DNA of 64,000 nt from sequence record OR896834.1; one strand, written 5' to 3'. Both the position numbers and the translations under genes were made by a program. Positions 1 to 64,000 of the stretch are shown here, in pieces; positions within the stretch are counted from its first letter, which is position 1, and the number at the start of each line of letters is the position of its first letter. Origin of the DNA: Escherichia phage Baret. The notes beneath the pieces are model-generated. The model had not been told where the DNA came from and did not search any database. It saw nothing but the letters and a program-made list of their open reading frames with translations.

Positions 1-2721
1 AGGCATAAACTTATAAGGAATTGGCATACACTCGATTTTACAATAGGTTCTGTACCAGTCTACAATATTTTCAGTGTTCATATCCTTACCAATACCCATC
101 ATACCAAGATACATTCTAGCATATTTTGGGTTAGCACTCTGACCTGTTTTAAGGAAGAAGTCCTTCTTCTTACCTTTCAGAGCTTCTATGAATGGTTTGA
201 TAGTGACGTTTGAACACTTCTTAATATCTTCCCAAAACATCTCGTGCATTTTATGGAAGAATGCCGCTCGATCATTAGGTTTATCCTTGATATATTGTTC
301 AACATGCTCAACTGTTACATCTTTAATAGACTCAAGATGATAATAGCGAACAAGAAGTAGTTTAGCTTCATACGCATCCGCATGACGTGGAGCACAATAA
401 TCAGGAGTTGAATGTAGAATAGCTTTGATTCGCTCTTCCATATATTCTTTCCCTGCACCTTCAATAGTTCCCCAGCTTTCGCTGAAAATATCAATAGTTG
501 CACCCTGATCAAGCAAGTAATAACGTAAAGTACTAGTATAATTTCTAGATTCCAGCTCTCTACGACGTGCATATAATTGCTGTGCTAACTCCAGCCAGCC
601 CTCATCAATATTATATTGTTCAGAACCTGCAGAGAATCCACTCGTAGATTTATCAATAAAATAATAGATATTCTGAGCACCACGGTCGCGCCTGATTGCT
701 TGAAAACGCATGTTTGGCGCTTGGTTACTGGTTCTAGTAATAACGAATACGTTATCAAAATAGTTGAAGTCAACCCCACTCGTTACGGATGGACTACATA
801 ATAAGCAATCAATTTGTTGATCAATCAGCTCATTAGTTGTGTAATCCAGAATACGTCTAATATCCACATCAGACGTAGAATTTGAGTGGATTTCCTTAAC
901 TAACGCACCCGTATTACGACGTAATGCCATACCCTTCTCATTCAGCTCATCAGGGGCACAATCAGATACCAGAATAGATTTCTCACCCATCTCTAGAGAA
1001 GTCTGAAGTGCAACCCAAATACTGGATTCATCAGGAAACTCATAAGCATGAGCTTTTGACAGCATTTTACGGTGATGATTATAAAATGCAACCGGTTTAT
1101 CAAACTCGATCAAAGAACCATATGCTTCAATTGTTTCTGCACTAATATCACCATCTGATAATATAATGATTTTTGCAGTTGCAAGAATATCCCGAAGAAC
1201 CTGAATACATTCACGACGTTGTTTAACAACCGGGGCGAATAGTAGGTCATTCATTACTGCATCACATTCATCTATAAAGATTGCATCAATTTGACCAATA
1301 AAACTCTTGAACTTATGCAAAGAGTGAATAGTTGTGGACATACGGTCAATAGCACCACGCTTAAAATTAAGCATATCTACAGACTTATCATATTGTCCTG
1401 CACTAAATTTCTTAGCATTGGAAGATACCAGTGCTCGAGTATTGGTAATTGCTAAGAAATTACCTTTAATAACTCTTGAATCTAACCAACGCACAACCGC
1501 TGTAGTTTTACCTGTACCTAGACTCGCTTTTACAAAAGTCATATAACCTTCTGGTGGCACAGTATTTAATTTCAAGAAGTTATCAGTCTCTAAAGAGTTA
1601 GTTTCTAGCTTTTTGAGTGGAATACCTTTTAAAACATCCGGTATATCACGTTTAGAATTATTAACAAATGCTTTTAGAGCCTGTTTACGACCATTATTAA
1701 AGTAGTCTTGAATATTACGACTATTATCTTTAGTTGCAATATATTCTGATAAGGCTGGACGGATTTCTTTTTCTAGCCATGCAAAATCAACACCATCCTC
1801 TAAAGCCCTGTGATAGAGTTTAGGAATAATACGTAGATACACTCCATCCTCAGCTTCTTCTAGTTCGCTGATGGTTTCTTCTACTTTATCAGAGGCAGCT
1901 TTTTTACCCTTAATTTGGTCGAGTAAAGAGTAGAACTCTTCTTTAAACTCACCTCTAGTTGTTTCATAGTCAACCAGATTATTGGGTAAATTTACTTTAG
2001 AACCCTTAACAAATACCAGACGTGAAGCACCCTCCGCTTTAAACGGATCTACTATACCATCGGTAAATAACGGATCTGCAAAATAATGGAGCTGTACGGA
2101 AGAGTAATAAGCTAAGTCGGCAATATCAAAGCCATACTTTTGTCTACTACTTTCGTTGATAGATGTAAATAAGAATTTGATTTGACCCTGAGTTACTTTA
2201 ACATTAGATTCTAGTATTAAGTGCATTCGGATACCTGGTTTTAGCCCAGCCGAAGATGATGCATGAGCGATAAACCCTGCATCAAGAGGAAACATATCCT
2301 CACTAATACTATTTAACATTCTAATAATATGTCGAGCCATGCCAACAAGATCAAACTTGTTACAACCACCTGTATCTACAATACCATCCACGTCCATTGC
2401 AATTATATGACTTGGGTTAGATACATTAAAGTTGCCCTTCTTACGTCGCACATTATTTTTAGGTGCAAGACATCGACCTCGTACCGCAACGATATGAGGG
2501 TCAGACGTTAAACGTCTCATAAGAGGAAGCATTTCTACTAGGGTTTGAGGATCAACTTCGTCAATTACATCAAACTTGAAGGGCATTGAAGCTGGTTTAC
2601 CTTCAGGATGCTTTGAGGAAAATCTTTTAGCAAAAAGATAATCTTCTGCTTTAACTTCTCGCCAATTGCCTGTGGCTAAATCGCGATGAAATCCTGCATG
2701 ACCTTGTAGGATTGAAAACAC
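1..2721 (-). CDS. putative primase/helicase-like replication protein, partial (C-terminus beyond window start)
   Basis: Absent from ORF track because the stop lies outside the window; hand translation from GTG 2719-2721 (AGGAG 2729-2733) appears open to the window start (stop-freeness not exhaustively verified); Walker A GTGKTT (~1504-1518) in frame, FIDECD Walker-B-like motif, N-terminal AMDVDG acidic primase-like motif. Confidence 0.55.
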   Translation of the reverse strand, partial: MFSILQGHAGFHRDLATGNWREVKAEDYLFAKRFSSKHPEGKPASMPFKFDVIDEVDPQTLVEMLPLMRRLTSDPHIVAVRGRCLAPKNNVRRKKGNFNVSNPSHIIAMDVDGIVDTGGCNKFDLVGMARHIIRMLNSISEDMFPLDAGFIAHASSSAGLKPGIRMHLILESNVKVTQGQIKFLFTSINESSRQKYGFDIADLAYYSSVQLHYFADPLFTDGIVDPFKAEGASRLVFVKGSKVNLPNNLVDYETTRGEFKEEFYSLLDQIKGKKAASDKVEETISELEEAEDGVYLRIIPKLYHRALEDGVDFAWLEKEIRPALSEYIATKDNSRNIQDYFNNGRKQALKAFVNNSKRDIPDVLKGIPLKKLETNSLETDNFLKLNTVPPEGYMTFVKASLGTGKTTAVVRWLDSRVIKGNFLAITNTRALVSSNAKKFSAGQYDKSVDMLNFKRGAIDRMSTTIHSLHKFKSFIGQIDAIFIDECDAVMNDLLFAPVVKQRRECIQVLRDILATAKIIILSDGDISAETIEAYGSLIEFDKPVAFYNHHRKMLSKAHAYEFPDESSIWVALQTSLEMGEKSILVSDCAPDELNEKGMALRRNTGALVKEIHSNSTSDVDIRRILDYTTNELIDQQIDCLLCSPSVTSGVDFNYFDNVFVITRTSNQAPNMRFQAIRRDRGAQNIYYFIDKSTSGFSAGSEQYNIDEGWLELAQQLYARRRELESRNYTSTLRYYLLDQGATIDIFSESWGTIEGAGKEYMEERIKAILHSTPDYCAPRHADAYEAKLLLVRYYHLESIKDVTVEHVEQYIKDKPNDRAAFFHKMHEMFWEDIKKCSNVTIKPFIEALKGKKKDFFLKTGQSANPKYARMYLGMMGIGKDMNTENIVDWYRTYCKIECMPIPYKFMP

Positions 2722-3292
2722 AACAATACTCCTGTGTTGAAAATGAAATAAGTTTTCTTTAGGACTATTCAGAAAGAATAGAACAACTGTTACTGTCAAT
2801 TTCTCAACAAATTAATCGCAAATACTGAAGGGGGGTGGCAACTTCCCCTTTCACGCTACACTGCCGCTTCACTATACCGCACAAATCCTTGAGGATGGCC
2901 GCTAAGCCAGATTTGCTCACCTAATGCTTCATGTACTAGCTCATACTAGATGCAGTATACCTTACGTCATCACTTCTCAGAGTTTTTCACTCTTCCCGTC
3001 TCACTTCACAACCACCTCACACTAGGTTGCTTCGAGGCCTTACCAGGGTTCCTACGGGATGTAGATCGCTAAGTATTCTATTAACTATTTGTTTAAAAAC
3101 TAACACGTAACAGTTAAAACAACCCTTAATGGGGCAGCCTAACTGTTCCGTATCGCGGATTGTAAACAAGAAAAATTAGCAAAATCAATTTTTACTAATG
3201 TCTCTCAATTCAATATAAATATTATATCAAGATTTTGGGCATCCTGCAAGTAAAATTTTCCGGATGGTGCTATCATTGGTCTTGAGTACGGA

Positions 3293-3320
3293 TAAAACCG
3301 AGCCAAAATGACTCGGTTAT
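3293..3320 (-). terminator. hairpin plus T-run after the 65-aa ORF (minus strand)
   Basis: minus-strand CCGAGTCATTTTGGCTCGG followed by TTTT. Confidence 0.45.
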
Positions 3321-3325
3321 GTGGA

Positions 3326-3523
3326 TTAGACGCTTAAAATACTTCTAATCTCTTCTATATACTTACCTACTTTTTTAGCATCTACTTTACTTAGTTTTCC
3401 TATATCAAAATCAGGATCAGTAAACATTCTAGCTATCTCTATCTCTAGAGACTTACTAATTTTCCCGGTAGTATTCCACTTAGAAATCTTACCTTTTATT
3501 TTCCAAAATTCCTTATTCATCAT
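3326..3523 (-). CDS. hypothetical protein (65 aa)
   Basis: ORF track; co-directional tight operon. Confidence 0.4.
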   Translation of the reverse strand: MMNKEFWKIKGKISKWNTTGKISKSLEIEIARMFTDPDFDIGKLSKVDAKKVGKYIEEIRSILSV

Positions 3524-3905
3524 TTAGGCCTGGAACATAAATCCCAACACGGTTTAATTGTTCTTTAGCTTCTTTGAGAATATCTGGAGTGTACTCCCAA
3601 ATATCATCTTCTACCTGTAAAAGATGGGGCGAACAACCGTCATCAGGCACACGACATATGGCCAAACCACGTGGATGGAATATAGAGAAGTTTAGGGCAA
3701 CAATTAAACCCATAGCAGACAATTCATTCCAATCCAATTCCCATTCCCTAGCGTAGCCTGATAGGAAAACACCAACACAGGGATCATCTATTTGCTGCTC
3801 TGGAAAAGTGAAGGAGGCTTGTCTTACCCCCAACCAACGTTGTAGCAGCTTCTCAGCACGCTTCACCAAACTAGGATCAATCTGACGCCAATATACTTGT
3901 TCCAT
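3513..3905 (-). CDS. hypothetical protein (130 aa), paralog of adjacent 142-aa ORF
   Basis: ORF track; shares ...WxELDxMGLxxALN...YxPGL pattern with 3915-4343 product. Confidence 0.5.
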   Translation of the reverse strand: MEQVYWRQIDPSLVKRAEKLLQRWLGVRQASFTFPEQQIDDPCVGVFLSGYAREWELDWNELSAMGLIVALNFSIFHPRGLAICRVPDDGCSPHLLQVEDDIWEYTPDILKEAKEQLNRVGIYVPGLNDE

Positions 3906-3914
3906 TCTGCCTCC

Positions 3915-4343
3915 TTAAGCAGTTAAACCTGGGATCATATACCCGAAATGGCGAAGTTTCTGAATCCCCTCATTCACTTCTTCCGGTGAGTAAGACCAAC
4001 CATAACGTTCATTAACCTGAAAACCAGGAGATTCACTAGTTTTATAGTTAACAACTAGGCGATGCTTAGCAGGCATAAACAGCTTATAGTTTAACGCAAA
4101 AACTAAGCCCATTTCGTCTAACTCTTTCCAGCCCACAATCTCTTCAAGACCATCCTCTACCTGCACAATTAAACCAATACAGGGGGCCTCATCAATATCA
4201 TCCTTAAAAGCAAAGGAGATTTCGTTATTCTCACACCATATTTTCAAAGAGTTAATAGCCTCATTATACAGGCTAGCTGGGAGAGTACGCCAAAAGTTAA
4301 CCAAAATTGGGTTAGCTTCTTTAGAGAATACATTATTGAACAT
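3915..4343 (-). CDS. hypothetical protein (142 aa), paralog of adjacent 130-aa ORF
   Basis: ORF track; tandem duplicate of 3513-3905. Confidence 0.5.
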   Translation of the reverse strand: MFNNVFSKEANPILVNFWRTLPASLYNEAINSLKIWCENNEISFAFKDDIDEAPCIGLIVQVEDGLEEIVGWKELDEMGLVFALNYKLFMPAKHRLVVNYKTSESPGFQVNERYGWSYSPEEVNEGIQKLRHFGYMIPGLTA

Positions 4344-4345
4344 AT

Positions 4346-4852
4346 TTACACCTTAAATTGTTGTAAGGATTTACACATTTCAATATCTGGGCTAAATTCT
4401 AGCATATAGCTAACAGCTTTTAAATCTTGAAGATTTATCCCAGTCCTACCGTTGACTATAACCGTTGGATACTGATACATCATAGCACCAGCATCATCAA
4501 GCACACACCAATGTTTGAGCTTATGCTTTTCAACGAAACGGAGAACAGAATTACCTCTAGATAGCCCACCCCCAGTAAAATCAGTTGTACCAAGAAAACG
4601 ATCGATAAGACCTAATCCGGTCATAATCTGAACGTTCTCCATCTCATTCCTGACAGAGAACCATGAGGATACTCCAACAATCATTATCGGAGAAGGACGA
4701 ATAAAATCCTGAAAAGCCTTGAGAAGCGGTTTGAAAACCCAGTCACTTCCAAAGAAAATCTTTTCATTATCAGGTGCATGATGATGGGAGATGCTCGAAT
4801 TGAGCACCCCATCAATGTCTAGAAAAATAATTGGAGTATTACTTATTTCCAT
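4346..4852 (-). CDS. HAD-superfamily phosphatase-like protein
   Basis: N-terminal IFLDIDGVL (DxDG motif I of HAD hydrolases); 168 aa. Confidence 0.5.
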   Translation of the reverse strand: MEISNTPIIFLDIDGVLNSSISHHHAPDNEKIFFGSDWVFKPLLKAFQDFIRPSPIMIVGVSSWFSVRNEMENVQIMTGLGLIDRFLGTTDFTGGGLSRGNSVLRFVEKHKLKHWCVLDDAGAMMYQYPTVIVNGRTGINLQDLKAVSYMLEFSPDIEMCKSLQQFKV

Positions 4853-5021
4853 TTTTGTTCCTTTCTAAGAACGTATCATACTCAACCGTATCAACATATA
4901 TAACACCATAGTCATCAGATTTATAGTCCATTTCCCACAGCTCACAACGATAGCACCAACTACCGTCCGCCCATACAAATATATCATCAGGGTGTGTATA
5001 CACAGATTTAATTATGGACAT
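4839..5021 (-). CDS. hypothetical protein (60 aa)
   Basis: ORF track; overlaps neighbours by a few nt in operon-like fashion. Confidence 0.35.
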   Translation of the reverse strand: MSIIKSVYTHPDDIFVWADGSWCYRCELWEMDYKSDDYGVIYVDTVEYDTFLERNKNGNK

Positions 5022-5866
5022 ATTTGTTTCCCCGGCACATAAGGTCTACCCTCTAAATGGGCTTCTACACGAGCGATAAAATCAGGGTCATTGAAAGCAT
5101 CTACCGCACCTTTACTCCAGTAAGAGATACCACGTTCTTCCAGCTGGTACATCTCACTACGAGTCATACCTTGATAGCCAGGTTCCGCTGCGAGGGCACT
5201 ATCATAGTAGTTAACAACCATAAGTTTCGCAGCAGTCAAATTAAGAACAGGAAATAATTCCCAGTAGAAGTTAATTACTTGGTTAGAGCAACCAACCACA
5301 ATGATCATATCTTGACTGGTAATACCATCAAAAATATTGTACATTTCTGCATACGCTGGAGCATGCTCCCCAAAGAAGATTACATTAGGTTTAACCCATT
5401 TATAATCATCTGGATCAATAGAAGTGTACCCTACATCAATAATCCGTTTATTGCTACTATTGTAGCTATCAGCTACAACAACCTCTTTTAAATATCCGTG
5501 AATGTGCAGAATGTCACTATGTGGAACGCCAGCACGCTCAATAAGGTCATCAACGTTGGTAGTCAAGTTTACTACCTGACCTGGATATTGTTTATACCAT
5601 TCACCAATACGCAAATGTGCAAGATTGGGTTCAACAGTTTTTAGCTCTTCACGACGTTTGTTGTAAAACATATGGGTTTTATGGTAAAAATTACCACGAA
5701 AGGCATGAATATTACATACTTCTTCTAGATCATAATCATCCCACAGTGCTTTACCACTAGCAGTATCAGTACGAAAAGCTCGTACACCACTTTCAACACT
5801 CAAACCCGCACCGCTAATAATAATTAATCTACGCATTTTCCACCTGTTCTCTGAAGTTTTGCCCAA
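5012..5866 (-). CDS. Sir2-family (sirtuin-like) NAD-dependent protein
   Basis: IISGAGLSVESGVRAFR (sirtuin GAGIS..SGIP.FR motif) and NVDDLIERAG...HIHG; true start may be the internal Met (MRRLII...). Confidence 0.6.
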   Translation of the reverse strand: MGKTSENRWKMRRLIIISGAGLSVESGVRAFRTDTASGKALWDDYDLEEVCNIHAFRGNFYHKTHMFYNKRREELKTVEPNLAHLRIGEWYKQYPGQVVNLTTNVDDLIERAGVPHSDILHIHGYLKEVVVADSYNSSNKRIIDVGYTSIDPDDYKWVKPNVIFFGEHAPAYAEMYNIFDGITSQDMIIVVGCSNQVINFYWELFPVLNLTAAKLMVVNYYDSALAAEPGYQGMTRSEMYQLEERGISYWSKGAVDAFNDPDFIARVEAHLEGRPYVPGKQICP

Positions 5867-6050
5867 TACTGTCTAATAGCTCAGCTAATTCTTTATTGCC
5901 TTTCTCCATTAAGGTATTAGCAATAACTTCTAGCATATTAGCGCAGGATTCAACACCATCCTTATAGCCAGTTTCCCAATACTGCATTAATGCGTTTTCC
6001 AAAGCGGCATTTAAACCCTTATCTGGTAGCATCGGCTTCGAGAATGCCAT
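5829..6050 (-). CDS. hypothetical protein (73 aa)
   Basis: ORF track. Confidence 0.4.
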   Translation of the reverse strand: MAFSKPMLPDKGLNAALENALMQYWETGYKDGVESCANMLEVIANTLMEKGNKELAELLDSIGQNFREQVENA

Positions 6051-6243
6051 AAAGTTTCTCCTCTAGTTCCATAACACGATTTTCATAAGAAGCACGCAAC
6101 TTTTCAATTGCCAGCGCACGCACTGTAACCTCATTAGAATTAATAGCTAACTGGGCTAGGTCTTCTGTTTCCATACGTCCGTTGTAAATTAAGCGATATT
6201 TAAGGTGTTTCACATTCTTAGTCATTATTAAACTCCACTGCAA
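6019..6243 (-). CDS. hypothetical protein (74 aa)
   Basis: ORF track. Confidence 0.4.
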   Translation of the reverse strand: MQWSLIMTKNVKHLKYRLIYNGRMETEDLAQLAINSNEVTVRALAIEKLRASYENRVMELEEKLYGILEADATR

Positions 6244-6598
6244 CTGTTTCTAGGTCTTCATCAGAAAAACTAGAGTATACATCTTTAAGATATTGTTTAA
6301 TACTCCAAGTAATATCTTCGTACCCATGGGGGCTACGTTGGTACACTTTTAGCACTCTATTATACACAAATTCAAGATTACATTTTACTTCATCTCTGTC
6401 TTCATCAAACAAGCAATATGGATTATAAGGTGATACATCTAGATTTGTTCCCACCCAATCGCCAATAATTGATGAATATCCAATACCCTCTAGATGGGAA
6501 TAATCTCCAGTAGATGCAAAAATAGCTTCTCTAAGATCGTCTACGCCAAGATGGAAACTACCACATGTAGACTCAACTATATAGGGCTTTAATTCCAT
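6218..6598 (-). CDS. hypothetical protein (126 aa)
   Basis: ORF track; immediately downstream of nrdD; no radical-SAM CxxxCxxC motif, so not an NrdG activase. Confidence 0.45.
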   Translation of the reverse strand: MELKPYIVESTCGSFHLGVDDLREAIFASTGDYSHLEGIGYSSIIGDWVGTNLDVSPYNPYCLFDEDRDEVKCNLEFVYNRVLKVYQRSPHGYEDITWSIKQYLKDVYSSFSDEDLETVAVEFNND

Positions 6599-6697
6599 AC
6601 CTTTCTCCTATCAAATTTATAAATCTATTATATATAAATTTTTGGCTGAAAGCAAATAAAATAAAAGCCAGGTCGACTAGCAACCCGGCTGATTAGC

Positions 6698-8572
6698 TTA
6701 CTTAGCTCGAATATCCTGATGCTTCACCCTGCCCATCACCTCGTGCTGTTTGCCAGGGTTAAATGGACGAGCACCCGGATTTCCAAGATACCCACAAACC
6801 CGACGAGTTACTTCAAGAGTTTCAGGGTCATGATTACCACAGATAGGGCACTTGAATCCATCTTCGGATGCTACTGTTTCACCTAAGAATCCACATTTAC
6901 CACAAGAATCCACTGGAGTATTAATACCAAAGTAATGAACCTTACTAGCAGCATAATTAATAACCCATTCCAGTGCATCTGGGAATCGTTTCATATCCGG
7001 TAGTTCTACATAGGAAATGCACCCACCAGAAGCAATCGGAGTAAAGTTAGATTCATAATCAAATTTGACGTTAGGAGCAACTTTACGTTCCACATCAAGG
7101 TGGTGAGAGTTAGTGTAGTAACCTTTGGACAGAATATCTTCATGCTCCGGGAAATATTCACGGTCTAGACGACAAAAGCGATCACATAGGGACTCTGATG
7201 GTGTAGCATACAGACTATAGCCTAACTGAGTCTCTTCCTTCTTCTGATCGACTCTATCTCGCATGTACTGCAATACACGCTGAACAAACTTGATGCAGGT
7301 CTCGGACATTGTATCTACATCTTTGCCAAACATGAACTGTAGCATTTCATGGCAACCAATATACCCTAGAGATACAGAAGCACGGTTATAGAAATGATCG
7401 AATACATATTCATCAGGCCCCAAGCGTAACCCAAAGGCTCCTGACATATAGAGGATGGGTGCAGCTTTAGCTTGAATGTATTTTAAGCGATCAACTCTCC
7501 ACTCCAACGCTTTTAATGCTGTATCCACACGTAGCTCAAGCAAATCAAAGAATAGATCAATATTTCCTTCAGCTTCGATAGCAATTCTAGGCAAGTTTAC
7601 AGAAACAACACCTAAGTTATTACGACCGGCAGTTTCACCATCTTCTGTAGCAGCTAGGAATGAACGGCAGCCCATAGAAACTTTGTAGTCTCCAGTAACC
7701 TCTACAACTTTGTCATAGCTGATATAATCTGGATACATACGTTCAGCAGTACATTTCATAGATAACTTCTTGATGTCATAATTAACATCTCCTGGTTTCA
7801 TATTAACGCCATCACGAAGTACAAATACCAGTTTCGGGAAGATAGCTGTACGTTTATTGATACCTAAACCATCCATGCGTACTTTCAGTATTGCCCTCTG
7901 TACTAGACGTGCTTCCCAAGAAGTTCCTAGACCAAAACCAAAGGTAATAAATGGGCTCTGACCATTAGAGTTGAACATGGTATTGATTTCATATTCTAAA
8001 CCCTGACAAGCGTCATAGACTTCTTTTTCAGTCATCTCCGTAGCCATTACGGATGCTTTGGCTTCATCCTTAGTCCAACGTTTTGCAAACGCATGATTTT
8101 TATCATAGGATTTACGAACATAAGGTGCTAATACTTCATCAAGGCGATCTACAGAAGTACCACCATACTGATGGGAGCTAACTTGAGTGATAATCTGAGC
8201 AGTGATAGCCGCCGCAGTAGTGATAGAGTTTGGAGTGCTAATTTCAGCATTACCAACCTTCATACCATTCTTCAACATATCTTCCAGAGCTACCAGGCAA
8301 CAGTTAGTCATGCCTAATGCAGCATAATCAGCATCATGGAAATGAATATCCCCAATCATATGAGCATTTCGAATCTGAATTGGCATTTCTTCTAGAATCA
8401 GATACTTACTCAATTCACCTGCAAGCATATCCCTTTGTGTAGGGAAACGTTCTGAGGGTTTATTGGCATTATTAAACAGCAGCTCTTCATCTGCTGACCC
8501 TTCGATAATCTCTTTGCAGTTTCTAATTAACGCCTGCATTTCTTTATACTTTAGTTCTTCATTGCGATTCAT
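6698..8572 (-). CDS. nrdD: anaerobic ribonucleoside-triphosphate reductase (class III RNR)
   Basis: 624 aa; C-terminal glycyl-radical motif RVCGYLG preceded by Zn-ribbon CGKCGF...CPICG. Confidence 0.9.
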   Translation of the reverse strand: MNRNEELKYKEMQALIRNCKEIIEGSADEELLFNNANKPSERFPTQRDMLAGELSKYLILEEMPIQIRNAHMIGDIHFHDADYAALGMTNCCLVALEDMLKNGMKVGNAEISTPNSITTAAAITAQIITQVSSHQYGGTSVDRLDEVLAPYVRKSYDKNHAFAKRWTKDEAKASVMATEMTEKEVYDACQGLEYEINTMFNSNGQSPFITFGFGLGTSWEARLVQRAILKVRMDGLGINKRTAIFPKLVFVLRDGVNMKPGDVNYDIKKLSMKCTAERMYPDYISYDKVVEVTGDYKVSMGCRSFLAATEDGETAGRNNLGVVSVNLPRIAIEAEGNIDLFFDLLELRVDTALKALEWRVDRLKYIQAKAAPILYMSGAFGLRLGPDEYVFDHFYNRASVSLGYIGCHEMLQFMFGKDVDTMSETCIKFVQRVLQYMRDRVDQKKEETQLGYSLYATPSESLCDRFCRLDREYFPEHEDILSKGYYTNSHHLDVERKVAPNVKFDYESNFTPIASGGCISYVELPDMKRFPDALEWVINYAASKVHYFGINTPVDSCGKCGFLGETVASEDGFKCPICGNHDPETLEVTRRVCGYLGNPGARPFNPGKQHEVMGRVKHQDIRAK

Positions 8573-8822
8573 TATACTCTCCTTCTCTAACTAAGACTAC
8601 TATTATAACTCATTCGAGGGCGGATGTCAACAATATTTTACTATAAAGTTCTGTAACATGATCTGAGTCAAAAAATTTTATTTGCCAATCTCTATTAAAA
8701 ATTGTATAATCACGCACTCGTACACGCGATATAAAATGATTATCTAGTATCACACATCTCACGTTAAAAGCAAGCAAATTTTTTATTTAAATGCAATATC
8801 ATAGGCTTATTTAAAATTGTAG

Positions 8823-8851
8823 TTGCTTTTTACTGTATATATTGGTATAAT
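8823..8851 (+). promoter_or_regulatory. early promoter (TTGCTT-17-TATAAT)
   Basis: -35 8823-8828, -10 8846-8851; upstream of phoH. Confidence 0.6.
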
Positions 8852-8924
8852 ATATTTGTAAGTTGATAAACAAGATCTTTTTGTTGATCCTCTGTTAGCG
8901 AAGTACACTATAGGAGTGTTATTT

Positions 8925-9677
8925 ATGGGAAAAGCACGTCAAAAAAGAGAGAACCGCAATGGTTCAAGAAAGCGTGGCAACAAATATGAGAATAACGTAA
9001 TTCAGGCTGATTTTTCTAATGATTACGCTAACCCAGTTGCTAAATCCCTAGTAGGTAAAAACCGCGAGCAAAAATCATATATCAATATGATCAAGAACAA
9101 CACAGTGACTGTGGGTATCGGTGAGCCAGGTACTGGTAAAACCTTTATTCCGTCCGTTCTTGCAGCTCAGGAACTCGTAGACATTCACTCAGATATTGAG
9201 CAAGTGATTCTCGTACGTCCTAATGAACCTCTAGGTAAGTCTCTTGGTATGCTTCCTGGTGATCTGGCGGAAAAGCTAGAGCCTTGGTTAGAGCCAATAG
9301 CTGATGGTATGAAATGGGCCATCGGCGATCATGCCTATAAGGGATATGTCGAACGTCAGAAAATTAAATTTTTGGCTGTCGAACATGCTCGTGGCAGAAC
9401 TTTCAACAACTCCTATGTAATTGTCGATGAAGCTCAGAATATTTCCGTTGAGGCAATGATTTGTCTCCTAACTCGTGTAGGGCAAGACTGCCGTTTAATT
9501 ATCTGTGGAGATATAGCTCAGAAAGACATTAAAGGTGACTCAGGTCTAGCACTCCTTATGGAAGTCTATGAGAAATATGAAAATGCCCCATTCTCAATGA
9601 TCGAATTGATTGATAACGTTCGTTCTGTTGAGTCTAAAGCATTCTATGATATTTTTAAAGATATGGGAAAGGTGTAA
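8925..9677 (+). CDS. phoH: PhoH-like ATPase
   Basis: Walker A GEPGTGKT; ATG 8925 with TAGGAG 8 nt upstream (track GTG 8916 start less likely). Confidence 0.85.
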   Translation: MGKARQKRENRNGSRKRGNKYENNVIQADFSNDYANPVAKSLVGKNREQKSYINMIKNNTVTVGIGEPGTGKTFIPSVLAAQELVDIHSDIEQVILVRPNEPLGKSLGMLPGDLAEKLEPWLEPIADGMKWAIGDHAYKGYVERQKIKFLAVEHARGRTFNNSYVIVDEAQNISVEAMICLLTRVGQDCRLIICGDIAQKDIKGDSGLALLMEVYEKYENAPFSMIELIDNVRSVESKAFYDIFKDMGKV

Positions 9678-9678
9678 T

Positions 9679-9921
9679 ATGGGAAACGTCGTTCATCTGA
9701 GCCGTAAAACTAAAATACATCGTACTTCACTGAGTGCTGCTAATATGATTACACGTAAGGAAGGGGAAGAAAGTCCTAAGACAACCCTAGCGTGGAAAAT
9801 TGTAACCTCAAATCCAAATAAACCATTCAATTATAACGAGCTGAGCACCTCTATAGATATTCTATTAAAAGAAGTAGCTAGAGCTAAAGTAATTGAACAA
9901 GCTAAAAAGCTAGACTGGTAA
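9679..9921 (+). CDS. hypothetical protein (80 aa)
   Basis: ATG 9679 directly after phoH stop; track ORF 9610-9921 trimmed. Confidence 0.4.
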   Translation: MGNVVHLSRKTKIHRTSLSAANMITRKEGEESPKTTLAWKIVTSNPNKPFNYNELSTSIDILLKEVARAKVIEQAKKLDW

Positions 9922-10042
9922 TATACAGGGCCTGGGTATGAAAATACTCGGGCCTTTTCTATCAGAAAATTTTATTTGCCTAATGACAGATAATAAAGTA
10001 GAATATTCCTTAAATCCTGATAACTATAAAAAGGAAAGCCAA

Positions 10043-12373
10043 ATGAGCCATCGCATTGAAAAAGTAATTAAACGTGACGGTACTGTAGAAGACTTTGCTC
10101 CTGAAAAACTCAATGGTTGGGCAGAGTATGGTTGCAAAACAGTTGATGTAAGTTGGTCAGCCATTACTATGGCTGCTCAAAAAACTCTGCCTAAGGGGGT
10201 TGTAGATTCCGACACTCTGATGGACGCATTAATTAAAGCTGCTGAAAGTCTTATCAAAGATAACCCAGCATACGATGTGCCAGCAAAGGAATTACGTCTT
10301 GCGCAAATGCGTAAACGCCTTTACGACTCTTTCGAACCACCTTCTCTACGCTTCTTCCATGACCATATGGTTAGCGTAGGTGCATGGGAAGACATGAGTG
10401 CATGGATTACCGATGAGCAGTTCGAAGCTCTGAATCAGGTTATCGACCATGATCGTGACCGTCTTTTTACTAGTGGTGGACTGAAACAGTTCTTTGATAA
10501 GTATTCCCGTCGTAACATAGCCACTGGTGAAATTTATGAAACTCCGCAGTTTGCCTACATGGGTATGGCAATGGCGATGTTATCTCAACCTAGCTGGACA
10601 ATTCTAGATGCAATCGACCTCTACAACGCAATGTCACTCCACAAAATCAACGTTCCTACGCCGCCACTGGTTGGTCTGCGCTCTAGTGACCGTGGATTTG
10701 CTAGTTGCTGCCTCGTGGATTCCACTGACACGTTGGATTCAATCGACACCGCCGAGCACATCGTCTTCAAAATGGTCGCAGCCAGAGCGGGAATCGGGTA
10801 TCATCTTGAAAGCCGATCAATTGCTGATCCGGTGCGAAATGGGGCATTCCCGCATTCCGGAAAACTGCCATATTATCGACACATTGACCGCTCAGTAAAG
10901 GCCAATACTCAGCAAACTCGTGGTGGTTCTGCCACAGTGTCTTATCCGTACTTCGACCCTGAAATCATTCAATTGATGCAGGTTAAGCAACAACGTGCTA
11001 CAGATGAGAATAAAATCGATAAGATGGATTATTCTCTGAGCTTTAACAATCTTTTGTTAAAACGTTATCTTAAAAACGAAGATATTACGCTAATGTCATA
11101 CTTCTATGCTCCAGAAGTTCATGAAGCGTTTTATAGTGATGACGAGGCTAAATTTGAAGAAATCTACGTGGCAGCGGAGAAACGTGTGGCATCTCTTACA
11201 AAGATCGACCACGAAGGAAAAACAGTTCCAGCAGCTCCTAAAGTCTCTGCAAAAGAAATCCTAGATACTTGGCTACGTATCCGAATGGAAACAGGACGTA
11301 TGTATGCGCATCACATCGGGGAATCTAATCGTCACGGTAATTTCCTTGATCCGATCCGTATGACAAACCTTTGTGTTGAGATTACTCAGCCTACACGCCC
11401 GTTCCACCATATCACGGAACTGTATAAAACAAAAGAACAACTTGATCAAATGAAGCCGGAGGATATTGGTGAAGTATCTCTGTGTAACTTAGGTGGTGTT
11501 GTACTTGGACGCATGGAATCTCTGGCTGAGTGGGAAAAAACTTGCTACATCCTCCTGAAATTCGTTGATACAATTATTGAAATCCAGGATTATCCGTTCC
11601 CAACTATGGAATATACGGCTAAGAAACGTCGTAATGTTGGTATTGGACTGATGAACGCAGCAGGTGCAATGGCAGCAGAAGGTCTGGCTTATGAAGGTAT
11701 TGAAGCCCGTAACTGGATTCACCGTGAGGCTGAAAAACTGTCTTACTTCCTGCATAAAGCCTCTGTACGCCTAGCTAAAGAACAGGGTGCATGTGAGTGG
11801 TTTGATCGTACTAAACCATCTAAAGGAATTCTGGTAATCGACACGTACAAGAAAACTGTTGATGAGCTGGTATCCGTAGGTCTAGAAATGGATTGGGAGT
11901 CTCTACGTGCAGATATTCTGAAATATGGTATGCGTAACTCTGTTCTGACTGCTCAGATGCCGGGAGAAAGTTCTTCTGTTCTGTTAGGTGTTACTAACTC
12001 TATTGAACCACCTCGTAAGATTGTATCTATCAAGGGTAGTGCAGTAAATAAAGTAATTGCAATTGCTCCAGGTGCAACCGATTGGGAAACGTTAATGAGC
12101 TATAAACTGGCCTATGATGTAGATCGTATCGAGTGGATCAAGTGGGTAGCAACTATGCAGAAATTCTTCAGTCAGTCTATCAGTACTAATATGTACTATG
12201 ACTACACCAAGTTTGAGAATGAAATCATTCCTGGCCCAGTAGTAGTTCGTGATTTCATGACTGCTGTTAAGTATGGGTGGAAAACTTGGTATTATGCTAA
12301 CTTCAATACCGCAAATGGTGGAGGTGCTGGAGAAGAAGCAGCCGGTTGTGCATCCGGTGGTTGTACTATTTAA
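10043..12373 (+). CDS. nrdA: ribonucleoside-diphosphate reductase large subunit (class Ia)
   Basis: 776 aa from ATG 10043 (SD AAAGGAAAG); RNR alpha motifs, C-terminal CASGGC; track start 9938 is probably an upstream extension. Confidence 0.9.
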   Translation: MSHRIEKVIKRDGTVEDFAPEKLNGWAEYGCKTVDVSWSAITMAAQKTLPKGVVDSDTLMDALIKAAESLIKDNPAYDVPAKELRLAQMRKRLYDSFEPPSLRFFHDHMVSVGAWEDMSAWITDEQFEALNQVIDHDRDRLFTSGGLKQFFDKYSRRNIATGEIYETPQFAYMGMAMAMLSQPSWTILDAIDLYNAMSLHKINVPTPPLVGLRSSDRGFASCCLVDSTDTLDSIDTAEHIVFKMVAARAGIGYHLESRSIADPVRNGAFPHSGKLPYYRHIDRSVKANTQQTRGGSATVSYPYFDPEIIQLMQVKQQRATDENKIDKMDYSLSFNNLLLKRYLKNEDITLMSYFYAPEVHEAFYSDDEAKFEEIYVAAEKRVASLTKIDHEGKTVPAAPKVSAKEILDTWLRIRMETGRMYAHHIGESNRHGNFLDPIRMTNLCVEITQPTRPFHHITELYKTKEQLDQMKPEDIGEVSLCNLGGVVLGRMESLAEWEKTCYILLKFVDTIIEIQDYPFPTMEYTAKKRRNVGIGLMNAAGAMAAEGLAYEGIEARNWIHREAEKLSYFLHKASVRLAKEQGACEWFDRTKPSKGILVIDTYKKTVDELVSVGLEMDWESLRADILKYGMRNSVLTAQMPGESSSVLLGVTNSIEPPRKIVSIKGSAVNKVIAIAPGATDWETLMSYKLAYDVDRIEWIKWVATMQKFFSQSISTNMYYDYTKFENEIIPGPVVVRDFMTAVKYGWKTWYYANFNTANGGGAGEEAAGCASGGCTI

Positions 12374-12382
12374 TAAAAACAA

Positions 12383-12406
12383 GGAGATCTTCGGGTCTCC
12401 TTTTTC
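12383..12406 (+). terminator. intrinsic terminator after nrdA
   Basis: GGAGATC-TTCG-GGTCTCC hairpin followed by TTTTT. Confidence 0.65.
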
Positions 12407-12419
12407 TTTGAAATTTTAC

Positions 12420-12448
12420 TTGCTAATCGCTACCAGATTTGCTATAAT
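12420..12448 (+). promoter_or_regulatory. early promoter (TTGCTA-17-TATAAT)
   Basis: -35 12420-12425, -10 12443-12448; upstream of nrdB. Confidence 0.6.
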
Positions 12449-12479
12449 ATTCCTGAAATAGTGAGAAAGAGGAAAATCA

Positions 12480-13625
12480 ATGACTACTTTACTAAACCTG
12501 AATTGGGATCATACTAACGCTGACCTTTTCCTGGGAGATTCTCTCGGTATCGCAGATTATGTACGTGTAGCACATCCAGAACTAGAACGTCTGGCACTTC
12601 TGCAACGCTCTCAATTTTGGACTGAAACTGAAATTAGTCTGGAAGCAGATAAGAAACAGTGGCCTAATCTCCCGCGTGAAATTCAGGAAATTACACTCCT
12701 GAACTTAGCATGGCAGACTCAAACAGATTCCTTTATCAGTCGTGCCCCTGAAGCAGCTATTATGCCGCTTGTAAGTCGTCCAGAGTTGGAAGGTATGCTC
12801 AAGCAGTGGAGCTACTTCGAAGATCTGCATAGCCGTGCATATAGTAATATTATTCGTAATGTGCTGACTGATCCAGCAGAATTTATTGATTCTGTAACCA
12901 AAAACCAAGAAGCATTCGCACGCATCGCTGATTCTGTTGAACTATTCGATGAACTGTACCAGTTAGGTCAGTATTTCATCGCAGTACGCGATCATCGTGG
13001 CGACAATACATATCCAGAAACTGAGTTCCCTGAAGTTAAACGTGAAACTCAGGCTAAGCTATTAGATGCTTACTTTGCGATCTATGGTCTGGAAGCAATG
13101 CAGTTTTACGCATCCTTTGCATGTACCTTTGCATTAGCAGAGAACGATATTCTGCAAGGTATTGCTAAAAATCTGCAATTAATCGCTAAAGATGAAGCTC
13201 TGCACACTCAGATGTCCAAAGCAATCATCCAGATTATGTTTCAACAATTTGACAAAGATCTGGTAGATGAAGCAGTGGCTAAAGCACCAGCACAGCTCCT
13301 GAAAACTCTGAAAACTGAAATTGAATGGGGTCATTTCATTTTCAAAGGTCGTAGTCTGATTGGTTTGAACGCAGAACTTCTAGAAGAGTATCTATATTTT
13401 GTGGGGCGTAATGCGTTTATGCACATTGGTGTAGAATGGCCTAGTCATTTACCAGTAATCACCAAAAACCCTATTCCGTGGATCATGAACTGGTTGGATA
13501 CCACTTCTTTACAGCCTGCTCCACAAGAAATCCAGATTGGTGCAGCCTACCGTGTGGGTCAGGTAACTGAGACCTCTACTGATACTCTGAAAGATCTGGG
13601 TAATGAATTTGGAGATTTCTTATGA
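12480..13625 (+). CDS. nrdB: ribonucleoside-diphosphate reductase small subunit
   Basis: 381 aa; ferritin-like di-iron RNR beta pattern; follows nrdA. Confidence 0.85.
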   Translation: MTTLLNLNWDHTNADLFLGDSLGIADYVRVAHPELERLALLQRSQFWTETEISLEADKKQWPNLPREIQEITLLNLAWQTQTDSFISRAPEAAIMPLVSRPELEGMLKQWSYFEDLHSRAYSNIIRNVLTDPAEFIDSVTKNQEAFARIADSVELFDELYQLGQYFIAVRDHRGDNTYPETEFPEVKRETQAKLLDAYFAIYGLEAMQFYASFACTFALAENDILQGIAKNLQLIAKDEALHTQMSKAIIQIMFQQFDKDLVDEAVAKAPAQLLKTLKTEIEWGHFIFKGRSLIGLNAELLEEYLYFVGRNAFMHIGVEWPSHLPVITKNPIPWIMNWLDTTSLQPAPQEIQIGAAYRVGQVTETSTDTLKDLGNEFGDFL

Positions 13626-14155
13626 TAACGGCATTATATGCAGTTGGGCCGAATGGGGAGTTCGGCCTCCGAGGTAAACTCCCTTGGGGTTCCTTCAAAG
13701 AAGAACTAGATGCTTTCTACTCTCAACTGGACGTGTTGAACCCAGATAACATCATCATTGGTGCGGGTACTTATTTAGCACTTCCAGAAGTTATTCGGCA
13801 ACGTATGATTGGAGAATCTGACCTCTTTATTCGTGCGGATCGTCCTCTGCCTGATGATATTAAACATGGTATCTATACCCCAATTTCTAAGATTGGGGAT
13901 ACATTACCTACGTTCTTAAAAGATCAGCAAACAGTAGTTCTAGGCGGAGCTAATCTTCTCCTAGAAATGTATCAGCATGGACATATAGAAAGTGCTTTTG
14001 TATCTACAATCTTTAGCGAGCAGAAGCTAGAGGCGGATATACACCTAGATAGTATGATACTGGATTATAACTACGAATCCACTCGATTAGTCTATGCAGT
14101 TGGCGCAAACAGTGATAACAGCCTGCGATTTGTACAGGAATTGGTTACTTATTAA
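13622..14155 (+). CDS. frd: dihydrofolate reductase
   Basis: 177 aa; GLRGKLPWG DHFR motif; start overlaps nrdB stop. Confidence 0.8.
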   Translation: MITALYAVGPNGEFGLRGKLPWGSFKEELDAFYSQLDVLNPDNIIIGAGTYLALPEVIRQRMIGESDLFIRADRPLPDDIKHGIYTPISKIGDTLPTFLKDQQTVVLGGANLLLEMYQHGHIESAFVSTIFSEQKLEADIHLDSMILDYNYESTRLVYAVGANSDNSLRFVQELVTY

Positions 14156-14994
14156 TGCAACAATACTTAAAAATTTTGACAGATGTAATTTTACTAGGTG
14201 AACCCCGTAATGACCGTACAGGAACAGGCACAGTTTCAATTTTTGATTCCTATGCTAAATTCGACCTACGTGAGGGGTTTCCGGCTGTAACTACCAAACG
14301 TCTAGCTTGGAAATCCGTAGTAGGAGAACTCTTATGGTTCTTGTCTGGTTCCACAAATCTCCATGATCTACGTGTATTCACATTTGGTCGTGACGAAGGA
14401 CAGTGGACCATCTGGACTCCAAATTATGAAGATCAAGCTATAAGTATGGGGTATGATAAGGGTAATCTAGGACCGGTATATGGTAAACAGTGGCGTAACT
14501 TTGGTGGGCGAGATCAGATTCTAGAACTTATTGAAGGACTCAAGAATAATCCTCATGGCCGCAGACATCTAGTTTCTGCGTGGAACGTAGCTGAACTTGA
14601 TAAAATGGCATTACCACCTTGTCACTACGGCTTCCAGTGCTATGTAAGTAACGATGGATACCTAGATCTTAAATGGACACAACGCTCTGTGGATTGTTTC
14701 CTCGGTTTACCTTTCAATATTGCTAGTTATGCTTTATTAACACATATCCTGGCAAAACTGACTGGATTAAAACCTCGCTACCTTATCTTTAGTGGCGGTG
14801 ATACTCATATCTATAATGACCATATGGAACAGGTAGAAGAACAGGTAAAACGTAAACCTCGTTCTTTACCAACTCTAGTAATGCCAGAATTTGTAGATCT
14901 CTACGATTTACTGGAGAATAATACTGCAGCTTGGTCATTCCATTTAGAGGGGTACGATCCTCACCCAGCTCTTAAAGCTAAGATGTCTTCTTAA
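14155..14994 (+). CDS. thyA: thymidylate synthase
   Basis: 279 aa; active-site region LPPCHYGFQCYV; start overlaps frd stop. Confidence 0.9.
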   Translation: MQQYLKILTDVILLGEPRNDRTGTGTVSIFDSYAKFDLREGFPAVTTKRLAWKSVVGELLWFLSGSTNLHDLRVFTFGRDEGQWTIWTPNYEDQAISMGYDKGNLGPVYGKQWRNFGGRDQILELIEGLKNNPHGRRHLVSAWNVAELDKMALPPCHYGFQCYVSNDGYLDLKWTQRSVDCFLGLPFNIASYALLTHILAKLTGLKPRYLIFSGGDTHIYNDHMEQVEEQVKRKPRSLPTLVMPEFVDLYDLLENNTAAWSFHLEGYDPHPALKAKMSS

Positions 14995-15000
14995 CTCAAA

Positions 15001-15024
15001 TAGCCCTTCGGGGCTATTATATTT
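15001..15024 (+). terminator. intrinsic terminator after thyA
   Basis: TAGCCC-TTCG-GGGCTA hairpin then T-rich run. Confidence 0.6.
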
Positions 15025-15033
15025 AAATTTCAT

Positions 15034-15062
15034 TTGCTTACTGAGTGAAATTTAGATATAAT
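15034..15062 (+). promoter_or_regulatory. early promoter (TTGCTT-17-TATAAT)
   Basis: -35 15034-15039, -10 15057-15062. Confidence 0.6.
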
Positions 15063-15086
15063 ATATTTTATAAATCGGAGACAACT

Positions 15087-15341
15087 ATGGGACTATTTAA
15101 AAAGAAAGTTTATTTAACACAAAGTCAAGAACGTAGGTTCTTAGCTCTGTCTCAGTATTATCACTTACCTTTCGATCATTTTGTAGAACGGGCGTTAGAA
15201 CAATTCATAGAAAAGGAATTAAAGGCAATTAGACCTGAACCGCCAAGAGTACTAAATGATGCACAGAGAGGTCAACCATGTATTCCTCCTATGCCGCCAA
15301 TTCCTCCAGCGACTAGGGTAATTATAGAAGGCGAAAACTAA
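15087..15341 (+). CDS. hypothetical protein (84 aa), Pro-rich C-terminus
   Basis: ATG 15087 with SD GGAG; track ORF 15045 trimmed. Confidence 0.45.
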   Translation: MGLFKKKVYLTQSQERRFLALSQYYHLPFDHFVERALEQFIEKELKAIRPEPPRVLNDAQRGQPCIPPMPPIPPATRVIIEGEN

Positions 15342-15610
15342 TGTCTATTCTTTTATCTGCTTTAGAAGCAAAACAAAATACTATTGCTGTTATTAAACAG
15401 GAAGTACTTAATCTAGAGTCACTTATTGCCGTAGAGATTGATAAAGCAATCAAAGAAAAAGAATTTAACTGCCATATTCAGGGATTAACTGAATATTCAG
15501 AAAACGCCAGAAACAGCGTTATGCAACGACTCACTAAACTAGGCTACGTCGTAGAAGCTAAGTATGAGCAGCGTGAAGGTTTTTGGCTTGAAATTGACTG
15601 GAGCAAATAA
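15341..15610 (+). CDS. hypothetical protein (89 aa)
   Basis: ORF track; ATGA start/stop overlap. Confidence 0.4.
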   Translation: MSILLSALEAKQNTIAVIKQEVLNLESLIAVEIDKAIKEKEFNCHIQGLTEYSENARNSVMQRLTKLGYVVEAKYEQREGFWLEIDWSK

Positions 15611-16086
15611 TGTCGGTTTTCCACATTTACACAGATGGTGCTTGTAAGTCTAACCCAGGTCCAGGTGCTTGGGGATTTATTGTCTATGATGATAACGATG
15701 ATCGTTTAGGTTCTAAATCTGGATATAGTCCTAAAACTACAAATAATGAGATGGAACTCACGGCTATTGTAGAGGCTCTACGTTGGTCAGTTAAAAAAGA
15801 TAATAGACCAATTGTTATCTATACTGATTCTGCTTATTGCAAAAATGGTATGGAAAGTTGGATGTTTTCTTGGCAAAGGAAAGGCTGGAAGAAAGCAGAT
15901 GGTGAAGTTCCTCTTAATCTAGAACTTTGGCAGGAAGCATTTAAATTAACACAGCAGTATATCAACTTTCATAATACTAACCCTACCTTTATTAAGGTTA
16001 AAGGACATTCTGGTATTAGTGGTAATGAAGCTGTAGACGCCTTATGTAACACAGTTATTACTGAAGCTGAAATGGCTGAGATGTGA
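15610..16086 (+). CDS. rnh: ribonuclease H
   Basis: 158 aa; IYTDGAC...ELTAIVEAL...IYTDSAY RNase HI motifs. Confidence 0.85.
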   Translation: MSVFHIYTDGACKSNPGPGAWGFIVYDDNDDRLGSKSGYSPKTTNNEMELTAIVEALRWSVKKDNRPIVIYTDSAYCKNGMESWMFSWQRKGWKKADGEVPLNLELWQEAFKLTQQYINFHNTNPTFIKVKGHSGISGNEAVDALCNTVITEAEMAEM

Positions 16087-16107
16087 TAAATAAATTAAAA
16101 AATTTTC

Positions 16108-16136
16108 TTGCTTAAAGCCCTCTAATTTAGTATAAT
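16108..16136 (+). promoter_or_regulatory. early promoter (TTGCTT-17-TATAAT)
   Basis: -35 16108-16113, -10 16131-16136. Confidence 0.6.
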
Positions 16137-16163
16137 ATTCGTATTGAAAGTGAGGAGGGCTTT

Positions 16164-16442
16164 ATGAGAATTTATAACTCAAATTCATTAGGATTTAAAC
16201 CGTTGAGAAAACGTGCACAATCACCTCGTCAAATAAGAAAGGCTAATATTGGTGAGCCAGAAACACGTCTTCCACCTCCTCCGGAACAACGTTTAGTTTA
16301 TCTGGATGAAGAATTAGCTGAACGCGAAAGAAAAGCTCAAGAAGAGATTGAGCGTAAGAAAATGTGTACTGCTCCAGCATATAATAAAGGAGCGTATCAA
16401 TATGTTTCCGATGCAGAACAAGCCAAGATGGTTGGTAGATAA
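16164..16442 (+). CDS. hypothetical protein (92 aa)
   Basis: ORF track; SD GAGGAGG upstream. Confidence 0.45.
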   Translation: MRIYNSNSLGFKPLRKRAQSPRQIRKANIGEPETRLPPPPEQRLVYLDEELAERERKAQEEIERKKMCTAPAYNKGAYQYVSDAEQAKMVGR

Positions 16443-16458
16443 TTTTTAAAAAATTCAT

Positions 16459-16487
16459 TTGCTAAACGCTTCAAATTCTCGTATAAT
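16459..16487 (+). promoter_or_regulatory. early promoter (TTGCTA-17-TATAAT-CATAAATT)
   Basis: -35 16459-16464, -10 16482-16487. Confidence 0.65.
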
Positions 16488-16525
16488 ATACTTCATAAAT
16501 TGATAAACAAAAAGGAAAATAAATA

Positions 16526-17041
16526 ATGGCTAAGCAGAAAAACGCAAAAACTCAAGCAGCCCCGGCAGTTAAAACTTTCCCTCAGACTGAGGCTAACCGC
16601 AAAGCTCGTCTGGAACGCCACCTGCGCAAGCACCCTACTGATGCTCAAGCTGCACAGGCACTGAATCGTCCGGCTCCGATTCGTCAAAAGCCGAAGGCTA
16701 AGAATACCACTCGTTCTGTAGCCCGCCTTGTGACCTATGTACAGGGTTATGGTCACAAATCTGTTCCAGTAGCACTGAGTTTCAATGCTGGAGCAGAATT
16801 GTTCCCTCGTAATGGCATGGCCATGAAAGATTACGAGAAAGCAGTTAACCAGAAACGCAAACCAACGGCAGATGTATTGCGTGATACTCGTGGACAGTTT
16901 GGTTCTGTTAAGCCAAATATCTTCGGTGTAGGGTATAGCAAAGATAATGTTCGTGCTCTATGTTACGGTGTAGGCATTAAGTTCACGGGTGATTCTGCTC
17001 GTAAATCTGCTAAACCAGCTCGTAAACGTAAAGCGAAGTAA
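16526..17041 (+). CDS. highly basic putative nucleic-acid-binding protein
   Basis: 171 aa, Lys/Arg-rich; host-like high-expression codon choice (CGT, CTG, GCT). Confidence 0.5.
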   Translation: MAKQKNAKTQAAPAVKTFPQTEANRKARLERHLRKHPTDAQAAQALNRPAPIRQKPKAKNTTRSVARLVTYVQGYGHKSVPVALSFNAGAELFPRNGMAMKDYEKAVNQKRKPTADVLRDTRGQFGSVKPNIFGVGYSKDNVRALCYGVGIKFTGDSARKSAKPARKRKAK

Positions 17042-17050
17042 TAGATAAAT

Positions 17051-17066
17051 AGGGGCAGAAGCCCCT
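17051..17066 (+). terminator. stem-loop after basic-protein gene
   Basis: AGGGGC-AGAA-GCCCCT hairpin; weak T-run. Confidence 0.4.
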
Positions 17067-17104
17067 ACAATCTACTAATTCTCTAACTAATCAAGGATAT
17101 TTTT

Positions 17105-17320
17105 ATGTTCTCTAAGAAACCACGTTCCGTTACTGAAATCGTTGCTTCCTTTACCACTATCACTGATGAGCTTCAAGCTCGTATTGAGGCTGATCAAAAA
17201 ATTGCGGCGGATATTCAGAAACAGCAGGAAGAACTCGCTTTAAAGTTGGCTGAAACCAACAAGAGTGAAAAATCTGCCCAAACTATTATGGAAAATATCC
17301 TTAAACTGCTGGGCAAGTGA
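17105..17320 (+). CDS. hypothetical protein (71 aa)
   Basis: ORF track. Confidence 0.45.
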   Translation: MFSKKPRSVTEIVASFTTITDELQARIEADQKIAADIQKQQEELALKLAETNKSEKSAQTIMENILKLLGK

Positions 17321-17329
17321 TTTAAATCA

Positions 17330-17352
17330 GGGGGCGAAAGCCCCTCTTATTT
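17330..17352 (+). terminator. intrinsic terminator
   Basis: GGGGC-GAAA-GCCCC hairpin followed by TCTTATTT. Confidence 0.6.
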
Positions 17353-17361
17353 GGAGAAACT

Positions 17362-17598
17362 ATGCGTAATTTTGTAGCAAAGAATGATTTTAACCGTGCT
17401 AGCACTCATAAGTCCGCTAGAGATTATACACGACTTTCTAGTCATGAGGTAATGGACACCTGTTATGAAGAGCTGGAAGGTAGCTGGAATGAATGGCCCG
17501 ACTTCTCTATGGAAGAGAACTGGGATGTCAGTGAGGATATGCTTCCTGGCTTTAAAGACCCCAAGAAGTGGGAGTCTATTAAAGAGACAGCTCTTTAA
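17362..17598 (+). CDS. hypothetical acidic protein (78 aa)
   Basis: ORF track. Confidence 0.4.
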   Translation: MRNFVAKNDFNRASTHKSARDYTRLSSHEVMDTCYEELEGSWNEWPDFSMEENWDVSEDMLPGFKDPKKWESIKETAL

Positions 17599-17626
17599 TA
17601 GTTTTCTACACAGTAAAGGATAAGTT

Positions 17627-18328
17627 ATGAAAGTAAAACCATTTGGTATGCTAGATATTGAATCTCTAGGAACTCCAGGAGATTGTGGTACTACTCATAT
17701 CGTAATGCCTTCTTTCGCTTTTGTGGCTATGCATGGGGTTGATAAAGACCCTGATCTAGTATTTGTTACTTTGGATGTGCAGGATCAGCTTAATTCTGGT
17801 GCCAAAGTTACAGCATCTACTCTAGCATTCTGGATGGATCAAGCTAAAAATAGCCCCTCTGCTATCCACATTATGGAAGCTATGAAGGAACGTAATACAA
17901 AACTGATTGCCTTCCAAAATGGTAAACATCATTGCACTAATAAATTAGGCTCAAACTATGCTGCCTTCTCTATGGCTCAAAATATTATGGAGTTGGCTCT
18001 AGGCGAAAATGCTTTGTATTATGGCAATGGCCCAGAGTTTGATATGACTATCTACTCTGCAAACACGTTCCATGCTGGAACCAATGAAGAGGTAGTTCCA
18101 TGGAAATTCTGGAATTTGGGTAATGTTCGATCTCTTCGTAATCTCTGGATGCAAGCTGGATACAGTTATAAGGCTCTAGAGACCGAAGGTATTAGCTGGG
18201 CAATAGCTAAAATGGAGAAGATGGACACCATTCGTTATGGGATCTATCCGGTTAAGCACGACCCAGCATTCGATGCCCTAGTTGAGAGTTATTGTGTTGC
18301 AGCTATGATCGAAAAAATGAAAATTTGA
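17627..18328 (+). CDS. DEDD-family 3'-5' exonuclease-like protein
   Basis: 233 aa; MLDIESLG (Exo I DxE) and HDPAFDALV (Exo III H..D) motifs. Confidence 0.55.
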   Translation: MKVKPFGMLDIESLGTPGDCGTTHIVMPSFAFVAMHGVDKDPDLVFVTLDVQDQLNSGAKVTASTLAFWMDQAKNSPSAIHIMEAMKERNTKLIAFQNGKHHCTNKLGSNYAAFSMAQNIMELALGENALYYGNGPEFDMTIYSANTFHAGTNEEVVPWKFWNLGNVRSLRNLWMQAGYSYKALETEGISWAIAKMEKMDTIRYGIYPVKHDPAFDALVESYCVAAMIEKMKI

Positions 18329-18329
18329 T

Positions 18330-18358
18330 TTGCTTCCGGCTCCAAAATTCTGTATAAT
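18330..18358 (+). promoter_or_regulatory. early promoter (TTGCTT-17-TATAAT)
   Basis: -35 18330-18335, -10 18353-18358. Confidence 0.6.
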
Positions 18359-18398
18359 ATATTCATAAATTTGAGAAAACAATAAAAGGAAAACAAAT

Positions 18399-18581
18399 AT
18401 GCCAGTATCTAAAAATGTTCGTAAAAATGGTAAGAAAGCTACTCGTAATCTGGGTATCCGTCGTATGGCTGAACGTCAATCAGGTATCCAGAAAATCTTT
18501 GATCTGCTAAATCGTGCTAATCCTAAAATTGATAACAGTAATGATACTGTTCTGCGCACTCTGCTGGCAATTGGTCTGTAA
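18399..18581 (+). CDS. hypothetical protein (60 aa)
   Basis: ORF track. Confidence 0.4.
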   Translation: MPVSKNVRKNGKKATRNLGIRRMAERQSGIQKIFDLLNRANPKIDNSNDTVLRTLLAIGL

Positions 18582-18634
18582 TAGACCAAATTTAAACAAA
18601 TTCAAATCTCAAACTTCATATAAGGAAGCAAATA

Positions 18635-19273
18635 ATGACTACTCGTATCTCTAAAACTCGCGCTCTAGCAACTATCAAATCTCTGGAAGCTAAAATCCGT
18701 AAAGCTACTGAACAACAGCTTCTGATCGCTGTTGGTGAAGGTAAGGATAAAAATAAGGTTGTAGTTGGCGCTGCAATCGAAGTAGATGATTTATCTGAGC
18801 GTATTAAGACAGATTTCCAGTCTCTGCTGGATATGATGTCTCAGCGTGATCGTATCAAAGCTGCTCTGATTAAGAGCAATGCGGAAACAGTAGTTGAGAT
18901 TGGCTCTCGTAAGATGACTGTTGCGGAAGCAATTGAAGCTAAGCGTTCTATGGAGCTTAAAGCTCAACTGCTGGCTAACATGCGTAAGCAGTTCCATGCC
19001 GCTACGGTTAAATTTAATACGCAGAAAGCACAGTTTGATGCTAAATATGAGCGTTTGCAGGATAGCATGGCTACCCGCGATAAGAAAACTTCCGAAGATG
19101 AAGTTAAAATGCAGCTCAACCTGCTGGAACTCAAGAATACTCCATTCTTGATTGATCCGCTGGAACTGGAGAAGCTGATTAAGCAGCATGACGAGGAATA
19201 CCAGGACTTTGCAACAAATGTTGACTTTGTTCTGTCCGAGTCTAACGCCTCTACCTTCATTGAAGTAGAGTAA
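18635..19273 (+). CDS. hypothetical coiled-coil protein (212 aa)
   Basis: ORF track; high-expression-like codon usage; antisense ORFs 18791-19315 etc. judged spurious. Confidence 0.5.
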   Translation: MTTRISKTRALATIKSLEAKIRKATEQQLLIAVGEGKDKNKVVVGAAIEVDDLSERIKTDFQSLLDMMSQRDRIKAALIKSNAETVVEIGSRKMTVAEAIEAKRSMELKAQLLANMRKQFHAATVKFNTQKAQFDAKYERLQDSMATRDKKTSEDEVKMQLNLLELKNTPFLIDPLELEKLIKQHDEEYQDFATNVDFVLSESNASTFIEVE

Positions 19274-19656
19274 TAATTTAAAAGCTAGTAAATCGGTAGA
19301 CGAAAGCCCAAGCATCTTACCTCGCAGCAGCGGTTGAAATACGAGGTTAAATAAGACCGCTGACCATACTATAAAGTATAATCTATTGGAGATTATGTTT
19401 ATTACACCAGCCTTTTAAGCTGACACGTAAGAACAAAGCGTCGTTGATATTACCGACACAACTTCAAAGATCAACATTTAAGTATGAAAGCTGAAAAGTT
19501 TAAAGAACTCAAACTTCTAAACTTCTAAAGCTAAAAGATGCAAAGTATTCGTTGATGATTCAAACCCTAGATCAAAGGTACATGGCTCATAAGATATGGC
19601 CTGTGGCGCCTCTAGGCTGTTTATCGGTTTACTAGTTTCACAATTTAAAAATGTAT

Positions 19657-19685
19657 TTGCTAATCCACTAAATTATATGTATAAT
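19657..19685 (+). promoter_or_regulatory. early promoter (TTGCTA-17-TATAAT)
   Basis: -35 19657-19662, -10 19680-19685. Confidence 0.6.
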
Positions 19686-19715
19686 ATATTTTTAAATTGA
19701 TGAAACGAGGCTATT

Positions 19716-20033
19716 ATGACTTTTCATATTTTGATTGATGATGTGCGTAATCTTCATGGAATGGACATTATCATTCGAACCCCAGAAGCCGCTGTAGAGT
19801 TTCTGAATAAAACTGATACCACAGGCCATTTCGTTTATATGGATAATGACTTGGCTGTAGATGGTATGGAAGGTTATCAAATTCTTCGTTTACTCTTAGA
19901 ATTTGGGCAGAGACCAAAGAAAGTGGTACTAGTAACCTCGAACCCAGTAGCTAAGCAAAATATGCGTAATGATTTGCTTGACTTAGGGTATAAAGAAAAT
20001 CCCAATCGTGTTGAATATGATTGGCAGGAGTAA
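19716..20033 (+). CDS. hypothetical protein (105 aa)
   Basis: ORF track. Confidence 0.45.
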   Translation: MTFHILIDDVRNLHGMDIIIRTPEAAVEFLNKTDTTGHFVYMDNDLAVDGMEGYQILRLLLEFGQRPKKVVLVTSNPVAKQNMRNDLLDLGYKENPNRVEYDWQE

Positions 20034-20038
20034 AAAGA

Positions 20039-20488
20039 ATGAAGGCAGCTTTGCTTTTAGTAGCTGCCCTTACCTTCAGCTTTAGTAGTCAGGCATCGCA
20101 CGATGCAAAAGAAATAGATTGCATTGCTAAAAATATCTATTTCGAAAGTCGTGGTGAGGGCATAAAGGGAATGACGGCGATTGCACATGTTACTAAAAAC
20201 CGTGTAAACTCCGGTAAATTCCCAGATTCCTACTGTAAAGTAGTATATCAGTCTAACCAGTTCTCTTGGGTATCTAAGAGACCAAAAGTTGATAAAACTG
20301 ATGAGGCTTGGCAAACCGCCAAGAATTTAGCTAGAGTGATATACTACGTTGATTTACCACAAGATCCTACACATGGAGCACTATACTTCCATAGTGGTAA
20401 AGATAAACCTTACTGGACAAAGAAGTTTAAGAAAACAACTAAGATTAAGGGACATACGTTTTATAAACCTGTTGTCACTAAAACTTAA
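20039..20488 (+). CDS. secreted SleB-like cell-wall hydrolase-like protein
   Basis: ATG 20039; signal peptide MKAALLLVAALTFSFSSQA; NIYFESRGEG...AHVTKNR resembles SleB/Hydrolase_2 family. Confidence 0.5.
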   Translation: MKAALLLVAALTFSFSSQASHDAKEIDCIAKNIYFESRGEGIKGMTAIAHVTKNRVNSGKFPDSYCKVVYQSNQFSWVSKRPKVDKTDEAWQTAKNLARVIYYVDLPQDPTHGALYFHSGKDKPYWTKKFKKTTKIKGHTFYKPVVTKT

Positions 20489-20496
20489 AAATTTAC

Positions 20497-20525
20497 TTGC
20501 TTAAATACTTAAATTTCCGTATAAT
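20497..20525 (+). promoter_or_regulatory. early promoter (TTGCTT-17-TATAAT)
   Basis: -35 20497-20502, -10 20520-20525. Confidence 0.6.
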
Positions 20526-20556
20526 ACTTCCATAAATTAATGAGAGGAAGCGAAAT

Positions 20557-20727
20557 ATGAAATCAGTTGTAATTATTGGTGTTAACACTCGCGGTATTCG
20601 TACTACGAAAACTGTTAAAACTTCTAACGTTGCTGAGATCACTACGAACCCTAAAAAGTTTGATTTCGCCAAAGTCTCAGCAGTTATGACAGAACGATCT
20701 TTTAACCAAGCGTTAGGAATGAAATAA
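20557..20727 (+). CDS. hypothetical small protein (56 aa)
   Basis: ATG 20557 with SD GAGAGGAAG after promoter; below ORF-track size cut-off. Confidence 0.35.
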   Translation: MKSVVIIGVNTRGIRTTKTVKTSNVAEITTNPKKFDFAKVSAVMTERSFNQALGMK

Positions 20728-21170
20728 TGGAAGAGAATATTTTAGATGTTTTGCGTAGAGCTTTGCAGGATTCTAAGTTTAATGGTTCTGATAAAGAAGT
20801 CGCTAAAAGCTATCAGACCATAATCGGGGATCTTCAGCGTATTAATAAAGATTTCATCACTTCTGAACAATTTGTGTCTTATCTCAAAGCTCAACTAAAA
20901 AGCATTAACCAGATGAAAGCTAAACTTCATGGTCAAGATCTTGATAGTTATAGCTTGCAGTCCGCTCAGTATGAATACATTCTAAATAAGTGGTTGCAGG
21001 AGTATCTGCCTCCTCAGTTATCTGATACTGAGATTCGTAAATACTTTGCAGAATTAGTTAAGCTAAACCCTGGAATTACAAAAGGTATGCTAATGAAAGC
21101 GATTAAGGAAGAATTTCCTGGGCGTTATGATGGTGGTACTGCTGCTCAGATTGCTGGCGAATTTAATTAA
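20727..21170 (+). CDS. hypothetical protein (147 aa)
   Basis: ORF track. Confidence 0.45.
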   Translation: MEENILDVLRRALQDSKFNGSDKEVAKSYQTIIGDLQRINKDFITSEQFVSYLKAQLKSINQMKAKLHGQDLDSYSLQSAQYEYILNKWLQEYLPPQLSDTEIRKYFAELVKLNPGITKGMLMKAIKEEFPGRYDGGTAAQIAGEFN

Positions 21171-21178
21171 AAATTTAT

Positions 21179-21207
21179 TTGCTAAATGCTTATAAATTCT
21201 GTATAAT
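21179..21207 (+). promoter_or_regulatory. early promoter followed by ~800 nt without ORF
   Basis: -35 21179-21184, -10 21202-21207; reads into non-coding stretch then tRNA-Arg. Confidence 0.6.
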
Positions 21208-22019
21208 ATATTCATAAATTAGAGAACAGCGAGCCGATTACGCTGAACTTGTCTTAATGTAAGATGCGTCAAGCACTAAGATTCGTTGAATAGAGTCGGT
21301 GGGTTAGTTGTAAAACTAGTACACAGGGGGCGGCAATCCCGGTTAGTGGCTAGAACGTGTAAAATGAGGCGTCTGAAACCTCTCCCCTAAACTCTTCTCT
21401 AATTTATAAATAGTGGGGTGTGGAAATCACTTATGTAGTAACACTGCCGTCCTAGTATAATTGGTATTATCAAGCCGTAACTGGTGGAAGATGTAGGTTC
21501 GAATCCTACGGTCGGTAAGAACTGGATAACTGATGCTTTTAACGTAAAAGCTTCCGAGGTTAGTTGCGCACTGCCTAAACCACGCGGTAGTTGGTTCCAG
21601 ACTAACCAACCAGTCTGCTGAATAGTTTTATTACGATTTAACTATGCCCAGGCTAAAGAAGAACTTTAGAAGGTATTCTAGGGTAGTGAAGTTCTTTCTC
21701 CATATCGGAGTAGTTTTTCAAGCTATCCACAAAGTGGGAAATGCTGACATGAGAGATGTCACTAATGGTGCACAATAGCACAGGTAATTCGCGATAACTC
21801 CTGTTGAGTAGCAGCAAAAGGTGGGAAGTCATGACCCCAAGCCTAACCGAGTCCTCAATATACCGCAGGACATAACCACTAAGTCACCCTGACTTAAACT
21901 GGAAAATAATAGACGTTACCGTATTTTGTCTTGAAATACTTAATGAGTGAGACTTATGACTCTCCCGGTATCGTCTGTATTTTTAAGAGTTTTTACGAGA
22001 GTTCTTAAAAATACTTAAA

Positions 22020-22094
22020 CGGGGTGTAGTCTAAGGGATAGGCAGGAGTCTTCTAAATTCCTTTATGCAGGTTCGAATCCTGTCACCTCGGCCA
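22020..22094 (+). tRNA. tRNA-Arg (anticodon TCT)
   Basis: Hand-folded: 7-bp acceptor, anticodon loop CTTCTAA, T-arm GCAGG-TTCGAAT-CCTGT, encoded CCA. Confidence 0.8.
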
Positions 22095-22128
22095 ATTTTA
22101 TTAACTGTAACTAAAACAAAGGAAATAT

Positions 22129-23076
22129 ATGTTTAATACTAAAAATATGAAAGAACTAACTTCTGAGCAGAAAGTAATTCGTACTATTAAACGTTGGGGG
22201 ATTGGTGCTGTAGTTGGTTTAGCAGGTTTAATCCTAGCTTTTAATTCATATACTATTGTTTCTGATGGTACGGTTAAAACCCAAACATTTCTTGGTAAAG
22301 TAGATCCTAACCCAGTATTACCTGGTTTCCATCCTGTAAACCCATTTGCATCTTTCGATACTTTTAGTACAAAAGATATTGCTGTAAAATTAGATAAACT
22401 TCAGGTTCCTAGCCAGGATAAGTTTAAATCCACTGTTGACCTGACTGTTATGTTGCAGTTTGATGGTTCTAAGGCACCGATTAACCGTATTAATGCAGGT
22501 ACTCAGGATCAAGCATTAGACAAATATGTAACTGAAAAATTACTGTCTACTATTCGTGAGTTTGGTAAGTCTGTACCTAAAGCACAAGATTTATTTGATG
22601 CTAAAATTCAGGCTCAATTGCAAACTGCAATTCAACAGGAAGTTGAAGAGTATGCACGCCCATATGGCTACACAGTTAAGCAGGTGTTTCTTCAGGATAT
22701 TACTTTGCCACCAGTAATCATGGAACAGGTACAGAATACCAAAGTTCGTGAAGAGCAAGTTAATGCTGCAAAAGCTGAACTGGCTCGCGTTGAACAAGAA
22801 GCTCAGCAGAAAGTTAAACAAGCAGAAGCAGACCGTGAAGCTCGTAATAACCAAGCTATTGCTAACGAACGCGACGCAGATGCTAAACTGTATGCAGCTA
22901 AGAAAGAAGCTGAAGCTAACGCCGCGCTGCAACGTACCATTACTCCTGAGATGATTCGCTGGAAGCAACTAGAAGTTGAAATGATTCGTGCTCAGAAGTA
23001 TCAAGGTGGTGTACCGCAGACTGTGGTTGGCACTGGTTACGATGGCCAGATGATTATGGATATGCGTAATAAGTAA
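22129..23076 (+). CDS. SPFH/band-7 (stomatin/prohibitin-like) membrane protein
   Basis: 315 aa; N-terminal TM helix, SPFH-like core, long Ala/Glu/Gln-rich coiled coil. Confidence 0.65.
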   Translation: MFNTKNMKELTSEQKVIRTIKRWGIGAVVGLAGLILAFNSYTIVSDGTVKTQTFLGKVDPNPVLPGFHPVNPFASFDTFSTKDIAVKLDKLQVPSQDKFKSTVDLTVMLQFDGSKAPINRINAGTQDQALDKYVTEKLLSTIREFGKSVPKAQDLFDAKIQAQLQTAIQQEVEEYARPYGYTVKQVFLQDITLPPVIMEQVQNTKVREEQVNAAKAELARVEQEAQQKVKQAEADREARNNQAIANERDADAKLYAAKKEAEANAALQRTITPEMIRWKQLEVEMIRAQKYQGGVPQTVVGTGYDGQMIMDMRNK

Positions 23077-23100
23077 TATCCACGCGTAATATTCGAAGTA

Positions 23101-23133
23101 AGCCCTGTGTTTCCTGGAGAGCGCAGGGCTTTT
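23101..23133 (+). terminator. intrinsic terminator after SPFH gene
   Basis: AGCCCTG...CAGGGCT hairpin followed by TTTT. Confidence 0.6.
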
Positions 23134-23173
23134 CTGTATAATGTATTTATACAACTAACTAGGGGATCAAATA

Positions 23174-23692
23174 ATGACTGTTGATGAACTAACAGAACAT
23201 CTCTTATCTAGAGGGTTTGATACAGATAAATATCACTGCTGGCTAAGCCCAGAAGGATGGCTAACAGTCCCATTGTATGACTTCTCTGGGATGTTGAGAG
23301 GCTATCAGACTTATAATCCTTCTGCTCCAAAAGGTCATGGTAAATGCCCCTTTGAAGCTAGATATTTTACTTATTCTACTACACAGTGTGTATGGGGACT
23401 AGAAACTCTCAATGGAGACGAAAAAGTAGTATTGATTGCTGAATCTGTATTTAAGGCAGTTGCGTTACATAACGCTGGTTATCCAGCCCTGGCAATGTTG
23501 GGTTCTTCCCCCGGAAAAGCGTTGTTAAAGCAATTGAAATTACTACCTTTTAAATTGGTAGCTGTTGGGGATAATGATCCTGCTGGTGAAAAATTTGCTA
23601 GACAATTAAATGGATTTGTTTCTCCTGTAGATGTGGATGAGATGTCTACCGAAAACTTGAAAAATTTTCTTGCTATGAAGCTAAATTTCTAA
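23174..23692 (+). CDS. Toprim-domain protein (172 aa)
   Basis: VVLIAESVFKAV...LVAVGDNDPAGEKFA matches Toprim E...DxD core. Confidence 0.5.
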   Translation: MTVDELTEHLLSRGFDTDKYHCWLSPEGWLTVPLYDFSGMLRGYQTYNPSAPKGHGKCPFEARYFTYSTTQCVWGLETLNGDEKVVLIAESVFKAVALHNAGYPALAMLGSSPGKALLKQLKLLPFKLVAVGDNDPAGEKFARQLNGFVSPVDVDEMSTENLKNFLAMKLNF

Positions 23693-23698
23693 TATAAT
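23670..23698 (+). promoter_or_regulatory. early promoter driving tRNA genes
   Basis: -35 23670-23675, -10 23693-23698; overlaps 3' end of Toprim ORF. Confidence 0.55.
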
Positions 23699-23712
23699 AT
23701 ATTTATAAATTC

Positions 23713-23801
23713 GGAAGAATAGCATAACGGTATTGCAGCAGATTGCTAATCTGTCGGTTTGAAATATAGCCTTGTGGGTTCGATTCCCACTTCTTCCGCC
23801 A
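23713..23801 (+). tRNA. tRNA-Ser (anticodon GCT)
   Basis: Acceptor GGAAGAA/TTCTTCC, loop TTGCTAA, long variable arm, T-arm GTGGG-TTCGATT-CCCAC, CCA. Confidence 0.8.
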
Positions 23802-23807
23802 AATTCT

Positions 23808-23885
23808 GGTTCTCAAGCTCATATGGTATGAGCACCCGGCTCATAACCGGAAGGTACGTAGGTTCGAATCCTCGGGGAGCCACCA
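23808..23885 (+). tRNA. tRNA with CAT anticodon (Met/fMet/Ile2 type)
   Basis: 7-bp acceptor (2 GU), D-stem GCTC/GAGC, loop CTCATAA, CCA; T-stem imperfect. Confidence 0.6.
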
Positions 23886-24101
23886 ACTTAATTAGGGGAT
23901 TACAAGTGGAATTATACATAGTTTATGTTGTGTTTATTCAAGATAGAGAATACCCTGATGAATATAAAAAAGGATATAGGTTAGCCAGAGCTACTTCTGA
24001 AGCCCAAGCTATGGATAAAGTGGCAGATTATATGCTTACAGTAGAAAACGTACACTACATCGACTACCTTGAAGCCTCAAAAGTAATTGACTAAACTACA
24101 C

Positions 24102-24178
24102 GGGGGTGTAATCGAATTGGCATAGGTACTGGACTTAAAATTCAGGTTTTGTGGGTTCGAATCCCACCACCCCTACCA
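24102..24178 (+). tRNA. tRNA-like gene, anticodon loop CTTAAAA (TAA, Leu-type) with short variable loop
   Basis: 7-bp acceptor, AC stem CTGGA/TTCAG, T-arm GTGGG-TTCGAAT-CCCAC, CCA; type-I architecture unusual for Leu. Confidence 0.55.
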
Positions 24179-24353
24179 AATTAAGGAAATAAGATGTATA
24201 GACACCCACCTCCGCCAACACGTCGTTCTAGAGAAGTTATCCTCATGGAATTGACTAAAAACTTCAAGGCAACTCTTGAGGATAGAGATTTAGGCACGGA
24301 TGAAGACATTGATTTTATTTGTAGACTATTAAAGATGAAACTGGAGAAACAAC

Positions 24354-24560
24354 ATGGCTAATCCTGAAATTACCATGCAACGATTCATGGCTAAAGGCAT
24401 GATAGCTGAGGCAGGCATTGAACAAGAAGTAAAAAGTTATTACGAACAGATTAAGGGTATTGTAGACTCGGCTAAAAACACCGGAGAAAAAGAACATGGT
24501 GCGGCAATTATGGCTATAACTCTTATTAGTCTAGACTTGGCCGAAGAATCTGGAGTTTAG
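24354..24560 (+). CDS. hypothetical protein (68 aa)
   Basis: ORF track. Confidence 0.35.
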   Translation: MANPEITMQRFMAKGMIAEAGIEQEVKSYYEQIKGIVDSAKNTGEKEHGAAIMAITLISLDLAEESGV

Positions 24561-24590
24561 CTCCTCCAAACAGAATTTTTAAAAATGTAC

Positions 24591-24620
24591 TTGCCTTTTG
24601 CCTTAAATTTCTGATATAAT
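24591..24620 (+). promoter_or_regulatory. early promoter (TTGCCT-18-TATAAT)
   Basis: -35 24591-24596, -10 24615-24620. Confidence 0.55.
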
Positions 24621-24650
24621 AATTATATAAATTGATGGAGGAGTTAACGA

Positions 24651-24926
24651 ATGCAAAATCGTGTTGTAGCAACTGGTATTGAAAGTGCAATCTGTAAATC
24701 CTGGGAAGGCTGGGAAGGTGAGATTGAATGGCTTTATTTCTATGATGTAGAACTTCTACCGGAAGTTAAAGCTAAATGTATTGAAGCTGGCATGGCTCCA
24801 GATGCAAAAGCTGATATTGATATTTTAATGTCTGAACTTAAAGGTCGTGTAGTTACCGTTAGTAATGAGGGCGAAGAAGTTTTCGAACTTCCATTTTCCT
24901 TAACTGTCACTCCTAAGTTCGACTAA
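24651..24926 (+). CDS. hypothetical protein (91 aa)
   Basis: ORF track; SD GGAGGAG. Confidence 0.45.
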   Translation: MQNRVVATGIESAICKSWEGWEGEIEWLYFYDVELLPEVKAKCIEAGMAPDAKADIDILMSELKGRVVTVSNEGEEVFELPFSLTVTPKFD

Positions 24927-24962
24927 CTAATACAGCACTGAGCAAGTTCTTTAAAATTTGAC

Positions 24963-24991
24963 TTGCTCAGTGCCTTAAAACTTGATATAAT
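24963..24991 (+). promoter_or_regulatory. early promoter driving tRNA genes
   Basis: -35 TTGCTC 24963-24968, -10 TATAAT 24986-24991. Confidence 0.55.
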
Positions 24992-25007
24992 AGTTATCTA
25001 ATTCGGA

Positions 25008-25057
25008 AACATATTTAAAAGTGTTTAAACTAGTATTTGAATACTTTTAAATATGTT
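25008..25057. repeat. 14-bp inverted repeat between promoter and tRNA-Tyr
   Basis: AACATATTTAAAAG ... CTTTTAAATATGTT, arms ~22 nt apart. Confidence 0.6.
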
Positions 25058-25145
25058 GGATTAGTATCGTAGAGGTAGCGAAGCAGACTGTAAATCTGCC
25101 GACTCGGAAGGGTCTCGGGTGGTTCGACTCCATCATCCAACACCA
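25055..25145 (+). tRNA. tRNA-Tyr (anticodon GTA)
   Basis: Acceptor GTTGGAT/ATCCAAC, AC stem GCAGA/TCTGC loop CTGTAAA, long variable arm, CCA. Confidence 0.85.
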
Positions 25146-25152
25146 AATTTAA

Positions 25153-25229
25153 GTCCTGTTAGACAAACTGGTAAAGTCACTACCCTTTCAAGGTAGGGTT
25201 TGCGGGTTCGATCCCCGCACAGGACGCCA
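25153..25229 (+). tRNA. tRNA-Glu (anticodon TTC)
   Basis: Acceptor GTCCTGT/ACAGGAC, AC stem CTACC/GGTAG loop CTTTCAA, T-arm GCGGG-TTCGATC-CCCGC, CCA. Confidence 0.85.
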
Positions 25230-25238
25230 ATTAATAAT

Positions 25239-25309
25239 TGGGGTACGCATAGGTTGCAAATGGGCCTCCAAAACCCATGAAAAGGTTTCGAATACCTTTA
25301 CCCCTGCCA
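25239..25309 (+). tRNA. tRNA-Trp (anticodon CCA), U1-U72 mismatch
   Basis: 6/7 acceptor pairs, loop CTCCAAA, T-arm AAGGT-TTCGAAT-ACCTT, CCA. Confidence 0.6.
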
Positions 25310-25315
25310 AAATTT

Positions 25316-25390
25316 GCACCTTTAGCTGAGATGGATTAGCGCTTGCCTGAAGAGCTTGAGAGGTTCGTTCGATACGAACAGGGTGCACCA
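25316..25390 (+). tRNA. atypical tRNA-like gene (possible Phe GAA; non-canonical T-arm)
   Basis: Acceptor GCACCTT/AGGGTGC pairs and CCA present, loop CTGAAGA possible, but T-arm does not fold canonically. Confidence 0.35.
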
Positions 25391-25407
25391 AATTGAAGGA
25401 GATGCTG

Positions 25408-25677
25408 ATGCATCCTGAAAACTTCTTTATTTACTGCGCGGATAAGTTGCTGAAACGTAGAATTAACAAAGTCTATCATTATCGTGTTAGTCAACAGCCT
25501 TATGTATACGCTTTTGACGGTGATCACATTTCATTAGAACAATTATCTTGTGATTACATGATATTGAAGAACTTTGACGAGACGAAGATCTCAAGCGTTC
25601 ACAATCGACAGAATCCATTAACGTGGAAATATAAGAAAAAGAAAGGCATCAAATTCTTAAAAAATGTAGTTGCTTAG
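25408..25677 (+). CDS. hypothetical protein (89 aa)
   Basis: ATG 25408 with AAGGAG 6 nt upstream; track TTG 25393 trimmed. Confidence 0.4.
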   Translation: MHPENFFIYCADKLLKRRINKVYHYRVSQQPYVYAFDGDHISLEQLSCDYMILKNFDETKISSVHNRQNPLTWKYKKKKGIKFLKNVVA

Positions 25678-25698
25678 TTTCCAAAAGTTCTGTATAAT
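25670..25698 (+). promoter_or_regulatory. early promoter (TTGCTT-17-TATAAT)
   Basis: -35 25670-25675, -10 25693-25698. Confidence 0.55.
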
Positions 25699-25727
25699 AA
25701 ATACATAAATTGAACTGGAGAAGCAAC

Positions 25728-25946
25728 ATGACAGAACAAGAATTGAATGAACGTAAGCTAGTAATGCTTCGCTTACTAAATATTTTCTCTGGTATGGACG
25801 GTGGTGGTGATTTCTTAAGACTTAAGGTATTTACAGAAACTGCCGAAGGTGATGCAATCTCTAGAGTTATTAGGAACATGGGAAGCCTGCTAGATGTGGC
25901 TGGAGTAGCTACTCAATACACCTTAGATAATCCTACTGGAGAATAA
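25728..25946 (+). CDS. hypothetical protein (72 aa)
   Basis: ATG 25728 with SD GGAGAAG. Confidence 0.4.
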   Translation: MTEQELNERKLVMLRLLNIFSGMDGGGDFLRLKVFTETAEGDAISRVIRNMGSLLDVAGVATQYTLDNPTGE

Positions 25947-26138
25947 ATGAGAAGATTAGTTAGATTTAAGTGTTGTAGTTCTGAACATATTTTCACACAT
26001 CTTCGTGAATTTAAAATGTGTGATTGTGGTAAATCAGGCTATGACTCTGGAAATGGGTTCTACACCCGTACTCTAGGGAACTTCAATGATTTAGAATTTG
26101 AAGATCTCGAAAAACAAGATAAACCGACCGTTGGCTGA
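25947..26138 (+). CDS. small Cys-rich (zinc-finger-like) protein
   Basis: 63 aa; CC...CDC cysteines; 3' end overlaps tRNA-Cys. Confidence 0.4.
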   Translation: MRRLVRFKCCSSEHIFTHLREFKMCDCGKSGYDSGNGFYTRTLGNFNDLEFEDLEKQDKPTVG

Positions 26139-26200
26139 ATGGCTTAGGCGAAGGATTGCAAATCCTTTTTATGTGAGTTCAAATCTCATGCGGTCGTCCA
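26125..26200 (+). tRNA. tRNA-Cys (anticodon GCA)
   Basis: Acceptor CGACCGT/GCGGTCG, AC stem AAGGA/TCCTT loop TTGCAAA, T-arm GTGAG-TTCAAAT-CTCAT, CCA. Confidence 0.8.
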
Positions 26201-26221
26201 AATTACTAAAGGAAAGAAGTA

Positions 26222-26740
26222 GTGCATACAAAAGTTTTTGATAGTTTGGTAAAGAAAGGCGTTGTTACTAACGAGCCCTTCTATATAACCGCAGAACTAA
26301 TCCAGAGATTTATGGAAGAATATATAAATCTTTCAGGAACCAATGGTAATACCAAAAAGAATACAAATACTATGTATTCGAGAAAACTTGCTGCACTTTC
26401 CTTTATAAAGTTTAAGCAGGAAAATAAACTTCCTATTTCTGAAGGTTTTGTATACTGTATTAGTAATCCTGCATGGAAAAATCAGTATAAAATAGGTATG
26501 AGTCAAAATCCAAAAGAGAGATTAGCTCAATATCAGACTTATTCCCCTTATAGGGATTATAAGTTAGAGCATTGGTCTTTTTGGTTTGACAAACGAAAAG
26601 GTGAAAAACTAATTCACCAGTATTTCAAAGATTTAAAAGAACATGAGTGGTTTAGTATAAATTCTAGGGATCTTAGTAAATATCTAGAACGTATTAACTC
26701 TAGTTCTGACTTATATGGTTCCTTAGCTCTAATTGGTTAG
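26222..26740 (+). CDS. T5orf172-type GIY-YIG-like nuclease-domain protein
   Basis: 172 aa; GFVYCISNP...YKIGMSQNPKER motif; true start may be internal Met; last ~24 nt overlap tRNA-Asn. Confidence 0.55.
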   Translation: MHTKVFDSLVKKGVVTNEPFYITAELIQRFMEEYINLSGTNGNTKKNTNTMYSRKLAALSFIKFKQENKLPISEGFVYCISNPAWKNQYKIGMSQNPKERLAQYQTYSPYRDYKLEHWSFWFDKRKGEKLIHQYFKDLKEHEWFSINSRDLSKYLERINSSSDLYGSLALIG

Positions 26741-26794
26741 AGCGGCATCTTGTTAAGTTGAGGGTTGCTGGTTCGAATCCAACAGGAACCGCCA
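26717..26794 (+). tRNA. tRNA-Asn (anticodon GTT)
   Basis: Acceptor GGTTCCT/AGGAACC, D-stem GCTC/GAGC, loop TTGTTAA, CCA; AC stem has 2 mismatches. Confidence 0.7.
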
Positions 26795-26896
26795 AATTCT
26801 GTGTAGAGTTAAGTAAACCGGTAGCCAACCAGCTATCATTGCTGACATCGAATTCAGCCATAGATACCATTTTCGTTAATAACTGAGGAAACAAGC

Positions 26897-27082
26897 ATGT
26901 CCAAGAATGTAATTGCGCAGCTAGAAGTTCATCGTGATAGCACTATCAACAATATTGAAGTTGAGAAGAAATACATAGAAGAACTTAAACATGATATACT
27001 GGTAAGTCTCAACCGTCTTAATGTACGAAAAGAGTTTCTTAAAGAACTTAATGCAGCTATTGAAAAACTCAAAGCTGAGTAA
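26897..27082 (+). CDS. hypothetical coiled-coil protein (61 aa)
   Basis: ORF track. Confidence 0.35.
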   Translation: MSKNVIAQLEVHRDSTINNIEVEKKYIEELKHDILVSLNRLNVRKEFLKELNAAIEKLKAE

Positions 27083-27091
27083 ATGAATTAT

Positions 27092-27168
27092 GCGACCGGG
27101 GCTGGCTTGGTAATGGTACTCCCCTGTCACGGGAGAGAATGTGGGTTCAAATCCCATCGGTCGCGCCA
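27092..27168 (+). tRNA. tRNA-Asp (anticodon GTC)
   Basis: Acceptor GCGACCG/CGGTCGC, AC stem CTCCC/GGGAG loop CTGTCAC, T-arm GTGGG-TTCAAAT-CCCAT, CCA. Confidence 0.85.
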
Positions 27169-27185
27169 AATAAGGTAGGTTAGCT

Positions 27186-27344
27186 ATGGAACGTAGGGAG
27201 TTTACTCCAGAAGAGATAGAGCAGATAAAAGAATCTGCTATGAAAAATGCTAGAATATCTCTGTCACTGGAAGGTATCATTATTAGTGATGTAAACTTTG
27301 AAAAAATCAAAGCCATAGCTGATGAACTGGAAAAAGTAATTTAA
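27186..27344 (+). CDS. hypothetical small protein (52 aa)
   Basis: ATG 27186 with SD AAGGTAGG; below ORF-track cut-off. Confidence 0.3.
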   Translation: MERREFTPEEIEQIKESAMKNARISLSLEGIIISDVNFEKIKAIADELEKVI

Positions 27345-27345
27345 T

Positions 27346-27421
27346 ACATCCATAGCTCAATGGTTAGAGCTACCGCCTCTTAAGCGGAGGGTTCTAGGTT
27401 CAAGTCCTAGTGGGTGTACCA
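27346..27421 (+). tRNA. tRNA-Lys (anticodon CTT)
   Basis: Acceptor ACATCCA/TGGGTGT, D-stem GCTC/GAGC, loop CTCTTAA, T-arm CTAGG-TTCAAGT-CCTAG, CCA. Confidence 0.75.
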
Positions 27422-27447
27422 AATTAAACTAGCACGAGAAATATGCT

Positions 27448-27795
27448 ATGATTAATGCTAAAGAAGAATTGTTACTTGCCCTAAAGAATACTAATTCTGA
27501 AGTTAAGTGTATTAAGATAGAATTCGGTTATTATGGGGATAAAGAAGTTTGGGTATTACCCGTAGGTTATACAGAAAAAGATATTGAAGATTTTCTAGAT
27601 AATCTAGACTTTAAATATGATTCTGGTTTCGGCGGACAATTGCTTTATGGTAACGTATGGTTTACCGATGGAACTTGGTTAGAACGTGGTGAATATGATG
27701 GTTCTGAATGGTGGGAATATAAGACTACACCAGCAATCCCAGAAGAATGCCGAACAATTAATGGTGAAGTAGATCGTACTTTACTATTAAATTAA
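27448..27795 (+). CDS. hypothetical protein (115 aa)
   Basis: ORF track. Confidence 0.45.
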   Translation: MINAKEELLLALKNTNSEVKCIKIEFGYYGDKEVWVLPVGYTEKDIEDFLDNLDFKYDSGFGGQLLYGNVWFTDGTWLERGEYDGSEWWEYKTTPAIPEECRTINGEVDRTLLLN

Positions 27796-28187
27796 CAAAA
27801 TTTCAGTGCAGAACACGGAGCTAGCAATTCGGAAGTGCTGACTCATGATAAGCTGCCTATGTACTTGCGAAGCGGTCGTGTCCAAGACTCGGACTCTTGC
27901 ACTGAAAACAATCAAACATTCTAGCGTGGTTGATGGGGAAACCAGCTTGGCGAGGGCAGAAGCTCGTTCGATTCGAGTGAAAGAATGGTTCTCGTAAGTC
28001 CGCACAAGTGATAACAGGTTCGAGTCCTGTCTAGAATGACACTATAAAGTTTACTTATTATGTAGGTTCCGATAGACCGGCGGGTCTATTCTGGCATTTA
28101 AGAGAGGTCTCGCAAACTTCTTTGTCAGCCGTGGGGTTGGTAGCCTCCAGGTGGCCTACACAATAAGTAAATTTATTAAAAATTCAT

Positions 28188-28216
28188 TTGCTATTCTGCT
28201 TTATTATCTGTATAAT
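28188..28216 (+). promoter_or_regulatory. early promoter (TTGCTA-17-TATAAT)
   Basis: -35 28188-28193, -10 28211-28216. Confidence 0.6.
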
Positions 28217-28248
28217 ATATTTTATAAAGTGAAGAGAAGGAAAGCAAA

Positions 28249-28407
28249 ATGAAACACAAGATAGCTCAAGTTTTTATGGCATTATGGTGTATACCAATAG
28301 CTATAACAGCATTTAATCTAGATACTTTTACTATAGAAGAAAAATGTATCGGATTAGTTAGCGGTTTTAGTATGCTGGGCTTATCTTTGCTGTGGTTAAA
28401 GAAATAA
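28249..28407 (+). CDS. small hydrophobic membrane protein (52 aa)
   Basis: ATG 28249 with SD GAAGGAAAG after promoter; below ORF-track cut-off. Confidence 0.35.
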   Translation: MKHKIAQVFMALWCIPIAITAFNLDTFTIEEKCIGLVSGFSMLGLSLLWLKK

Positions 28408-28411
28408 TATT

Positions 28412-28489
28412 CTCCGTGTAGCTCAGTTTGGCCAGAGCGTTTCGTTTGGGGCGATAGGGTCGGGGGTTCAAATCCTCCCACGGAGACCA
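28412..28489 (+). tRNA. tRNA-Pro (anticodon TGG)
   Basis: Acceptor CTCCGTG/CACGGAG, D-stem GCTC/GAGC, loop TTTGGGG, T-arm GGGGG-TTCAAAT-CCTCC, CCA. Confidence 0.8.
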
Positions 28490-28495
28490 AACAAT

Positions 28496-28573
28496 TGCGG
28501 GTTAGATCTCTGGTAGAGATCGCTAGTCTCATAAGCTAGAAAGAGGTAGGTTCGATTCCTGCACCCGCTTCCA
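28496..28573 (+). tRNA. tRNA with CAT anticodon (Met/Ile2 type), U1-U72 mismatch
   Basis: D-stem GATC/GATC, AC stem CTAGT/GCTAG loop CTCATAA, T-arm GTAGG-TTCGATT-CCTGC, CCA. Confidence 0.7.
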
Positions 28574-28593
28574 CTTTAATAGAGGATTTCGAA

Positions 28594-28761
28594 ATGAAAG
28601 TATTTCGATTAGTAGTAAGTGACAAACGTTTAGGTAAGAATACCTCAAAATCCTTACTTGCTCATTATGGAAAAGATGAGAAAGAAGTAATGGCGGAGTT
28701 TGGGATTAATCACCCTTACTTGAAAGTTCACTCTATTAAAGAAGTATATAATGGTTACTAA
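28594..28761 (+). CDS. hypothetical small protein (55 aa)
   Basis: ATG 28594; between tRNAs; below ORF-track cut-off. Confidence 0.3.
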   Translation: MKVFRLVVSDKRLGKNTSKSLLAHYGKDEKEVMAEFGINHPYLKVHSIKEVYNGY

Positions 28762-28762
28762 T

Positions 28763-28841
28763 AGATCGCTAGCTCAATAGGTTTAGTAGCATCCGACTTT
28801 TAATCGGAAGGTTCTGGGTTCGAGTCCCAGGCGATCTACCA
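28763..28841 (+). tRNA. tRNA-Lys (anticodon TTT)
   Basis: Acceptor AGATCGC/GCGATCT, AC stem TCCGA/TCGGA loop CTTTTAA, T-arm CTGGG-TTCGAGT-CCCAG, CCA. Confidence 0.85.
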
Positions 28842-28859
28842 ATTTCAAGAAAAACGCAG

Positions 28860-28888
28860 TTGCTTGATGCTTAATTTCTTGTTATAAT
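28860..28888 (+). promoter_or_regulatory. early promoter followed by non-coding leader then tRNA-Ala
   Basis: -35 TTGCTT 28860-28865, -10 TATAAT 28883-28888. Confidence 0.6.
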
Positions 28889-29126
28889 ATTTATATAAAT
28901 TGATGAGGATTTCTCCTCATCATAGTTCACTAAGGTATTAGCTCGACCTAGGACTGGCTGCCAAAAAGCACGATCCCTACGATTCGGGAGGAGTTCTAGA
29001 TTAGTCCACTAGATTCAGCGGCAACTGAATAGTGTATTGGGTTTGCGAGATGACGCGGTTCCTTCCGCTCGAAGCGAAGGTGCTGTAGTTACGCCGAGCT
29101 AATAGCCTTAGTAAACTAAAGAATTT

Positions 29127-29205
29127 GGGGGATGGGTCTGCTAGGGGTGGACACCTCGCTTGCACCGAGGACATCAGAACGATTCGAATTCGTTATCCTC
29201 CACCA
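29127..29205 (+). tRNA. tRNA-Ala (anticodon TGC)
   Basis: Acceptor GGGGGAT/ATCCTCC, AC stem CCTCG/CGAGG loop CTTGCAC, T-arm AACGA-TTCGAAT-TCGTT, CCA. Confidence 0.7.
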
Positions 29206-29210
29206 AATAC

Positions 29211-29287
29211 GCGTGATTGATGGAATTGGCATACATACCGTCCTTAGAAGTCGGGTTTTGAGGGTTCGAATCCCTTGTCACGCACCA
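29211..29287 (+). tRNA. tRNA-like gene, anticodon loop CTTAGAA (TAG, Leu-type) with short variable loop
   Basis: Acceptor GCGTGAT/GTCACGC, T-arm GAGGG-TTCGAAT-CCCTT, CCA; type-I architecture unusual for Leu. Confidence 0.55.
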
Positions 29288-29412
29288 AATTTGATGGTCA
29301 GAGTAAATTAAACCTACTATCTCGGTTGAGCTGTTTTAATGGGTTCGAATCCCAGCGAGGCGTAACTGCCTGGTGTGATAGAGGCATCATTCCACTAACA
29401 TTGGAAAAACTA

Positions 29413-29643
29413 ATGAAACGAAAATTAAAAAAGTCTTATATAATTAAGATAAATAAGCTACGAAGTAGGGCAAAAGGATGGCCACTTCGAATATTAATTG
29501 CGGATAACCATACTAGATACCATGCGGAACAACGTCATTACAAACAGTGGGAGTCATACTGCCGCTCAAAAGCAGGTCGTTTAGATGGATCTTATGAGTT
29601 TCTATTTGGTAAGAAGCCTACTAGAGTAGCTTTAGGTAATTAA
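29413..29643 (+). CDS. hypothetical basic protein (76 aa)
   Basis: Internal ATG of track ORF 29275-29643, whose 5' part overlaps tRNA sequence. Confidence 0.3.
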   Translation: MKRKLKKSYIIKINKLRSRAKGWPLRILIADNHTRYHAEQRHYKQWESYCRSKAGRLDGSYEFLFGKKPTRVALGN

Positions 29644-29648
29644 TACTT

Positions 29649-29739
29649 GGAAGAGCAAATCGAATTGGCGACGAAAACCGCTTGGAAAGTGGCTGACTGG
29701 TAAAACGGCTTGAGAGTTCAAATCTCTCCTCTTCCGCCA
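29649..29739 (+). tRNA. tRNA-Ser (anticodon GGA)
   Basis: Acceptor GGAAGAG/CTCTTCC, loop TTGGAAA, long variable arm, T-arm GAGAG-TTCAAAT-CTCTC, CCA. Confidence 0.75.
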
Positions 29740-29751
29740 AACAATTTATAT

Positions 29752-29846
29752 GGTAGGTCAATCCAACGGCTGGCGCTGGACTCCGACTTGAAATCGGTTG
29801 ATCGTAGTGATACGGTGTAAGGGTTCGATCCCCTTACCTACCTCCA
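29752..29846 (+). tRNA. tRNA-Ser (anticodon TGA)
   Basis: Acceptor GGTAGGT/ACCTACC, AC stem CCGA/TCGG loop CTTGAAA, long variable arm, T-arm AAGGG-TTCGATC-CCCTT, CCA. Confidence 0.75.
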
Positions 29847-29851
29847 AATCT

Positions 29852-29980
29852 TGGAATATGCCGGAATTGGTAGACGGGACTGCCGAATAGGTTTACTAGG
29901 AACATCCACTCCTAGAAATATACCTTAAAAGCGGTTGAGTTAAATGGTCTAACTCATGAAGGTTCAAGCCCTTCTATTCC
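29852..29980 (+). ncRNA. atypical ~127-nt tRNA-like RNA with Leu-type D-arm
   Basis: 5' TGGAATA + D-arm CCGG-AATTGGTAGA-CGGG, two extra hairpins, T-arm GAAGG-TTCAAGC-CCTTC and 3' TATTCCT pairing with the 5' end; no canonical anticodon arm. Confidence 0.3.
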
Positions 29981-30211
29981 TTGATACATCAATGGCTCAA
30001 AGTGTAACGGTGCTATTTGATGCTCTTGGAAAGACTTTCCCGACATGCGTTCGGGGGTAAGCTTCTGAGGCTAGAATAGAAGAGTTTCTGAGAGCCGCCA
30101 CAATTGAAAATTCGTACTCGTCTTGAGCTGCGTGCAATAGGAGATAACTTGATTAGTATTCTAGAACATGCTAATTGAGGATGGTTTCGCTAACCCTGCG
30201 AGTTTTCAATT

Positions 30212-30289
30212 GTGGCTATATCATAATTGGTTAATGATCCTGATTGTGAATCAGGCCTATGTGGATTCGAATTCCACTAGCCACCCCCA
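30212..30289 (+). tRNA. tRNA-His (anticodon GTG)
   Basis: Acceptor GTGGCTA/TAGCCAC, AC stem CCTGA/TCAGG loop TTGTGAA, T-arm GTGGA-TTCGAAT-TCCAC. Confidence 0.8.
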
Positions 30290-30314
30290 AATTAACTTAA
30301 ATAGGAAATAAAAT

Positions 30315-30509
30315 ATGGCTGATTTCTGCAAACAATGCTCCATTGATATGTGGGGCAGAGATACTGGTGATCTTTCTGGGCTGATTACAGAAGCCGAAGT
30401 CAAAGAAGGTTATGGTGCAGTTGTGGTTTGTGAAGGATGCGGAGTCATTCGAGTAGATCATGAGGGTAAGCGCCTTGAAGAATCTGAGCCAGTTACCCTA
30501 TTTCCCTAA
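30315..30509 (+). CDS. small zinc-ribbon-like protein (64 aa)
   Basis: ORF track; CKQC...CEGC cysteine pairs. Confidence 0.4.
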   Translation: MADFCKQCSIDMWGRDTGDLSGLITEAEVKEGYGAVVVCEGCGVIRVDHEGKRLEESEPVTLFP

Positions 30510-30522
30510 AGTAAAGAATTAT

Positions 30523-30598
30523 TGGGATGTAGATCAATTGGCAGATCGTCGGCCTCTGACTCCGAAGGTTCCACGTTCGATCCGTGGCATCCCAGCCA
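30523..30598 (+). tRNA. tRNA-Gln (anticodon CTG)
   Basis: Acceptor TGGGATG/CATCCCA, D-stem GATC/GATC, loop CTCTGAC, T-arm CCACG-TTCGATC-CGTGG, CCA. Confidence 0.75.
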
Positions 30599-30604
30599 AA
30601 TACT

Positions 30605-30680
30605 TGGAGAGTAGTGTAACGGTTAGCACAACGGCCTTTGACTCCGTTAATGGTAGGTTCGATTCCTCCTTCTCCAGCCA
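30605..30680 (+). tRNA. tRNA-Gln (anticodon TTG)
   Basis: Acceptor TGGAGAG/TTCTCCA, D-stem GTGT/GCAC, loop CTTTGAC, CCA. Confidence 0.75.
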
Positions 30681-30687
30681 AATTAAT

Positions 30688-30762
30688 GCGTGATTAGTTC
30701 AGTGGCTAGAATAACTGGCTTCCAACCAGTAGACACGAGTTCGACTCTCGTATCCCGCACCA
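30688..30762 (+). tRNA. tRNA-Gly (anticodon TCC)
   Basis: AC stem ACTGG/CCAGT loop CTTCCAA, T-arm ACGAG-TTCGACT-CTCGT, CCA; one acceptor mismatch. Confidence 0.8.
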
Positions 30763-30776
30763 AATAAGGAAACACT

Positions 30777-31028
30777 ATGCACGTTTTTGAGTTTCGTAAT
30801 AAAAGTACTGATAAGCGAGTTATCATTATTGGAGAAACATATCGAGCATATGAACAAACTGATGGCTCTGTTATCTTGAATGATGAGAAAGGAGGTTTTA
30901 GCTTTTATCCAGAAGAACCTTATGAAGAGTTTCGAAAACAATTTAACCTAGACTGGAGAAAGCATTTAAACACTGTTGCTTCATCTGTAGTATTGCCAAC
31001 TACCAGTACTGTACTCTCTAATGGCTGA
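30777..31028 (+). CDS. hypothetical protein (83 aa)
   Basis: ORF track; SD AAGGAAAC. Confidence 0.4.
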   Translation: MHVFEFRNKSTDKRVIIIGETYRAYEQTDGSVILNDEKGGFSFYPEEPYEEFRKQFNLDWRKHLNTVASSVVLPTTSTVLSNG

Positions 31029-31187
31029 CAACCTAAAAGTAAAGATTGATAAACAAAAGAAACGTGTAGAAGTAGAGATTGGTGAAGAACGTGTTGCCTT
31101 TACTTTTGAATTTCTACAGCAAATGGCAATGGCAGTTATGACTGATAAGTCTCCTGTTATTGAAAAAGAAATCCCGTTGAAATAACG
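31023..31187 (+). CDS. hypothetical small protein (54 aa)
   Basis: ATG overlapping upstream stop (ATGGCTGA); below ORF-track cut-off. Confidence 0.3.
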
Positions 31188-31195
31188 GGATCATC

Positions 31196-31270
31196 GCTCC
31201 TAAAGCATTGCTGGCGATGCAGTTGCCTTGTAAGCATCTGAACCGGGTTCGATTCCTGGTGGGAGCACCA
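31196..31270 (+). tRNA. tRNA-Thr (anticodon TGT)
   Basis: Acceptor GCTCCTA/TGGGAGC, D-stem GCAT/ATGC, loop CTTGTAA, T-arm CCGGG-TTCGATT-CCTGG, CCA. Confidence 0.8.
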
Positions 31271-31285
31271 AATTTAAAAATTCAT

Positions 31286-31314
31286 TTGCCTTCTCTCTTA
31301 TTTATTGTTATAAT
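31286..31314 (+). promoter_or_regulatory. early promoter (TTGCCT-17-TATAAT)
   Basis: -35 31286-31291, -10 31309-31314. Confidence 0.6.
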
Positions 31315-31344
31315 ATTCATATAAATTAATGAGAGGGAAACCAA

Positions 31345-31635
31345 ATGAAACGTTATCTTTCTATTGTATTCCAAACTGGTGGTCAAAGATATACCTATGA
31401 ATTTCCATCTTCTTGGAAAATCAAAGAAGGTGATCAAGTAGTAGTGTTAACACCGCGTGAAGGGTATAAAGTAGTAATGGTTAAACAAGTATTCCCAAAA
31501 GATCATGAACCAGCTAAAGGCATTCGCTATAAGATGATTCATGGTGTGGTCCGTCAAGTACCACGAACTGAGGTAGAAGTAGATAAGACTGGAGAAACTA
31601 AATTCCATTATACTTCTTACTTAGATAGTGTGTGA
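31345..31635 (+). CDS. hypothetical protein (96 aa)
   Basis: ORF track; SD GAGAGGGAAAC. Confidence 0.45.
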   Translation: MKRYLSIVFQTGGQRYTYEFPSSWKIKEGDQVVVLTPREGYKVVMVKQVFPKDHEPAKGIRYKMIHGVVRQVPRTEVEVDKTGETKFHYTSYLDSV

Positions 31636-31650
31636 TGTAAATATTCTAAT

Positions 31651-31727
31651 ACTTCGGTAGCTTAGCGATCTAAAGCACCCGGCTGATAACCGAGAGATCG
31701 GGGGTTTAAATCCCTCCCGGAGTACCA
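31651..31727 (+). tRNA. tRNA-Ile (anticodon GAT)
   Basis: Acceptor ACTTCGG/CCGGAGT, D-stem GCTT/AAGC, loop CTGATAA, T-arm GGGGG-TTTAAAT-CCCTC (variant T-loop), CCA. Confidence 0.8.
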
Positions 31728-31826
31728 AATTTAGGAATTAAGACTATGCGTCCAGGAAAGTTTAAAAAAGCTAATTGGTCTAAAGAGTATAAAGAATACT
31801 TACTTAGTCTAGTAAAACATAACAGT

Positions 31827-31902
31827 TAGTTGGCAGAGTGGTTATGCACCTCCTTCATACGGAGCGACTACAGTGGTTCAAATCCACTACTAACTACCAT
31901 TA
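31827..31902 (+). tRNA. tRNA with CAT anticodon (Met/fMet/Ile2 type)
   Basis: Acceptor AGTTAGT/ACTAACT, loop TTCATAC, T-arm AGTGG-TTCAAAT-CCACT, CCA. Confidence 0.7.
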
Positions 31903-31936
31903 AAATAGCTAGAGATAGCTAAATTTAGGAGCAGCT

Positions 31937-32131
31937 ATGTTAACAATTAAAATAATGTCAGCCAAGAATGGTGAACATATCCATACAGGCAAAAGCGTAA
32001 GCTTTAATCCTAGAAATAAGAGATTGGCTATAGTTGGAGTAGATCAAGCCATCTTTTTAAAAGAAGATGAAGTAGCATACGTCATGAACCAAACTGGTAA
32101 GACAGTTTCCGTATACTATGGAAAAGTATAA
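31937..32131 (+). CDS. hypothetical protein (64 aa)
   Basis: ORF track. Confidence 0.4.
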   Translation: MLTIKIMSAKNGEHIHTGKSVSFNPRNKRLAIVGVDQAIFLKEDEVAYVMNQTGKTVSVYYGKV

Positions 32132-32173
32132 AGAATAAAGAGCTGAGCCAAATTCTAGCATCGTGGAGATCTA

Positions 32174-32542
32174 ATGAAAGCATATCAAAATCTTAAGTCT
32201 GGCGTAATTAATCTTGTTCATGATAATCAGATTATTCAACTGTACTCTAAAAATGGCGAACTTAAACAAAAAGTTCTGGTTGAGGATCTAGAGGGTATTA
32301 CACCCCATTTTGACCCCGAGTCCTTTCGTGAAGTCAAGGTGGAAGTCGCCCCTCAAATTGAAGGTGGTCAGCACCTAAATGTCAATGTGTTAAGTCGTGA
32401 TCAGCTTTTGGATGCACAGAAACATCCTGAAAAATACCCTCAATTAACTATCCGTGTTTCAGGGTACGCTGTGCGTTTTAACGCACTGACGCGTGAACAG
32501 CAGAACGACGTTATTAGTCGTACATTTACTCAGGCGATGTAA
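32174..32542 (+). CDS. grcA: autonomous glycyl-radical cofactor GrcA(YfiD)-like protein
   Basis: 122 aa; C-terminal [11 protein letters not shown]...[21 protein letters not shown] closely matches the GrcA/PFL glycyl-radical domain (RVSGYAV). Confidence 0.8.
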
Positions 32543-32623
32543 TGGGGCTTGGATACGGTTTCTACGAACTACGTAAGGTAGTCGAGCAAACTCCATTTAT
32601 CTCCCAAGTTTTAGGAGAAATGT

Positions 32624-32938
32624 GTGGATCGAGCATTAAGACGTCATCACCGGCAACGTGTAAAGAACAACCGCAAGAAGTATTGGACAGTCTTCCCACA
32701 TGAAGAAAGCCCTAAACGGTTAGGTATTATCACTACTACTCCTTGTATCTGTTCTTGTTGGATGTGCGGGAATCCTCGCAAATACTTTAAGAATAGTAAA
32801 GCAGGGATGAAAACCTCGGAGATTAGGAAAATGGAAGCAATGATTACGGATATTTCAAATGATGAATTTGATGGCTTTGTAGGATTCGGAGAAGGAATTA
32901 GCTCAGGCTGTTTCGAAGATGTACGCCCCGATTTGTAA
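32624..32938 (+). CDS. hypothetical Cys-rich basic protein (104 aa)
   Basis: ORF track. Confidence 0.4.
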   Translation: MDRALRRHHRQRVKNNRKKYWTVFPHEESPKRLGIITTTPCICSCWMCGNPRKYFKNSKAGMKTSEIRKMEAMITDISNDEFDGFVGFGEGISSGCFEDVRPDL

Positions 32939-32947
32939 TTAATAACA

Positions 32948-32982
32948 AACCCCAGCTATTGAATAGGTAGTCTGGGGTTTTT
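32948..32982 (+). terminator. intrinsic terminator
   Basis: CCCCAG...CTGGGG hairpin followed by TTTTT. Confidence 0.6.
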
Positions 32983-33059
32983 CTGTATACAGGTAGATAA
33001 TTTATGTATAATAAAATTCATCCACATTAGGTTAATTTAAAAAACTTAATGGAGGTAAT

Positions 33060-33407
33060 ATGAGCCGTACTTATCGTAAACAATCTGGTGATCAGTGGTG
33101 GAAGTCTAAAGAACAATTCTCTCAAGAATATTCTTTCATCAAAGAAAATGGCTACTGGATTCGTGTTATTTATGCCAAATCTTGGGACGACATCAAAAAA
33201 GAAATGAAGGAAGCAACCATTCGTAATGAGAAAAAGGATGGTTATAACTGGAATTCTGTTAGTAAGAATGTTAAGTGGCATTCTAATAAAATGGTTCGTC
33301 AAGGGAATCGTCAAGAACTCCACCGCGTGATGAAAGATCCAGAAAATTACGACTATAATCGCGATCATGACATGCGTAAGCGTGGATTATGGTGGTGCTA
33401 TGACTAA
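33060..33407 (+). CDS. hypothetical protein (115 aa)
   Basis: ORF track; SD GGAGG. Confidence 0.45.
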   Translation: MSRTYRKQSGDQWWKSKEQFSQEYSFIKENGYWIRVIYAKSWDDIKKEMKEATIRNEKKDGYNWNSVSKNVKWHSNKMVRQGNRQELHRVMKDPENYDYNRDHDMRKRGLWWCYD

Positions 33408-33424
33408 ATTCTGAAATAATTCAT

Positions 33425-33453
33425 TTGCTAAACCTCTCTTTTCTTGCTATAAT
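33425..33453 (+). promoter_or_regulatory. early promoter (TTGCTA-17-TATAAT)
   Basis: -35 33425-33430, -10 33448-33453. Confidence 0.6.
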
Positions 33454-33483
33454 ATATTTATAAATTGATGAGAGAGGTTTGAA

Positions 33484-33765
33484 ATGAAAAATCGCCTAGA
33501 CTGTGCCATTCATGTTCTTGAACATGATGTTGTGGGAACCTGTATGTCTTACCACGAAGCAGGTCCTTTAATTAAAGAACGTGTGGCAGATGTGTGTGGA
33601 TTGAAGATTACTGCTGAGGAAGCTGATGATCTTTTAGGTCAAGCACTGGAAAAAACCGAAATGTTCCTATGCGATTCTTGTTCTTGGTGGTGTGAAGCTC
33701 ACGAACGTTCTTTCAACGATTATGATGTATGTCGTGATTGTAGTGGGGAGGATGAAGATGAATAA
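33484..33765 (+). CDS. hypothetical Cys-rich acidic protein (93 aa)
   Basis: ORF track. Confidence 0.4.
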   Translation: MKNRLDCAIHVLEHDVVGTCMSYHEAGPLIKERVADVCGLKITAEEADDLLGQALEKTEMFLCDSCSWWCEAHERSFNDYDVCRDCSGEDEDE

Positions 33766-34057
33766 GTTTATTATTGCACTGATGATCTCCGCAGTTAGTT
33801 TCGGTTCTCTGGCATCTACCAAAGTTTCTATGAAAAACGGTAATGTTAAAGTCCAACAAAACGGCATCATTACTGAATATGGTAAAGTGCGTGATGTTAA
33901 GGAACGTAATGGCAAAGTAGAAATATATACTAATAAAAACTTCTCTACTCCGGCTGTTACTGTTAGCAAACGTGGTGAGATAACTACTCAACGTACTAAT
34001 AGCTCTAGTTCTTTTACTTGTCGTTATGATTGCGACTTTGAAGGTGAAGATGAATAA
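33758..34057 (+). CDS. small secreted protein with signal peptide (99 aa)
   Basis: ATG 33758 overlapping upstream stop; N-terminal MNKFIIALMISAVSFGSLAS. Confidence 0.4.
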   Translation: MNKFIIALMISAVSFGSLASTKVSMKNGNVKVQQNGIITEYGKVRDVKERNGKVEIYTNKNFSTPAVTVSKRGEITTQRTNSSSSFTCRYDCDFEGEDE

Positions 34058-34442
34058 TTTAGATCCTAGAATTAAATTTGCAATTACAGAAATCCAAGAT
34101 CAAATTGATGAAGACTTCACTATTTGGTCAAGATCTGGTAATGGGGAATACTGCCAGCTTTACAGCATGAAAATGGGTATCTCAATTGAGCTTAATATCA
34201 ACTCTGAAGGTAGGGTAGAAGCCCAACCCATGTTCAGTGTTCCAGGCTTCTCTGGGTTTGTTGCGGGTATGAAATTATGCCTACCAAATAACCATCTTCA
34301 TCGAGTTATTTGTCAGCTAGAGACTATTAAGCATTTCTTGCCAGAAGATAATATTAATGACTACTACCATGAAGTTGTAGCAGCTCATATGATGAAAGAA
34401 TGCAAACGTCGGAGAGAAGAACGTGAAAAGACTAAATATTAA
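34050..34442 (+). CDS. hypothetical protein (130 aa)
   Basis: ATG 34050 overlapping upstream stop; track ORF 34026 trimmed. Confidence 0.4.
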   Translation: MNNLDPRIKFAITEIQDQIDEDFTIWSRSGNGEYCQLYSMKMGISIELNINSEGRVEAQPMFSVPGFSGFVAGMKLCLPNNHLHRVICQLETIKHFLPEDNINDYYHEVVAAHMMKECKRRREEREKTKY

Positions 34443-34719
34443 TAGCACAGTGCAGATCCCAGCAACTAAGGATATTTTAACATTCCTACGTAGTGAGAAT
34501 GCCCAGTTTTGGCATGACTATATCCAGAAAAATAAAAATAACCCAGATGTAGTTGCCTTTGCCAAAAAACGTATCGAAGAATATAAAGATCCAGAGATTA
34601 AAGATGGGATGATCACTATGCAATTGTGGGTAGCCATGAATACGTTTGGACCTACTATGAGTCTAGGATTTACTCCGCTGTTTACAAATATTCTAATTAA
34701 TGAAAAGGATCTGAAATGA
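34423..34719 (+). CDS. hypothetical protein (98 aa)
   Basis: ORF track. Confidence 0.4.
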   Translation: MKRLNINSTVQIPATKDILTFLRSENAQFWHDYIQKNKNNPDVVAFAKKRIEEYKDPEIKDGMITMQLWVAMNTFGPTMSLGFTPLFTNILINEKDLK

Positions 34720-35000
34720 TTATCTCTCCCTTTGCTCTTTGGTTCGTCATTGGATCCATAGTAGCTATTTATAGCTTGGTTGATGATCTGTATATTTCTA
34801 AGAACAAAGATGTAATATTATATGTTATACATAAAACCCGACCGTTAGACCTACCACCTCTTGATGATAAAACATTACTCAGATGTGCTAGATCTGTGAT
34901 ATTTATTATGGATATTCTTCTAGGCCCAACATCTGTATTTTTCTATTACCGAAAAACTCGTAATATGAAAAAATTTAAAGCAGAAATGCAGAATAATTAA
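34716..35000 (+). CDS. hypothetical membrane protein (94 aa)
   Basis: ORF track; hydrophobic segments. Confidence 0.4.
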   Translation: MIISPFALWFVIGSIVAIYSLVDDLYISKNKDVILYVIHKTRPLDLPPLDDKTLLRCARSVIFIMDILLGPTSVFFYYRKTRNMKKFKAEMQNN

Positions 35001-35074
35001 AGAACTCGCGTAGGACCGAGTTGCGTCACCTGCAACTGTTACGGATAAGGGAGTCGTGCCCCTTAGTGCGGTAA

Positions 35075-35455
35075 GTGGTGAGGTGGCTGCTAGCCCTAAC
35101 TGGAGATGATATGACTATATTACTAATTCTTGTTACTACCTGGTTTTTAATCGGTGCTGGATATGCGATAGCTATTATTAGACATTTGGACGAATATTCT
35201 GCTGAATGGTTTATTAAGTATCTACGTATTGATGATAAAGAACAGAAGTTTAAAGATGAAAAGCAGAAAAAAGCAGTAAATAATATGACAGCCAAAGAAT
35301 GCTTGTTCTACATGCGTATTGTAGGGTTCTTTGGACTATTAGTTGCTGGCCCAATTGGTTCTACCATTGCTCCATATAAAGAAACAGTTGCTGACATCAA
35401 ATTGTGGAGAAATGCAGGGGTACTGCGTAAAGCTAGAGAAACCAATATTACATAA
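35075..35455 (+). CDS. hypothetical membrane protein (126 aa)
   Basis: ORF track; two hydrophobic helices. Confidence 0.4.
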   Translation: MVRWLLALTGDDMTILLILVTTWFLIGAGYAIAIIRHLDEYSAEWFIKYLRIDDKEQKFKDEKQKKAVNNMTAKECLFYMRIVGFFGLLVAGPIGSTIAPYKETVADIKLWRNAGVLRKARETNIT

Positions 35456-35500
35456 GATTGATACTAAATCAACTTACTAGCAAAAGCAAATAATGACAAA

Positions 35501-35535
35501 GCCCAGCCTGCACTTTTGCGACTGGGCTATTTTTA
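35501..35535 (+). terminator. intrinsic terminator
   Basis: GCCCAGC...GCTGGGC-like hairpin followed by TATTTTT. Confidence 0.6.
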
Positions 35536-35549
35536 TAATAAAATTTTAA

Positions 35550-35578
35550 TTGCTTAGATGCCCAAACTTTTGTATAAT
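35550..35578 (+). promoter_or_regulatory. early promoter (TTGCTT-17-TATAAT)
   Basis: -35 35550-35555, -10 35573-35578. Confidence 0.6.
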
Positions 35579-35609
35579 ATGTTTATAGATTGAGGCAAGA
35601 GGATTAAAT

Positions 35610-36308
35610 ATGAGGATTATTTCTAAGTTCGCCGATGTGTATGATTTGCAGAACAGTTTGTTCGACCCAGATCGTGTGTGGGAACGTAAAACTGAGGAGT
35701 TACTGGTTAAAGTAACCGATGATGCAGAAAAGAACATTGTGCATACTCGCCAGGTATTTCGTGATGGTTCGCTATCTTTCCGTGGTGATTTCGAATACTT
35801 CGTAAACCCCCTATTTGTTGCAGGTGAAGTTTACTGGTTACACGAGCTGTACTGCTGGCATCCAGCATTTAGCTTCAAAACGTTTAATCTCGACACTATG
35901 TTCGATAAAATGGAAGAGATGGGATTACATGCTCGCTCTTACTTAAGGGATAAGAGTCGTGGAGATGTTCGTGAAACAATGCGTGATCTGCTAGCTGAAG
36001 CAAAACCTAAAGCAGAACGTATCTTATCCGAACTGCGTGTACCGATTGCATATGTGAAAGGTATTAAAAAGAACGATAACGATGATGTTCGTAACTTCGT
36101 AATTCAGACTAACATTCGTTTCCATCAGTCCGGTATTCCGTGGCAGGAAATTGAAAGTAACTTATACCGTTTACACCAAGTTCTCGAACAGTATATCTTC
36201 GGTGTACTAGGAACTGGTGAGCCTGATATGATTAAAGTATCAGATAAAGACAGGTTAGCAGCGCATGGATTTGATACAAAAACTTCTTTCAGGAATATGG
36301 CGCGGTAA
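35610..36308 (+). CDS. hypothetical protein (232 aa)
   Basis: ORF track; SD AGAGGA. Confidence 0.5.
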   Translation: MRIISKFADVYDLQNSLFDPDRVWERKTEELLVKVTDDAEKNIVHTRQVFRDGSLSFRGDFEYFVNPLFVAGEVYWLHELYCWHPAFSFKTFNLDTMFDKMEEMGLHARSYLRDKSRGDVRETMRDLLAEAKPKAERILSELRVPIAYVKGIKKNDNDDVRNFVIQTNIRFHQSGIPWQEIESNLYRLHQVLEQYIFGVLGTGEPDMIKVSDKDRLAAHGFDTKTSFRNMAR

Positions 36309-36714
36309 GTGGTATATCCTGGGAGCAGGTCTAGCGATAGGCATCGGGTTCGGTGCTTATCACTTAATAAATAAAGTGGAGACTTTGTCGGGAGATCTTG
36401 CGGTAGCTACTAAAAAGATCTCTTCTCTAGAGACTTCCCTTAACAAGGTGAAAGCTGAGAGTGAACTTCGCGAGACTCGTATGAATCAGTATTTCACAAT
36501 GAATAATGTTTCCCAAGCAGATCTAGATAAGAAAATTAGTCAGCTTGATAAAGCACTTAGTCGTCAAGACATTATAGCTGCAAAGCCTGGATTGGTAACA
36601 TTAATTGCTAAAAAGCAGAGTAAGGAGTTCGAGGAAAGATTAGCATGTTTAACTGGAAACTTGGAATACTGCTCGCAGCCGCAATCACAATCACAGGCTG
36701 TGCACAAGAAATAA
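36265..36714 (+). CDS. putative i-spanin-like protein (TM helix plus coiled coil)
   Basis: 149 aa; TM segment WYILGAGLAIGIGFGAYHLI then coiled-coil region. Confidence 0.4.
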   Translation: MDLIQKLLSGIWRGKWYILGAGLAIGIGFGAYHLINKVETLSGDLAVATKKISSLETSLNKVKAESELRETRMNQYFTMNNVSQADLDKKISQLDKALSRQDIIAAKPGLVTLIAKKQSKEFEERLACLTGNLEYCSQPQSQSQAVHKK

Positions 36715-36998
36715 AGACAGAATCTACACATGAGCTACCAACAGCTCATGTAGACTGGCCCAAAGGACTTCAACCTTGTAGCTTTGACTTTAAGTTTGAA
36801 AAGAAATTAGCTACAAATGGAGAAGATGGTGTAGTAGTTGTTGTACCATATAAAGATTGGAATATGTTGGCAAAATGCCGTGAGGCAGAATATTCATATA
36901 TTTCACGACTGACAAGTATGGTTTGCTTCTATCGCCAAGATTTACAAGAAAAACGTTGCTTAGTTTACTATCCACCCATTACAAATAGGAAAGATTAA
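36645..36998 (+). CDS. putative o-spanin-like lipoprotein
   Basis: 117 aa; signal peptide with lipobox ITGC; start overlaps 3' end of the i-spanin-like ORF in another frame. Confidence 0.4.
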   Translation: MFNWKLGILLAAAITITGCAQEIKTESTHELPTAHVDWPKGLQPCSFDFKFEKKLATNGEDGVVVVVPYKDWNMLAKCREAEYSYISRLTSMVCFYRQDLQEKRCLVYYPPITNRKD

Positions 36999-37750
36999 TG
37001 TCAGTATTAGTCGGTTTACATGGTGAAGCTGGTTCGGGAAAAGATACCGTTGCAAAATTAATTATCGATTGGTGTAATGACACGTATCCAACGTGTTTAC
37101 CCCGTCGTTATAGTTTTGCTAAGCCCGTTTATGAACTTGCATCCGTAATCCTCGGTGTAACTCCAGAGTTTCTAGGAGAGCGCAGGGGAAAAGAGGTTGA
37201 CCAATGGTTTACGATCACACAATCTCAATTGGAGCGAGCCAGAGATGTGTGGGTTAAGTATGGTATCGATAAGTTTGAAGACTTCTCGTACGTTTGGCCT
37301 ATTTTTGAGGAAAAATATCTTAATCCCCAACAACTTATCTCAGAGAGTAAAGAAGATGGTCTTTATAGTTTATTTATTTCTCCGAGAAAAATGTTACAGC
37401 TCGTAGGAACAGAGCTAGGAAGGCAGCTGGTGCATGAACGCATTTGGCTCATAATTCTGGAGCAATCCATCGCTAAAGACGACCCAGACGTCGCTGTAAT
37501 AACAGATGTTAGATTCCCCAATGAAGGAGAGCTACTCAGAGAAACAAACCATTTAGATATGGATTCTTTGATAGTAAATGTAGTACCAGCTGAGCAGAAG
37601 TTCACTATTAAATCAGATCATCCATCTGAAAGGGGTATTCCTGCAAAATATATTACTCACGAATTAGTTAATAAATTCGATGGTATCAATAACCTTAAAC
37701 TAGAAGTTTATAACTTCTGTGACTTAGAGCTAGAACCACTAGTTGGATAA
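36998..37750 (+). CDS. dnk: deoxynucleoside monophosphate kinase
   Basis: 250 aa; P-loop GEAGSGKDT; T5 dNMP-kinase-like. Confidence 0.7.
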   Translation: MSVLVGLHGEAGSGKDTVAKLIIDWCNDTYPTCLPRRYSFAKPVYELASVILGVTPEFLGERRGKEVDQWFTITQSQLERARDVWVKYGIDKFEDFSYVWPIFEEKYLNPQQLISESKEDGLYSLFISPRKMLQLVGTELGRQLVHERIWLIILEQSIAKDDPDVAVITDVRFPNEGELLRETNHLDMDSLIVNVVPAEQKFTIKSDHPSERGIPAKYITHELVNKFDGINNLKLEVYNFCDLELEPLVG

Positions 37751-37762
37751 TCAAGGATCGCT

Positions 37763-38362
37763 ATGACTAATAAAAAAGAAGAAAAGACTAACCTGTTTCA
37801 CTCCATTCGCCAATCTAATGAGTATACCTTTTTCTTTGATGAAGAACTCGGTCCGCCGGATGAATACCGTGATTTATCAATGGTACTTATGCAAGCAAAT
37901 GAGGACGACGAAATTAATCTGATGATTAATGGTCCAGGTGGTTATGTTGATACTGCTGCACAGTTATCTAACTTAATTGCTAATTGCCGTGGAACAGTTA
38001 TAGGACATCTGGTTGGTCCTAGTGCTTCTGCTTACTGCACAATTTTCCTATCCTGTCATGGATGGGTAGTACATCCACATGCTACGCTAATGGGACACAC
38101 GTTCTCTGGCGGATTCTGTGAGAAAGGTCAAGAAATCAAGAAAGCCTATGAATCTTACAACAAGTTCGTAGAAGATATGATGCTAGATGTCTACTATCCG
38201 TTCTTCTCAATAGATGAAATAGACGAGATGGTAAAAGACAACAAAAATATCTATCTAGATAGCAAGGAAATCCATAAGCGTATTGAAATCTTGGCGAAAT
38301 ATAGATCTGAGCAATATAATAAAATGCAGTTAACTCAATCTGAGGAGCACAACGAAGAGTAA
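37763..38362 (+). CDS. ClpP-like (S14 family) serine protease-like protein
   Basis: 199 aa; INGPGGYVDTAAQL...GPSASAY...MGH pattern resembles ClpP catalytic core. Confidence 0.5.
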   Translation: MTNKKEEKTNLFHSIRQSNEYTFFFDEELGPPDEYRDLSMVLMQANEDDEINLMINGPGGYVDTAAQLSNLIANCRGTVIGHLVGPSASAYCTIFLSCHGWVVHPHATLMGHTFSGGFCEKGQEIKKAYESYNKFVEDMMLDVYYPFFSIDEIDEMVKDNKNIYLDSKEIHKRIEILAKYRSEQYNKMQLTQSEEHNEE

Positions 38363-38370
38363 GTAATTTT

Positions 38371-38400
38371 AAGCCAGGGTTAAGTACCCTGGCTTTTCTT
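38371..38400 (+). terminator. intrinsic terminator
   Basis: AAGCCAGGG...CCCTGGCTT hairpin followed by TTCTTTT. Confidence 0.6.
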
Positions 38401-38464
38401 TTATCTAAAATTCTTCTTGACAACGACATAATTTTATGCTCCAAGTGTAACATTTAAAAACCCA

Positions 38465-38493
38465 TTGAAATTTTCCTCCAAAATTAGTATAAT
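38465..38493 (+). promoter_or_regulatory. promoter upstream of holin (TTGAAA-17-TATAAT)
   Basis: -35 38465-38470, -10 38488-38493. Confidence 0.5.
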
Positions 38494-38518
38494 GGTACTG
38501 GTTAGAGGAGGTTACAAA

Positions 38519-39175
38519 TTGGAAAAGTTCTTACAATTATTAACAGTACTGCTCCAAGAAGCGAAAGACCCAGCATCGCTTCTTAAACGTCTGCTAACTA
38601 TCTTAGTTGCTGTCATTATTTTCTTATTTGTTAGTAATACTAGTGAAGTAATGTCATTCTTAAAGACTTTTTCCACGTCTGCAGTTTTACAGGATTTACA
38701 AACCCAGAGGATAGATAACTTCCCTAATGTGGCGAGGGAAAAGAGCATGGTTCTCTTCTCTCAGACGGGTGCAGATGCTGTTTTTGTAGTCAAGTATAAA
38801 CCAGATGCTATCAATGATTATTCCAATATTATTGCATGGGAAAGTAATGCGCAATTAGATAGGGCTGACTTGGCCGATAAAGCGGTAAATAAAACGTCTG
38901 AATTATACAGACGTCATTTAGAGGGCTTTAACTACGCATCGGATTTAAGTGTAAGAGTAAATAAATATATGGGGTTAAATATACCTGCGTTTAAAAACGT
39001 TACTTTTAATTACATATACACTTGTCCATACTTCAATCTAAAAAATATCTATGCTGGGTACATTGGTATTGCTTGGAAAGATAATCCGGTAGATACAGCT
39101 GATTCTGAACAGTTCAAGGAATATTTAGCAAAGCTCTGTTCCCCACAACAGAGATCTTTAGGTAGGTCAATATGA
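38519..39175 (+). CDS. holin (T5-type large holin)
   Basis: 218 aa from TTG 38519 (SD GAGGAGG 7 nt upstream); one TM helix; immediately upstream of and overlapping endolysin. Confidence 0.55.
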   Translation: MEKFLQLLTVLLQEAKDPASLLKRLLTILVAVIIFLFVSNTSEVMSFLKTFSTSAVLQDLQTQRIDNFPNVAREKSMVLFSQTGADAVFVVKYKPDAINDYSNIIAWESNAQLDRADLADKAVNKTSELYRRHLEGFNYASDLSVRVNKYMGLNIPAFKNVTFNYIYTCPYFNLKNIYAGYIGIAWKDNPVDTADSEQFKEYLAKLCSPQQRSLGRSI

Positions 39176-39585
39176 GTTTTAAATTTGGTAAAAATAGCGA
39201 AAAACAATTAGCTACCGTTAAGCCCGAGCTACAAAAAGTAGCTCGTAGGGCTTTAGAATTATCTCCGTATGATTTCACAATCGTGCAAGGTATTCGTACA
39301 GTAGCACAAAGTGCCCAGAACATTGCTAATGGTACTTCATTTCTAAAAGATCCTAGTAAAAGCAAACATATTACTGGGGATGCTATTGATTTTGCTCCAT
39401 ATATTAATGGCAAAATTGATTGGAATGACTTAGAAGCATTTTGGGCGGTTAAAAAGGCTTTTGAACAAGCTGGTAAAGAACTAGGCATTAAACTTCGTTT
39501 TGGTGCTGATTGGAATGCTTCAGGAGACTATCACGATGAAATAAAACGTGGTACCTATGATGGCGGTCATGTCGAACTAGTTTAA
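39172..39585 (+). CDS. endolysin, L-alanyl-D-glutamate peptidase (M15 family)
   Basis: 137 aa; HITGDAIDF...DYHDEIKRGTYDGGHVEL zinc-ligand pattern typical of T5-type endolysin. Confidence 0.75.
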   Translation: MSFKFGKNSEKQLATVKPELQKVARRALELSPYDFTIVQGIRTVAQSAQNIANGTSFLKDPSKSKHITGDAIDFAPYINGKIDWNDLEAFWAVKKAFEQAGKELGIKLRFGADWNASGDYHDEIKRGTYDGGHVELV

Positions 39586-39595
39586 TTAATAACTG

Positions 39596-39620
39596 AGGCG
39601 GGAATATTCCCGCCTTTTTA
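39596..39620 (+). terminator. intrinsic terminator after endolysin
   Basis: GGCGGGAATATTCCCGCC hairpin followed by TTTTT. Confidence 0.65.
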
Positions 39621-39663
39621 GGCAAAGGGGGCTTTAATAATTTTTTGAAGATAGGAGAAAGCC

Positions 39664-40080
39664 ATGTTTGCAGAGCTATTCACTATGATGCTGCTAGGTA
39701 TCTGGAAAATAAGTCTAGTAGTATTCGTTTTAATGATAGTCTTTACTATCATTGCATTAACTACCCGAAATAGCTTATTAATAAAGGTTATTCACGGACT
39801 AGAGTATATAATTATGGGTTCATTCGGCGTTTGTAAATGCAATTGCCATAGAGATACGAAATATTGTTGGTTATGGATGGAACTAGAGAATCCCATATCC
39901 ATAGCTTTGGCTGTTTCATTCGGTATGATTCTTATGGCCCTTACTCTAGCATTAATACCTTTAATGTTAGCTGGGGGAGTTACAGCGTATTTCACCCTTT
40001 TCTCCCCGATACTTATGTACTCAATTTACCCAATAACTATGTATCTAGTTAGGAAAAGATTTATACATGCAGTAGATTAA
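39664..40080 (+). CDS. hypothetical multi-pass membrane protein (138 aa)
   Basis: ORF track; several hydrophobic helices. Confidence 0.4.
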   Translation: MFAELFTMMLLGIWKISLVVFVLMIVFTIIALTTRNSLLIKVIHGLEYIIMGSFGVCKCNCHRDTKYCWLWMELENPISIALAVSFGMILMALTLALIPLMLAGGVTAYFTLFSPILMYSIYPITMYLVRKRFIHAVD

Positions 40081-40093
40081 TATAAAAAAGTAG

Positions 40094-40122
40094 TTGACTT
40101 TTAGCCCTAGTTATTATATAAT
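40094..40122 (+). promoter_or_regulatory. early promoter (TTGACT-17-TATAAT)
   Basis: -35 40094-40099, -10 40117-40122. Confidence 0.6.
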
Positions 40123-40155
40123 ATATACATAAATTAGTTAAGAGAGGTATATATT

Positions 40156-40587
40156 ATGTCTGATCGTTTCTACACTCAAATGGCGGAACATTTTCGTATA
40201 CCACATTACGAGCTAAACATTGCACTCCGTGATCATGACTCTCCTGAGTACAAAAAGCTCGAAAAGAAAGCGGAAAAATCTATTGATACAAAGGTAGGTG
40301 CATCTATGTCTAAGGGCAAAAAGTTAACTCGTCTTGATCTTAATAAAATTTTAACTGAACTTTTGGGTACTGATATTGAAGGTGCTAAATTACCACTTCT
40401 TGTACTAGAGACTATGATTAAAAAGGTCAAAAATAAAGAATATAAGAAGGTAGAAGTCCCAGAGGGCAGATTAAAGGCTCCTTATCAGGAAGCATTAACC
40501 GAGTGTTTGGGTGTAAATCTTGATCTGAGCACCGCAACCGTAAAAACTATGAAAAACTTCTTAGAGGCCATTAATAACTATGAGTAA
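40156..40587 (+). CDS. hypothetical protein (143 aa)
   Basis: ORF track. Confidence 0.45.
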   Translation: MSDRFYTQMAEHFRIPHYELNIALRDHDSPEYKKLEKKAEKSIDTKVGASMSKGKKLTRLDLNKILTELLGTDIEGAKLPLLVLETMIKKVKNKEYKKVEVPEGRLKAPYQEALTECLGVNLDLSTATVKTMKNFLEAINNYE

Positions 40588-40870
40588 ATTAGTATATCTA
40601 TTAAAAGGTTCTACTTGCAATCCTTGCAAAATGTTTGAGCCAGTATTTGATAAAGTAGTCAATGAATATAATTTGGAAGTCCATAAAGAGACTGATAATG
40701 CAGAATTAATGCAGAAATTTGGTGTGCGCCAAGTACCTGTAGTAGTTCTGGCGGATCGCTTACCTAATGGTCGAGTAGAAGCTAATCATATTTTGATTGG
40801 ACGTCAGCTTCGTAAAGAAACTATGCACGAAGCTATTAAAAATTTCCTGGATGATAATCCAGAGGATTAA
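40580..40870 (+). CDS. thioredoxin/glutaredoxin-like protein
   Basis: 96 aa; CNPC CxxC motif near N-terminus. Confidence 0.5.
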   Translation: MSKLVYLLKGSTCNPCKMFEPVFDKVVNEYNLEVHKETDNAELMQKFGVRQVPVVVLADRLPNGRVEANHILIGRQLRKETMHEAIKNFLDDNPED

Positions 40871-40876
40871 TAAACC

Positions 40877-40908
40877 AAGCCTGATCTTAGCGGATCAGGC
40901 TTTTATTT
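40877..40908 (+). terminator. intrinsic terminator
   Basis: AGCCTGATC...GATCAGGCT hairpin followed by TTTTATTTT. Confidence 0.6.
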
Positions 40909-40912
40909 TACT

Positions 40913-40940
40913 TGCTTTTTGCTAAAAATTTTGGTATAAT
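40913..40940 (+). promoter_or_regulatory. early promoter (TTGCTT-16-TATAAT)
   Basis: -35 40913-40918, -10 40935-40940. Confidence 0.55.
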
Positions 40941-40997
40941 ACTTATATAAATTGATGAGAAGGCTATCTACGCACTACAAGAAATAGGGGTATTCCA

Positions 40998-41375
40998 ATG
41001 AACTATGCATATCTAATTATTAATAATAACGTAGTTTGTGGTACTCGCGCTGTTGAGATGGGTATTACAGAAGAAAAGTATAAGTCACTTCCAGAAAAGG
41101 AACAACAATATTATGTTGAAGAAGCTGCTTGGGAGTATGCTGAGGTTTATCCCGAAGAACGTGAAGATCGTCTTACTCTTGTTGTGTCTCTGGGTTTGGT
41201 TGGCTGTGATACCGAAGTTGATACAGACTTAGAGACTTTGGAAGAGTGGGAAGAGTTAGATATCTCAGCTAAAAACTCCTTAATCCGTGAAGCCTTTTGG
41301 GAAGCTGTAGATTGCCACGTAGTATTTGAGCCTAATGATGAAGAGGCTGAAAAACATACCAACCATTGGAGATAA
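40998..41375 (+). CDS. hypothetical acidic protein (125 aa)
   Basis: ORF track. Confidence 0.4.
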   Translation: MNYAYLIINNNVVCGTRAVEMGITEEKYKSLPEKEQQYYVEEAAWEYAEVYPEEREDRLTLVVSLGLVGCDTEVDTDLETLEEWEELDISAKNSLIREAFWEAVDCHVVFEPNDEEAEKHTNHWR

Positions 41376-41379
41376 TTAA

Positions 41380-41625
41380 ATGTTAGCGGAACAAGCAAAA
41401 CGTTTAGCTAGGATAAATAGAGCCGCGTCCCTTAAGAGCCGAAAGAAAACGTATAGATGGGTTAAGCGGAGGATAGTATCTTCTGTAGAGATTGGAGGTT
41501 CTTTTGTACAGCTTAATCGTGACGAAATTAGTTATGAAGCTATAAAAGCCCTCAATAAAGAGGGTTATACTCTAAAACTATCAAATAATTATGGTACAAC
41601 TATTTTAAATGTTATTTGGGAATAA
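41380..41625 (+). CDS. hypothetical protein (81 aa)
   Basis: ORF track. Confidence 0.35.
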   Translation: MLAEQAKRLARINRAASLKSRKKTYRWVKRRIVSSVEIGGSFVQLNRDEISYEAIKALNKEGYTLKLSNNYGTTILNVIWE

Positions 41626-42491
41626 TTATGAAAAAAGAATTTAATGTGCATAAAACACTAGTAGTACCTGATGATGTTAACTTATTCTTTGTTGGTGATA
41701 TTCATGGATGCAACGATTTGCTAGAAGATGCACTACAATTAGCTGGCTATAACGGCAAGAAAGATTGCGTTGTATGCGTGGGAGATTTAATTGATCGAGG
41801 CACACAGAATCTGCAAGTTTTAGCCAAATTCCTGTATAATCCACGCTTTATCAGTGTCCGTGGTAATCATGACCAATTTATGATTGTGGGAGATTGGGCT
41901 AACTGGATGTATAACGGTGGTATGTGGGCTATGAATGAACTAGATGCAGATACCATTAAAAATATTGCCGAAGACATGGCTGAAAAAATGCCAGTATTCC
42001 TAACTGTTAAACATCGTGGCAAGAAGTATGGTGTTGTTCATGGTGGTGTACCTTTTACGTACAAAGAATGTGGTAACGAAGTAGAAACCCCAGTGTGGGA
42101 TAACCTTATTGCACAAGTAGAAGCAGCTAAGGAAGACCCACATGACCACCCCGGATACCATGTTGAACCATACTTATGGGATCGAGATGTAATCCAAGAA
42201 ATAGGTTTTCACTTAGCTAAAAATGGTGAAGAACACTCACATTTCCAGCGTTATGCAGGGTTTAAAGAGAAATACATGGTAGAAGTACCTCCGGTTAATG
42301 GAGTAGACTTTGTATTTCATGGGCATACCGGAGTACCTTACCCGATTTTATACCAGAACCGTGTTTACCTAGATACTGGCGGTGTTTTCAACGGGCAGTT
42401 GACGGTTGCGCAGGTTAACGATGAAACTGGCAAAATCACCACATTTACCACAGACAAAAATGATAGCTGCGGTGTACAGAGGATCCTTTAA
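41616..42491 (+). CDS. Ser/Thr protein phosphatase (calcineurin-like metallophosphatase)
   Basis: 291 aa; GDIHG...GDLIDRG...GNHD motifs. Confidence 0.75.
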   Translation: MGIIMKKEFNVHKTLVVPDDVNLFFVGDIHGCNDLLEDALQLAGYNGKKDCVVCVGDLIDRGTQNLQVLAKFLYNPRFISVRGNHDQFMIVGDWANWMYNGGMWAMNELDADTIKNIAEDMAEKMPVFLTVKHRGKKYGVVHGGVPFTYKECGNEVETPVWDNLIAQVEAAKEDPHDHPGYHVEPYLWDRDVIQEIGFHLAKNGEEHSHFQRYAGFKEKYMVEVPPVNGVDFVFHGHTGVPYPILYQNRVYLDTGGVFNGQLTVAQVNDETGKITTFTTDKNDSCGVQRIL

Positions 42492-42778
42492 TGAATGATA
42501 GAATGAAAGAAGTACAAGAAGAATTACGAGCAATGCGTATTGATGCCCTTCGTTGGAGGGCATTAGCTAATGCTTTCGTCAAAGGAGATACCGGAGTAAT
42601 ATATTCTGGAATAGCAGTCAATTTTTGTTTTAATTCTCCTGCTGAAATAGAGATAGAAACAAGGCTTACTACCTACCTTAATGAGGTAGACCTTAAGGAA
42701 GGAGAGACTCCAAAGGAGTTTAAAACTAGAGTATTAACTACCTGGGTTGATAATTTAATACAAAAAAGGAGTAAGTGA
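42491..42778 (+). CDS. hypothetical protein (95 aa)
   Basis: ORF track. Confidence 0.4.
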   Translation: MNDRMKEVQEELRAMRIDALRWRALANAFVKGDTGVIYSGIAVNFCFNSPAEIEIETRLTTYLNEVDLKEGETPKEFKTRVLTTWVDNLIQKRSK

Positions 42779-43368
42779 TGAAGGTTAAATTCTGGTCAGA
42801 CTTGCACTTAGACCACCCTGGAGCACTACGTTTCCGTCCGTGGTTTAAGAACATGAAAGAGCACGATGAGTATATTCTAGATACTTTGTCCAAGCATATT
42901 GGTAAACGAACAAAACTTATTTTGCTAGGAGATATTGCAGTAGGTCGTGAAGGTCTGGCCAAGTTAAAGTCGGTTATCCACAATGTCCCTAATCAACTCA
43001 TTATGGGTAATCATGATGCGGAGCGTCAAGGACTGAGTATTAGGGACTTAGCGGAAGTTTATGACGATATTCAAGCTCTAGGCAAACAGACTGGAGGTGG
43101 CAAAAAGTTTTGGCTATCTCACTGCCCTTTGCATCCCAATGAACTTCGTGGCAAACTAAATATTCACGGACATGTACATACTACTTCTTTACGTGACCCA
43201 CGTTATATTAATGTCTCATTTGAAATGAGTAGAACTCCAATTCCACTAGAGGATATTGTGTCTGGTAAGTTTACTAGTTACGATAGAGTGGTTAATTGTA
43301 CTACCGGCGAGGTATTACAAATAGGAGAAGACGTAGCTGCTGTATTGCGTGGCGATATAAATGTCTAA
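42775..43368 (+). CDS. calcineurin-like metallophosphoesterase
   Basis: 197 aa; DLHLDH...GDIAVG...GNHD motifs. Confidence 0.65.
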   Translation: MMKVKFWSDLHLDHPGALRFRPWFKNMKEHDEYILDTLSKHIGKRTKLILLGDIAVGREGLAKLKSVIHNVPNQLIMGNHDAERQGLSIRDLAEVYDDIQALGKQTGGGKKFWLSHCPLHPNELRGKLNIHGHVHTTSLRDPRYINVSFEMSRTPIPLEDIVSGKFTSYDRVVNCTTGEVLQIGEDVAAVLRGDINV

Positions 43369-43476
43369 GTATATAGCTGAGGTTATTATTAAACGAATCA
43401 TACAGGCGATAGCAATACTTATAATCATTTGTATTGCTGTTGGCACAGGATTAGGCATTTTAATTAAAAGTTTTAT

Positions 43477-43505
43477 TTGCTAAAATGCTTAAGTTTCTGT
43501 ATAAT
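43477..43505 (+). promoter_or_regulatory. early promoter (TTGCTA-17-TATAAT)
   Basis: -35 43477-43482, -10 43500-43505. Confidence 0.6.
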
Positions 43506-43535
43506 TACTGTATAAATTGATGAGAAGGAATCAAA

Positions 43536-43967
43536 ATGAACAAAGTTGATAAAGCTCTAGTTTTTGCAGCAGCAGATAAGTTTGAACAAGTTAAAGCTAC
43601 TTTCAGAACCCTGTTTCAGTCCTACGTTCAGGATAAGTCTAATCCTATTTCTGAACGCTTGATGGTTTGGGAGTGTCATGCTTGTAATGCCCTGCTAATT
43701 GCTGATTACCGTAGTGATATAGATAAAGATCTTTGTGAAATCCTTATCCCCGAGGAAGCAGAACGTTATCAGTTAATCTCTTTTCAAGATTTAGCAGAAC
43801 ACATCATCCCAGATGATCTTTGGGACAAGTATTATGGTGATCCTGAAGACGAAGGAATGGCTCCAGAAGCATGTATTGAGTTAATCTGTAAAGATCATCC
43901 TGAAATTGCAGAAAAATTTGAAAAAGTTTTTGCTTCTGAGTTCTCAGGTTTCGTTAACGATTGGTAA
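43536..43967 (+). CDS. hypothetical acidic protein (143 aa)
   Basis: ORF track. Confidence 0.45.
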   Translation: MNKVDKALVFAAADKFEQVKATFRTLFQSYVQDKSNPISERLMVWECHACNALLIADYRSDIDKDLCEILIPEEAERYQLISFQDLAEHIIPDDLWDKYYGDPEDEGMAPEACIELICKDHPEIAEKFEKVFASEFSGFVNDW

Positions 43968-43984
43968 GTAATTAAAAAATTCAG

Positions 43985-44013
43985 TTGCTTTAAGCCTTAA
44001 AATTCTGTATAAT
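43985..44013 (+). promoter_or_regulatory. early promoter (TTGCTT-17-TATAAT)
   Basis: -35 43985-43990, -10 44008-44013. Confidence 0.6.
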
Positions 44014-44027
44014 AAGTTCATAAATTA

Positions 44028-44297
44028 ATGAGAGAGGAAATTCTAATGGAAAACATGACTAAAAATGAAATGGCTAACGTTCTGGCAATTCTCCTCGACA
44101 TGCAAGGATTTGAGGGGCAACTGATGAAAATGTCTATTCCGGCGATGAAGAAGATGTATGATTCCCTGAATAAGAATGCTATGGCATTCAACCTTGCAAA
44201 ACAAGAAGCACGTTTTGCTAAAGAGCATCAGGCAACTGCCGAACGTCGTGCAGCATCTTTTGAGCGTGAAGTTAAGCAACTGAAAGGTAAGAAATAA
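44028..44297 (+). CDS. hypothetical protein (89 aa)
   Basis: ORF track. Confidence 0.4.
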   Translation: MREEILMENMTKNEMANVLAILLDMQGFEGQLMKMSIPAMKKMYDSLNKNAMAFNLAKQEARFAKEHQATAERRAASFEREVKQLKGKK

Positions 44298-44460
44298 TGG
44301 AAAGAATATCCATTTTTATGCTATCACTCCTTTTAGGAGTGTTAATATATAGTATAGTTTCTCTTCACATACGTTTAGCAGAACTAGACAATTCTATCCA
44401 CGAGTTAAATGTGGAGATGTGTAAACTAGTTCCAAACAATGAAAAATGTAAGGATATTTA

Positions 44461-44742
44461 ATGTTGGTTGAAATTCTTATTGGGTTACTAATTCTTACTA
44501 CGCTAGTAGCGATTGGTGGAGTTATTGGAGTTGTAAACGCACGAAAAAACATGGAAAGTATGCTCATTACTAATGATGGGCTACACCACCGTTTGCTAGA
44601 GCAAGAGCAAGATATTGAAATAGCCCAAAGACGCTCGGATATTCTTAAGGAAAAATTAAATAATATAGAAGCAATAGTTGGGAATAATAAATTACCTGCT
44701 AAAGTAATGCGTACACAGATAATCACGGAGATTAAAAAATGA
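44461..44742 (+). CDS. hypothetical membrane protein (93 aa)
   Basis: ORF track; N-terminal TM helix. Confidence 0.4.
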   Translation: MLVEILIGLLILTTLVAIGGVIGVVNARKNMESMLITNDGLHHRLLEQEQDIEIAQRRSDILKEKLNNIEAIVGNNKLPAKVMRTQIITEIKK

Positions 44743-44984
44743 TGATGTTTATTCTAGCATTTTATCTAATCGTGGTGGGAGTTCTAGTTACTAAGTACCA
44801 TACATGGGCACCAAAGAATGTAGTTAAGGTAGCACTATTTGTTATCCCAGTTCCACTTATTATACTTTCTATGTTACTGGTGATGTTAATCGGTAAAGTA
44901 ACAAAAACAGATGTTAAGCGCATTGCTGACGAATTGCAACAGTCCTGTGATATGATTGAGGATATTCTTAAAGATGAAACTTAA
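44739..44984 (+). CDS. hypothetical membrane protein (81 aa)
   Basis: ORF track; two hydrophobic helices. Confidence 0.4.
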   Translation: MMMFILAFYLIVVGVLVTKYHTWAPKNVVKVALFVIPVPLIILSMLLVMLIGKVTKTDVKRIADELQQSCDMIEDILKDET

Positions 44985-45300
44985 TTTTAACGAATTAAAT
45001 ACTTTGCATGAGCTGTTACAGTTTGTAAATAATAATATTAGTATTCCAGATGACACACTAGAAGTTCTCATGGTAATCGAGAAAAAGGTAGGAAATGAAA
45101 TTGAGGACTCTTGGAAACCGCTCTCTGAACTGACACCTCTCAAAATGAAGGTGGTTGTTAAAAATATTGAAACTGGAGAAGAACGTGAGATGGTTCGTAC
45201 AGAACTGGCGAATAGTTACTCTCCAACGTCTGTAGTGATGCAACATGATGATGTTTCCGAAGTTCTACAGACAGCTAATTACGTATGGCGTCTCCCATGA
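44974..45300 (+). CDS. hypothetical protein (108 aa)
   Basis: ATG 44974; track ORF 44956 trimmed. Confidence 0.4.
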   Translation: MKLNFNELNTLHELLQFVNNNISIPDDTLEVLMVIEKKVGNEIEDSWKPLSELTPLKMKVVVKNIETGEEREMVRTELANSYSPTSVVMQHDDVSEVLQTANYVWRLP

Positions 45301-45399
45301 TTGATTTAGTACCAATTACTGCGTGGCTAATAGCACTATTAGTGCTCGCAGTTTTCATTATTGTGGAGCAGGCCAAAGTAATAAGGAGACTTAAAAACA

Positions 45400-45600
45400 A
45401 TGATAAAACGTCTTGTTTATCAGGCACCAAAGATTGTAACTGAGTATTTTGTATTACTGCCTAAGATTGTATTTCTAACAGCATTATTTAATATACTTTT
45501 TCGACATCTAGGAATAACGGAAAATATCTTCTACACTTCTGGACTACTTCCTTTTATGTACGAAGGCATCATCGTGGCAATTAACGGAGTTCGTAAATGA
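45400..45600 (+). CDS. hypothetical membrane protein (66 aa)
   Basis: ORF track. Confidence 0.35.
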   Translation: MIKRLVYQAPKIVTEYFVLLPKIVFLTALFNILFRHLGITENIFYTSGLLPFMYEGIIVAINGVRK

Positions 45601-46058
45601 CAGCACTACAACAACTACAGAATTACTGGTTTGATAACCAATTTAATGATCTCTTCATCCAGTTGTTTGTCGAAACGAACGGACGCTTCAACTACCGATT
45701 CTTTAATAAGTTTCACGAAACAAAATTCTCGCATACAGAAATTAATGCAGCGATCCAAGACCTAACTGGTTCTAAAGTAGTTCAATATCGTGAAGTAGAC
45801 TTTACACCAGATTGTTTTGGATTTGAATTGTTTAAGAAAGCGTATAAATTTGGTAAGTTTGAAGACGCTCGTCAATGGGTTCACGATTTTTGGTATAACA
45901 CCGATATTGTCCCTAGTCGCGTGCTGATTCTTAACTGGATTGCTAAGCAACATCCACCTAAAACGCAATCATCCTTCTTACCGACTGACACAGGAAACCT
46001 CTACCATGACAGAAAAGAAAAATCCATTATTGGAGCAGATGAAGGAGTGGGAGAGTAA
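45597..46058 (+). CDS. hypothetical protein (153 aa)
   Basis: ORF track. Confidence 0.45.
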   Translation: MTALQQLQNYWFDNQFNDLFIQLFVETNGRFNYRFFNKFHETKFSHTEINAAIQDLTGSKVVQYREVDFTPDCFGFELFKKAYKFGKFEDARQWVHDFWYNTDIVPSRVLILNWIAKQHPPKTQSSFLPTDTGNLYHDRKEKSIIGADEGVGE

Positions 46059-46377
46059 TATTGAAACTGGTCTAATAGACGGTGAAGATATTGTCAACTC
46101 CATGCTAGAAGTAACAGTAGATAATATTAATCCTATTTTGGCTGGAGAAACCTCAGATCTTATAGGACTCTCTAGCACATTTGATTCTTTGGCTAAATTA
46201 GCTTTAGACGATGAAGAGATAACCAAAGAAGATCTCGCTACAGCTATGAATATGGCTATTAATGCTTACATCGGTAAACGTACTGATGAACTTGGTAAAC
46301 AGATCAATAAGCGTGATGCTACGCTAGGTCTTATGGAAACGGCCACTATGTTAAGAAGTGGTAAACAACTTCATTAA
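46006..46377 (+). CDS. hypothetical acidic protein (123 aa)
   Basis: Internal ATG of track ORF 45940-46377. Confidence 0.4.
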   Translation: MTEKKNPLLEQMKEWESNIETGLIDGEDIVNSMLEVTVDNINPILAGETSDLIGLSSTFDSLAKLALDDEEITKEDLATAMNMAINAYIGKRTDELGKQINKRDATLGLMETATMLRSGKQLH

Positions 46378-46385
46378 TTTTAGGA

Positions 46386-46414
46386 GGCCAGGACTTAATT
46401 GTTCTGGCCTTTTA
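46386..46414 (+). terminator. intrinsic terminator
   Basis: GGCCAGGA...TTCTGGCC hairpin followed by TTTT. Confidence 0.6.
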
Positions 46415-46433
46415 TGTTTTCAAGGAATATAAT

Positions 46434-46631
46434 ATGAAAGCACTAGATAATTACTTAAAGGCTAAATATAGTCCTACAGAAGATCAATCTGCTGTAACTT
46501 GTGAAATAAGTCGAAATAATACAGTACGATTGGCTCAAAAAGGCGGGGGAACATCTGCCAGTATTATTTGGCTATCCGAAGAACAAGCAAAAGACTTGTA
46601 CCATAAACTAGACAAGTTATTTAACAGGTAG
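46434..46631 (+). CDS. hypothetical protein (65 aa)
   Basis: ORF track. Confidence 0.4.
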   Translation: MKALDNYLKAKYSPTEDQSAVTCEISRNNTVRLAQKGGGTSASIIWLSEEQAKDLYHKLDKLFNR

Positions 46632-46632
46632 T

Positions 46633-47079
46633 ATGAGAGAAAAAGTAAATGAATTATTAATCGAGGAAGCTAACAACTTTCCAATAAATAGGTTCATCAA
46701 ATCGGATGGATCTATTAATAGAACTAAAATTAAACAGCTACATCCCGACTTCCAACAAGAAGCACTAAACCTTATATTTATCAAGAAAGCTGTTGCAGCT
46801 CATGGAGCTTTCTTCGGGTATGAGCGTGTAAATTATAAGACAATGCAACAGCAAGTTGAGATCTATTGTCCAGATCACGATGGTTATTACTGGCAGACTG
46901 CTAGATCTCATTTAGAAGGGCATGGTTGCCGACTGTGTGCACACAAGGTTGTGCAGCGTGTCACGGATTATGGAACTTATACCGTACCAGCATGTTACCA
47001 TAAATTTGTAATTGACGATAATCATATAGTTTGGTATAATAAGTTTTCAAAGCTAAGAATGGAGATAAGTAGTGAGTAG
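46633..47079 (+). CDS. paralog of N-terminal domain of the 49088-49816 protein (truncated homing-endonuclease-like family member)
   Basis: 148 aa; shares KQLHPDFQQEALNLIFI...YERVNYKT...QTARSHLEGHGC block with 49088-49816 product but lacks its C-terminal nuclease-like domain. Confidence 0.45.
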   Translation: MREKVNELLIEEANNFPINRFIKSDGSINRTKIKQLHPDFQQEALNLIFIKKAVAAHGAFFGYERVNYKTMQQQVEIYCPDHDGYYWQTARSHLEGHGCRLCAHKVVQRVTDYGTYTVPACYHKFVIDDNHIVWYNKFSKLRMEISSE

Positions 47080-47362
47080 CTATATTGTATGGTCAAACCC
47101 ACTAGCAGCACTTAGTAACAAACTATTTAAAACAACGTGGGGATATAATGAAATAGACTTAGGTAGTCGCCCAATACCAAACAAACACCCCTTAGTTCCA
47201 GAGCTGTATAGGGTAGGGATAAATGGCACGGAGTATTTGGTTGATAAATTTGACAGAAAACGTCTACTAGAGGGTATCTACGATAATTCTACATCGATAA
47301 ATGAATTAGTAGAACATGCCCAAATATATGATAAAAGCTGGATGTTAATATGGAGATCATAG
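47072..47362 (+). CDS. hypothetical protein (96 aa)
   Basis: ORF track (GTG start). Confidence 0.35.
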   Translation: MSSYIVWSNPLAALSNKLFKTTWGYNEIDLGSRPIPNKHPLVPELYRVGINGTEYLVDKFDRKRLLEGIYDNSTSINELVEHAQIYDKSWMLIWRS

Positions 47363-47574
47363 TAATTATTTTAGCAGTTATGTTATTTATTGTAACATTT
47401 GCTATTATGCGCAGAGCTAGAGAACTAGCGGAAGATATAACAAAATTACGTGGTGAGTTGGCTGCTCTTAAATTACAGCGAGAGGCTTTAAAGTTGTTTG
47501 TGGTTCAGGGTAGCGTAGAGCATACAGCAGAAGACTTCATCATATATCTCAAACGTTACATGGGAGTTAAATAA
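47350..47574 (+). CDS. hypothetical membrane protein (74 aa)
   Basis: ORF track. Confidence 0.35.
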   Translation: MEIIVIILAVMLFIVTFAIMRRARELAEDITKLRGELAALKLQREALKLFVVQGSVEHTAEDFIIYLKRYMGVK

Positions 47575-47759
47575 TGGAAACTCTTTTTCTTTTAATGCTC
47601 GTAGGTTCCTTGCTAGTTATATTAGCACTTCTACTGATCTGCAATATTCTTAATAATAAGAATCTAGAGCTAAAGTGTGAAAACCAAATCCTTAATCGTG
47701 AACTTAAACAATATAACATAGCAGCGCACAAGCTACTAGACAAATTGGAGAATAAGTAA
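47574..47759 (+). CDS. hypothetical membrane protein (61 aa)
   Basis: ORF track. Confidence 0.35.
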   Translation: METLFLLMLVGSLLVILALLLICNILNNKNLELKCENQILNRELKQYNIAAHKLLDKLENK

Positions 47760-48370
47760 TGACTTTATATGCACAACAACCTGTTCAAGTAGTACCAGAC
47801 CATGAATTAAATACATGGGATTATGATTTTAAAGACTTAACTGCCACTGTACAGTTCAAATCTATGAAGCTAACCTTTGCGCACACTAATATTAAAGCAT
47901 GTAAAGATTTTGAAGGTAGGCTCAACAACGCTCGTAAGATTTTTGGCAAGGCTCGCATCCCAGCTGATAATCTAATTAATACACTAATCGATGCTGGTTA
48001 TAAACTTGTAAAGACTGAGGTTAACCGTCCTAGTACTCCTGTGACTATTCGAGATCCGTGGCAGTCAGGGCCAATTACAATGTGGAACAGCCCTAAAATA
48101 ACGTCGGATTTGCACAATGTTCCATGCGGTGGCGTTATAGAAAATAATTCCTCATATCGAGTTGGTGAAGATTATGGACCTTCTGCACAATTGAAACATA
48201 CTCAAGAAGCTTTTGAATCTGATATGAAAAGCGTAGCGCCTGTGGATACTGAAGGTTTTAGAAGTCCCATCTATGTTACTCACTTTAATAATCTTAGGCC
48301 TGGGGGTATAAATGATACTATCCTTGAAGCGTTGGGAGCTGCTATTAATGAAGATAAGAGGGGTAATTAA
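47759..48370 (+). CDS. hypothetical protein (203 aa)
   Basis: ORF track. Confidence 0.45.
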   Translation: MTLYAQQPVQVVPDHELNTWDYDFKDLTATVQFKSMKLTFAHTNIKACKDFEGRLNNARKIFGKARIPADNLINTLIDAGYKLVKTEVNRPSTPVTIRDPWQSGPITMWNSPKITSDLHNVPCGGVIENNSSYRVGEDYGPSAQLKHTQEAFESDMKSVAPVDTEGFRSPIYVTHFNNLRPGGINDTILEALGAAINEDKRGN

Positions 48371-49095
48371 TGAGTATAAAAAAGAATTTAGCAGAGATTA
48401 TTAAGTTAGCTAGAGCTTGTAATGGAAAATGTGTTTCTCAGCTTAATGAACTAGAGGCACATGCAGTAGCGTTTTGTGCAGAGTTTTACCCTGCATATAT
48501 TAACGCTAGTGGACAGCCGAAATATAATAAGGATGCCGAAGAAGTTACGTTAGCTCCTTCATATATTAGCTTGCGTCGTTTAATTCAAACCGTTGATCCT
48601 ACTATTAAAGGATTCTCAGCAGATTCATTCCACGTCTTTGCAGATAAAGAACTCCCGTATTTTAAAGAAGGAAATGCAAAGTCATGTTTAGAATGTTATC
48701 CTAATATACTGATGATTCCTCAAAAGCAATGTAAATACGATCATCTTCCTAGACTTACAAAGAAAGTAGCACCACCTTATTCTTCTCTATCTGAATTAAA
48801 GCTAGGAATTGTATCTACACTTGCGCAGATTCATCTAAGTATAGTTGACGACTCAACAACATCTAACCCTATTCTAGACGCTGCTCACTTTGAAATTTTA
48901 CGTGATCCTGAACAAGCTAGAAAAGTTGCTAAGTCTGTTAAGTTTGATATATCAACAATTCTTGACACTAAACAAGAAACTAGACCTAGAGGAAGTGTAG
49001 ATTATTCTGCGCTAAATTCCGAGTCATCTTACTTAGCAACATTCCTTTTCATGGCGTCAAAAGGGGTTATTCTAAAGGTTAATAAAGATGGATGA
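48370..49095 (+). CDS. hypothetical protein (241 aa)
   Basis: ORF track. Confidence 0.45.
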   Translation: MSIKKNLAEIIKLARACNGKCVSQLNELEAHAVAFCAEFYPAYINASGQPKYNKDAEEVTLAPSYISLRRLIQTVDPTIKGFSADSFHVFADKELPYFKEGNAKSCLECYPNILMIPQKQCKYDHLPRLTKKVAPPYSSLSELKLGIVSTLAQIHLSIVDDSTTSNPILDAAHFEILRDPEQARKVAKSVKFDISTILDTKQETRPRGSVDYSALNSESSYLATFLFMASKGVILKVNKDG

Positions 49096-49816
49096 TTTAC
49101 GTGCTGAAATTAATAAAAAGTTACGAGAGGAAGCCCGGAGGTTTCCTCTTAAAAACTTTTTGAAGTCAAATGGCTCTACTAATATAACGAAGATTAGGCA
49201 ACTTCACCCTGACTTCCAACAAGAGGCCTTAAACCTTATCTTTATTAGGAAAGCTTTAAAAGTCCAGAAAGAAGAGTATGGGTATGAAAGAGTTAATTAT
49301 AAGACAGCCAATCAGTTAGTAGAGATATGGTGCTATAAACATAAAGGATACTTTATGCAAACTGCTAGATCTCACCTAGATGGGCACGGTTGTTTACAAT
49401 GTGCTAGGGAAAGCAACCTAAATACACCTATCGAGAAACCGGAGGTAGAAGAAGATGTTCAGTCCCCCACATATCTCTATATCTTCTCTAATAAAGATCA
49501 GTCTAGGAAGAAATTAAAGACAAAGATTGGGGTTTCTAGAGAGCCACATCAAAGGTTTAAGAATCTAGAGTATGATAAATTGCGTGTGCCGGGTTTTGAA
49601 GATATGGAAGTATTTGGTATCTACCAGTATAAGAAAGGATCGAAAGAACTCGCTTACAAAATAGAACACCAAGCACATAAATTTTTCGAGAATAAATTTG
49701 CTAACCATTATAAATTCGATGGAGCAAAAGAGATATTCAACATTAAAGCTGTAGAGGCAGAAGAATATCTATTAAGTCAAGGTTGCATAAAAATTTACCC
49801 AACTCCAAACTCATGA
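49088..49816 (+). CDS. homing-endonuclease-like protein with C-terminal T5orf172/GIY-YIG-like domain
   Basis: 242 aa; C-terminal YLYIFSNK...KIGVSREPHQRFK resembles the GFVYCISNP...YKIGMS motif of ORF 26222-26740; N-terminal domain paralogous to 46633-47079. Confidence 0.45.
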   Translation: MDDLRAEINKKLREEARRFPLKNFLKSNGSTNITKIRQLHPDFQQEALNLIFIRKALKVQKEEYGYERVNYKTANQLVEIWCYKHKGYFMQTARSHLDGHGCLQCARESNLNTPIEKPEVEEDVQSPTYLYIFSNKDQSRKKLKTKIGVSREPHQRFKNLEYDKLRVPGFEDMEVFGIYQYKKGSKELAYKIEHQAHKFFENKFANHYKFDGAKEIFNIKAVEAEEYLLSQGCIKIYPTPNS

Positions 49817-49843
49817 CAAAAATTTAAAAGTAACGAAATCTGC

Positions 49844-49873
49844 TTGACATTCGTGAGAATAATGTGTTATAAT
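49844..49873 (+). promoter_or_regulatory. consensus sigma70-type promoter (TTGACA-18-TATAAT) reading into the repeat tract
   Basis: -35 49844-49849, -10 49868-49873; no ORF downstream for ~1.7 kb. Confidence 0.55.
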
Positions 49874-50360
49874 AATCTCATAGATTAAAAACATCAACTT
49901 GTTTTTACCTCTAGGCCGTAGATTTACATCATTCCTCGTAGGAAAACACTTGATGACGGTTCTGTTCGCAGGTTCTCGTCAATTGTTCTTCCACACCGAG
50001 ACTTAGGAGGATGTATCAAATCGCACGCGCCTAGAGGGACTAACTCTCATGAAATGGGGGTATATTTACTTTTAAATAACTAAAAAATATTTAAAGGCAA
50101 TATCTGTGTTCAAGATGATACACCTGTTGCCGCTCATCTGCTAGGATGGCACAACACTTTCTTCTAGACTCCTAAGTTTCTAGGAATAGTTGAGCACTAA
50201 CTCTAGAGTTTACATTAAACTTTAAATCTGCTTCTCTAGTTAACTCAGGCGGTTTTCATATTCCTAGAAACTCCAGCAATAGGCGGTTAATACAGGGCGG
50301 TTATAGGGAGGGCGGTTATTTCTAAGAGACATTTTTTGAAAACACATTTCCAGAAATTAC

Positions 50361-50961
50361 TGTCGGATTTGCACATTGTGTTTCTAGAAATTTATGGTCG
50401 GATTTGCACAAACGCCTAAGTTTTTAGGAACTCTTACTCTCCTGAAAATACCAGCATTATTTCGGGCCGAAGGCCCGTGATTGCCTGAGTTTTTAGAGCC
50501 ACAGAAATTTTCACTTGTCAAGCTATTTTGCCACCTTTAGCAAATAAAATCTTACTTTATCTCCACTAATCTCAAATTAACCCAAATCTTCTCAACTCTT
50601 CCCCAAAAACGCAGCAAATCAGGTGCTCCGCACCAAACATGCTGCTCCTCCAGTTTCTCCTCTTATTTTCTCTCGCTCTCTCATCTTCTCCTCAAACCTA
50701 TACAATCACACACTCTCCAATCGAAGTCACAAAAATCTTGTCGGTTTCGCACACCTCAACACATGTCGGATCTGCACATATTCTAGCTAATTCCACAGGA
50801 TTCGAACGCAGTTCGTGATTGCTGGAGTTTCTAGAAAAATTCATTGTCGGATTTGCACACTATAAAAATTTTTCGGGTCGGATTTGCACACTACCAAAAA
50901 TTGTCGGATTCGCACATACACGCCCACACGTAACACCCGTGGAGCAATGTCGGATTTGCAC
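50361..50961. repeat. array of 8 direct copies of a 14-mer (GTCGGATTTGCACA and close variants)
   Basis: Copies at ~50361, 50396, 50739, 50764, 50845, 50876, 50902, 50948, all same orientation, irregular spacing. Confidence 0.85.
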
Positions 50962-50990
50962 AAAAGCGCAGGGCAATTGCCCTGCTCGCC

Positions 50991-51168
50991 TGAATGCGAA
51001 TGATAATGAGAATCAATCTTATTTAAAAAGCGGAATGAGAATGATAATGATTCGCATTTAAGAAAGGGAATGAGAGCTATTCAAGAAGTGAAATGATTCT
51101 CATTTAAGAAAGGAAATGATTATCGGTTAGACAGTGGAATGCGAATGATAATGATTCGCATTTAAAAA
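50991..51168. repeat. three palindromic units of type AATGCGAATGATAATGATTCGCATT
   Basis: Units near 50993-51017 (partial), 51031-51060, 51137-51166, plus degenerate copy ~51066-51106. Confidence 0.75.
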
Positions 51169-51194
51169 CGGAAGTGAGAAACACTGTTATTTAA

Positions 51195-51276
51195 GTTATC
51201 CACAGACTTATCAACAGCACGATTTGACTTGACAGAATCCTAGCCATTTTGAGGCGTTATTAACAGACTTATCCAC
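51195..51276. promoter_or_regulatory. DnaA-box cluster (2 x TTATCCACA)
   Basis: TTATCCACA at ~51195-51203 and ~51268-51276. Confidence 0.6.
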
Positions 51277-51284
51277 AGCTTATC

Positions 51285-51304
51285 CTACTGTATAAATATA
51301 CAGT
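51285..51304. promoter_or_regulatory. SOS-box-like palindrome TACTGTATAAATATACAGTA
   Basis: CTGT-N8-ACAG with AT-rich centre, matching the LexA operator pattern. Confidence 0.5.
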
Positions 51305-51561
51305 ATTCCTATGTAGTGAATAATTCTAATATAGGCCTAAAACGTCCTGAATCGCATTCTAACGCGTTTAATTTTGATGGGGATACTAAAACAAGGGCAA
51401 AATTGGAGGAGGCTTAAAAATTAGTTAGCTTGCTAACGATCACACAAGGCGACATGTAACACCTTAATCATTAGCAGGCTAACCATCGCGGGCGCGGTTA
51501 AATGAGAATCACTCTCATTTGAGAATTGGGGGCACTCCCTGGTAGTTACGCCCCGTTATTA

Positions 51562-51786
51562 TTAGTCTGGTAGTCGATGCGTGATCTTTTCCTCCTCCCC
51601 GTAGGAATCCACCAAATGCTGATAATAACCATCGGCATCATAAATAACGCTATCATATTCGCCACGCTCGACCGCTTGCCGATTCTCCGGCGTATCGGGC
51701 ACGTAAAAAACATCAACCATTGTACTGATTTTGGTTACAACAATTTTATTGTTCATAATAACCCCTAGTAAATATATTTTTGCCAA
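51562..51786 (-). CDS. hypothetical acidic protein (64-74 aa)
   Basis: ORF track; last gene of minus-strand pre-early block. Confidence 0.4.
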   Translation of the reverse strand: MAKIYLLGVIMNNKIVVTKISTMVDVFYVPDTPENRQAVERGEYDSVIYDADGYYQHLVDSYGEEEKITHRLPD

Positions 51787-51856
51787 TAGTGGCGAACGTT
51801 ATCGCCACCAGCGGAATCATTTGCAGCCTCAACATTACCAGCGAAAATATATAATC

Positions 51857-52201
51857 TCATTGCGCCACCTTTCGAAACGCTGTTTCAATACTATCCGCAG
51901 TGGATTGAATATACGCGCCTTTCATTATCAGGCGCTCGGTGCATACCTTGCGGAAAATATTAATAAAATCCTCTTCATTTTCTGCAATCAATGCTTCCCC
52001 CATGACCTGAATATCACAAGATGCAAAGGTCAAAAATTGAAATGCTAGTTCACGGGCAACGACCGCATTGATTTTATAATGCGCCTTGCCCTCATAAATA
52101 TTAATAACGCCCTTGTAAGCTGGGGAAAGCTGATTTAAATAGTTTGCTAATAATGCCGGACGGCAATTAGTAACAAAGCGATTACCTTCATAAATTACCA
52201 T
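51857..52201 (-). CDS. hypothetical protein (114 aa)
   Basis: ATG at 52201 four nt after upstream stop; track ORF 51857-52240 trimmed. Confidence 0.45.
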   Translation of the reverse strand: MVIYEGNRFVTNCRPALLANYLNQLSPAYKGVINIYEGKAHYKINAVVARELAFQFLTFASCDIQVMGEALIAENEEDFINIFRKVCTERLIMKGAYIQSTADSIETAFRKVAQ

Positions 52202-52202
52202 T

Positions 52203-52415
52203 TTATAGCACCCCACGAAAAGCCGCGTAAAAGGTGGCAAAGTGTTTAACTGTTTCAGCGATCACGTTGCCGCGCTTGTCGAATTTTTTCTCGGTAACAC
52301 GAAAGGCATTTTTGTTACGTGCTACATATTCGATTTTACAATCCTCCCGCTCGAACGTGTTAACATCCACCAGCTTAAAGCCTTTCGAACGTGCAAGAGA
52401 AACGTTGCGGATCAT
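52203..52415 (-). CDS. hypothetical basic protein (70 aa)
   Basis: ORF track; SD AAAGGAG upstream. Confidence 0.45.
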   Translation of the reverse strand: MIRNVSLARSKGFKLVDVNTFEREDCKIEYVARNKNAFRVTEKKFDKRGNVIAETVKHFATFYAAFRGVL

Positions 52416-52417
52416 TT

Positions 52418-52573
52418 TTATTCTCCTTTACCAGTCATGCAGCCCAGCAGATAAGAAAATACAGCGATACCCGCGCCGATAATAACAGCGTGAACGCCGA
52501 AAGCTATTGCAAAAAGTGATAAAATAGCGCCCAAGATACCTGCTAGAATAGCTCGAAAAATAACCATTTTCAT
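52418..52573 (-). CDS. small hydrophobic membrane protein (~50 aa)
   Basis: Hand-found minus-strand ORF (MKMVIFRAILAGILGAILSLFAIAFGVHAVIIGAGIAVF...); below ORF-track cut-off; SD AGGAG. Confidence 0.4.
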   Translation of the reverse strand: MKMVIFRAILAGILGAILSLFAIAFGVHAVIIGAGIAVFSYLLGCMTGKGE

Positions 52574-52613
52574 ACTCCTAGTTAATGGGGCGAAAGTAAC
52601 GCCCCATTATTAA

Positions 52614-52877
52614 TTACATTAAAACAATTTTTGCAGCTTGTTTTTTGGTGCAATGTTCCGCCTTCAGGGTATCCAGCAAAAAGCCAGCCGTTTGCTGATC
52701 GATTTTATCGGCGTTATATAGTTCCTGAATGGTATTATAGGTTTTAGCAATACCGAACTCCTGCACCATTTCATAGATGACAGCACGATTAGACACCCAG
52801 CCTTGAGCGGTGAACAGATGACTAGCAGAAGAATAAGCAACCATTTTAAGCCTCCAAATTTTTGGGAAAATTTTCAA
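52614..52877 (-). CDS. hypothetical protein (76-87 aa)
   Basis: ORF track. Confidence 0.4.
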   Translation of the reverse strand: MKIFPKIWRLKMVAYSSASHLFTAQGWVSNRAVIYEMVQEFGIAKTYNTIQELYNADKIDQQTAGFLLDTLKAEHCTKKQAAKIVLM

Positions 52878-52950
52878 CCGTCCTTAAACGGTGTAAAGGC
52901 ATTATAACAAAAAAGGCCACCAATTATGGCGACCTTTACAAAACTTTACA

Positions 52951-53445
52951 TTAAACTACTTGTAATGTTTCAATATTGAAACATCGTTTCAATTCGTCAT
53001 GCAAAACAGCGTATTCCTCCCATCGGGTACTATCAGGAATATAAACAAGCTGTTTTAATCGGTTTGCATATATTACCGCTTTGTTATCAATTATCTCGAC
53101 GCCGCCATATTTAATAATTAATTTCATGACGGAATTAATAGGATCACCGCCGTTTACATATGTGCCGGATTTACTTAACTGATAATGATAAAGGCTTGCA
53201 TATACGTTTTCATTTTCATACCATTCGCCAGTATCCTCGTCTTCATAGCCATCGCTACCAAAACGAGAAGCATTATCAATAGCCATTTCATGAGCGAAAG
53301 CGTCCAGATCCGTACCAGCAGGAACAAAGTATTCCTCGGTATTCCCCTCGCCGCAATAGCCAGTATGGCAATCGACTAAAATGATCATATCATGTTTAGC
53401 CGTGCTCACTTCCCCTAGCGAGAAGCCGTATTTTTCCTCAGCCAT
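52951..53445 (-). CDS. hypothetical acidic protein (164 aa)
   Basis: ORF track; no recognisable motif. Confidence 0.5.
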   Translation of the reverse strand: MAEEKYGFSLGEVSTAKHDMIILVDCHTGYCGEGNTEEYFVPAGTDLDAFAHEMAIDNASRFGSDGYEDEDTGEWYENENVYASLYHYQLSKSGTYVNGGDPINSVMKLIIKYGGVEIIDNKAVIYANRLKQLVYIPDSTRWEEYAVLHDELKRCFNIETLQVV

Positions 53446-53510
53446 TAGTTAGCCTCCTATTAATTAACAAGGGAATAGTAAAGCGGGGTAACAATCCCCG
53501 CTTAATATTA

Positions 53511-54503
53511 TTACTCGCTTTCGGTGTTAGTGGTAAAAGTAGAAATATCGATACCTTTTACCATTTCATCAATCATTTCAGCGATGTTAAAACTTTGCAC
53601 CATTTCCAGCATTGCCGCTTCCATAGCTGCGCCTGCTACCGCTTTCGCTTTCTGGTTATTCGGGGCGTACTGGTCAACCGCTACGCTCAGCAGGTTAGCA
53701 ATAACTACCCGACCAATCGGCGTATCAATATAACCTTTGATCATGAATGGTGCTTTTTTAGCCGCTACTTTCGTAATTTGAGTTAATGCAATTTTGCCAG
53801 CTTCCAGTTTTGCAGCATTTACAACAGCGGATTTATTAGCGGCAACGATATTAGCGATCTTGGTCATGGTATTATTTCCTTTGTTTTCAGTAGTTTGAGT
53901 GTTAACGCTTTGAGTGTTAGAATTTACAGCATGTTTTTCCGTGTTGTCAATAGGCTGATCTTCCTCCTTCCAGAAAGAAAAGCCCGCGCTTTCAATATCC
54001 CCATCATATACATAAGGGTACACTTCCGACGGTAACAAAAAATTACCGTTATCATCAAAGGCCATTACAGCCGCGAAACGATACCCGTCACAATCCGACC
54101 GATTCCAGCCAACTGATAAATAACGCCAAAATGAATCAAGAAAATTTTCAATATCATAAAGATCATTGGGGTTGGCTTCATAATTTTCTATTGAAAAAAC
54201 TTCTAAGCCTGCCCCAGTATCATAGGCTTTTACTGTGCTACCTTTTACGATTATGAAATCAGTATCCGGCCCTCGACTAGTGAGCAATTGATAATCTTGA
54301 TTATATAAAACAAGCGTTGCCCCTTGTTTATATAACGGTAGAAAACTATTCATATCATAGGCATCGAAATCACCAAAAAAGTTTTGGTGAATAGTTTCAG
54401 CCTTGTTAATAAAATGTTTAATGCTGGTTGTTCTGCTACCGTCCAGCAGGTTACGCAGCGCACCTTTTAAGACGGTTGCGTTATCTGGTTTATATAGCCT
54501 CAT
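53511..54503 (-). CDS. hypothetical protein (330 aa) with Asn/Thr-rich linker and Ala-rich helical C-terminus
   Basis: ORF track; SD GAGGGAGG before ATG 54503; first gene of minus-strand pre-early block. Confidence 0.55.
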   Translation of the reverse strand: MRLYKPDNATVLKGALRNLLDGSRTTSIKHFINKAETIHQNFFGDFDAYDMNSFLPLYKQGATLVLYNQDYQLLTSRGPDTDFIIVKGSTVKAYDTGAGLEVFSIENYEANPNDLYDIENFLDSFWRYLSVGWNRSDCDGYRFAAVMAFDDNGNFLLPSEVYPYVYDGDIESAGFSFWKEEDQPIDNTEKHAVNSNTQSVNTQTTENKGNNTMTKIANIVAANKSAVVNAAKLEAGKIALTQITKVAAKKAPFMIKGYIDTPIGRVVIANLLSVAVDQYAPNNQKAKAVAGAAMEAAMLEMVQSFNIAEMIDEMVKGIDISTFTTNTESE

Positions 54504-54769
54504 TTGTTGGCCTCCCTCGTTAATCGGTGAGTGAATGATAAAGGCAATTTTCTAGCATAGGCAAATATTATTTTACCTTTTTATTTTCCTTGCCTAGCGC
54601 CTAGTTTTATGCTAACCGCGCAGCGGTACAGTAAAGAGCAAAACACGGTGAAGCCACCAGGGCGACGGGTGAAGGCTTTACTTTAATATTACCCCACCGC
54701 ATTTAGCTCGTTAGAAAGCGTTTTAGGCCGCTTAAAATTGATTGCAGTTGTTAACACTACCCATTTACC

Positions 54770-54785
54770 CTGTATATTTATACAG
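54770..54785. promoter_or_regulatory. SOS-box-like palindrome CTGTATATTTATACAG
   Basis: CTGT-N8-ACAG; inverted counterpart of the element at 51285-51304. Confidence 0.5.
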
Positions 54786-54795
54786 TAGGATAACA

Positions 54796-54879
54796 TGTGG
54801 ATAAGTCTGTGGATAAGTCCTTATATCGCCGCCTATCGTGTCAAATCATTTTGTGCTGTTAATAACATTGTGGATAACT
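54796..54879. promoter_or_regulatory. DnaA-box cluster (3 x TGTGGATAA)
   Basis: TGTGGATAA at ~54796-54804, ~54808-54816 and TTGTGGATAAC ~54868-54878. Confidence 0.6.
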
Positions 54880-54911
54880 TAAATGATAGTGGTTCTCACT
54901 TAGGACGATAG

Positions 54912-54963
54912 TTTCTTATAGTTATTATTTCTATCGGTTACGATTTCTTATAATTATTATTTC
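54912..54963. repeat. two direct ~20-bp repeats (TTTCTTATAGTTATTATTTCT / TTTCTTATAATTATTATTTCT)
   Basis: Copies at ~54912-54931 and ~54944-54963 in the divergent control region. Confidence 0.6.
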
Positions 54964-55160
54964 TCATTAATTTATAAGTATATTATATATCATGAAATAG
55001 TTAGTTGGCTAATGAGATTTTCCGTGATTAATAGTCTGCTAATAGTTCCGGCTGTTACAATCCACCAGCATGATTATCATCCTAGCAACTATTAGTCTGC
55101 TATCTTTCCGATGCATACTAACAAATAAAAGTCAATTAATTTATTTCATAAAATAAGTAG

Positions 55161-55236
55161 TTATCCACTGGAAAATAAAAGTCAAGTGGATAACTAGGAA
55201 AATTTCATTTTTGCTTTTGGGGATAAGTTATCAACA
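55161..55236. promoter_or_regulatory. DnaA-box-like cluster
   Basis: TTATCCACT ~55161, GTGGATAAC ~55187, GGATAAGTTATCAACA ~55221. Confidence 0.5.
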
Positions 55237-55649
55237 AGGCTAGAATGCACCTAAAACGCCCTAGAACGCGATGAAAGTTTTAGCCATGCCATTGCATTGC
55301 CTACCCTCGTTTATCGCTACCACGAGCTTTTTAGTTTTTGTCAAGTAGGGCAAGGCAAATATAAATGAAAAAATTACTTGCCAACCTGCTGGGTTTTATG
55401 GTATTCGCGCGCCCGTTTCCTTTAATTTTAGTGCGCCGCGCCCAGGTCGCCGCACGGTGTCCGGTGGCATTTTGTCTTTACGTTTCTTTACAAAAATAAG
55501 GTTGCGCCATTTTTACTATTTGCTATTATTTATCTCGTAGGGCGGCAATGACGAACTACACGGCGGGAAGTTTACCGCCGCGCTCTTTAAAAATTGGGTA
55601 CATCTTAAAGTCTATCGGCGGTAAACTTATATTATAAGGAATCGCAGAT

Positions 55650-55853
55650 ATGAAACAAACTTTATTGATCACTGGTAAACCAGCTAAAAAATTAGATGGT
55701 ACTACTAAAAAATTGTTGACAATAGCCCAGCAATCCGTAAAATACCGATTTGCTCAGTACAAGAAAGGCCGCCAGCAGGGTTTAGAAATGATCTGGCGTA
55801 ATATTATGATCGACCTGAAAGAAAATCATAAAAAACTGCAAAAAACAGTTTGA
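55650..55853 (+). CDS. pre-early hypothetical protein (67 aa)
   Basis: ORF track; SD AGGAATCG. Confidence 0.45.
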   Translation: MKQTLLITGKPAKKLDGTTKKLLTIAQQSVKYRFAQYKKGRQQGLEMIWRNIMIDLKENHKKLQKTV

Positions 55854-56083
55854 CACCCTAGCCGATAGGCTTTAAGATGTACCCAGTTCGATGAGAGCGA
55901 TAACTTGATACAATTTGACGGTTAGGTGATTCCCCATAAATCATCCTGCCCCCTAACTGGGATATAGCAGCCTGCGTGGAGTTCCTTAAATTGATTATAG
56001 CGGTGAGCGGATTGTTGCTTATTACCTGCTACTTTCTAGCAGGTAATGCGGAACAATCCCCTAAATAACTTGGAGTTTATACT

Positions 56084-56335
56084 ATGCAAAACGTTATTAC
56101 CGCGCCTAAAATTGGTCAATCCGTTTTTATTCCTTTCGTTACTAAAACGGATGAACTAACCGGAAAAGCCGAACGTATTAAAGGTGCGGCGCTTATGCCG
56201 TTTGATACAATCGACGCGGTATACGCTGAAAATGAACGTAGTAACAACGGCAAAACCGTTTTTAGCGTTCGCGTTAAATCCGGCGACGTTGTAAAGGTTG
56301 TACAGCGTAACGAAAAATGGGAAGCTGTAGCGTAA
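56084..56335 (+). CDS. pre-early hypothetical protein (83 aa)
   Basis: ORF track; SD GGAG. Confidence 0.45.
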   Translation: MQNVITAPKIGQSVFIPFVTKTDELTGKAERIKGAALMPFDTIDAVYAENERSNNGKTVFSVRVKSGDVVKVVQRNEKWEAVA

Positions 56336-56431
56336 TAGTGTTACTTTTATATCCCCCAGTAGTTCGGGGGATATAACGATTAACATTATGTTAATCTTAT
56401 CCCTTAAATTAAACTAATAGGAGTTTTTACC

Positions 56432-56839
56432 ATGACTAACGTTAAAACCGCAAAATTTGCTTGGAATGAAGAAAACACTCAAAAAGCTGTTTCTATGTAC
56501 CAGCAGTTAATTAATGAAAACGGTTTAGATTTCGCAAATAGCGACGGTTTAAAAGAGATTGCAAAAGCAGTGGGCGCGTCTTCTCCCGTGTCTGTTCGCT
56601 CAAAATTGACCAGCGCAAAAGCGTATCAGAAAAGCGATAAGCCTCGCAAAGTTGGCGGCGGTAGCTCAATCCGCAAAGCTCACTATGTACGCGTTATCGC
56701 TAAACATGCTATTGATTCCGGCATTATTAAAGACGCCGACGATCTGGCAAGTCTGGAAAGTGCAAAACTTGAAACGCTGGACGCCGTAGCGCAACTGTTA
56801 GGCGTTGCCGATGAAGTAAAACAGGCCGCAGGTGAATAA
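56432..56839 (+). CDS. pre-early hypothetical protein (135 aa)
   Basis: ORF track; SD AGGAG. Confidence 0.5.
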   Translation: MTNVKTAKFAWNEENTQKAVSMYQQLINENGLDFANSDGLKEIAKAVGASSPVSVRSKLTSAKAYQKSDKPRKVGGGSSIRKAHYVRVIAKHAIDSGIIKDADDLASLESAKLETLDAVAQLLGVADEVKQAAGE

Positions 56840-56895
56840 ATTTAATTAGTGGGGAATATTCCCCACTATAATTTCCCTTTGACTGGAGTTTTAAA

Positions 56896-57093
56896 ATGAT
56901 CTTTTACCCCACTGAATCGTTAATTCTAGGCTTATTTATTATGGCGGCCTCGTTATTATTCGCTTATTTTCAAAATGATTTAGACTCATATTATTTTAAA
57001 CGTAAGTCTAAATTGGCAAAGCGTTTAGGTCTGATTTGTTTTATTGCCGCCATTGCTTGTGGTGTTAGTTCTAGCCTTATGCCTTTAAATTAA
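56896..57093 (+). CDS. pre-early small membrane protein (65 aa)
   Basis: ORF track; two hydrophobic helices. Confidence 0.4.
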   Translation: MIFYPTESLILGLFIMAASLLFAYFQNDLDSYYFKRKSKLAKRLGLICFIAAIACGVSSSLMPLN

Positions 57094-57190
57094 TGTTGCA
57101 AATTATAACGCCTATTATTCAAGGCGTTATATTTGGCAATATTTGCCAATAACAAACGTTTTTTAATCCCTTTAATGGAGTTTTATTAAT

Positions 57191-58855
57191 ATGATTATTT
57201 CCGCAGAAAAACAAACCGTTATCCTGAAAATGGCCGCTGACTTTAATTTCTATGGTAAACGTCTGCGCGCTACTAAACTGGAGGTCTGCGACGATATATC
57301 AAAAGCGGTCTACGATACAACAAAACACTCGACCGCTATCTGCGACTGGTTGGAAGCAAATAAACCAGCTAAACCGAAAGCGGCGAAAGTAGCAAAAGCC
57401 ATTAAAAACGATGAGCGTCCAGAAGCGGCGGGGATTGTTTCTAGCACGGTTGAGCAATGGGAAGTAAAGCAGGGTAAACGCTTTATTATTACGTCGATTC
57501 AGAATAATACTTTCCCGCATAAAAACTTTTTAGCCTCATTGGAGCAATTTGCTAAATATATCGGCGCTGATTTGCTGGTTAGCAAGTTTATTTATAACAA
57601 AAACGGTTTTCAAAATGGCGAGGGTGCAGAAGGAATAAAATATGATTCCGCATTTGACAAATATATCTGCAATAAAAACGTGTTTTTAAATAACCGCCGT
57701 TTTGCTTTCATGGCTGAAATTAACGTTTTGCCAACCGCAGATTATCCGCTTTCTGGATTCGCTGAAACTGCAACGGCGCTTAATCTGGAAGGTCTGGCAA
57801 TTGGTCACGCTAAAATTACCGCTGAAAGCGTGCCAGCTTTAAAAGGTGAAGTAGTGCGCCGTATGTACTCAACCGGAACGGCAACGCTCAAAAACTACAT
57901 TCAGCAGAAAGCAGGACAAAAGGCCGAGGCGCTGCATAACTTCGGTGCGCTAATTGTCGAGTTCGACGAGGACGGGGAATTTTTTGTACGCCAGCTCGAA
58001 ACGATGGACGAAAGCGGGGTATTTTATGATCTGAATGTGTGCGCTACTCCTGCCGGATGCTATGAGACATCGGGGCATGTTTTAGGCTTGCAATACGGCG
58101 ATATTCACGCAGAAAAATTAGATGATGATTGTGCCGTTGCGTCATGGGCTGGCGAAAATAGCTTGCTTGATATTCTTAAACCAAAATATCAATTCGTACA
58201 CGACGTGCATGATTTTACATCACGCAACCATCACAACCGCGCATCCGGTGTATTCCTAGCAAAACAATACGCCGCCGGACGTGATAAGGTATTAGATGAT
58301 CTTATCGATACGGGGCGCGTGCTGGAATCAATGGAACGTGATTTCTCGCAAACAATCATTGTTGAATCTAATCACGATTTGGCGCTATCCCGTTGGCTTG
58401 ATGATCGTAATGCTAACATTAAAGACGATCCAGCAAACGCGGAACTATATCACCGCCTAAATGCCGCGATTTATGGAGCTATTGCAGAAAAAGACGATAC
58501 TTTCAACGTGCTAGATTATGCGCTGCGCAAGGTTGCAGGTTGTGAGTTTAACGCCATTTTTCTAACTACTGACCAATCTTTCAAGATTGCAGGCATTGAA
58601 TGCGGCGTACACGGTCACAACGGCATTAACGGCAGCCGTGGCAATCCTAAACAATTTAAGAAATTGGGCAAATTAAACACCGGACACACTCACACCGCCA
58701 GCATTTATGGCGGCGTGTATACCGCTGGCGTAGCTGGTAGTCTGGACATGGGTTACAACGTTGGCGCGTCAAGCTGGACACAAACGCATTTAATTACCTA
58801 TGCAAACGGTCAGCGCACTTTGATTGACTTTAAAAACGGTAAATTCTTTGCGTAA
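57191..58855 (+). CDS. A1: A1-like pre-early protein (metallophosphatase-fold nuclease)
   Basis: 554 aa; GDIHAE, GHNG, GHTH calcineurin-like motifs; size and position relative to dmp as for T5 A1. Confidence 0.7.
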   Translation: MIISAEKQTVILKMAADFNFYGKRLRATKLEVCDDISKAVYDTTKHSTAICDWLEANKPAKPKAAKVAKAIKNDERPEAAGIVSSTVEQWEVKQGKRFIITSIQNNTFPHKNFLASLEQFAKYIGADLLVSKFIYNKNGFQNGEGAEGIKYDSAFDKYICNKNVFLNNRRFAFMAEINVLPTADYPLSGFAETATALNLEGLAIGHAKITAESVPALKGEVVRRMYSTGTATLKNYIQQKAGQKAEALHNFGALIVEFDEDGEFFVRQLETMDESGVFYDLNVCATPAGCYETSGHVLGLQYGDIHAEKLDDDCAVASWAGENSLLDILKPKYQFVHDVHDFTSRNHHNRASGVFLAKQYAAGRDKVLDDLIDTGRVLESMERDFSQTIIVESNHDLALSRWLDDRNANIKDDPANAELYHRLNAAIYGAIAEKDDTFNVLDYALRKVAGCEFNAIFLTTDQSFKIAGIECGVHGHNGINGSRGNPKQFKKLGKLNTGHTHTASIYGGVYTAGVAGSLDMGYNVGASSWTQTHLITYANGQRTLIDFKNGKFFA

Positions 58856-58911
58856 ATAATTAATCCCCTAGCGGCTTGAAATATAGCCGCTATTACAGGA
58901 GCTAAATTAGA

Positions 58912-59169
58912 ATGAAAGTTACATTACCCAAAACGCTAGACGAAAAAGCATTTATTTCACCGGATGAAATGGAATCCGATAAAGTTTACAGCTTCGGGCC
59001 TATTCTAGCCGCCAAAACTAATACTGATGGGATTATTACGGTCGATTATCGTGATAATGATATTGTACCCTTTGACGATGATGGTGCTTTTTATGAGTGG
59101 CTAAGCGATAATAATTTACCCGTAAACGGTGAATTAACGCCGTACCAGATGCAGATTATTATCAAATAA
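58912..59169 (+). CDS. pre-early hypothetical protein (85 aa)
   Basis: ORF track. Confidence 0.45.
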   Translation: MKVTLPKTLDEKAFISPDEMESDKVYSFGPILAAKTNTDGIITVDYRDNDIVPFDDDGAFYEWLSDNNLPVNGELTPYQMQIIIK

Positions 59170-59207
59170 ATTAAATCCATTATTAAACTAATTGGAGTTT
59201 TATAAAC

Positions 59208-59600
59208 ATGAAAAAGCAAAATATTCCATTTGACCGCGCTCAATCCTCAATTGTTCTGGTTTATTCTAATGGTGAGCGTTACCACGTCGAGGCGGGGCAC
59301 GTTATTGATGAATTGCTAGATTTCAATGACGCTTTGCAGGTTACAACATTTGCATATATGCAAGGCAAACTAACTAGCCATATTAAAGCAAAAGGCGTTT
59401 ATGTTGACACGGTGAAACAAGAAACGATTATCATCGACGCAGTAAAATCCGGTCTAGCCTTTGCAGTTGTCGCGCCTTGCCCCGCTTGCCTTGATGATCA
59501 ATTGATTTCTGCAAAAGTATATACTTGTGCGGGGATTCGTTCCCATGTATCAGGTGAGGATGTTAGTTTTATCGCCGATGCGTTGGCTTATGGTCTTTAA
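59208..59600 (+). CDS. A2-like pre-early protein (130 aa)
   Basis: About 14 kDa and located between A1 and dmp; assignment by position and size only. Confidence 0.4.
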   Translation: MKKQNIPFDRAQSSIVLVYSNGERYHVEAGHVIDELLDFNDALQVTTFAYMQGKLTSHIKAKGVYVDTVKQETIIIDAVKSGLAFAVVAPCPACLDDQLISAKVYTCAGIRSHVSGEDVSFIADALAYGL

Positions 59601-59679
59601 TAGTTAATTTATTATTACCCGCTTATAAATAGCGGGTAATGCTGAATTAATCTAATCCCTTAAATGGAGAACGTAACAA

Positions 59680-60414
59680 ATGAATAAAGCTATCATGAAT
59701 CTTTCCCGCAGCTTCCCGCATATTTCCCGCGTCATGATTTGGGATTTAGACGGCACTATCATTAATTCTTTCCATCGTGTAGCACCCTGCTTTGATAGCG
59801 AGGGCAATTTAGATTTAAATAAGTATAAAAATGAAGCGTGTAAACACCATTTAATAATGCAAGATACTTTATTGCCATTGGTTGAATATATGCGCCAGTG
59901 CATGAATGACGCAAATACTTTAAACATTATTTGCACCGCTCGACTGATGAGTAAGTCGGACTATTATTTCTTGCGTAAACAAGGGTTGCGCGGTCGTGGT
60001 AATAGTAATATCCGCGTATTTTCCCGCGATACACTACACAAATATTTTAAAGCTGATAAGGTTAGCGAAATATACCACAGCAAAGACGCAGTATATAAAT
60101 CTTATTATTTTGAATTATTTAAACAGTTATATCCTAACGCTGATTTTACAATGATTGATGATCATAAAGGCGTGCTATCAGCGGCAGCGTCATACGGATT
60201 TAAAACGCTGGACGCACAAGCCGTTAATGATATTCTATCAATCGGCGTGGCATTGATAGGTGAAACCTTTATTGATGAATCTCTCGACGATGATAATGAT
60301 TATCAATTCCTAGCTGACCGTTTAAAATTATGCTGGGAAGGTATGACCGAGGAAGAACGCGCAGAATATAGTTGCAGTCCTCAACAATATATTGAGAAAT
60401 TAAAAGTTGCCTAA
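59680..60414 (+). CDS. dmp: 5'-deoxyribonucleotidase (HAD family)
   Basis: 244 aa; N-terminal MIWDLDGTI HAD motif I. Confidence 0.8.
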   Translation: MNKAIMNLSRSFPHISRVMIWDLDGTIINSFHRVAPCFDSEGNLDLNKYKNEACKHHLIMQDTLLPLVEYMRQCMNDANTLNIICTARLMSKSDYYFLRKQGLRGRGNSNIRVFSRDTLHKYFKADKVSEIYHSKDAVYKSYYFELFKQLYPNADFTMIDDHKGVLSAAASYGFKTLDAQAVNDILSIGVALIGETFIDESLDDDNDYQFLADRLKLCWEGMTEEERAEYSCSPQQYIEKLKVA

Positions 60415-60566
60415 CAATTAAAGTTGAAATAGTCACGGTGTGTAATGATACCATGCCGTGACTATTAGCCTGCTAAGTACCGGGCGGTAATGAGACTCAT
60501 TCTCATCTGGGGGGCCACTGGACACACCCACGCGTACGTAATCCAAAGAAATTGGCAAAAGTCAAA

Positions 60567-60812
60567 TTAGCGCATAGAAGGGTCATCAAACCTGTATTCT
60601 GGTCTGAACTCACGGAATCTCTTCCGCGACGCCCGAGATCCATCCGACCACTCCCGCTCAAACTCCGCACGTTTCTCGTCAAACTTCCGCTCCCTTTCCG
60701 CAATCTCCCTCGTCACTCCCGCAATATATTTACGATGCTTATTGATTGCCGCAGTCGTCCCGAAAACTCCCGCGAGTATCCCGATAATAAAAGCAATTAC
60801 AATACTAAACAT
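60567..60812 (-). CDS. hypothetical membrane protein (81 aa)
   Basis: ORF track; N-terminal TM helix then charged tail. Confidence 0.4.
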   Translation of the reverse strand: MFSIVIAFIIGILAGVFGTTAAINKHRKYIAGVTREIAERERKFDEKRAEFEREWSDGSRASRKRFREFRPEYRFDDPSMR

Positions 60813-60999
60813 CTAATTCCCTCTCAATTTGCAGAATACGGGTACTATCACAGCGTTGAAGCTCTACTAATTTTTCTAGTGCAAATTGTTGCTGCTTTAC
60901 CTGGGCCTCTAGAGTTTTTAGGCGAACATACGCGGTATAAGAAACAATGAAAATTGCCCAGATTAATATTACTATTAATGTAGCTGCCACTTCCATCAT
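60805..60999 (-). CDS. hypothetical membrane protein (64 aa)
   Basis: ORF track; N-terminal TM helix. Confidence 0.4.
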   Translation of the reverse strand: MMEVAATLIVILIWAIFIVSYTAYVRLKTLEAQVKQQQFALEKLVELQRCDSTRILQIERELDV

Positions 61000-61398
61000 T
61001 TACGTTTCTCCAGCAATAAAGTTTCAATTCTAGCTAAGTGATTATCTAAAATACATTGCCCAATAATCACAATCCCTAATAGTGCAATAATTACCCATTC
61101 CATTAAATCCACCCCGCCATAGCTGCTAACCAAAAACCTACGAAAATAAAGAATAGGAGAGTTCCGAACCCAAAACTATTTATCCAACTCTCATACACCT
61201 CTCCGCGTCTATTATTTCTTTTGTTTGACATATCTTTCGTGCTCCCATAAATGTGATATTTTAAAATATATGCATAACCAACCGTGCTTGTGGACTCCTA
61301 GAAGGACTTCTACTTTTCTTACATAGTGGTTTCTGCCAATATACCATCCAAGAAATAAAAAATTTAGTTTACTTGGATGTCTTTTTGTTTTATACTAA

Positions 61399-61665
61399 TT
61401 ACAGGTAATTAGATTGCTCTAGTTTAAATTTACAATCACCATATTTAAGGTCAAACTGACTGAGATCCCACCACCCAAATTTAGTACGGAGCTGTACTAC
61501 TGGAAAGCGATCTCCCTTAATACGAACTTTTTGAACCTTGAGACCGTAATGTTCTTCTCCCGCACCACCAAAAGATTTTACAAATCCCGTACAAAATGGT
61601 TTGGGAGCAGGTGCACAACCAGATAACATAATTGTGGCAACTAGTGCAATTACAAACTTTTTCAT
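61399..61665 (-). CDS. llp: Llp-like receptor-blocking lipoprotein
   Basis: 88 aa; signal peptide with lipobox LSGC; divergent from receptor-binding protein gene; early-type promoter upstream. Confidence 0.65.
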   Translation of the reverse strand: MKKFVIALVATIMLSGCAPAPKPFCTGFVKSFGGAGEEHYGLKVQKVRIKGDRFPVVQLRTKFGWWDLSQFDLKYGDCKFKLEQSNYL

Positions 61666-61696
61666 ATTTATCTCTCCATTTCTAATTTATGAATTT

Positions 61697-61725
61697 ATTA
61701 TAGCAAAATAGAGGGATGAAAGCAA
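61697..61725 (-). promoter_or_regulatory. early-type promoter for llp (TTGCTT-17-TATAAT on minus strand)
   Basis: minus-strand -35 at 61720-61725, -10 at 61697-61702, followed by CATAAATT box. Confidence 0.6.
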
Positions 61726-61750
61726 ATACATTTTTATAATAGGAGATTAT

Positions 61751-63508
61751 ATGGGTTTTTTCGCTGGAAAGTATAGCGATGGTAAGACCGTACTATCTTT
61801 AAATACTGAATCTGGGGGTGACATTAATCGTCACTATAGCCCAAATAATAATAGTATTTTTCATAGTGATATGCCATTTGTCCTAGTTGATGGTACTTAT
61901 GAGGCAGGATTAGGTGATGCCGGGAATGGGTTTTTCGTATGTCAGATGCCTCCTGATATAGTAAATATTAAATCTAATGATCCTGGTAGAGTTATACTAA
62001 CTGCTATTGAGATTAATGGTACTCACAGAGCTTTTCTTAATGGTACTCAGAGTAAAGTTGGTCAAACTATAGTTGCCACTCAAGCAGACCCCTTTAGATC
62101 TTTTGCTAGTGTTTCTCAAACCAGTGGATTTGCATTTGGTAATAGTCTAGCATCTGGAACTTATAATTATAACCCATCGATAGGGCACGAAGAATCTATC
62201 TCTAGGAGTGGTACAGGCGGTACTACGTTACATAGTACCTACCATGGGATAGTTAGGCCTGGTGCGGGAGCTCCTGTAGGTGTTACTGTTGCAGAAGCTT
62301 TTGCACAATTAGGGTTCCCTACTAACAGTAGCACAGTACCTGTAGATGGCAATAACCCGTACTATTGGGATCCTGGATGGATGTCACCCCTAGGAGCAGC
62401 GCATAGAGGGCATGATTGGTTTTATGTCTGCAATTCTAATATACGTGGGTACGGTGGGGTTAGACAAGGGCTCCCAGGTAATGTAAATACTATGTACCAC
62501 GATGGTGGGGATAGATTTGTTTGTAGGGGATCTACTACTAATTTAGCTAACCAGTCTGGTAATTCTACAATACTACAGGATGGATATAATATAACTCCTA
62601 CTAAGGTTATTTGGTATGTTCTTAACTTAAGGTACTCGAATGGCGGTATGAGTATTTCCGGCAACCCCTTTACGGGTTCTGATATTCTTATATCTCCTTC
62701 TAATTTTATAATTAAAGGGGTAAGTCTCCCTAATACCGGGTATAAATTTATAAATCAGAATGCTTTTGGTAACCTAGGTTACCGTCCTGATATGGAGTAT
62801 ATAGGGAATAACGCAGCGTATACTGGAGTTTTTGGGGATACCACTGCAAGGTGTGAACTTGTAGGATCTAGTAATGGGGGTTTGTGGTCTCCTGTAGATT
62901 ATGGAGGGGCTAAATCTCAAATTAGTATTTATAAATTTGGGGCAGGTAAACAATGGTATGTAAACTCAAATAATAATACTATTGGTAATGAACATGGGGT
63001 TGTTTGGGGACCCTCAGCAGTTCCACTGCGACTTTTTGGTGGAAATGTAGGTAGTTCTTATATGGGAGATGATATTACTCCCAGCTACCCAGGAACTGGG
63101 GATAGATACGTTGGTTTATCCACTATTGGGCTAGGTATACCGGGTGGCAATGCTACAGTAATTCTTACCACTGAAGTTATATCAGGTAACCTTAACTGTG
63201 CAGGTGTTCCTGCTAATACATGGAATAACGGTGTGTTTCAAGTGCAAGGAAGAAGAGCATATAGCTATAGTAATGGAGATGCAATATTCCACCAGATTTT
63301 AACATTACCAGTAGGGTATTTAGTACCTTTTCATACTACATCTGCTTTTAGGTACACACCTAACAATGCCCTAAGTAGAAATAGTTTTATATATACTGCT
63401 AAAAATCTGGGGAATGGAAATGTAGAGTTAGGGGTAGTTATGCACGTAAGTTTAGGTAGTGCAGTTTTCCTACCGAGATTAAGAGTAACAGTTCAACGCC
63501 TTACCTAA
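61751..63508 (+). CDS. receptor-binding tail protein (pb5/Oad-like)
   Basis: 585 aa; N-terminal M-G-FFAGK and C-terminal ...VQRLT resemble what I recall of T5 pb5; Gly/Asn/Thr-rich; adjacent divergent llp. Confidence 0.6.
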
Positions 63509-63518
63509 AGGAGGAAAT

Positions 63519-64000
63519 ATGGCAAATGATGTATTAGTACCAGATCTTATGTCCCCTGAAGGGATGGATGTAATTGAAGCATATTTACAGTGTGGCAGCG
63601 ATGTGCCTTCTGCCGCACGTAGTCTTGGGATGTCCGAAATTGCTTTTCGAGATATTATGAATCGTAGTGAAGTTAAGAACTACTTAAATGATATTTTTAT
63701 GGAGAGTGGTTTCCGTAACAGAGATCGTTTATTTGGTGTTCTGGATGAAGTTATCAAGTGTAAACTAGAGGAACTAGAAGAAACTGGCATGGGTTCTGAC
63801 CAAGATATTATGGATATTCTCTGGAAAGCACATAAAATGAAAATGGAAGAAATGAAAATGATGGTAGAACTGGAGAAAGTGAAGGCAGCAGCCCGTACTC
63901 CAGCTAACCAGACCAACATCCAGAATAATATTATTGCTGGAGCTGGGGATCAAAACTACATGGACTTAATTACTTCCCTAGCTACTGGAGGTAAGAAGTA
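63519..64000 (+). CDS. terminase small subunit-like protein, partial (runs past window end)
   Basis: Open from ATG 63519 to window end; helix-turn-helix-like [17 protein letters not shown]; not in ORF track because no stop in window. Confidence 0.5.

What the first reader, a model, noticed from the sequence alone, without database searches (positions are those of the whole stretch)
49844..51560. Repeat-dense non-coding tract with an 8-copy 14-mer array and a consensus promoter firing into it
After the last early ORF (ends 49816) comes a near-consensus TTGACA-18-TATAAT promoter, then ~1.7 kb with no credible ORF. The tract holds 8 same-orientation copies of GTCGGATTTGCACA (50361-50961), four GGCGGTTA copies (~50247-50317), TTCTAGAAA-type palindromes and three AATGCGAATGATAATGATTCGCATT palindromic units whose TGATAAT half resembles a Fur-box half-site. 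The position matches where the injection stop signal of T5-like phages maps; the mechanism of that signal is unresolved, so these arrays are candidate protein-binding sites or an ncRNA source.
Basis: partly seen in the sequence, partly recalled or inferred. Interest (0 to 1): 0.65.

Follow-up and report, generated by a model that had tools for sequence, protein, structure and literature searches.

The report
T5-type injection-stop and terminal-repeat junction
This non-coding stretch is this phage's copy of the long-known but still unexplained "injection stop signal" region of phage T5; it also holds the genome end, a cluster of sites that look like host iron-regulator (Fur) binding sites, and a probable small structured RNA gene that I found annotated nowhere.

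Summary
The promoter, the 8-copy 14-mer array, the GGCGGTT repeats, the palindromes and the absence of genes are all there and are far beyond chance.

It is not new. The tract aligns at about 90% identity, in reverse orientation, to T5 "Repeat Region 3", which contains the annotated injection stop signal (iss). The mechanism is still described as unresolved in 2026 papers.

What the tools add:
1. The tract is composite. The physical genome end (the terminal-repeat boundary) maps inside it at 50495|50496, flanked on both sides by the 14-mer copies.
2. The palindromes are good Fur boxes. A model built only from phage half-sites finds 7 of 7 known Fur-regulated promoter regions among its top 11 loci in 200 kb of E. 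coli.
3. The promoter does not simply fire into the arrays. It drives a terminator-bounded RNA of about 190 nt (49880-50073). This RNA occurs at the same locus in at least 10 versions with unrelated sequences and the same fold, across three T5-like subgroups, and I found it annotated nowhere.

Verdict: a known element with two new, testable leads.

The parts
49844..49873 (+). Sigma-70 promoter TTGACA-18-TGTTATAAT (extended -10). The transcription start is inferred at about 49880.
   Evidence: 12/12 consensus match. The TGTTAnnAT -10 and the leader AUAGAUUAA are kept in every T5-like locus, even where the -35 is degenerate. My1-like and IME260-like loci keep it too.
49880..50073 (+). Candidate structured non-coding RNA of about 190 nt: 5' hairpin 49886-49907, long imperfect rod 49908-50036, terminator-like hairpin 50042-50061, then a U-rich tail.
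   Evidence: MFE -64.2 kcal/mol, z = -5.8 against dinucleotide shuffles. At least 10 versions with unrelated sequences fold the same way, with z from -2.3 to -6.5 (9 of 10 at or below -4). Compensatory changes are present. The + strand folds better than the - strand in 8 of 9 rods. There is no Rfam match and no GenBank annotation.
50110..50180 (.). Highly conserved block of unknown role (TTCAAGATGATACACCTGTTGCCGCTCATCTGCTAGGATGGCAC...).
   Evidence: Mean column conservation of 50100-50179 is 0.92 across 15 genomes, with most columns of 50110-50180 invariant, including T5 where the neighbouring RNA differs. It is not significantly structured as RNA.
50224..50237 (+). Decayed ninth copy of the 14-mer (T5 direct repeat D copy 9).
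   Evidence: Aligned to intact copies in T5 and Spc35. It lies in the least conserved stretch of the tract, where conservation is 0.57.
50248..50318 (+). Four same-strand GGCGGTT(A/T) repeats.
   Evidence: AGGGCGGTT is also present at the same relative place in the My1-like and IME260-like loci.
50362..50410 (+). Two 14-mer copies outside the terminal repeat (T5 DRD8 at 50362-50375, DRD7 at 50397-50410).
   Evidence: Column conservation is 0.995-1.0.
50463..50478 (.). GC hairpin CGGGCC-GAA-GGCCCG, just outside the repeat boundary.
   Evidence: -12 kcal/mol, z = -2.4. Conservation 0.95.
50480..50530 (.). Terminal-repeat boundary block. The genome end maps to 50495|50496 (GAGTTTTTA|GAGCCACAG).
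   Evidence: Six deposited genome records start or stop exactly here. It matches the annotated ends of the T5 and Spc35 left terminal repeats. It is among the two best-conserved blocks of the tract (0.97). The TTTTT|..TGTCAA context is kept in My1-like and IME260-like loci.
50531..50735 (+). Pyrimidine-rich spacer inside the repeat (the region of T5 direct repeat A).
   Evidence: C-rich equivalents are present in the My1-like and IME260-like loci.
50740..50962 (+). Six 14-mer copies inside the terminal repeat (T5 DRD6 to DRD1). The spacings of 25, 81, 31, 26 and 46 nt are identical to T5.
   Evidence: The 14-mer columns are better conserved than the spacers (0.95 against 0.87, p = 1.5e-4).
50966..50985 (-). 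Hairpin GCAGGGCAATTGCCCTGC followed by GCTTTTG (T5 palindrome J). It looks like a terminator for rightward pre-early transcription and is the homologue of the T5 major nick at 7.9%.
   Evidence: Terminator scan. -15.8 kcal/mol, z = -2.7. T5 features. Conservation 0.97.
50993..51165 (.). Array of Fur-box-like palindromes (T5 direct repeat C / palE-I); an isolated unit lies at 51501-51519.
   Evidence: 14-15 of 19 matches to the Fur consensus. 16 of 21 identity to the fhuA operator. The phage-derived motif retrieves 7 of 7 Fur-regulated regions of E. coli. These are the top hits of an E. coli-derived model in the window. 3-5 such sites are present in all 17 genomes checked.
51172..51318 (.). Arm of a 147-nt inverted repeat (T5 IRD'-spacer-IRC'). 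It carries paired DnaA boxes: TTATCCACA 51196, TTATCAACA 51208, TTATTAACA 51257, TTATCCACA 51269.
   Evidence: Described for 25 T5-like phages in bioRxiv 10.1101/866236.
54755..54901 (.).
   Evidence: 76% complementary over 147 nt, 3436 nt away. Boxes at 54796, 54808 and 54869.
48103..48116 (+). Outlying exact copy of the 14-mer inside the early ORF 47759-48370.
   Evidence: Present in T5 and most type-1 relatives. It is a conservation island: 0.95 against 0.83 for the ORF, including third codon positions.

Best explanation
The tract is this phage's copy of T5 'Repeat Region 3'. That is the non-coding junction between the ~10-kb terminal repeat, which carries the pre-early genes and enters the cell first, and the early genes. 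It is a composite of cis-acting elements, not a single array.

Reading from the early side:
(a) An early promoter that makes a discrete, strongly folded RNA of about 190 nt.
(b) A conserved block, GGCGGTT repeats and two to three copies of the 14-mer.
(c) The end of the virion DNA.
(d) Six more 14-mer copies.
(e) A hairpin that probably ends rightward pre-early transcription and marks the 7.9% nick.
(f) A cluster of host-protein operators: 3-5 Fur boxes, then two pairs of DnaA boxes.

Shown here:
- homology to the T5 region;
- the order of the elements and its conservation across three T5-like subgroups;
- the quality of the Fur-box and DnaA-box motifs;
- the fold of the RNA.

Inferred mechanism:
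- In T5 the sheared first-step DNA ends at about 7.9%, inside the Fur-box unit next to the hairpin. At the pause the Fur and DnaA operators are therefore just inside the cell, and the 14-mer arrays are still in the envelope or tail.
- I take the operator cluster to be the part that host proteins bind to hold the DNA at the entry site. This is Davison's DnaA proposal, extended to Fur.
- I take the 14-mer arrays that bracket the genome end to be sites for a conserved phage protein. That protein would act on this end, either in release or cutting by A1/A2, or in terminase recognition.
- The RNA gene is the first transcription unit to enter when transfer resumes.

My confidence is about 0.95 in the identity of the region, about 0.6 that Fur binds these sites, and about 0.3 in the arrest mechanism as stated.
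For: Identity:
- About 90% alignment to T5 9290-10600.
- That T5 stretch carries the iss and repeat annotations.
- 455 T5-like phage records match the tract.

Conservation:
- The same order of elements is found in 15 type-1 genomes and in My1-like and IME260-like loci.
- The 14-mer columns are better conserved than the spacers.

DnaA boxes:
- 5 of the 6 exact TTATCCACA in 64 kb lie in the two arms of a 147-nt inverted repeat.

Fur boxes:
- 14-15 of 19 matches to the consensus.
- 19 of 21 (IME260-like unit) and 16 of 21 (window units) identity to the fhuA operator.
- The phage-only motif model finds 7 of 7 Fur-regulated regions among its top 11 loci in 200 kb of E. coli. Column-permuted models mostly find 0-2.
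- The reciprocal scan puts its top 11 hits all inside the terminal repeat.

Genome end:
-.

RNA:
-.

Literature:
- The stop maps to this region and the mechanism is unresolved.
Against: - No binding, transcript or phenotype data exist for this phage.
- Proteins that bind DNA already inside the cell would be expected to pull DNA in, not stop it, so the arrest model is physically unproven.
- Fur is inactive under iron limitation, the condition in which the T5 receptor FhuA is most expressed. That argues against Fur being essential for the stop.
- The Fur-like palindromes could equally be read by a phage protein.
- The shear-point estimate for T5 (about 9618) is only approximate.
- The 14-mer found no informative match in 200 kb of E. 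coli, so its binding partner is unknown.
Confidence: 0.55

Rival explanations
1. The 14-mer arrays and the conserved junction block are the packaging or terminus-generation site, not the stop signal. They would be recognition sites for the terminase, or for an end-processing protein that cuts concatemers at 50495|50496 and regenerates the terminal repeat. This does not exclude a stop function for the neighbouring operator cluster.
For: - The genome end maps in the 343-nt gap between copies 6 and 7.
- Copies lie on both sides of the end in type 1 (6 + 3), the My1-like locus (5 inside, about 5 weaker matches outside) and the IME260-like locus (5 + 6).
- The block at the end is among the two best-conserved parts of the tract.
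- From general knowledge: P1 pac has hexamer repeats on both sides of its cut, lambda cosB has R sites, and the T7 terminal repeat is flanked by short-repeat arrays with a promoter reading towards the junction.
- T5 ejects its left end first, so packaging should start at this right end.
Against: - No 14-mer copies lie near the other repeat boundary at about 60537.
- An extra conserved copy sits 2.3 kb away inside an early gene, which a cut-site model does not explain.
- Nothing is known of T5 terminase recognition.
Confidence: 0.35
2. The long inverted repeat after the promoter works as DNA, not RNA. It would be a hairpin or cruciform used in replicating or duplicating the terminal repeat, as proposed for T7 concatemer processing.
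For: - It lies 420-615 nt from the genome end.
- The rod is kept while its sequence is replaced.
- The - strand also folds well, from -31 to -50 kcal/mol.
Against: - A conserved promoter and leader sit exactly upstream, and a G-rich hairpin plus U-run sits downstream, in every version.
- The + strand is more stable in 8 of 9 rods.
- In the + strand folds of the rods there are 26 G-U pairs and no A-C 1x1 mismatch.
- Within the T5 type, all three single-side changes that keep a pair do so through G-U on the + strand.
Confidence: 0.15
3. The tract is a replication origin: DnaA boxes, iteron-like direct repeats and a promoter-made primer RNA.
For: - DnaA boxes occur in pairs.
- There are 8-11 same-orientation direct repeats.
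- A strong promoter and a structured RNA lie nearby.
Against: - The repeat spacing is irregular (25 to 343 nt), unlike helically phased iterons.
- Electron-microscopy work cited by Davison places T5 origins near the genome centre, and the replication genes are not expressed during the first step.
- The RNA ends at a terminator before the repeats.
Confidence: 0.08
4. The repeats are neutral leftovers of duplications in junk DNA and have no function.
For: No gene is present, and one copy (the ninth) has decayed in this phage.
Against: - The order, number and spacing of the elements are kept across three subgroups that share little other DNA identity.
- The motif columns are better conserved than the spacers.
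- According to Davison, the tract is better conserved than the adjacent pre-early genes.
Confidence: 0.02

Closest known systems
Phage T5 injection stop signal / 'Repeat Region 3' (Heusterspreute et al. 1987; Wang et al. 2005, GenBank AY587007; Davison 2015 and bioRxiv 10.1101/866236)
   Same: It is orthologous DNA, about 90% identical. It has the same position at the inner end of the long terminal repeat. Direct repeat D has identical spacings. It has the same palindromes, the same DnaA-box pairs and inverted-repeat partner, the same hairpin at the 7.9% nick, and the same repeat boundary.
   Different: Copy 9 of direct repeat D has decayed. The roughly 190 nt after the promoter is a different sequence version from T5's. 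The flanking early gene is a homing-endonuclease-like ORF that T5 lacks at this place.
Fur operators of E. coli iron-uptake promoters (fhuA, fepA-fes, fepD-entS, fepB-entC, fecI, cirA)
   Same: It has the three-hexamer (forward-forward-x-reverse) and 7-1-7 layouts and 14-15 of 19 matches to the consensus. Identity to the fhuA operator is 16 of 21 for the window units and 19 of 21 for an IME260-like unit. The phage motif model and the E. coli sites find each other.
   Different: The outer hexamers are GCGAAT or GAGAAT instead of GATAAT. The sites do not overlap an evident regulated promoter. They form an array of 3-5 sites at the end of a phage terminal repeat. Binding has not been tested.
Clusters of DnaA boxes outside an origin (oriC-like arrangement; the datA-type titration locus)
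   Same: Consensus TTATCCACA boxes occur in pairs 3 bp apart and are repeated in two arms. Davison proposes capture by membrane-associated DnaA.
   Different: There is no AT-rich unwinding element and no evidence of initiation here. The function is proposed, not shown.
Terminase recognition sites with repeats flanking the cut (P1 pac, lambda cosB, SPP1 pacL/pacR; the T7 terminal repeat with flanking short-repeat arrays and promoters). These comparisons are from general knowledge.
   Same: A specific DNA end lies between two sets of same-orientation short repeats, with a promoter reading towards it.
   Different: The scale is much larger (a 343-nt gap, about 740 nt in all). There are no copies at the other repeat boundary. 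The binding protein is unknown.
Small regulatory RNAs bounded by a promoter and an intrinsic terminator, with allele-specific stems (plasmid copy-control and antisense RNAs; RNase III-type long hairpins of T7 early RNA)
   Same: It has a 5' hairpin, a long imperfect rod and a 3' hairpin with a U-run. The fold is kept while the sequence is replaced.
   Different: It matches none of the 4227 Rfam families. No complementary target was found in the window. Expression has not been shown.

Membership tests
T5-type injection stop signal region (Repeat Region 3) | Non-coding tract at the inner end of the long terminal repeat, after the rightward pre-early operon, overrunning into unique DNA | tested here: met
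   The terminal repeat is window 50496 to about 60537. The tract spans 49817-51561, between the last early ORF and the last pre-early ORF.
T5-type injection stop signal region (Repeat Region 3) | Nine same-orientation copies of direct repeat D (TGTGCAAATCCGAC) in the T5 order and spacing, straddling the repeat end | tested here: met
   8 copies with spacings 35/343/25/81/31/26/46, against 35/344/25/81/31/26/46 in T5; the ninth copy has decayed.
T5-type injection stop signal region (Repeat Region 3) | Direct repeat C / palindromes E-I and the palindrome J hairpin at the site of the 7.9% nick | tested here: met
   Aligned to the annotated T5 features. The hairpin was scored. The nick itself cannot be seen in the sequence.
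T5-type injection stop signal region (Repeat Region 3) | IRD'-spacer-IRC' carrying DnaA-box pairs 3 bp apart, with an inverted partner further inside the repeat | tested here: met
   147-nt arms at 51172-51318 and 54755-54901. Boxes. The two box pairs start 61 nt apart, as in T5.
T5-type injection stop signal region (Repeat Region 3) | Acts in cis to halt DNA transfer after about 8% of the genome | not testable with these tools
   This needs blender/shear or qPCR transfer assays. It has been verified experimentally only for T5 and BF23, according to the preprint.
Fur box | Match to the 19-bp consensus GATAATGATAATCATTATC, with hexamers arranged forward-forward-x-reverse | tested here: met
   14-15 of 19 matches at 50996, 51002, 51037 and 51141. 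GCGAAT-GATAAT-G-ATTCGC can be read directly from the sequence.
Fur box | The motif is the same one that marks genuine Fur-regulated promoters | tested here: met
   The phage-only dyad model finds 7 of 7 Fur-regulated intergenic regions among its top 11 loci in 200 kb of E. coli. 200 permuted models mostly give 0-2, with a maximum of 6 reached once.
Fur box | Bound by metal-loaded Fur | not testable with these tools
   Needs EMSA or footprinting, or a Fur titration assay with the cloned 50990-51170 fragment.
DnaA box cluster | Consensus TT(A/T)TNCACA boxes clustered beyond chance | tested here: met
   The relaxed pattern is not enriched over the whole window (11 found, 8.1 expected). However, 5 of the 6 exact TTATCCACA lie in the two 147-nt arms. 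Binding was not tested.
Terminase recognition (pac/cos-type) site | Contains the DNA end produced at packaging | tested here: inconclusive
   The end is placed at 50495|50496 by homology to six records that start or stop there. No reads from this phage were available to confirm it.
Terminase recognition (pac/cos-type) site | Repeated binding motifs flank the cut and are bound by the small terminase | not testable with these tools
   Flanking repeats are present. Binding is unknown.
Iteron-type replication origin | Direct repeats at regular, helically phased spacing next to an unwinding element | tested here: not met
   The spacings are 25, 26, 31, 35, 46, 81 and 343 nt.
Any described RNA family (Rfam 15) | Covariance-model match at 49880-50073 or its equivalents in relatives | tested here: not met
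   No hit at E <= 1 in the window. No hit at the element in seven relatives.
Promoter-to-terminator small RNA gene (generic) | Consensus promoter, a fold more stable than shuffles, base pairs kept through changes, an intrinsic terminator | tested here: met
   Promoter. Fold stability: z from -2.3 to -6.5 in 10 versions, 9 of them at or below -4. Pairing: 94.8% of cells paired against 41-52% in slid controls, and 8 pairs changed on both sides. Three further compensatory pairs within the T5 type. The terminator-like hairpin is weak and rich in G-U pairs. A transcript has not been shown.

The most novel reading that the evidence does not exclude
The T5-family stop-and-resume switch would be built from host operators and a phage RNA that nobody has described.

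- An array of genuine Fur boxes sits next to the DnaA boxes just inside the stop point. This would tie two-step DNA transfer to the host iron regulator.
- The first unit to enter when transfer resumes is a gene for a structured RNA of about 190 nt. It exists as at least 10 alleles with the same fold and unrelated sequences, which suggests a specificity or arms-race determinant.

Taken separately, I put the chance that the RNA is real and expressed at about 0.7, that Fur binds these sites at about 0.6, and that either takes part in the transfer switch at about 0.15.
Probability: 0.15. Interest if true: 0.8.

Novelty: already known. Interest (0 to 1): 0.4.

Why it matters
How T5 stops DNA entry at 8% and restarts it has been open since the 1960s, and 2026 papers still call it poorly understood. 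The tract itself adds nothing new: it is the known region in one more phage.

Three observations turn a "bewildering array of repeats" into separable parts:
- the palindromes behave as Fur operators;
- the genome end lies between the two 14-mer arrays;
- the adjacent promoter makes a discrete, strongly folded and hypervariable RNA.

Each part has a specific, cheap experiment: Fur and DnaA binding, transfer assays in mutant hosts, terminase binding, and a Northern blot or re-mapping of existing RNA-seq data. T5-like phages are widely used in therapy and biocontrol and resist most restriction systems, so their entry mechanism has practical weight.

Tried and rejected
- RNAalifold on a plain MAFFT alignment of 13 RNA versions gave no pairs. 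Sequence alignment cannot align versions that share a fold but not a sequence. I used per-version folding and within-version alignments instead.
- A search for a target complementary to the RNA within the window found only 10-12-mers at chance level.
- BLAST of the RNA and of the palindrome array against 5,426 E. coli genomes found nothing. Short operators are below BLAST sensitivity in 28 Gb.
- The 14-mer core gave only chance-level 2-mismatch hits inside genes in 200 kb of E. coli.
- A two-copy 14-mer-core pattern across 185,579 genomes gave 7 hits. Six are unrelated tandem repeats and one is a mis-binned T5-like contig. There is therefore no sign of a host site for the 14-mer.
- I considered the 14-mer as a weak DnaA box, since ATTTGCACA is one base off the relaxed consensus. 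I rejected this as unsupported because the spacing is irregular.
- Small ORFs in the tract are not intact across relatives and have no Pfam or PHROG hit.
- The conserved block 50100-50190 is not significantly structured as RNA.
- Chi-site content is recorded only as an aside.
- Literature searches for a T5 small RNA, or for a link between Fur and T5, found nothing.
- Davison 2015 could not be read, and Heusterspreute 1987 and Wang 2005 were not read. Prior mention of the RNA or of Fur in those papers cannot be excluded.
Full report
**What is there**

Window 49817-51561 has no ORF longer than 80 aa. It lies between a + strand early ORF that ends at 49816 and a - strand ORF that ends at 51562.

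- A perfect TTGACA-18-TATAAT promoter with an extended -10 lies at 49844-49873. It is the only 12/12 match in 3.5 kb.
- There are eight same-strand copies of GTCGGATTTGCACA between 50362 and 50962, five exact and three with 1-2 mismatches. The window holds 10 matches against 0.28 expected, and none of 100 shuffles came close.
- There are three GGCGGTTA and one GGCGGTTT at 50248-50318.
- TTTCTAGAAA occurs twice, and there is a family of AATG(A/C)GAAT...ATTC(G/T)CATT palindromes at 50993-51165 and at 51501.
- None of the small ORFs is intact in all 15 aligned relatives, and none hits Pfam or PHROGs.

**What it is**

The tract matches 455 T5-like phage records. Its reverse complement aligns at about 90% identity with T5 coordinates 9290-10600.

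- The T5 RefSeq record annotates 9140-10149 as "injection stop signal (iss)".
- The Hangzhou T5 record annotates every repeat. Direct repeat D copies 1-9 are the 14-mer. Palindrome J carries the major 7.9% nick. Direct repeat B holds the DnaA-box pairs. The left terminal repeat ends at 10139.
- The spacing of the eight copies in the window (35, 343, 25, 81, 31, 26, 46) equals T5's. The ninth copy has decayed.
- Davison's preprint describes this 1.66-kb non-coding region, its conservation in 25 T5-like phages and the DnaA boxes, and proposes arrest by membrane-bound DnaA.
- Papers from 2026 still call the mechanism poorly understood.

The finding is therefore real and correctly interpreted, but already known.

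**The tract is composite and contains the genome end**

Six deposited genomes start or stop exactly at the equivalent of window 50495|50496 (GAGTTTTTA|GAGCCACAG). This agrees with the annotated repeat ends of T5 and Spc35.

The other repeat boundary maps to about 60537. The window therefore comes from an assembly with a single collapsed copy of a roughly 10-kb terminal repeat. Positions 49817-50495 are unique DNA, and 50496-51561 is the inner end of the repeat.

The 14-mer copies bracket this end: six lie inside and two, plus the decayed one, lie outside. The same layout holds in a My1-like locus and an IME260-like locus, which share almost no other DNA identity with the window. Their order is: GGCGGTT repeats, TCGGATTTGCAC copies, a TTTTT|...TGTCAA junction with a C-rich stretch, more copies, the palindromes, then DnaA-type boxes.

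Column conservation in a 15-genome alignment:

| Element | Conservation |
|---|---|
| Junction block | 0.97 |
| Hairpin at the nick | 0.97 |
| DnaA-box arm | 0.96 |
| 14-mer columns | 0.95 |
| Spacers between 14-mers | 0.87 (p = 1.5e-4 against the 14-mer columns) |
| 50180-50281 | 0.57 |

All 17 genomes examined have 8-11 copies of the 14-mer core.

**DnaA boxes**

Exact TTATCCACA occurs six times in 64 kb. Five of these lie in the two arms of a 147-nt inverted repeat, 51172-51318 and 54755-54901, which brackets the rightward pre-early operon. This confirms Davison's description for this phage.

**Fur boxes**

- The palindromes match the 19-bp Fur consensus at 14-15 positions.
- They have its hexamer layout: GCGAAT-GATAAT-G-ATTCGC in the long units and TGAGAAT-C-ATTCTCA in the short ones.
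- The verified fhuA operator of E. coli K-12, ATAATAATCATTCTCGTTTAC, is identical at 19 of 21 positions to a unit of the IME260-like phage, and at 16 of 21 to the window's units.
- As an unbiased test I built a dyad model from 59 phage half-sites only and scanned four 50-kb pieces of E. coli K-12. All seven known Fur-regulated intergenic regions in those pieces were among the top 11 loci: fepA-fes, fepD-entS, fepB-entC, fhuA, fecI, fecA and cirA. Together they make up 1,460 of 200,000 bases.
- As a control, 200 column-permuted models recovered 0-2 regions in 193 cases and never 7.
- The reverse scan used a model built from those E. coli sites, so it is partly circular. Its top 11 hits in the window all lie inside the terminal repeat.
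- Every genome checked has 3-5 such sites at the same place.

Whether Fur binds these sites is untested. A phage protein with a similar specificity is an alternative.

**The promoter makes a discrete structured RNA**

Transcription from about 49880 would produce a 5' hairpin (49886-49907), a roughly 130-nt imperfect rod (49908-50036) and a G-rich hairpin with a U-rich tail (50042-50073). The first 14-mer copy lies about 290 nt further on.

- The fold has an MFE of -64.2 kcal/mol and z = -5.8 against dinucleotide shuffles.
- Between the conserved promoter with its leader and a conserved anchor at 50112, relatives carry sequence-unrelated versions. These are types A, A', B, C, D, E, F and T5, plus the My1-like and IME260-like versions. 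All have the same architecture, with z from -2.3 to -6.5 and 9 of 10 at or below -4.
- Within the T5 type, three pairs changed on both sides and stayed paired, three single changes stayed paired through G-U, and one pair broke.
- On a sequence-based alignment of 12 A-type members, 94.8% of cells pair, against 41-52% when partners are slid. Eight pairs changed on both sides; 3 of 500 shuffles reached that. One of the eight is A-U to G-C in the 5' hairpin.
- The + strand folds better than the - strand in 8 of 9 rods. Together with the promoter and terminator, this favours RNA over a DNA hairpin.
- No Rfam family matches in the window or in seven relatives.
- No record I opened annotates the element.
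- Version A alone is present in 124 phage records.
- The function is unknown, and no complementary target exists in the window. By position, it is the first transcription unit to enter once second-step transfer begins; this is an inference.

**How it most likely works**

Homology, element order, conservation and motif quality are shown. The rest is inferred.

In T5 the sheared first-step DNA ends at about 7.9%, inside the palindrome unit next to the hairpin. At the pause, the Fur and DnaA operators are therefore just inside the cell, while the 14-mer arrays and the repeat end are still in the envelope or tail.

I take the operator cluster as the host-protein-binding part of the stop signal. 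I take the 14-mer arrays as sites for a conserved phage protein that acts on this DNA end.

The strongest rival, not an exclusive one, is that the arrays and the junction block are the terminase or end-processing site. By general knowledge they resemble P1 pac, lambda cosB and the repeat-flanked T7 junction.

An origin of replication is unlikely: the spacing is irregular, and published work places the origins near the genome centre. Neutral junk is excluded by the conservation.

**Verdict**

It is of moderate interest, because the analysis yields two concrete and testable additions, Fur operators and an unannotated hypervariable structured RNA, and separates a possible packaging role from the stop signal.

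Noticed in passing
window 48103-48116: An exact extra copy of the 14-mer lies inside the early ORF 47759-48370 (phrog_5271, function unknown). It is present in T5 and most type-1 relatives. It forms a conservation island (0.95 against 0.83 for the ORF), including third codon positions.
   Followed up: partly
window 49088-49816: The ORF just upstream of the promoter has a T5orf172 domain and hits endonuclease / homing-endonuclease PHROGs. T5 has a different gene at this place. A mobile endonuclease next to the hypervariable RNA locus might drive its mosaicism.
   Followed up: partly
window 51805, 52367, 55062 (all - strand): There are three Chi sites (GCTGGTGG), against 0.86 expected. All lie inside the terminal repeat and in one orientation. 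By my reading, that is the orientation seen by RecBCD entering from the repeat end at 50496.
   Followed up: no
window 53262, 54882, 60289, 60489: Further Fur-box-like sites lie inside the terminal repeat. One is in the dmp-like gene (60289, 16 of 19 to the consensus) and one is just before the left genome end (60489). The top 11 Fur-model hits of the window are all in the repeat.
   Followed up: partly
window 50496 to about 60537, and beyond: The window is from an assembly with one collapsed copy of the terminal repeat. After about 60537 the sequence continues into what must be the right-end unique region, which includes a 585-aa ORF at 61751-63508 that I did not examine.
   Followed up: partly
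window 50110-50180: This 70-nt block is almost invariant across 15 genomes, including T5. It has no significant RNA fold and no ORF, and its role is unknown.
   Followed up: partly
window 49880-50500: CTAG is locally enriched: 9 in 620 nt against a window mean of 2.8, the maximum in the window. It mostly occurs within (T/C)TCTAG(A/G) motifs. One such motif (GAGTTTTTAGA) spans the genome end, and it recurs at 50814-50835 and, inverted, at 50258-50280.
   Followed up: no
L248 (SABI01000336.1): A 2.6-kb contig filed under a Spirochaetia metagenome-assembled genome is a T5-like phage fragment (the early ORF with its internal 14-mer, plus two array copies). It is probably mis-binned.
   Followed up: no
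L250 (CAZMBF010000179.1), about 1620-1780 on the - strand: A 22-nt tandem array, ATAGTC(G/T)(G/C)GA(T/C)TGCACCATTTT, contains the 14-mer core in an alphaproteobacterial metagenome contig. It looks like iterons and is probably unrelated.
   Followed up: no

What the first reader, a model, noticed from the sequence alone, without database searches (positions are those of the whole stretch)
51261..54821. Inverted ~42-bp modules (DnaA boxes plus SOS-box-like palindrome) bracket a 3.5-kb minus-strand gene block
The element around 51264-51304 (CAGACTTATCCACAGCTTATCCTACTGTATAAATATACAG) recurs as a near-exact reverse complement around 54769-54821. Each copy joins TTATCCACA DnaA boxes to a CTGT-N8-ACAG palindrome of LexA-operator form. 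Together they flank the six-gene minus-strand block 51562-54503, which is visibly GC-richer and more host-like in codon choice than the early region. This could be paired host-factor binding modules (DnaA, LexA) controlling pre-early expression or DNA transfer, or the terminal inverted repeats of an acquired cassette.
Basis: partly seen in the sequence, partly recalled or inferred. Interest (0 to 1): 0.7.

Follow-up and report, generated by a model that had tools for sequence, protein, structure and literature searches.

The report
T5 injection-stop repeats carry LexA-type boxes
The two inverted modules are this phage's copies of the known T5 repeats with DnaA boxes near the site where DNA injection pauses, but their palindrome looks like a near-perfect binding site for the host SOS repressor LexA and is kept in T5-like phages of many hosts, a clue I did not find in print.

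Summary
The window is a T5-like phage (Demerecviridae). The repeat is 147 nt per arm (about 230 nt with gaps), at 51172-51318 and 54755-54901. It is the orthologue of T5's annotated IRD'-spacer-IRC' (injection-stop region) and IRC-spacer-IRD, with eight DnaA or DnaA-like boxes in 3-bp-spaced pairs, as Davison described in 2020. That part is already known.

The palindrome is T5's annotated 'palindrome D'. It scores 25.1 and 22.3 bits on an E. coli LexA matrix (maximum 26.5; next best in 64 kb is 12.3). One to three such boxes, usually two, lie upstream of A1 in 54 of 55 Demerecviridae loci. These include Klebsiella, Pantoea, Proteus, Aeromonas and Vibrio phages whose flanks have diverged. CTG and TACAG are invariant, and changes are one-sided and LexA-tolerated. 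None occur upstream of A1 in 471 kb of non-Demerecviridae A1 loci. I found no paper linking T5 to LexA.

The boxes overlap no conserved promoter, so they are probably architectural host-factor pads rather than classic operators. Binding and function are untested.

The bracketed block is ordinary pre-early T5 genes, variable in content and inverted in two lineages. It is not a mobile cassette.

The parts
51172..51318 (.). Arm on the injection-stop side. Orthologue of T5 IRD'-spacer-IRC' (T5 9332-9462).
   Evidence: Inverted repeat I1, 147 nt, 76% complementary. Alignment A1. T5 annotation and sequence. Davison 2020.
54755..54901 (.). Arm in the divergent-promoter region. Orthologue of T5 IRC-spacer-IRD (T5 6022-6152).
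51286..51305 (.). LexA-operator-type 20-mer TACTGTATAAATATACAGTA. Identical to T5 'palindrome D'. One mismatch from the consensus TACTGTATATATATACAGTA.
   Evidence: 25.1 bits of a possible 26.5. Identical 20-mer at T5 9330-9349. Conserved in all Demerecviridae loci with enough upstream DNA.
54768..54787 (.). Second LexA-operator-type 20-mer, CCCTGTATATTTATACAGTA. Its 16-nt core is the exact reverse complement of the core in the other arm.
   Evidence: 22.3 bits. Orthologous boxes score 16.5-25.1 bits in relatives.
51196..51216 (+). DnaA box pair TTATCCACA-gac-TTATCAACA.
   Evidence: Pairs with 3-bp spacing as described by Davison 2020.
51257..51277 (+). DnaA box pair TTATTAACA-gac-TTATCCACA. 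It ends 8 bp before the LexA-type box.
54796..54816 (-). DnaA box pair, read on the + strand as TGTGGATAA-gtc-TGTGGATAA. It starts 8 bp after the LexA-type box.
54857..54877 (-). DnaA box pair, read on the + strand as TGTTAATAA-cat-TGTGGATAA.
51319..51400 (.). Inner extension of the inverted repeat, with gaps (GGCCTAAAACG..TTCTAACG..GGGGATACTAAA).
   Evidence: Alignment A3. Also conserved in the Sugarland-like locus L044.
54665..54754 (.). Inner extension of the inverted repeat on the other arm. Includes the T5 IRB'-type element.
   Evidence: Alignment A3. T5 annotation.
51562..54503 (-). Bracketed pre-early operon of seven ORFs (330, 164, 87, 51, 70, 127 and 74 aa), homologous to T5 genes 011-017.
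   Evidence: ORF list. Pfam DUF7566 and PHROG hits including phrog_4227, the T5.015 nickase family. BF23 and T5 synteny.
50764..51171 (.). Context: the direct repeats and palindromes of the injection-stop region (T5 DRC, DRE and DRD types), between the arm and the end of the terminal repeat.
   Evidence: Repeat families D1-D6. T5 annotation. Davison 2020.

Best explanation
The two modules are this phage's copies of the T5-family inverted repeats IRD'-spacer-IRC' and IRC-spacer-IRD. The first lies in the injection-stop (iss) region near the end of the terminal repeat. The second lies in the region between the two divergent pre-early operons. They are conserved cis-acting DNA, not coding sequence.

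Each arm is a composite landing pad for host DNA-binding proteins. Two pairs of DnaA boxes sit on the outer side. One consensus-grade LexA-type operator (T5 'palindrome D') sits on the inner side, 7-9 bp from the last DnaA box.

Inferred mechanism. [quoted passage not shown] This builds a protein-DNA complex at each end of the rightward pre-early operon. The iss-side complex is part of what holds or pauses the DNA until A1 and A2 allow the second transfer step. The LexA dimer would act as an architectural or roadblock component rather than as a promoter repressor.

Because the arms are inverted copies, recombination between them has also flipped the intervening variable gene block during evolution.

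What is shown: identity with the T5 repeats, the motif content, family-wide conservation, and the inversions.
What is inferred: actual LexA and DnaA binding, and any role in the injection pause.
For: Identity with the T5 repeats.
- The region is 88-96% identical to T5-like phages and maps to terminal-repeat coordinates 4.4-9.7 kb of BF23.
- The T5 record annotates inverted repeats C, D, D', C' and palindrome D at the orthologous places.
- DnaA pair spacing is 61 bp start to start, the same as in T5.
- Davison 2020 describes the 131-bp repeats and the eight DnaA boxes in 3-bp pairs. He also cites a second first-step-transfer band near IRC reported in 1979.

LexA-type box.
- The boxes score 25.1 and 22.3 bits, against at most 23.2 for 28 E. 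coli SOS boxes.
- Eight training sites and the consensus were checked against PMC3009722 Table 4.
- The next best score is 12.3 in the window and 12.5 in T5 11.5-61.5 kb.

Conservation.
- Fifty-four of 55 Demerecviridae loci have one to three boxes of at least 16 bits upstream of A1. The exception holds only 2.7 kb of upstream DNA.
- In 471 kb of non-Demerecviridae A1 loci there is no box upstream of A1. The only hit is one distinct site, 17.1 bits, 8.8 kb downstream.
- Among nine genus-level representatives, pairwise identity is 0.77 in the box against 0.33-0.48 in the flanks. CTG and TACAG are 100% conserved.
- The conservation profile of 28 distinct boxes tracks LexA information content (Spearman 0.86). 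Variants are unilateral ones such as CTGG, CCAG and CTGTAC that natural SOS boxes also carry. None is compensatory, which argues for protein recognition and against a hairpin.
- The order 'DnaA box, 7-9 bp, LexA-type box' is kept from E. coli to Vibrio phages.

Inversion.
- Homologues of the 330-, 164- and 74-aa proteins lie on the opposite strand between unchanged arms in Sugarland-like loci and in L047/L048.
- This implies at least two events on the A1 tree.
Against: - No binding data exist for LexA or DnaA on this DNA. Recent papers state that the role of these sites is untested.
- All known hosts of the family are Gammaproteobacteria and share one LexA motif. Conservation therefore cannot separate host LexA from a phage protein with the same specificity.
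- The boxes do not overlap a conserved promoter. One 10/12 promoter-like match at 54751-54778 is not conserved in T5. The usual way LexA acts is therefore not evident.
- A protein bound to DNA that is already inside the cell does not obviously stop further entry.
- T5-like phages are isolated on E. coli DH5a. That strain is recA1 by established knowledge, so LexA cleavage cannot be required for infection.
- Some lineages keep only the iss-side box (L052-L054, Ceto), and the proximal box decays to 16.5 bits in some phages. The pairing is therefore not essential.
The boxes were collected with a score threshold, which inflates the profile correlation.
Confidence: 0.6

Rival explanations
1. The palindrome is the recognition or cleavage site of a phage protein, most plausibly the essential DNA-binding protein A2 acting with A1. 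Its likeness to a LexA operator would be coincidence or mimicry. In this view A1/A2 act at the palindromes to release the paused DNA or to process the terminal repeats.
For: - A1 and A2 are conserved in every locus that carries the boxes.
- Davison 2020 lists PalD among candidate palindromes for an A1 'restriction-like' cleavage.
- A2 matches a PHROG DNA-binding family. Its single-sequence model is two three-helix bundles.
- Host-motif switching could not be tested because all hosts are Gammaproteobacteria.
Against: - A2 and A1 are only 32-44% identical in the Proteus, Aeromonas and Vibrio phages (75% and 67% in the Klebsiella and Pantoea phages), yet the box keeps exactly the gammaproteobacterial LexA consensus.
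- Tolerated variants are those seen in natural SOS boxes.
- The A2 model has no significant structural match and no LexA-like winged helix.
- No A2 sequence specificity is known.
Confidence: 0.2
2. The boxes are classical SOS operators. LexA would repress promoters in the arms, making part of pre-early transcription inducible by DNA damage or by A1-driven host DNA breakdown.
For: - The boxes have operator-grade scores.
- A 10/12 sigma-70-like match at 54751-54778 has its -10 element inside the proximal box.
- The block encodes DNA-damaging functions: the T5.015 nickase family and the gene 011 family, reported as toxic.
Against: - The experimentally characterised promoter of the block lies just upstream of gene 011. 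The putative promoter annotated there in T5 is about 200 bp from the box.
- The promoter-like match is not conserved in T5 or in L044.
- The iss-side box has no downstream gene to regulate.
- Box-to-gene geometry changes when the block is inverted.
- The phages grow on a recA1 host.
Confidence: 0.1
3. The repeats are kept mainly as recombination substrates. They would be conserved flanks that allow exchange and inversion of a variable accessory-gene cassette between co-infecting T5-like phages. The protein-binding motifs would be secondary.
For: - Block length between the boxes ranges from 1.6 to 4.6 kb, with genes gained and lost.
- All block genes lie between the boxes.
- There were at least two inversions.
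- Davison notes very low conservation of this 3-kb coding region next to highly conserved repeats.
Against: - Recombination needs homology, not specific motifs. Yet conservation peaks exactly on the DnaA and LexA-type boxes while the rest of the arm diverges.
- Lineages with a single arm still keep the module of DnaA boxes plus LexA-type box.
Confidence: 0.1
4. The repeats are the terminal inverted repeats of a transposon-like cassette acquired from a host.
For: - Inverted repeats bracket a gene block.
- The block is GC-richer than the early region.
Against: - No transposase or recombinase family was detected; five of the seven proteins match only families of unknown function.
- The genes are T5 pre-early genes 011-017, some up to 100% identical to T5.
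- GC content equals that of the A2-A1 operon.
- Arms and block are present in every Tequintavirus and Epseptimavirus locus, with no empty site.
Confidence: 0.03

Closest known systems
Phage T5 inverted repeats IRC-spacer-IRD (Repeat Region 2) and IRD'-spacer-IRC' (Repeat Region 3, injection-stop region), including 'palindrome D'. Sources: GenBank AY587007 annotation and Davison 2020, bioRxiv 10.1101/866236.
   Same: - Orthologous position in the terminal repeat.
- Same 20-mer palindrome.
- Eight DnaA or DnaA-like boxes in 3-bp-spaced pairs.
- Same 61-bp pair-to-pair spacing.
- Same flanking pre-early operon.
   Different: Nothing structural differs. The published descriptions that I could read treat the palindrome only as a palindrome or a possible cleavage site and never mention LexA or SOS. 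Here all eight boxes are intact, whereas T5 itself has lost one.
E. coli SOS boxes (LexA operators, consensus TACTGTATATATATACAGTA), and LexA operators used by mobile elements such as colicin plasmids and temperate phages.
   Same: - CTGT-N8-ACAG with an AT-rich spacer.
- Scores as high as or higher than the strongest chromosomal operators.
- The variants seen are the natural ones.
   Different: - The boxes do not overlap a conserved promoter.
- They sit in a strictly virulent phage, fused to DnaA boxes and duplicated as an inverted pair.
- One copy has no gene downstream.
- Binding is untested.
Clusters of DnaA boxes outside replication origins (datA or DARS type), and DnaA-box transcription roadblocks (Schaefer and Messer 1989, recalled from memory).
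   Same: - Several consensus 9-mers are closely spaced in a defined orientation.
- They are not at the phage replication origin, which Davison places mid-genome.
   Different: - The cluster is phage-borne and paired with a LexA-type box.
- No evidence exists for DnaA titration or for termination of transcription here.
Invertible DNA segments flanked by inverted repeats (Mu G, P1 C, Salmonella Hin).
   Same: Inverted repeats bracket a gene block that is found in both orientations.
   Different: - No invertase gene and no short crossover sites are present.
- The two orientations are seen only between genera, not within a phage.
- The arms are 147-230 nt and only 76% alike.

Membership tests
T5-type first-step-transfer inverted repeats (IRC/IRD) | Located in the non-coding regions of the terminal repeat, on both sides of the rightward pre-early operon, with the distal arm next to the injection-stop repeats. 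| tested here: met
   Synteny with BF23 and T5: dmp-A1-A2, arm, genes 011-017, arm, DRC/DRD repeats, end of terminal repeat.
T5-type first-step-transfer inverted repeats (IRC/IRD) | Inverted repeat of about 131 bp shared by the two regions. | tested here: met
   147 nt at 76% complementarity. Alignments A1 and A3.
T5-type first-step-transfer inverted repeats (IRC/IRD) | Eight DnaA or DnaA* boxes in pairs separated by 3 bp, with a fixed spacer between the pairs. | tested here: met
   Four pairs at 51196-51216, 51257-51277, 54796-54816 and 54857-54877. Spacing is 61 bp start to start, as in T5.
LexA operator (SOS box) | CTGT-N8-ACAG palindrome with AT-rich spacer, scoring within the range of validated operators. 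| tested here: met
   25.1 and 22.3 bits, against 12.8-23.2 for 28 E. coli sites. Consensus and eight sites verified in PMC3009722.
LexA operator (SOS box) | Bound by LexA in vitro or in vivo. | not testable with these tools
   No data were found in seven literature searches.
LexA operator (SOS box) | Overlaps or abuts a promoter whose transcription is inducible by DNA damage. | tested here: not met
   The promoter annotated upstream of gene 011 in T5 is about 200 bp away. The single promoter-like overlap is not conserved. The distal box has no downstream gene.
Transposon or mobile-cassette terminal inverted repeats | A transposase or recombinase is encoded between the repeats. | tested here: not met
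   Pfam and PHROG give only DUF7566, families of unknown function and the T5.015 nickase family.
Transposon or mobile-cassette terminal inverted repeats | Presence/absence polymorphism with empty sites among relatives. | tested here: not met
   Arms and a gene block are present in all Tequintavirus and Epseptimavirus loci with enough upstream DNA (one locus holds too little); only the content and orientation of the block vary.
Site-specific invertible segment (Gin/Hin type) | An invertase gene, and both orientations present within one population. | tested here: not met
   No invertase family hit. Orientation is fixed within genera. Within-population isomers could not be tested.

The most novel reading that the evidence does not exclude
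Host LexA is a built-in component of the T5-family two-step DNA-transfer machinery. In this reading the consensus-grade LexA box next to the DnaA boxes at the injection-stop site recruits the SOS repressor onto the just-injected DNA. LexA would then help pause or anchor the genome. Alternatively, it would let the phage read the host's SOS state before committing the remaining 92% of its DNA. A virulent phage family would thus have kept a host repressor site for a non-transcriptional, architectural purpose across Enterobacterales, Aeromonas and Vibrio hosts.
Probability: 0.25. Interest if true: 0.85.

Novelty: new member of a known kind. Interest (0 to 1): 0.55.

Why it matters
How T5 stops DNA injection after 8% of its genome and then restarts has been open for about 60 years. 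The stop signal is known only as a confusing non-coding region, and its proposed DnaA boxes have never been tested.

Here the most conserved element of that region, in every genus of the family sampled, turns out to be a near-perfect LexA operator fused to DnaA boxes. That gives a specific and cheap set of experiments: LexA footprinting, lexA(Def) and lexA(Ind-) hosts, and box mutants.

If LexA binds and matters, it would be an unusual case of a strictly lytic phage using the SOS repressor architecturally. If it does not, the motif points to the specificity of a phage protein such as A2.

The evolutionary inversions show that the repeats also shape a hotspot of host-takeover genes.

Tried and rejected
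- Rfam scan of 49800-56200 at E-value up to 0.1 found no RNA family.
- The T5 promoter sequence PN25, recalled from memory, is not in the window.
- The promoter scan gave 23 sites against 17.6 expected. Only one overlaps a box, and it is not conserved in T5 or L044, so I dropped the operator reading as the main explanation.
- A2 as a LexA-like protein led nowhere. There is no PDB sequence hit. The single-sequence AlphaFold model (pLDDT 75, pTM 0.40) is two three-helix bundles with no Foldseek match better than E = 0.5.
- The mBio paper on JSS1_004, which binds the recA and lexA promoters, looked relevant. That protein is a kinase/shutoff protein, and nothing in the paper ties it to T5 A2 or to these repeats.
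- Davison 2015 and Heusterspreute 1987 are not held in the library. I therefore cannot exclude that one of them mentions LexA.
- Fur-box-like palindromes in the neighbouring repeats are weak, with 4-5 mismatches. I did not pursue them.
- A motif-switch test in hosts outside the Gammaproteobacteria is not possible. The A1 homologues outside Demerecviridae (L057-L087) lack the whole module.
- The hairpin or cruciform explanation is rejected because all variation in the box breaks symmetry and none is compensatory.

Full report
**What the window is.** Bases 50500-55800 are 88-96% identical to many T5-like phages (Demerecviridae). The best matches are Salmonella phage PMBT29 and Escherichia phage mar004NP2. 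In records that start at the left terminal repeat, this stretch maps in reverse orientation to about 4.4-9.7 kb of the repeat, for example in BF23. The 554-aa ORF at 57191-58855 is the DNA-transfer protein A1, and 56432-56839 is A2. The finding therefore lies in the first-step-transfer (pre-early) region. During infection, DNA enters from the right of the window (dmp, A1, A2) and stops near 51.0 kb.

**Check of the observation.**
- The quoted sequences are present at the stated coordinates.
- The repeat is larger than reported. Its arms are 51172-51318 and 54755-54901, 147 nt at 76% complementarity.
- With gaps the similarity runs inward to about 230 nt per arm.
- Each arm has two pairs of DnaA or DnaA-like 9-mers spaced by 3 bp: 51196-51216 and 51257-51277 on one arm, 54796-54816 and 54857-54877 on the other.
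- Five of the window's 11 TTWTNCACA matches fall within these 294 bp.
- CTGT-N8-ACAG occurs three times in 64 kb, and two of those are here.

**It is a known structure.** The T5 GenBank record AY587007 annotates inverted repeats C (6022-6060), D (6112-6152), D' (9332-9372) and C' (9424-9462). It also annotates a 20-bp 'palindrome D' at 9330-9349.
- The T5 sequence at palindrome D is TACTGTATAAATATACAGTA, identical to window 51286-51305.
- The IRD copy in T5 is CACTGTATAAATATACAGGG.
- Davison's 2020 preprint describes these as IRCspacerIRD (Repeat Region 2) and IRD'spacerIRC' (Repeat Region 3, the injection-stop or iss region). He reports them as conserved in 25 T5-like phages, with eight DnaA boxes in 3-bp-spaced pairs and a constant spacer.
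- He proposes that membrane-bound DnaA holds the DNA at iss. He also notes an old report of a second first-step band near IRC.
- Papers from 2023 and 2026 state that the role of these sites remains untested.

The repeat and its DnaA boxes are therefore already described.

**The palindrome as a LexA-type operator.** The consensus and eight of the sites were later confirmed in PMC3009722 Table 4.
- The two boxes score 25.1 and 22.3 bits, of a possible 26.5.
- The best training site scores 23.2, and the next best 20-mer in the 64-kb window scores 12.3.
- T5 11.5-61.5 kb has nothing above 12.5. In 200 shuffles of the window the best score averaged 13.2 and never exceeded 20.7.
- The distal box differs from the textbook consensus TACTGTATATATATACAGTA at one central position.

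**Conservation across the family.** I fetched the A1 neighbourhood from eight annotated Demerecviridae records: T5, BF23, and Klebsiella, Pantoea, Proteus, Aeromonas and two Vibrio phages. I added 79 IMG/VR loci found with an A1 alignment.
- Fifty-four of the 55 Demerecviridae-type loci scanned relative to A1 carry one to three boxes of at least 16 bits. All lie upstream of A1, and usually there are exactly two. The exception holds only 2.7 kb of upstream DNA.
- The distal box scores 22.9-25.4 bits in the T5/Epseptimavirus group and 17.7-25.4 bits in the other genera.
- The 31 loci with shorter, non-Demerecviridae A1 homologues (471 kb) have none upstream of A1. They hold only one distinct 17.1-bit site anywhere.
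- In nine genus-level representatives anchored on the distal box, mean pairwise identity is 0.77 inside the 20-mer and 0.33-0.48 in the flanks. CTG (positions 3-5) and TACAG (positions 14-18) are invariant, while the central positions vary.
- Across 28 distinct boxes, the per-position conservation tracks the information content of the LexA matrix (Spearman 0.86).
- Every variant breaks the palindrome on one side only. Examples are CTGG, CCAG, CTGTAC and ATAC-to-ACAC, changes that natural SOS boxes also show. There is no compensatory change. This argues for recognition by a LexA-like dimer rather than for a hairpin.
- The local order 'DnaA box, 7-9 bp, box' is kept from E. coli phages to Vibrio phage Ceto.

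Caveats: the boxes were collected with a score threshold. All hosts are Gammaproteobacteria with one LexA motif, so a phage protein with the same specificity cannot be excluded.

**Literature on LexA.**
- Davison 2020 contains no occurrence of 'LexA' or 'SOS'.
- Searches combining T5, Tequintavirus, Demerecviridae, T5-like or pre-early with LexA or SOS box returned nothing relevant.
- The T5 16-mer in either orientation occurs in no paper of the library.
- Davison 2015 and Heusterspreute 1987 could not be read.

**Not a classical operator.** The experimentally characterised promoter of the block lies upstream of gene 011. The putative promoter annotated there in T5 starts about 200 bp from the proximal box. 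One 10/12 promoter-like match (54751-54778) has its -10 element in the proximal box, but its -35 element is not conserved in T5 or in L044. The distal box has no gene downstream. T5-like phages are isolated on E. coli DH5a, which is recA1 by established knowledge. LexA cleavage therefore cannot be a required step.

**The bracketed block.**
- It holds seven ORFs, homologous to T5 genes 011-017.
- These include DUF7566 (gene 011, reported as toxic) and a 70-aa protein 100% identical to T5's. That protein falls in the PHROG family annotated as the Ung-dependent abasic-site nickase.
- A T5 mutant lacking hegG to 017 is viable with small plaques.
- GC content is 0.406 for the block, 0.420 for the A2-A1 operon and 0.367 for the early region. 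The GC shift therefore belongs to the whole pre-early region.
- Across relatives the distance between the two boxes ranges from 1.6 to 4.6 kb, genes come and go, and all block genes lie between the boxes.
- In Sugarland-like Klebsiella phages (L003, L044-L046) and in L047-L049 the block is on the opposite strand, while the arms keep their orientation.
- On an A1 neighbour-joining tree this needs at least two inversion events. The natural explanation is recombination between the inverted arms.
- There is no transposase, no empty site and no host-like signature, so the 'acquired cassette' reading fails.

**Most likely function.**
- Shown: two conserved composite modules (DnaA box pairs plus a LexA-type box) bracket the rightward pre-early operon. 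The distal one lies inside the injection-stop region, and selection acts on the boxes themselves.
- Inferred: host DnaA and LexA load on the newly injected DNA and form a complex at each arm. The iss-side complex contributes to the pause or anchoring of the DNA. LexA acts architecturally or as a roadblock or boundary.
- My estimates: identity with the T5 repeats about 0.97, LexA actually binding about 0.7, and a role in the transfer pause about 0.3.

**Rivals.**
- A phage protein such as A2/A1 recognises the palindrome.
- The boxes are true SOS operators.
- The arms are maintained mainly as recombination flanks.
- The arms are transposon ends. This is rejected.

**Verdict.** The structure is a further member of a known and annotated T5 element, so the bare observation is not new. 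The added value is that 'palindrome D' is a consensus-grade LexA-type site conserved family-wide next to DnaA boxes, and that the arms have mediated inversions. The LexA reading is apparently unreported and gives direct experiments on the long-standing question of two-step injection. Interest: 0.55.

Noticed in passing
window 51334-51400, 54665-54729 and 55250-55270: A further conserved element (GGCCTAAAACG..TTCTAACG..GGGGATA.TAAA) lies inward of each LexA-type box and extends the inverted repeat to about 230 nt per arm. A third partial copy (CCTAAAACGCCCTAGAACGCG) lies in the A2-proximal non-coding region. It corresponds to the T5 IRB/IRB' type and is also conserved in Sugarland-like phages.
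   Followed up: partly
L003, L044-L046 and L047-L049 compared with window 51562-54503: The gene block between the two arms is inverted relative to A1 in Sugarland-like Klebsiella phages and in a second lineage (contigs of 122 kb and 106 kb). The arms keep their orientation. This needs at least two events on the A1 tree.
   Followed up: yes
window 51295-51296 and 54777-54778, and the orthologous boxes in relatives: The two central bases of the 20-mer flip between AA and TT among relatives and between arms (GG and CC in Aeromonas and Vibrio phages). This double change equals inverting the centre of the palindrome, as expected from template switching at a quasi-palindrome.
   Followed up: partly
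window 50996-51165 and 60286-60310: The palindromes of the neighbouring injection-stop repeats (such as GCGAATGATAATGATTCGC) resemble a Fur box with 4-5 mismatches to GATAATGATAATCATTATC. A better match, with 3 mismatches, lies at 60286-60310. The resemblance is weak and may be chance.
   Followed up: no
window 51230-51240 and 54836-54841; L044 arms: A perfect TTGACA hexamer sits in the spacer between the two DnaA-box pairs in all four arms compared (window and L044). No -10 element lies 16-18 nt downstream.
   Followed up: no
window 55158-55196 and 55220-55238: More DnaA-type boxes lie in the A2-proximal non-coding region. One is an inverted pair, TAGTTATCCACTGGA and TCAAGTGGATAACTA, 9 bp apart. 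Another is GGGGATAAGTTATCAACA.
   Followed up: no
window 50764-50969: Five copies of a GTCGGATTTGCACA-type direct repeat (T5 DRD type) lie between the injection-stop palindromes and the end of the terminal repeat.
   Followed up: no
window 52203-52415 and 53511-54503 (both minus strand): The 70-aa ORF is 100% identical to its T5 homologue and falls in the PHROG family annotated as the Ung-dependent abasic-site nickase (T5.015). The 330-aa ORF is DUF7566, the T5 gene 011 family, which a 2026 preprint reports as toxic and hard to clone.
   Followed up: partly
L057-L087 (IMG/VR contigs): A1 homologues at 42-47% identity match only from about residue 24-96 of A1 onward, so they seem to lack its N-terminus. 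They occur on contigs that are not T5-like and carry no LexA-type boxes upstream. They may show what A1 does outside two-step injection.
   Followed up: no
L007 (Vibrio phage D308) 10939-10958; L055 4012-4031; L008 521-540: Some distant relatives carry an extra LexA-type box. D308 has a third box of 22.1 bits, 1 kb upstream of A1. A Proteus-like phage has one of 18.4 bits inside the block. Ceto has a weak second box (14.1 bits) overlapping a DnaA box by one base.
   Followed up: no

What the first reader, a model, noticed from the sequence alone, without database searches (positions are those of the whole stretch)
51562..54503. Minus-strand pre-early block of seven proteins with no recognisable function
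Within the first-step-transfer region, opposite in orientation to A1/A2/dmp, lies an operon-like block: 330-aa and 164-aa proteins, a ~50-aa membrane peptide and four 64-114 aa proteins. It has a strong SD before the first gene, ATG/stop overlaps and higher GC. Genes expressed from first-injected DNA are where host-takeover and anti-defence functions concentrate, yet none of these carries a motif I can assign.
Basis: inference. Interest (0 to 1): 0.6.

Follow-up and report, generated by a model that had tools for sequence, protein, structure and literature searches.

The report
Known T5-type pre-early accessory genes
This block is the second, oppositely oriented set of first-injected genes of a T5-like phage, matching phage T5 genes 011-017; one product is a published enzyme that uses the host Ung protein to nick host DNA, so the block is real but largely known.

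Summary
The seven minus-strand genes at 51562-54503 are real and under purifying selection (dN/dS 0.00-0.44). The window is a Tequintavirus. The block is the transcription unit divergent from hdi/A2/A1/dmp inside the collapsed terminal repeat (first-step-transfer DNA).

The genes are orthologues of T5 genes 011, 012, 013, 014, 015 and 017, plus a 164-aa gene that T5 has lost. T5.016 is deleted.

"No recognisable function" holds for motif searches only; the sole Pfam hit is DUF7566. It ignores experiments:
- The 114-aa protein is 93% identical to T5.015, the Ung-dependent abasic-site nickase, and keeps K85, K94 and K111.
- T5 011 and 013 are toxic to E. coli.
- A T5 mutant lacking hegG-017 is viable.

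New here:
- RefSeq and PHROGs put the nickase name on the neighbouring 70-aa gene (T5.014), probably wrongly.
- The 164-aa protein gives a confident model (pLDDT 87) with no match among solved structures, and is confined to T5-like phages.
- The DUF7566 protein has a near-invariant C-terminal domain and a genus-specific N-terminal domain.
- A terminator plus extended -10 element splits the block in two.

Verdict: already known locus, low to moderate interest. Five products remain uncharacterised.

The parts
54755..54901 (.). Right arm of the 147-nt inverted repeat that flanks the block. It carries paired DnaA and DnaA-like boxes (TGTGGATAA x3, TGTTAATAA) and corresponds to Davison's IRCspacerIRD.
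   Evidence: Davison 2020 preprint 10.1101/866236
54535..54564 (-). Sigma-70 promoter: -35 TTGCCT, 18-nt spacer, -10 TATCAT. The surrounding region differs at one position from the T5 region upstream of gene 011, where a promoter was characterised experimentally. TTGCC and TATCAT are also kept in Epseptimaviruses.
   Evidence: T5 annotation; Annor 2026 Fig. 1 legend
54511..54518 (-). Shine-Dalgarno GAGGGAGG, 7 nt upstream of the ATG of the 330-aa gene.
53511..54503 (-). 330-aa acidic protein (pI 4.8), orthologue of T5.011 (79-80% identity; '37 kD pre-early protein'), Pfam DUF7566. It has a variable N-terminal domain (1-185), an N/T/Q-rich linker and a near-invariant Ala/Lys-rich helical C-terminal domain (213-330).
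   Evidence: toxicity of T5 011
53481..53503 (-). GC-rich hairpin (AAGCGGGG...CCCCGCTT) directly after the 330-aa gene, with a weak T tail. Possibly a partial terminator.
52951..53445 (-). 164-aa acidic protein (pI 4.4) with its own SD (AGGAGG, 53458-53453). The family is restricted to T5-like phages (Demerecviridae) and is absent from T5 itself. The predicted structure is confident but matches no solved structure. Some homologues carry a CxxC...CxxC zinc-ribbon insert.
52901..52937 (-). Intrinsic terminator (52937-52912; 11-bp stem, T6 tail) overlapped by an extended -10 element TGTTATAAT (52909-52901). The element is conserved in all six T5-like phages compared (TGCTATAAT in Lindwurm), and the stem stays paired through G-C to G-U changes. 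Inferred end of unit 1 and start of unit 2.
   Evidence: T5 annotates the same hairpin as a terminator
52614..52844 (-). 76-aa protein, orthologue of T5.012 (about 84% identity), SD TGGAGG. Function unknown; T5.012 was not toxic in either study.
52585..52608 (-). Stem-loop (ATGGGGCG...CGCCCCAT) between the 76-aa and 49-aa genes, with no T tail.
52418..52567 (-). 49-aa hydrophobic membrane peptide (51 aa if read from the upstream ATG at 52573), orthologue of T5.013, which has two transmembrane segments. T5 013 caused lysis on expression in one study and was not toxic in another.
52203..52415 (-). 70-aa basic protein (pI 10.0), 100% identical to T5.014 despite dS 0.53, with an invariant KKFDKRGN motif. 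Its ATG lies 2 nt after the preceding stop. It is labelled 'endonuclease nicking abasic sites...' in RefSeq and PHROGs, probably in error. Function unknown.
51857..52201 (-). 114-aa orthologue of T5.015 (93% identity), the Ung-binding nickase of abasic sites. K85, K94 and K111 are conserved. Its ATG lies 1 nt after the stop of the 70-aa gene.
51757..51856 (-). Empty variable slot (100 nt). Other phages hold unrelated 66-85-aa genes here. The window keeps only the first 19 codons of T5.016 (ATG at 51820) and a non-conserved 31-aa ORF.
51562..51756 (-). 64-aa acidic protein (pI 4.5), orthologue of T5.017 (91% identity). Function unknown; T5.017 was not toxic.
51529..51554 (-). Hairpin (GGGGC...GCCCC) after the last gene, at the position of the T5 terminator, followed by iss-type palindromes.
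   Evidence: T5 annotation
51172..51318 (.). Left arm of the 147-nt inverted repeat. It carries two TTATCCACA boxes plus TTATCAACA and TTATTAACA, in pairs 3 bp apart, and corresponds to Davison's IRD'spacerIRC' (candidate injection stop signal).

Best explanation
The block is the rightward (in T5 coordinates) pre-early transcription unit of a Tequintavirus. It is the orthologue of T5 genes 011-015 and 017, plus an ancestral 164-aa gene that T5 has lost. It is an accessory host-takeover module, dispensable for growth on laboratory hosts, carried on the DNA injected in the first step.

Proposed working (inferred unless marked otherwise):
- After first-step transfer, host sigma-70 RNA polymerase starts at the conserved promoter at 54564-54535 and transcribes the 330-aa and 164-aa genes up to the terminator at 52937-52912.
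- An extended -10 element overlapping that terminator, or read-through, drives the tightly packed 76/49/70/114/64-aa genes.
- The 114-aa protein binds host Ung and nicks the abasic sites Ung makes in dUMP-containing host DNA. This arrests replication and division. It was shown for T5.015 and is inferred here from 93% identity and the conserved lysines.
- The DUF7566 protein disturbs nucleoid organisation (shown for T5 011). Its invariant C-terminal helical domain probably binds a conserved target, while the N-terminal domain varies by genus.
- The 49-aa hairpin peptide inserts in the inner membrane and can compromise it (shown for T5 013 in one study).
- The 164-, 76-, 70- and 64-aa proteins have no assigned role. 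The 70-aa basic protein is the best candidate for a partner of the nickase, because the two genes stay adjacent and abutting even in Serratia phage Slocum.
For: - Identity of the phage and locus: 96-97% nucleotide identity to Tequintaviruses. Gene-by-gene tblastn maps the block to T5.011-.015 and .017. Collinearity with the T5 left terminal repeat is shown.
- Promoter: the region matches the T5 promoter region upstream of 011 at all but one position, and that promoter was characterised experimentally.
- All genes are under purifying selection.
- T5.015 is the Ung-dependent AP nickase. The published non-toxic mutant is K85A/K94A/K111A. Lysines sit at exactly 85, 94 and 111 in both T5.015 and the window's 114-aa protein. 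UniRef names this protein 'DNA-(apurinic or apyrimidinic site) endonuclease'.
- Toxicity of T5 011, 013 and 015, and viability of the hegG-017 deletion.
- Pre-early genes form 'two inversely oriented transcriptional units' in BF23.
- The terminator plus extended -10 element is conserved in six phages.
- The order 011, 164-aa-like, 014, 015 is kept in Serratia phage Slocum.
Against: - No experiment was done on this phage. All functional statements are transferred from T5.
- 013 was toxic in one study and not in the other.
- In vivo, 015 did not detectably degrade DNA, and A1 alone accounts for host DNA breakdown. The contribution of the block to infection is therefore small on laboratory hosts.
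- The internal promoter is only a consensus match.
- Of the three lysines, only K111 is conserved in the distant Slocum homologue.
- Four of the seven products have no phenotype or were never tested.
Confidence: 0.85

Rival explanations
1. The block is mainly a counter-defence module. One or more of the uncharacterised products would be the first-step-transfer factor that makes Tequintaviruses insensitive to restriction-modification, RecBCD or other nuclease defences. The candidates are the DUF7566 protein with its genus-specific N-terminal domain and the acidic 164-aa and 64-aa proteins.
For: [quoted passage not shown] The responsible pre-early factor is still unidentified, and Epseptimaviruses are more sensitive.
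- The DUF7566 N-terminal domain is only 33-36% identical between the two genera, while the C-terminal domain is 92-99% identical.
- Dispensability on laboratory hosts is what is expected of anti-defence genes.
- The 164-aa (pI 4.4) and 64-aa (pI 4.5) products are acidic.
Against: - T5 lacks the 164-aa gene yet is restriction-insensitive.
- A1 and A2, in the other operon, are equally good candidates.
- No defence phenotype has been reported for any of these genes.
Confidence: 0.2
2. The block is a cargo region of interchangeable, individually unimportant genes held between the two DnaA-box inverted repeats. The repeats (injection stop signal) would be the selected feature, and the genes would be passengers.
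For: - 147-nt inverted repeats with eight DnaA-type boxes flank the block exactly.
- The distance between the arms varies from 1.85 to 4.26 kb among T5-like phages.
- The 164-aa gene, T5.016 and the slot after 015 are gained or lost between phages.
- The whole region can be deleted from T5.
Against: - Strong purifying selection on every gene. The 70-aa protein is 100% identical to T5.014 at dS 0.53, and the 114-aa gene has dN/dS 0.03-0.07.
- Gene order is conserved as far as Serratia phage Slocum.
- The T5 mutant DLDR, which lacks hegG-017 in addition to the left-hand deletions, is the only mutant with smaller plaques.
- Promoter and terminator elements are conserved.
Confidence: 0.1
3. The 70-aa protein, not the 114-aa protein, is the Ung-dependent nickase, as RefSeq and PHROGs annotate.
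For: - RefSeq product names on T5.014 and its orthologues, and the PHROG 4227 description.
- The Paris-Orsay T5 record calls the 70-aa protein 'ORF015'.
- The homologue accession cited by Mahata et al. (EFG4537521.1) is three numbers away from a 164-aa family member (EFG4537524.1). If every gene were annotated and numbered consecutively in one orientation, that would fall on the 70-aa gene. This arithmetic is inconclusive.
Against: - The published mutant K85A/K94A/K111A cannot exist in a 70-residue protein whose last lysine is K57. It fits the 114-aa protein exactly.
- Mahata's gene list and Annor's numbering both follow the NC_005859 locus tags, in which 013 is the two-TM peptide and 015 is the 114-aa gene.
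- UniRef names the 114-aa protein an AP endonuclease.
Confidence: 0.04

Closest known systems
Bacteriophage T5 pre-early genes T5.011-T5.017 (NC_005859, left terminal repeat 6495-9157)
   Same: - Same position between the IRCspacerIRD and IRD'spacerIRC' repeats, and same orientation relative to A1/A2/dmp.
- Same promoter and 5' UTR, and same terminator.
- Orthologues at 79% (011), 84% (012), 66-85% (013), 100% (014), 93% (015) and 91% (017) amino-acid identity.
   Different: - The window has a 164-aa gene between 011 and the terminator that T5 lacks.
- T5.016 is reduced to 19 codons.
- The HNH endonuclease hegG (T5.010), which lies upstream of the T5 block, is absent.
T5.015, the Ung-dependent abasic-site nickase (Mahata et al. 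2021, PNAS, PMC8201957)
   Same: 114 aa, 93% identical over the full length. K85, K94 and K111 are conserved; their joint substitution abolishes toxicity. Same genomic context.
   Different: Eight substitutions relative to T5.015; activity was not tested for this allele. It has no similarity to any classical AP endonuclease or lyase family.
Pfam DUF7566 (PF24450) / PHROG 4263
   Same: The 330-aa protein matches the full-length model (E = 3.8e-111, 372 bits against a cut-off of 27).
   Different: The family has no known function, so membership adds no mechanism. Some UniRef entries for members are named 'DNA N-6-adenine methyltransferase', with no domain support.
Pre-early regions of BF23, vB_Eco_mar004NP2, PMBT29 and SPLA5b
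   Same: 96-97% nucleotide identity across 51000-55000 to mar004NP2, PMBT29 and SPLA5b, with the same seven genes including the 164-aa one. BF23 homologues are 99% (114 aa) and 94% (330 aa) identical.
   Different: None of biological note; these records annotate the genes as hypothetical proteins.

Membership tests
T5-type pre-early (first-step-transfer) transcription unit 011-017 | Lies inside the terminal repeat, on the injected side of the injection stop signal, between the IRCspacerIRD and IRD'spacerIRC' DnaA-box repeats | tested here: met
   The window is collinear with T5 positions 105-10608. Inverted-repeat arms at 54755-54901 and 51172-51318 carry eight DnaA-type boxes. The repeat is described in T5.
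T5-type pre-early (first-step-transfer) transcription unit 011-017 | Orthology and synteny with T5.011, .012, .013, .014, .015 and .017 | tested here: met
   tblastn gives 66-100% identity in the same order; dN/dS is 0.00-0.34 against T5.
T5-type pre-early (first-step-transfer) transcription unit 011-017 | Sigma-70 promoter upstream of gene 011 | tested here: met
   -35 TTGCCT and -10 TATCAT, in a region that differs from the T5 promoter region at one position. The T5 promoter was characterised experimentally.
T5-type pre-early (first-step-transfer) transcription unit 011-017 | Transcribed before second-step transfer | not testable with these tools
   Literature only: pre-early RNA and protein detection in Bas33 and the two divergent pre-early units of BF23.
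T5.015 Ung-dependent AP-site nickase | Full-length sequence homology to T5.015 (114 aa) | tested here: met
   93% identity over 114 aa.
T5.015 Ung-dependent AP-site nickase | Lysines 85, 94 and 111, required for toxicity | tested here: met
   Lysines at 30, 39, 43, 85, 94 and 111 in both proteins; mutant named.
T5.015 Ung-dependent AP-site nickase | Binds Ung, nicks abasic sites, toxicity abolished in delta-ung | not testable with these tools
   Shown for T5.015 only.
Pfam DUF7566 | Score above the gathering threshold over the whole model | tested here: met
   372.3 bits against 27; model positions 5-336 of 336.
DNA-mimic anti-restriction proteins (ArdA / Ocr type), considered for the 164-aa protein | Sequence or fold similarity to ArdA or Ocr | tested here: not met
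DNA N6-adenine methyltransferase (UniRef label on Epseptimavirus homologues of the 330-aa protein) | Methyltransferase domain or motifs | tested here: not met
   Only DUF7566 is found in Pfam; NCBIfam finds nothing; no PDB sequence match. The label is seen.
Small two-TM membrane toxins (T5.013 type) | Hydrophobic hairpin of about 45 residues, and lysis on expression | tested here: inconclusive
   A continuous hydrophobic stretch covers residues 1-46 and the protein is orthologous to T5.013. The lysis phenotype was reported in one T5 study and not in another.

The most novel reading that the evidence does not exclude
One of the still uncharacterised products is the long-sought first-step-transfer factor that makes Tequintaviruses insensitive to restriction-modification and RecBCD. 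The most plausible candidate is the DUF7566 protein, whose N-terminal domain differs sharply between restriction-insensitive Tequintaviruses and restriction-sensitive Epseptimaviruses while its C-terminal domain is nearly invariant. A second reading is that the ultra-conserved 70-aa basic protein is an obligatory partner or regulator of the Ung-dependent nickase, making 014-015 a two-gene module.
Probability: 0.15. Interest if true: 0.7.

Novelty: already known. Interest (0 to 1): 0.25.

Why it matters
The locus itself is known, so there is little to discover in the block as a whole. Three practical points follow.

1. The only biochemically characterised gene of the block, the Ung-dependent nickase, appears to be attached to the wrong neighbouring ORF in RefSeq and PHROGs. 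The true orthologue is 'hypothetical' under all 20 hits displayed from 437 phage records. Annotation pipelines that use these sources will propagate the error.

2. The pre-early factor behind Tequintavirus resistance to restriction is still unknown. This block holds five untested or unexplained proteins. They include a 164-aa family with a confident predicted structure that matches no solved structure, and a two-domain protein whose variable half tracks the genus difference in restriction sensitivity.

3. The conserved terminator plus extended -10 element suggests the block is two transcription units. This matters for interpreting polar effects of deletions.

Tried and rejected
- Remote homologues of the 164-aa family. 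A profile search of 1.84 billion representatives found only 31 proteins, none with an informative Pfam domain apart from a zinc ribbon. BFVD matches are all uncharacterised proteins, those with names being from T5-like phages.
- Structure of the 330-aa DUF7566 protein. AlphaFold2 with a 26-sequence alignment gave mean pLDDT 54.7, so I did not use it for a fold search.
- The afdb50 fold library was unavailable.
- 'DNA N-6-adenine methyltransferase' label on DUF7566 homologues: no support.
- Rfam scan of 50000-56500: nothing at E <= 0.1.
- PADLOC and NCBIfam: nothing meaningful.
- PDB sequence searches for the 114-aa and 70-aa proteins: nothing.
- The 31-aa ORF overlapping the 114-aa stop codon (ATGA) is not homologous to the genes that occupy that slot in other phages. 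I treated it as non-coding.
- The Davison 2015 review and the SI of Mahata et al. were not available.
- A literature search for T5.012.013.014.016.017 and DUF7566 found no further functional work.
Full report
**What the window is**

The region 51000-55000 is 96-97% identical at the nucleotide level to Tequintaviruses (Salmonella phage PMBT29, SPLA5b, Escherichia phage vB_Eco_mar004NP2). It matches 454 phage records, in which the region is annotated as part of the left terminal repeat or first-step-transfer DNA.

Alignment to the first 11.5 kb of T5 (NC_005859) shows collinearity in reverse orientation. T5 positions 105-10608 correspond to window positions 60433-50109. The window therefore contains a collapsed copy of the roughly 10-kb terminal repeat. 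dmp, A1, A2 and hdi lie on the plus strand, and the finding lies on the minus strand.

**The observation**

All seven ORFs are present at the stated coordinates. tblastn maps them to T5 as follows:

| Window gene | Coordinates (minus strand) | T5 orthologue | Amino-acid identity |
|---|---|---|---|
| 330 aa | 53511-54503 | T5.011 | 79% |
| 164 aa | 52951-53445 | none in T5 | - |
| 76 aa | 52614-52844 | T5.012 | 84% |
| 49-51 aa | 52418-52567/52573 | T5.013 | 66% |
| 70 aa | 52203-52415 | T5.014 | 100% |
| 114 aa | 51857-52201 | T5.015 | 93% |
| 64 aa | 51562-51756 | T5.017 | 91% |

- T5.016 survives only as 19 codons.
- Every gene is under purifying selection against T5 and two Epseptimaviruses, with dN/dS 0.00-0.44. 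The 70-aa protein is identical to T5.014 at dS 0.53.
- The SD GAGGGAGG sits 7 nt before the first ATG.
- The claimed ATG/stop overlaps are really 1-2-nt gaps. The only ATGA overlap involves a non-conserved 31-aa ORF.
- The GC excess is small: 0.406 against 0.389 for the window, and 0.407 for the other pre-early operon.

**Anatomy**

- The block is bracketed by a 147-nt inverted repeat (51172-51318 and 54755-54901, 76% complementary). It carries eight DnaA or DnaA-like boxes in pairs 3 bp apart.
- This is the IRD'spacerIRC' / IRCspacerIRD pair that Davison described and proposed as part of the injection stop signal. He noted that the distance between the arms varies from 1.85 to 4.26 kb among T5-like phages.
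- Upstream of the 330-aa gene, a -35 TTGCCT / -10 TATCAT promoter lies in a region that differs from T5 at a single position. The 5' UTR is identical to T5, and the promoter hexamers are largely conserved in Epseptimaviruses. In T5 this promoter is annotated and was characterised experimentally.
- A hairpin follows the 330-aa gene.
- After the 164-aa gene there is a strong terminator (52937-52912) overlapped by an extended -10 element TGTTATAAT (52909-52901). The composite is conserved in all six phages compared (TGCTATAAT in Lindwurm), and the stem stays paired through G-C to G-U changes.
- I infer two transcription units: 330 + 164 aa, then 76-49-70-114-64 aa. This step is inferred, not shown.
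- Rfam finds no RNA family in the region.

**What is already known about the orthologues**

- Mahata et al. (PMC8201957) cloned the T5 genes of unknown function and found 008, 011 and 015 toxic. They showed that T5.015 binds Ung and nicks Ung-generated abasic sites, which arrests replication and division.
- Annor et al. (bioRxiv 10.64898/2026.04.02.716235) found 011, 013 and 015 toxic among the block's genes. The phenotypes were nucleoid disorganisation (011), lysis (013) and elongation with guillotined nucleoids (015).
- The same study built a T5 mutant lacking hegG-017 on top of left-hand deletions. It is viable, with smaller plaques. A1 alone is necessary and sufficient for host DNA degradation.
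- BF23's pre-early genes form two inversely oriented units, and the Tequintavirus anti-restriction factor expressed from first-step-transfer DNA is still unidentified.

**Which ORF is the nickase**

- RefSeq (T5 and several relatives) and PHROG 4227 attach 'endonuclease nicking abasic sites generated by host uracil glycosylase Ung' to the 70-aa protein, T5.014.
- The published non-toxic mutant is 015 K85A/K94A/K111A. T5.015 and the window's 114-aa protein both have lysines at exactly 85, 94 and 111. The 70-aa protein's last lysine is K57.
- Both T5 papers use the NC_005859 locus tags, in which 013 is the two-TM peptide.
- UniRef names the 114-aa protein an AP endonuclease, and the 70-aa protein is called 'ORF015' in the Paris-Orsay record. 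That is a likely source of the mix-up.
- The 114-aa gene is 'hypothetical protein' or unannotated under all 20 hits displayed from 437 phage records.

I conclude that the window's nickase orthologue is 51857-52201 and that the database label on 52203-52415 is very probably an error. The SI of the original paper would settle it, but it was not available.

**The 164-aa protein**

- It is absent from T5 but present in 344 phage records, including Klebsiella, Pectobacterium and Erwinia T5-like phages.
- In Serratia phage Slocum a 190-aa homologue sits in the same place after the 011 homologue (hhalign probability 98.3%). It is therefore ancestral to the locus and was lost in T5.
- The family is tiny: 18 clusters at 90% identity, and 31 representatives among 1.84 billion proteins.
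- Some members carry a CxxC...CxxC zinc-ribbon insert.
- AlphaFold2 gives a confident model (pLDDT 87.3, pTM 0.82).
- A DNA-mimic (ArdA-like) idea and an OB/MCM-like lead were both dropped. Its function remains open.

**The DUF7566 protein**

- Its C-terminal 118 residues are 92-99% identical across Tequintavirus and Epseptimavirus homologues. The N-terminal 185 residues fall to 65-72% in the T5 type and 33-36% in the Epseptimavirus type.
- The C-terminal conservation is at the protein level: 110 of 115 residues are identical to Salmonella phage 2-3 despite 32 synonymous codon changes.
- The structure prediction was poor (pLDDT 54.7), so I ran no fold search on it.
- A 'DNA N-6-adenine methyltransferase' label on some UniRef entries has no domain support.

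**The 014-015 pair**

- The two genes abut, 1 nt apart, and are the most constrained genes of the block.
- They remain adjacent in Serratia phage Slocum, where 012 and 013 are not annotated.
- This suggests, but does not show, that the basic 70-aa protein (pI 10, invariant KKFDKRGN) acts with the nickase.

**Verdict**

The finding is a correct reading of a real gene block, but the block is the well-known T5 011-017 pre-early region. One member has a published mechanism, two have published toxicities, and the region as a whole is known to be dispensable. I rate it already known, with low to moderate interest.

The residual value lies in four things:
- the apparent annotation error;
- the 164-aa family, whose predicted structure matches nothing solved;
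- the domain-wise conservation pattern of DUF7566;
- the unresolved question of which pre-early product protects Tequintavirus DNA from host nucleases.

Noticed in passing
window 52203-52415 (-) versus 51857-52201 (-): RefSeq records and PHROG 4227 name the 70-aa protein (T5.014 orthologue) as the Ung-dependent abasic-site endonuclease. The published mutant K85A/K94A/K111A fits only the 114-aa T5.015 orthologue, which is 'hypothetical' or unannotated under all 20 hits displayed from 437 phage records. This looks like an off-by-one annotation error that is being propagated.
   Followed up: yes
window 51172-51318 and 54755-54901: A 147-nt inverted repeat (76% complementary) with eight DnaA or DnaA-like boxes, in pairs 3 bp apart, brackets the seven-gene block exactly. 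It matches the IRD'spacerIRC' / IRCspacerIRD elements that Davison described for T5-like phages.
   Followed up: yes
window 52901-52937 (-): An intrinsic terminator is overlapped by an extended -10 motif (TGTTATAAT). The element is conserved in six Tequintavirus and Epseptimavirus genomes (TGCTATAAT in Lindwurm), and the stem stays paired through G-C to G-U changes. It suggests the block is two transcription units.
   Followed up: partly
window 51757-51856 (-): The slot between the 015 and 017 orthologues holds unrelated 66-85-aa genes in T5, Lindwurm and Salmonella phages 1-29 and 2-3. Here it is empty apart from 19 codons of T5.016 (ATG at 51820). It is a hot spot for gene replacement.
   Followed up: partly
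window 53511-54503 (-): The DUF7566 protein has an N-terminal domain that is 33-36% identical to Epseptimavirus homologues and a C-terminal domain that is 92-99% identical. Several UniRef entries for those homologues are named 'DNA N-6-adenine methyltransferase' without any domain support.
   Followed up: partly
window 50354-50962: Eight copies of a 22-nt direct repeat ending in GTCGGATTTGCACA lie in the non-coding region next to the block, with further repeats and palindromes at 50988-51525. This is the repeat-rich injection-stop region of T5-like phages (the DRD repeats in T5).
   Followed up: no
window about 54968-55131: The HNH homing endonuclease hegG (T5.010, T5 positions 5411-5929) is absent. 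The T5 alignment jumps from 5419 to 6018, as in most T5-like phages.
   Followed up: no
L007 (Serratia phage Slocum) 1442-3845: This distant member of the Demerecviridae keeps the order 011-like, 164-aa-like (190 aa with a zinc ribbon), 014, 015. Of the three lysines mutated in T5.015, only K111 is conserved there; R84 and R110 are invariant.
   Followed up: partly
window 55650-55853 (+): A 67-aa ORF at the position of T5.008 (hdi, the published FtsZ-ring destabiliser) heads the divergent operon, and two near-consensus promoter matches overlap or flank it. This is outside the finding.
   Followed up: no
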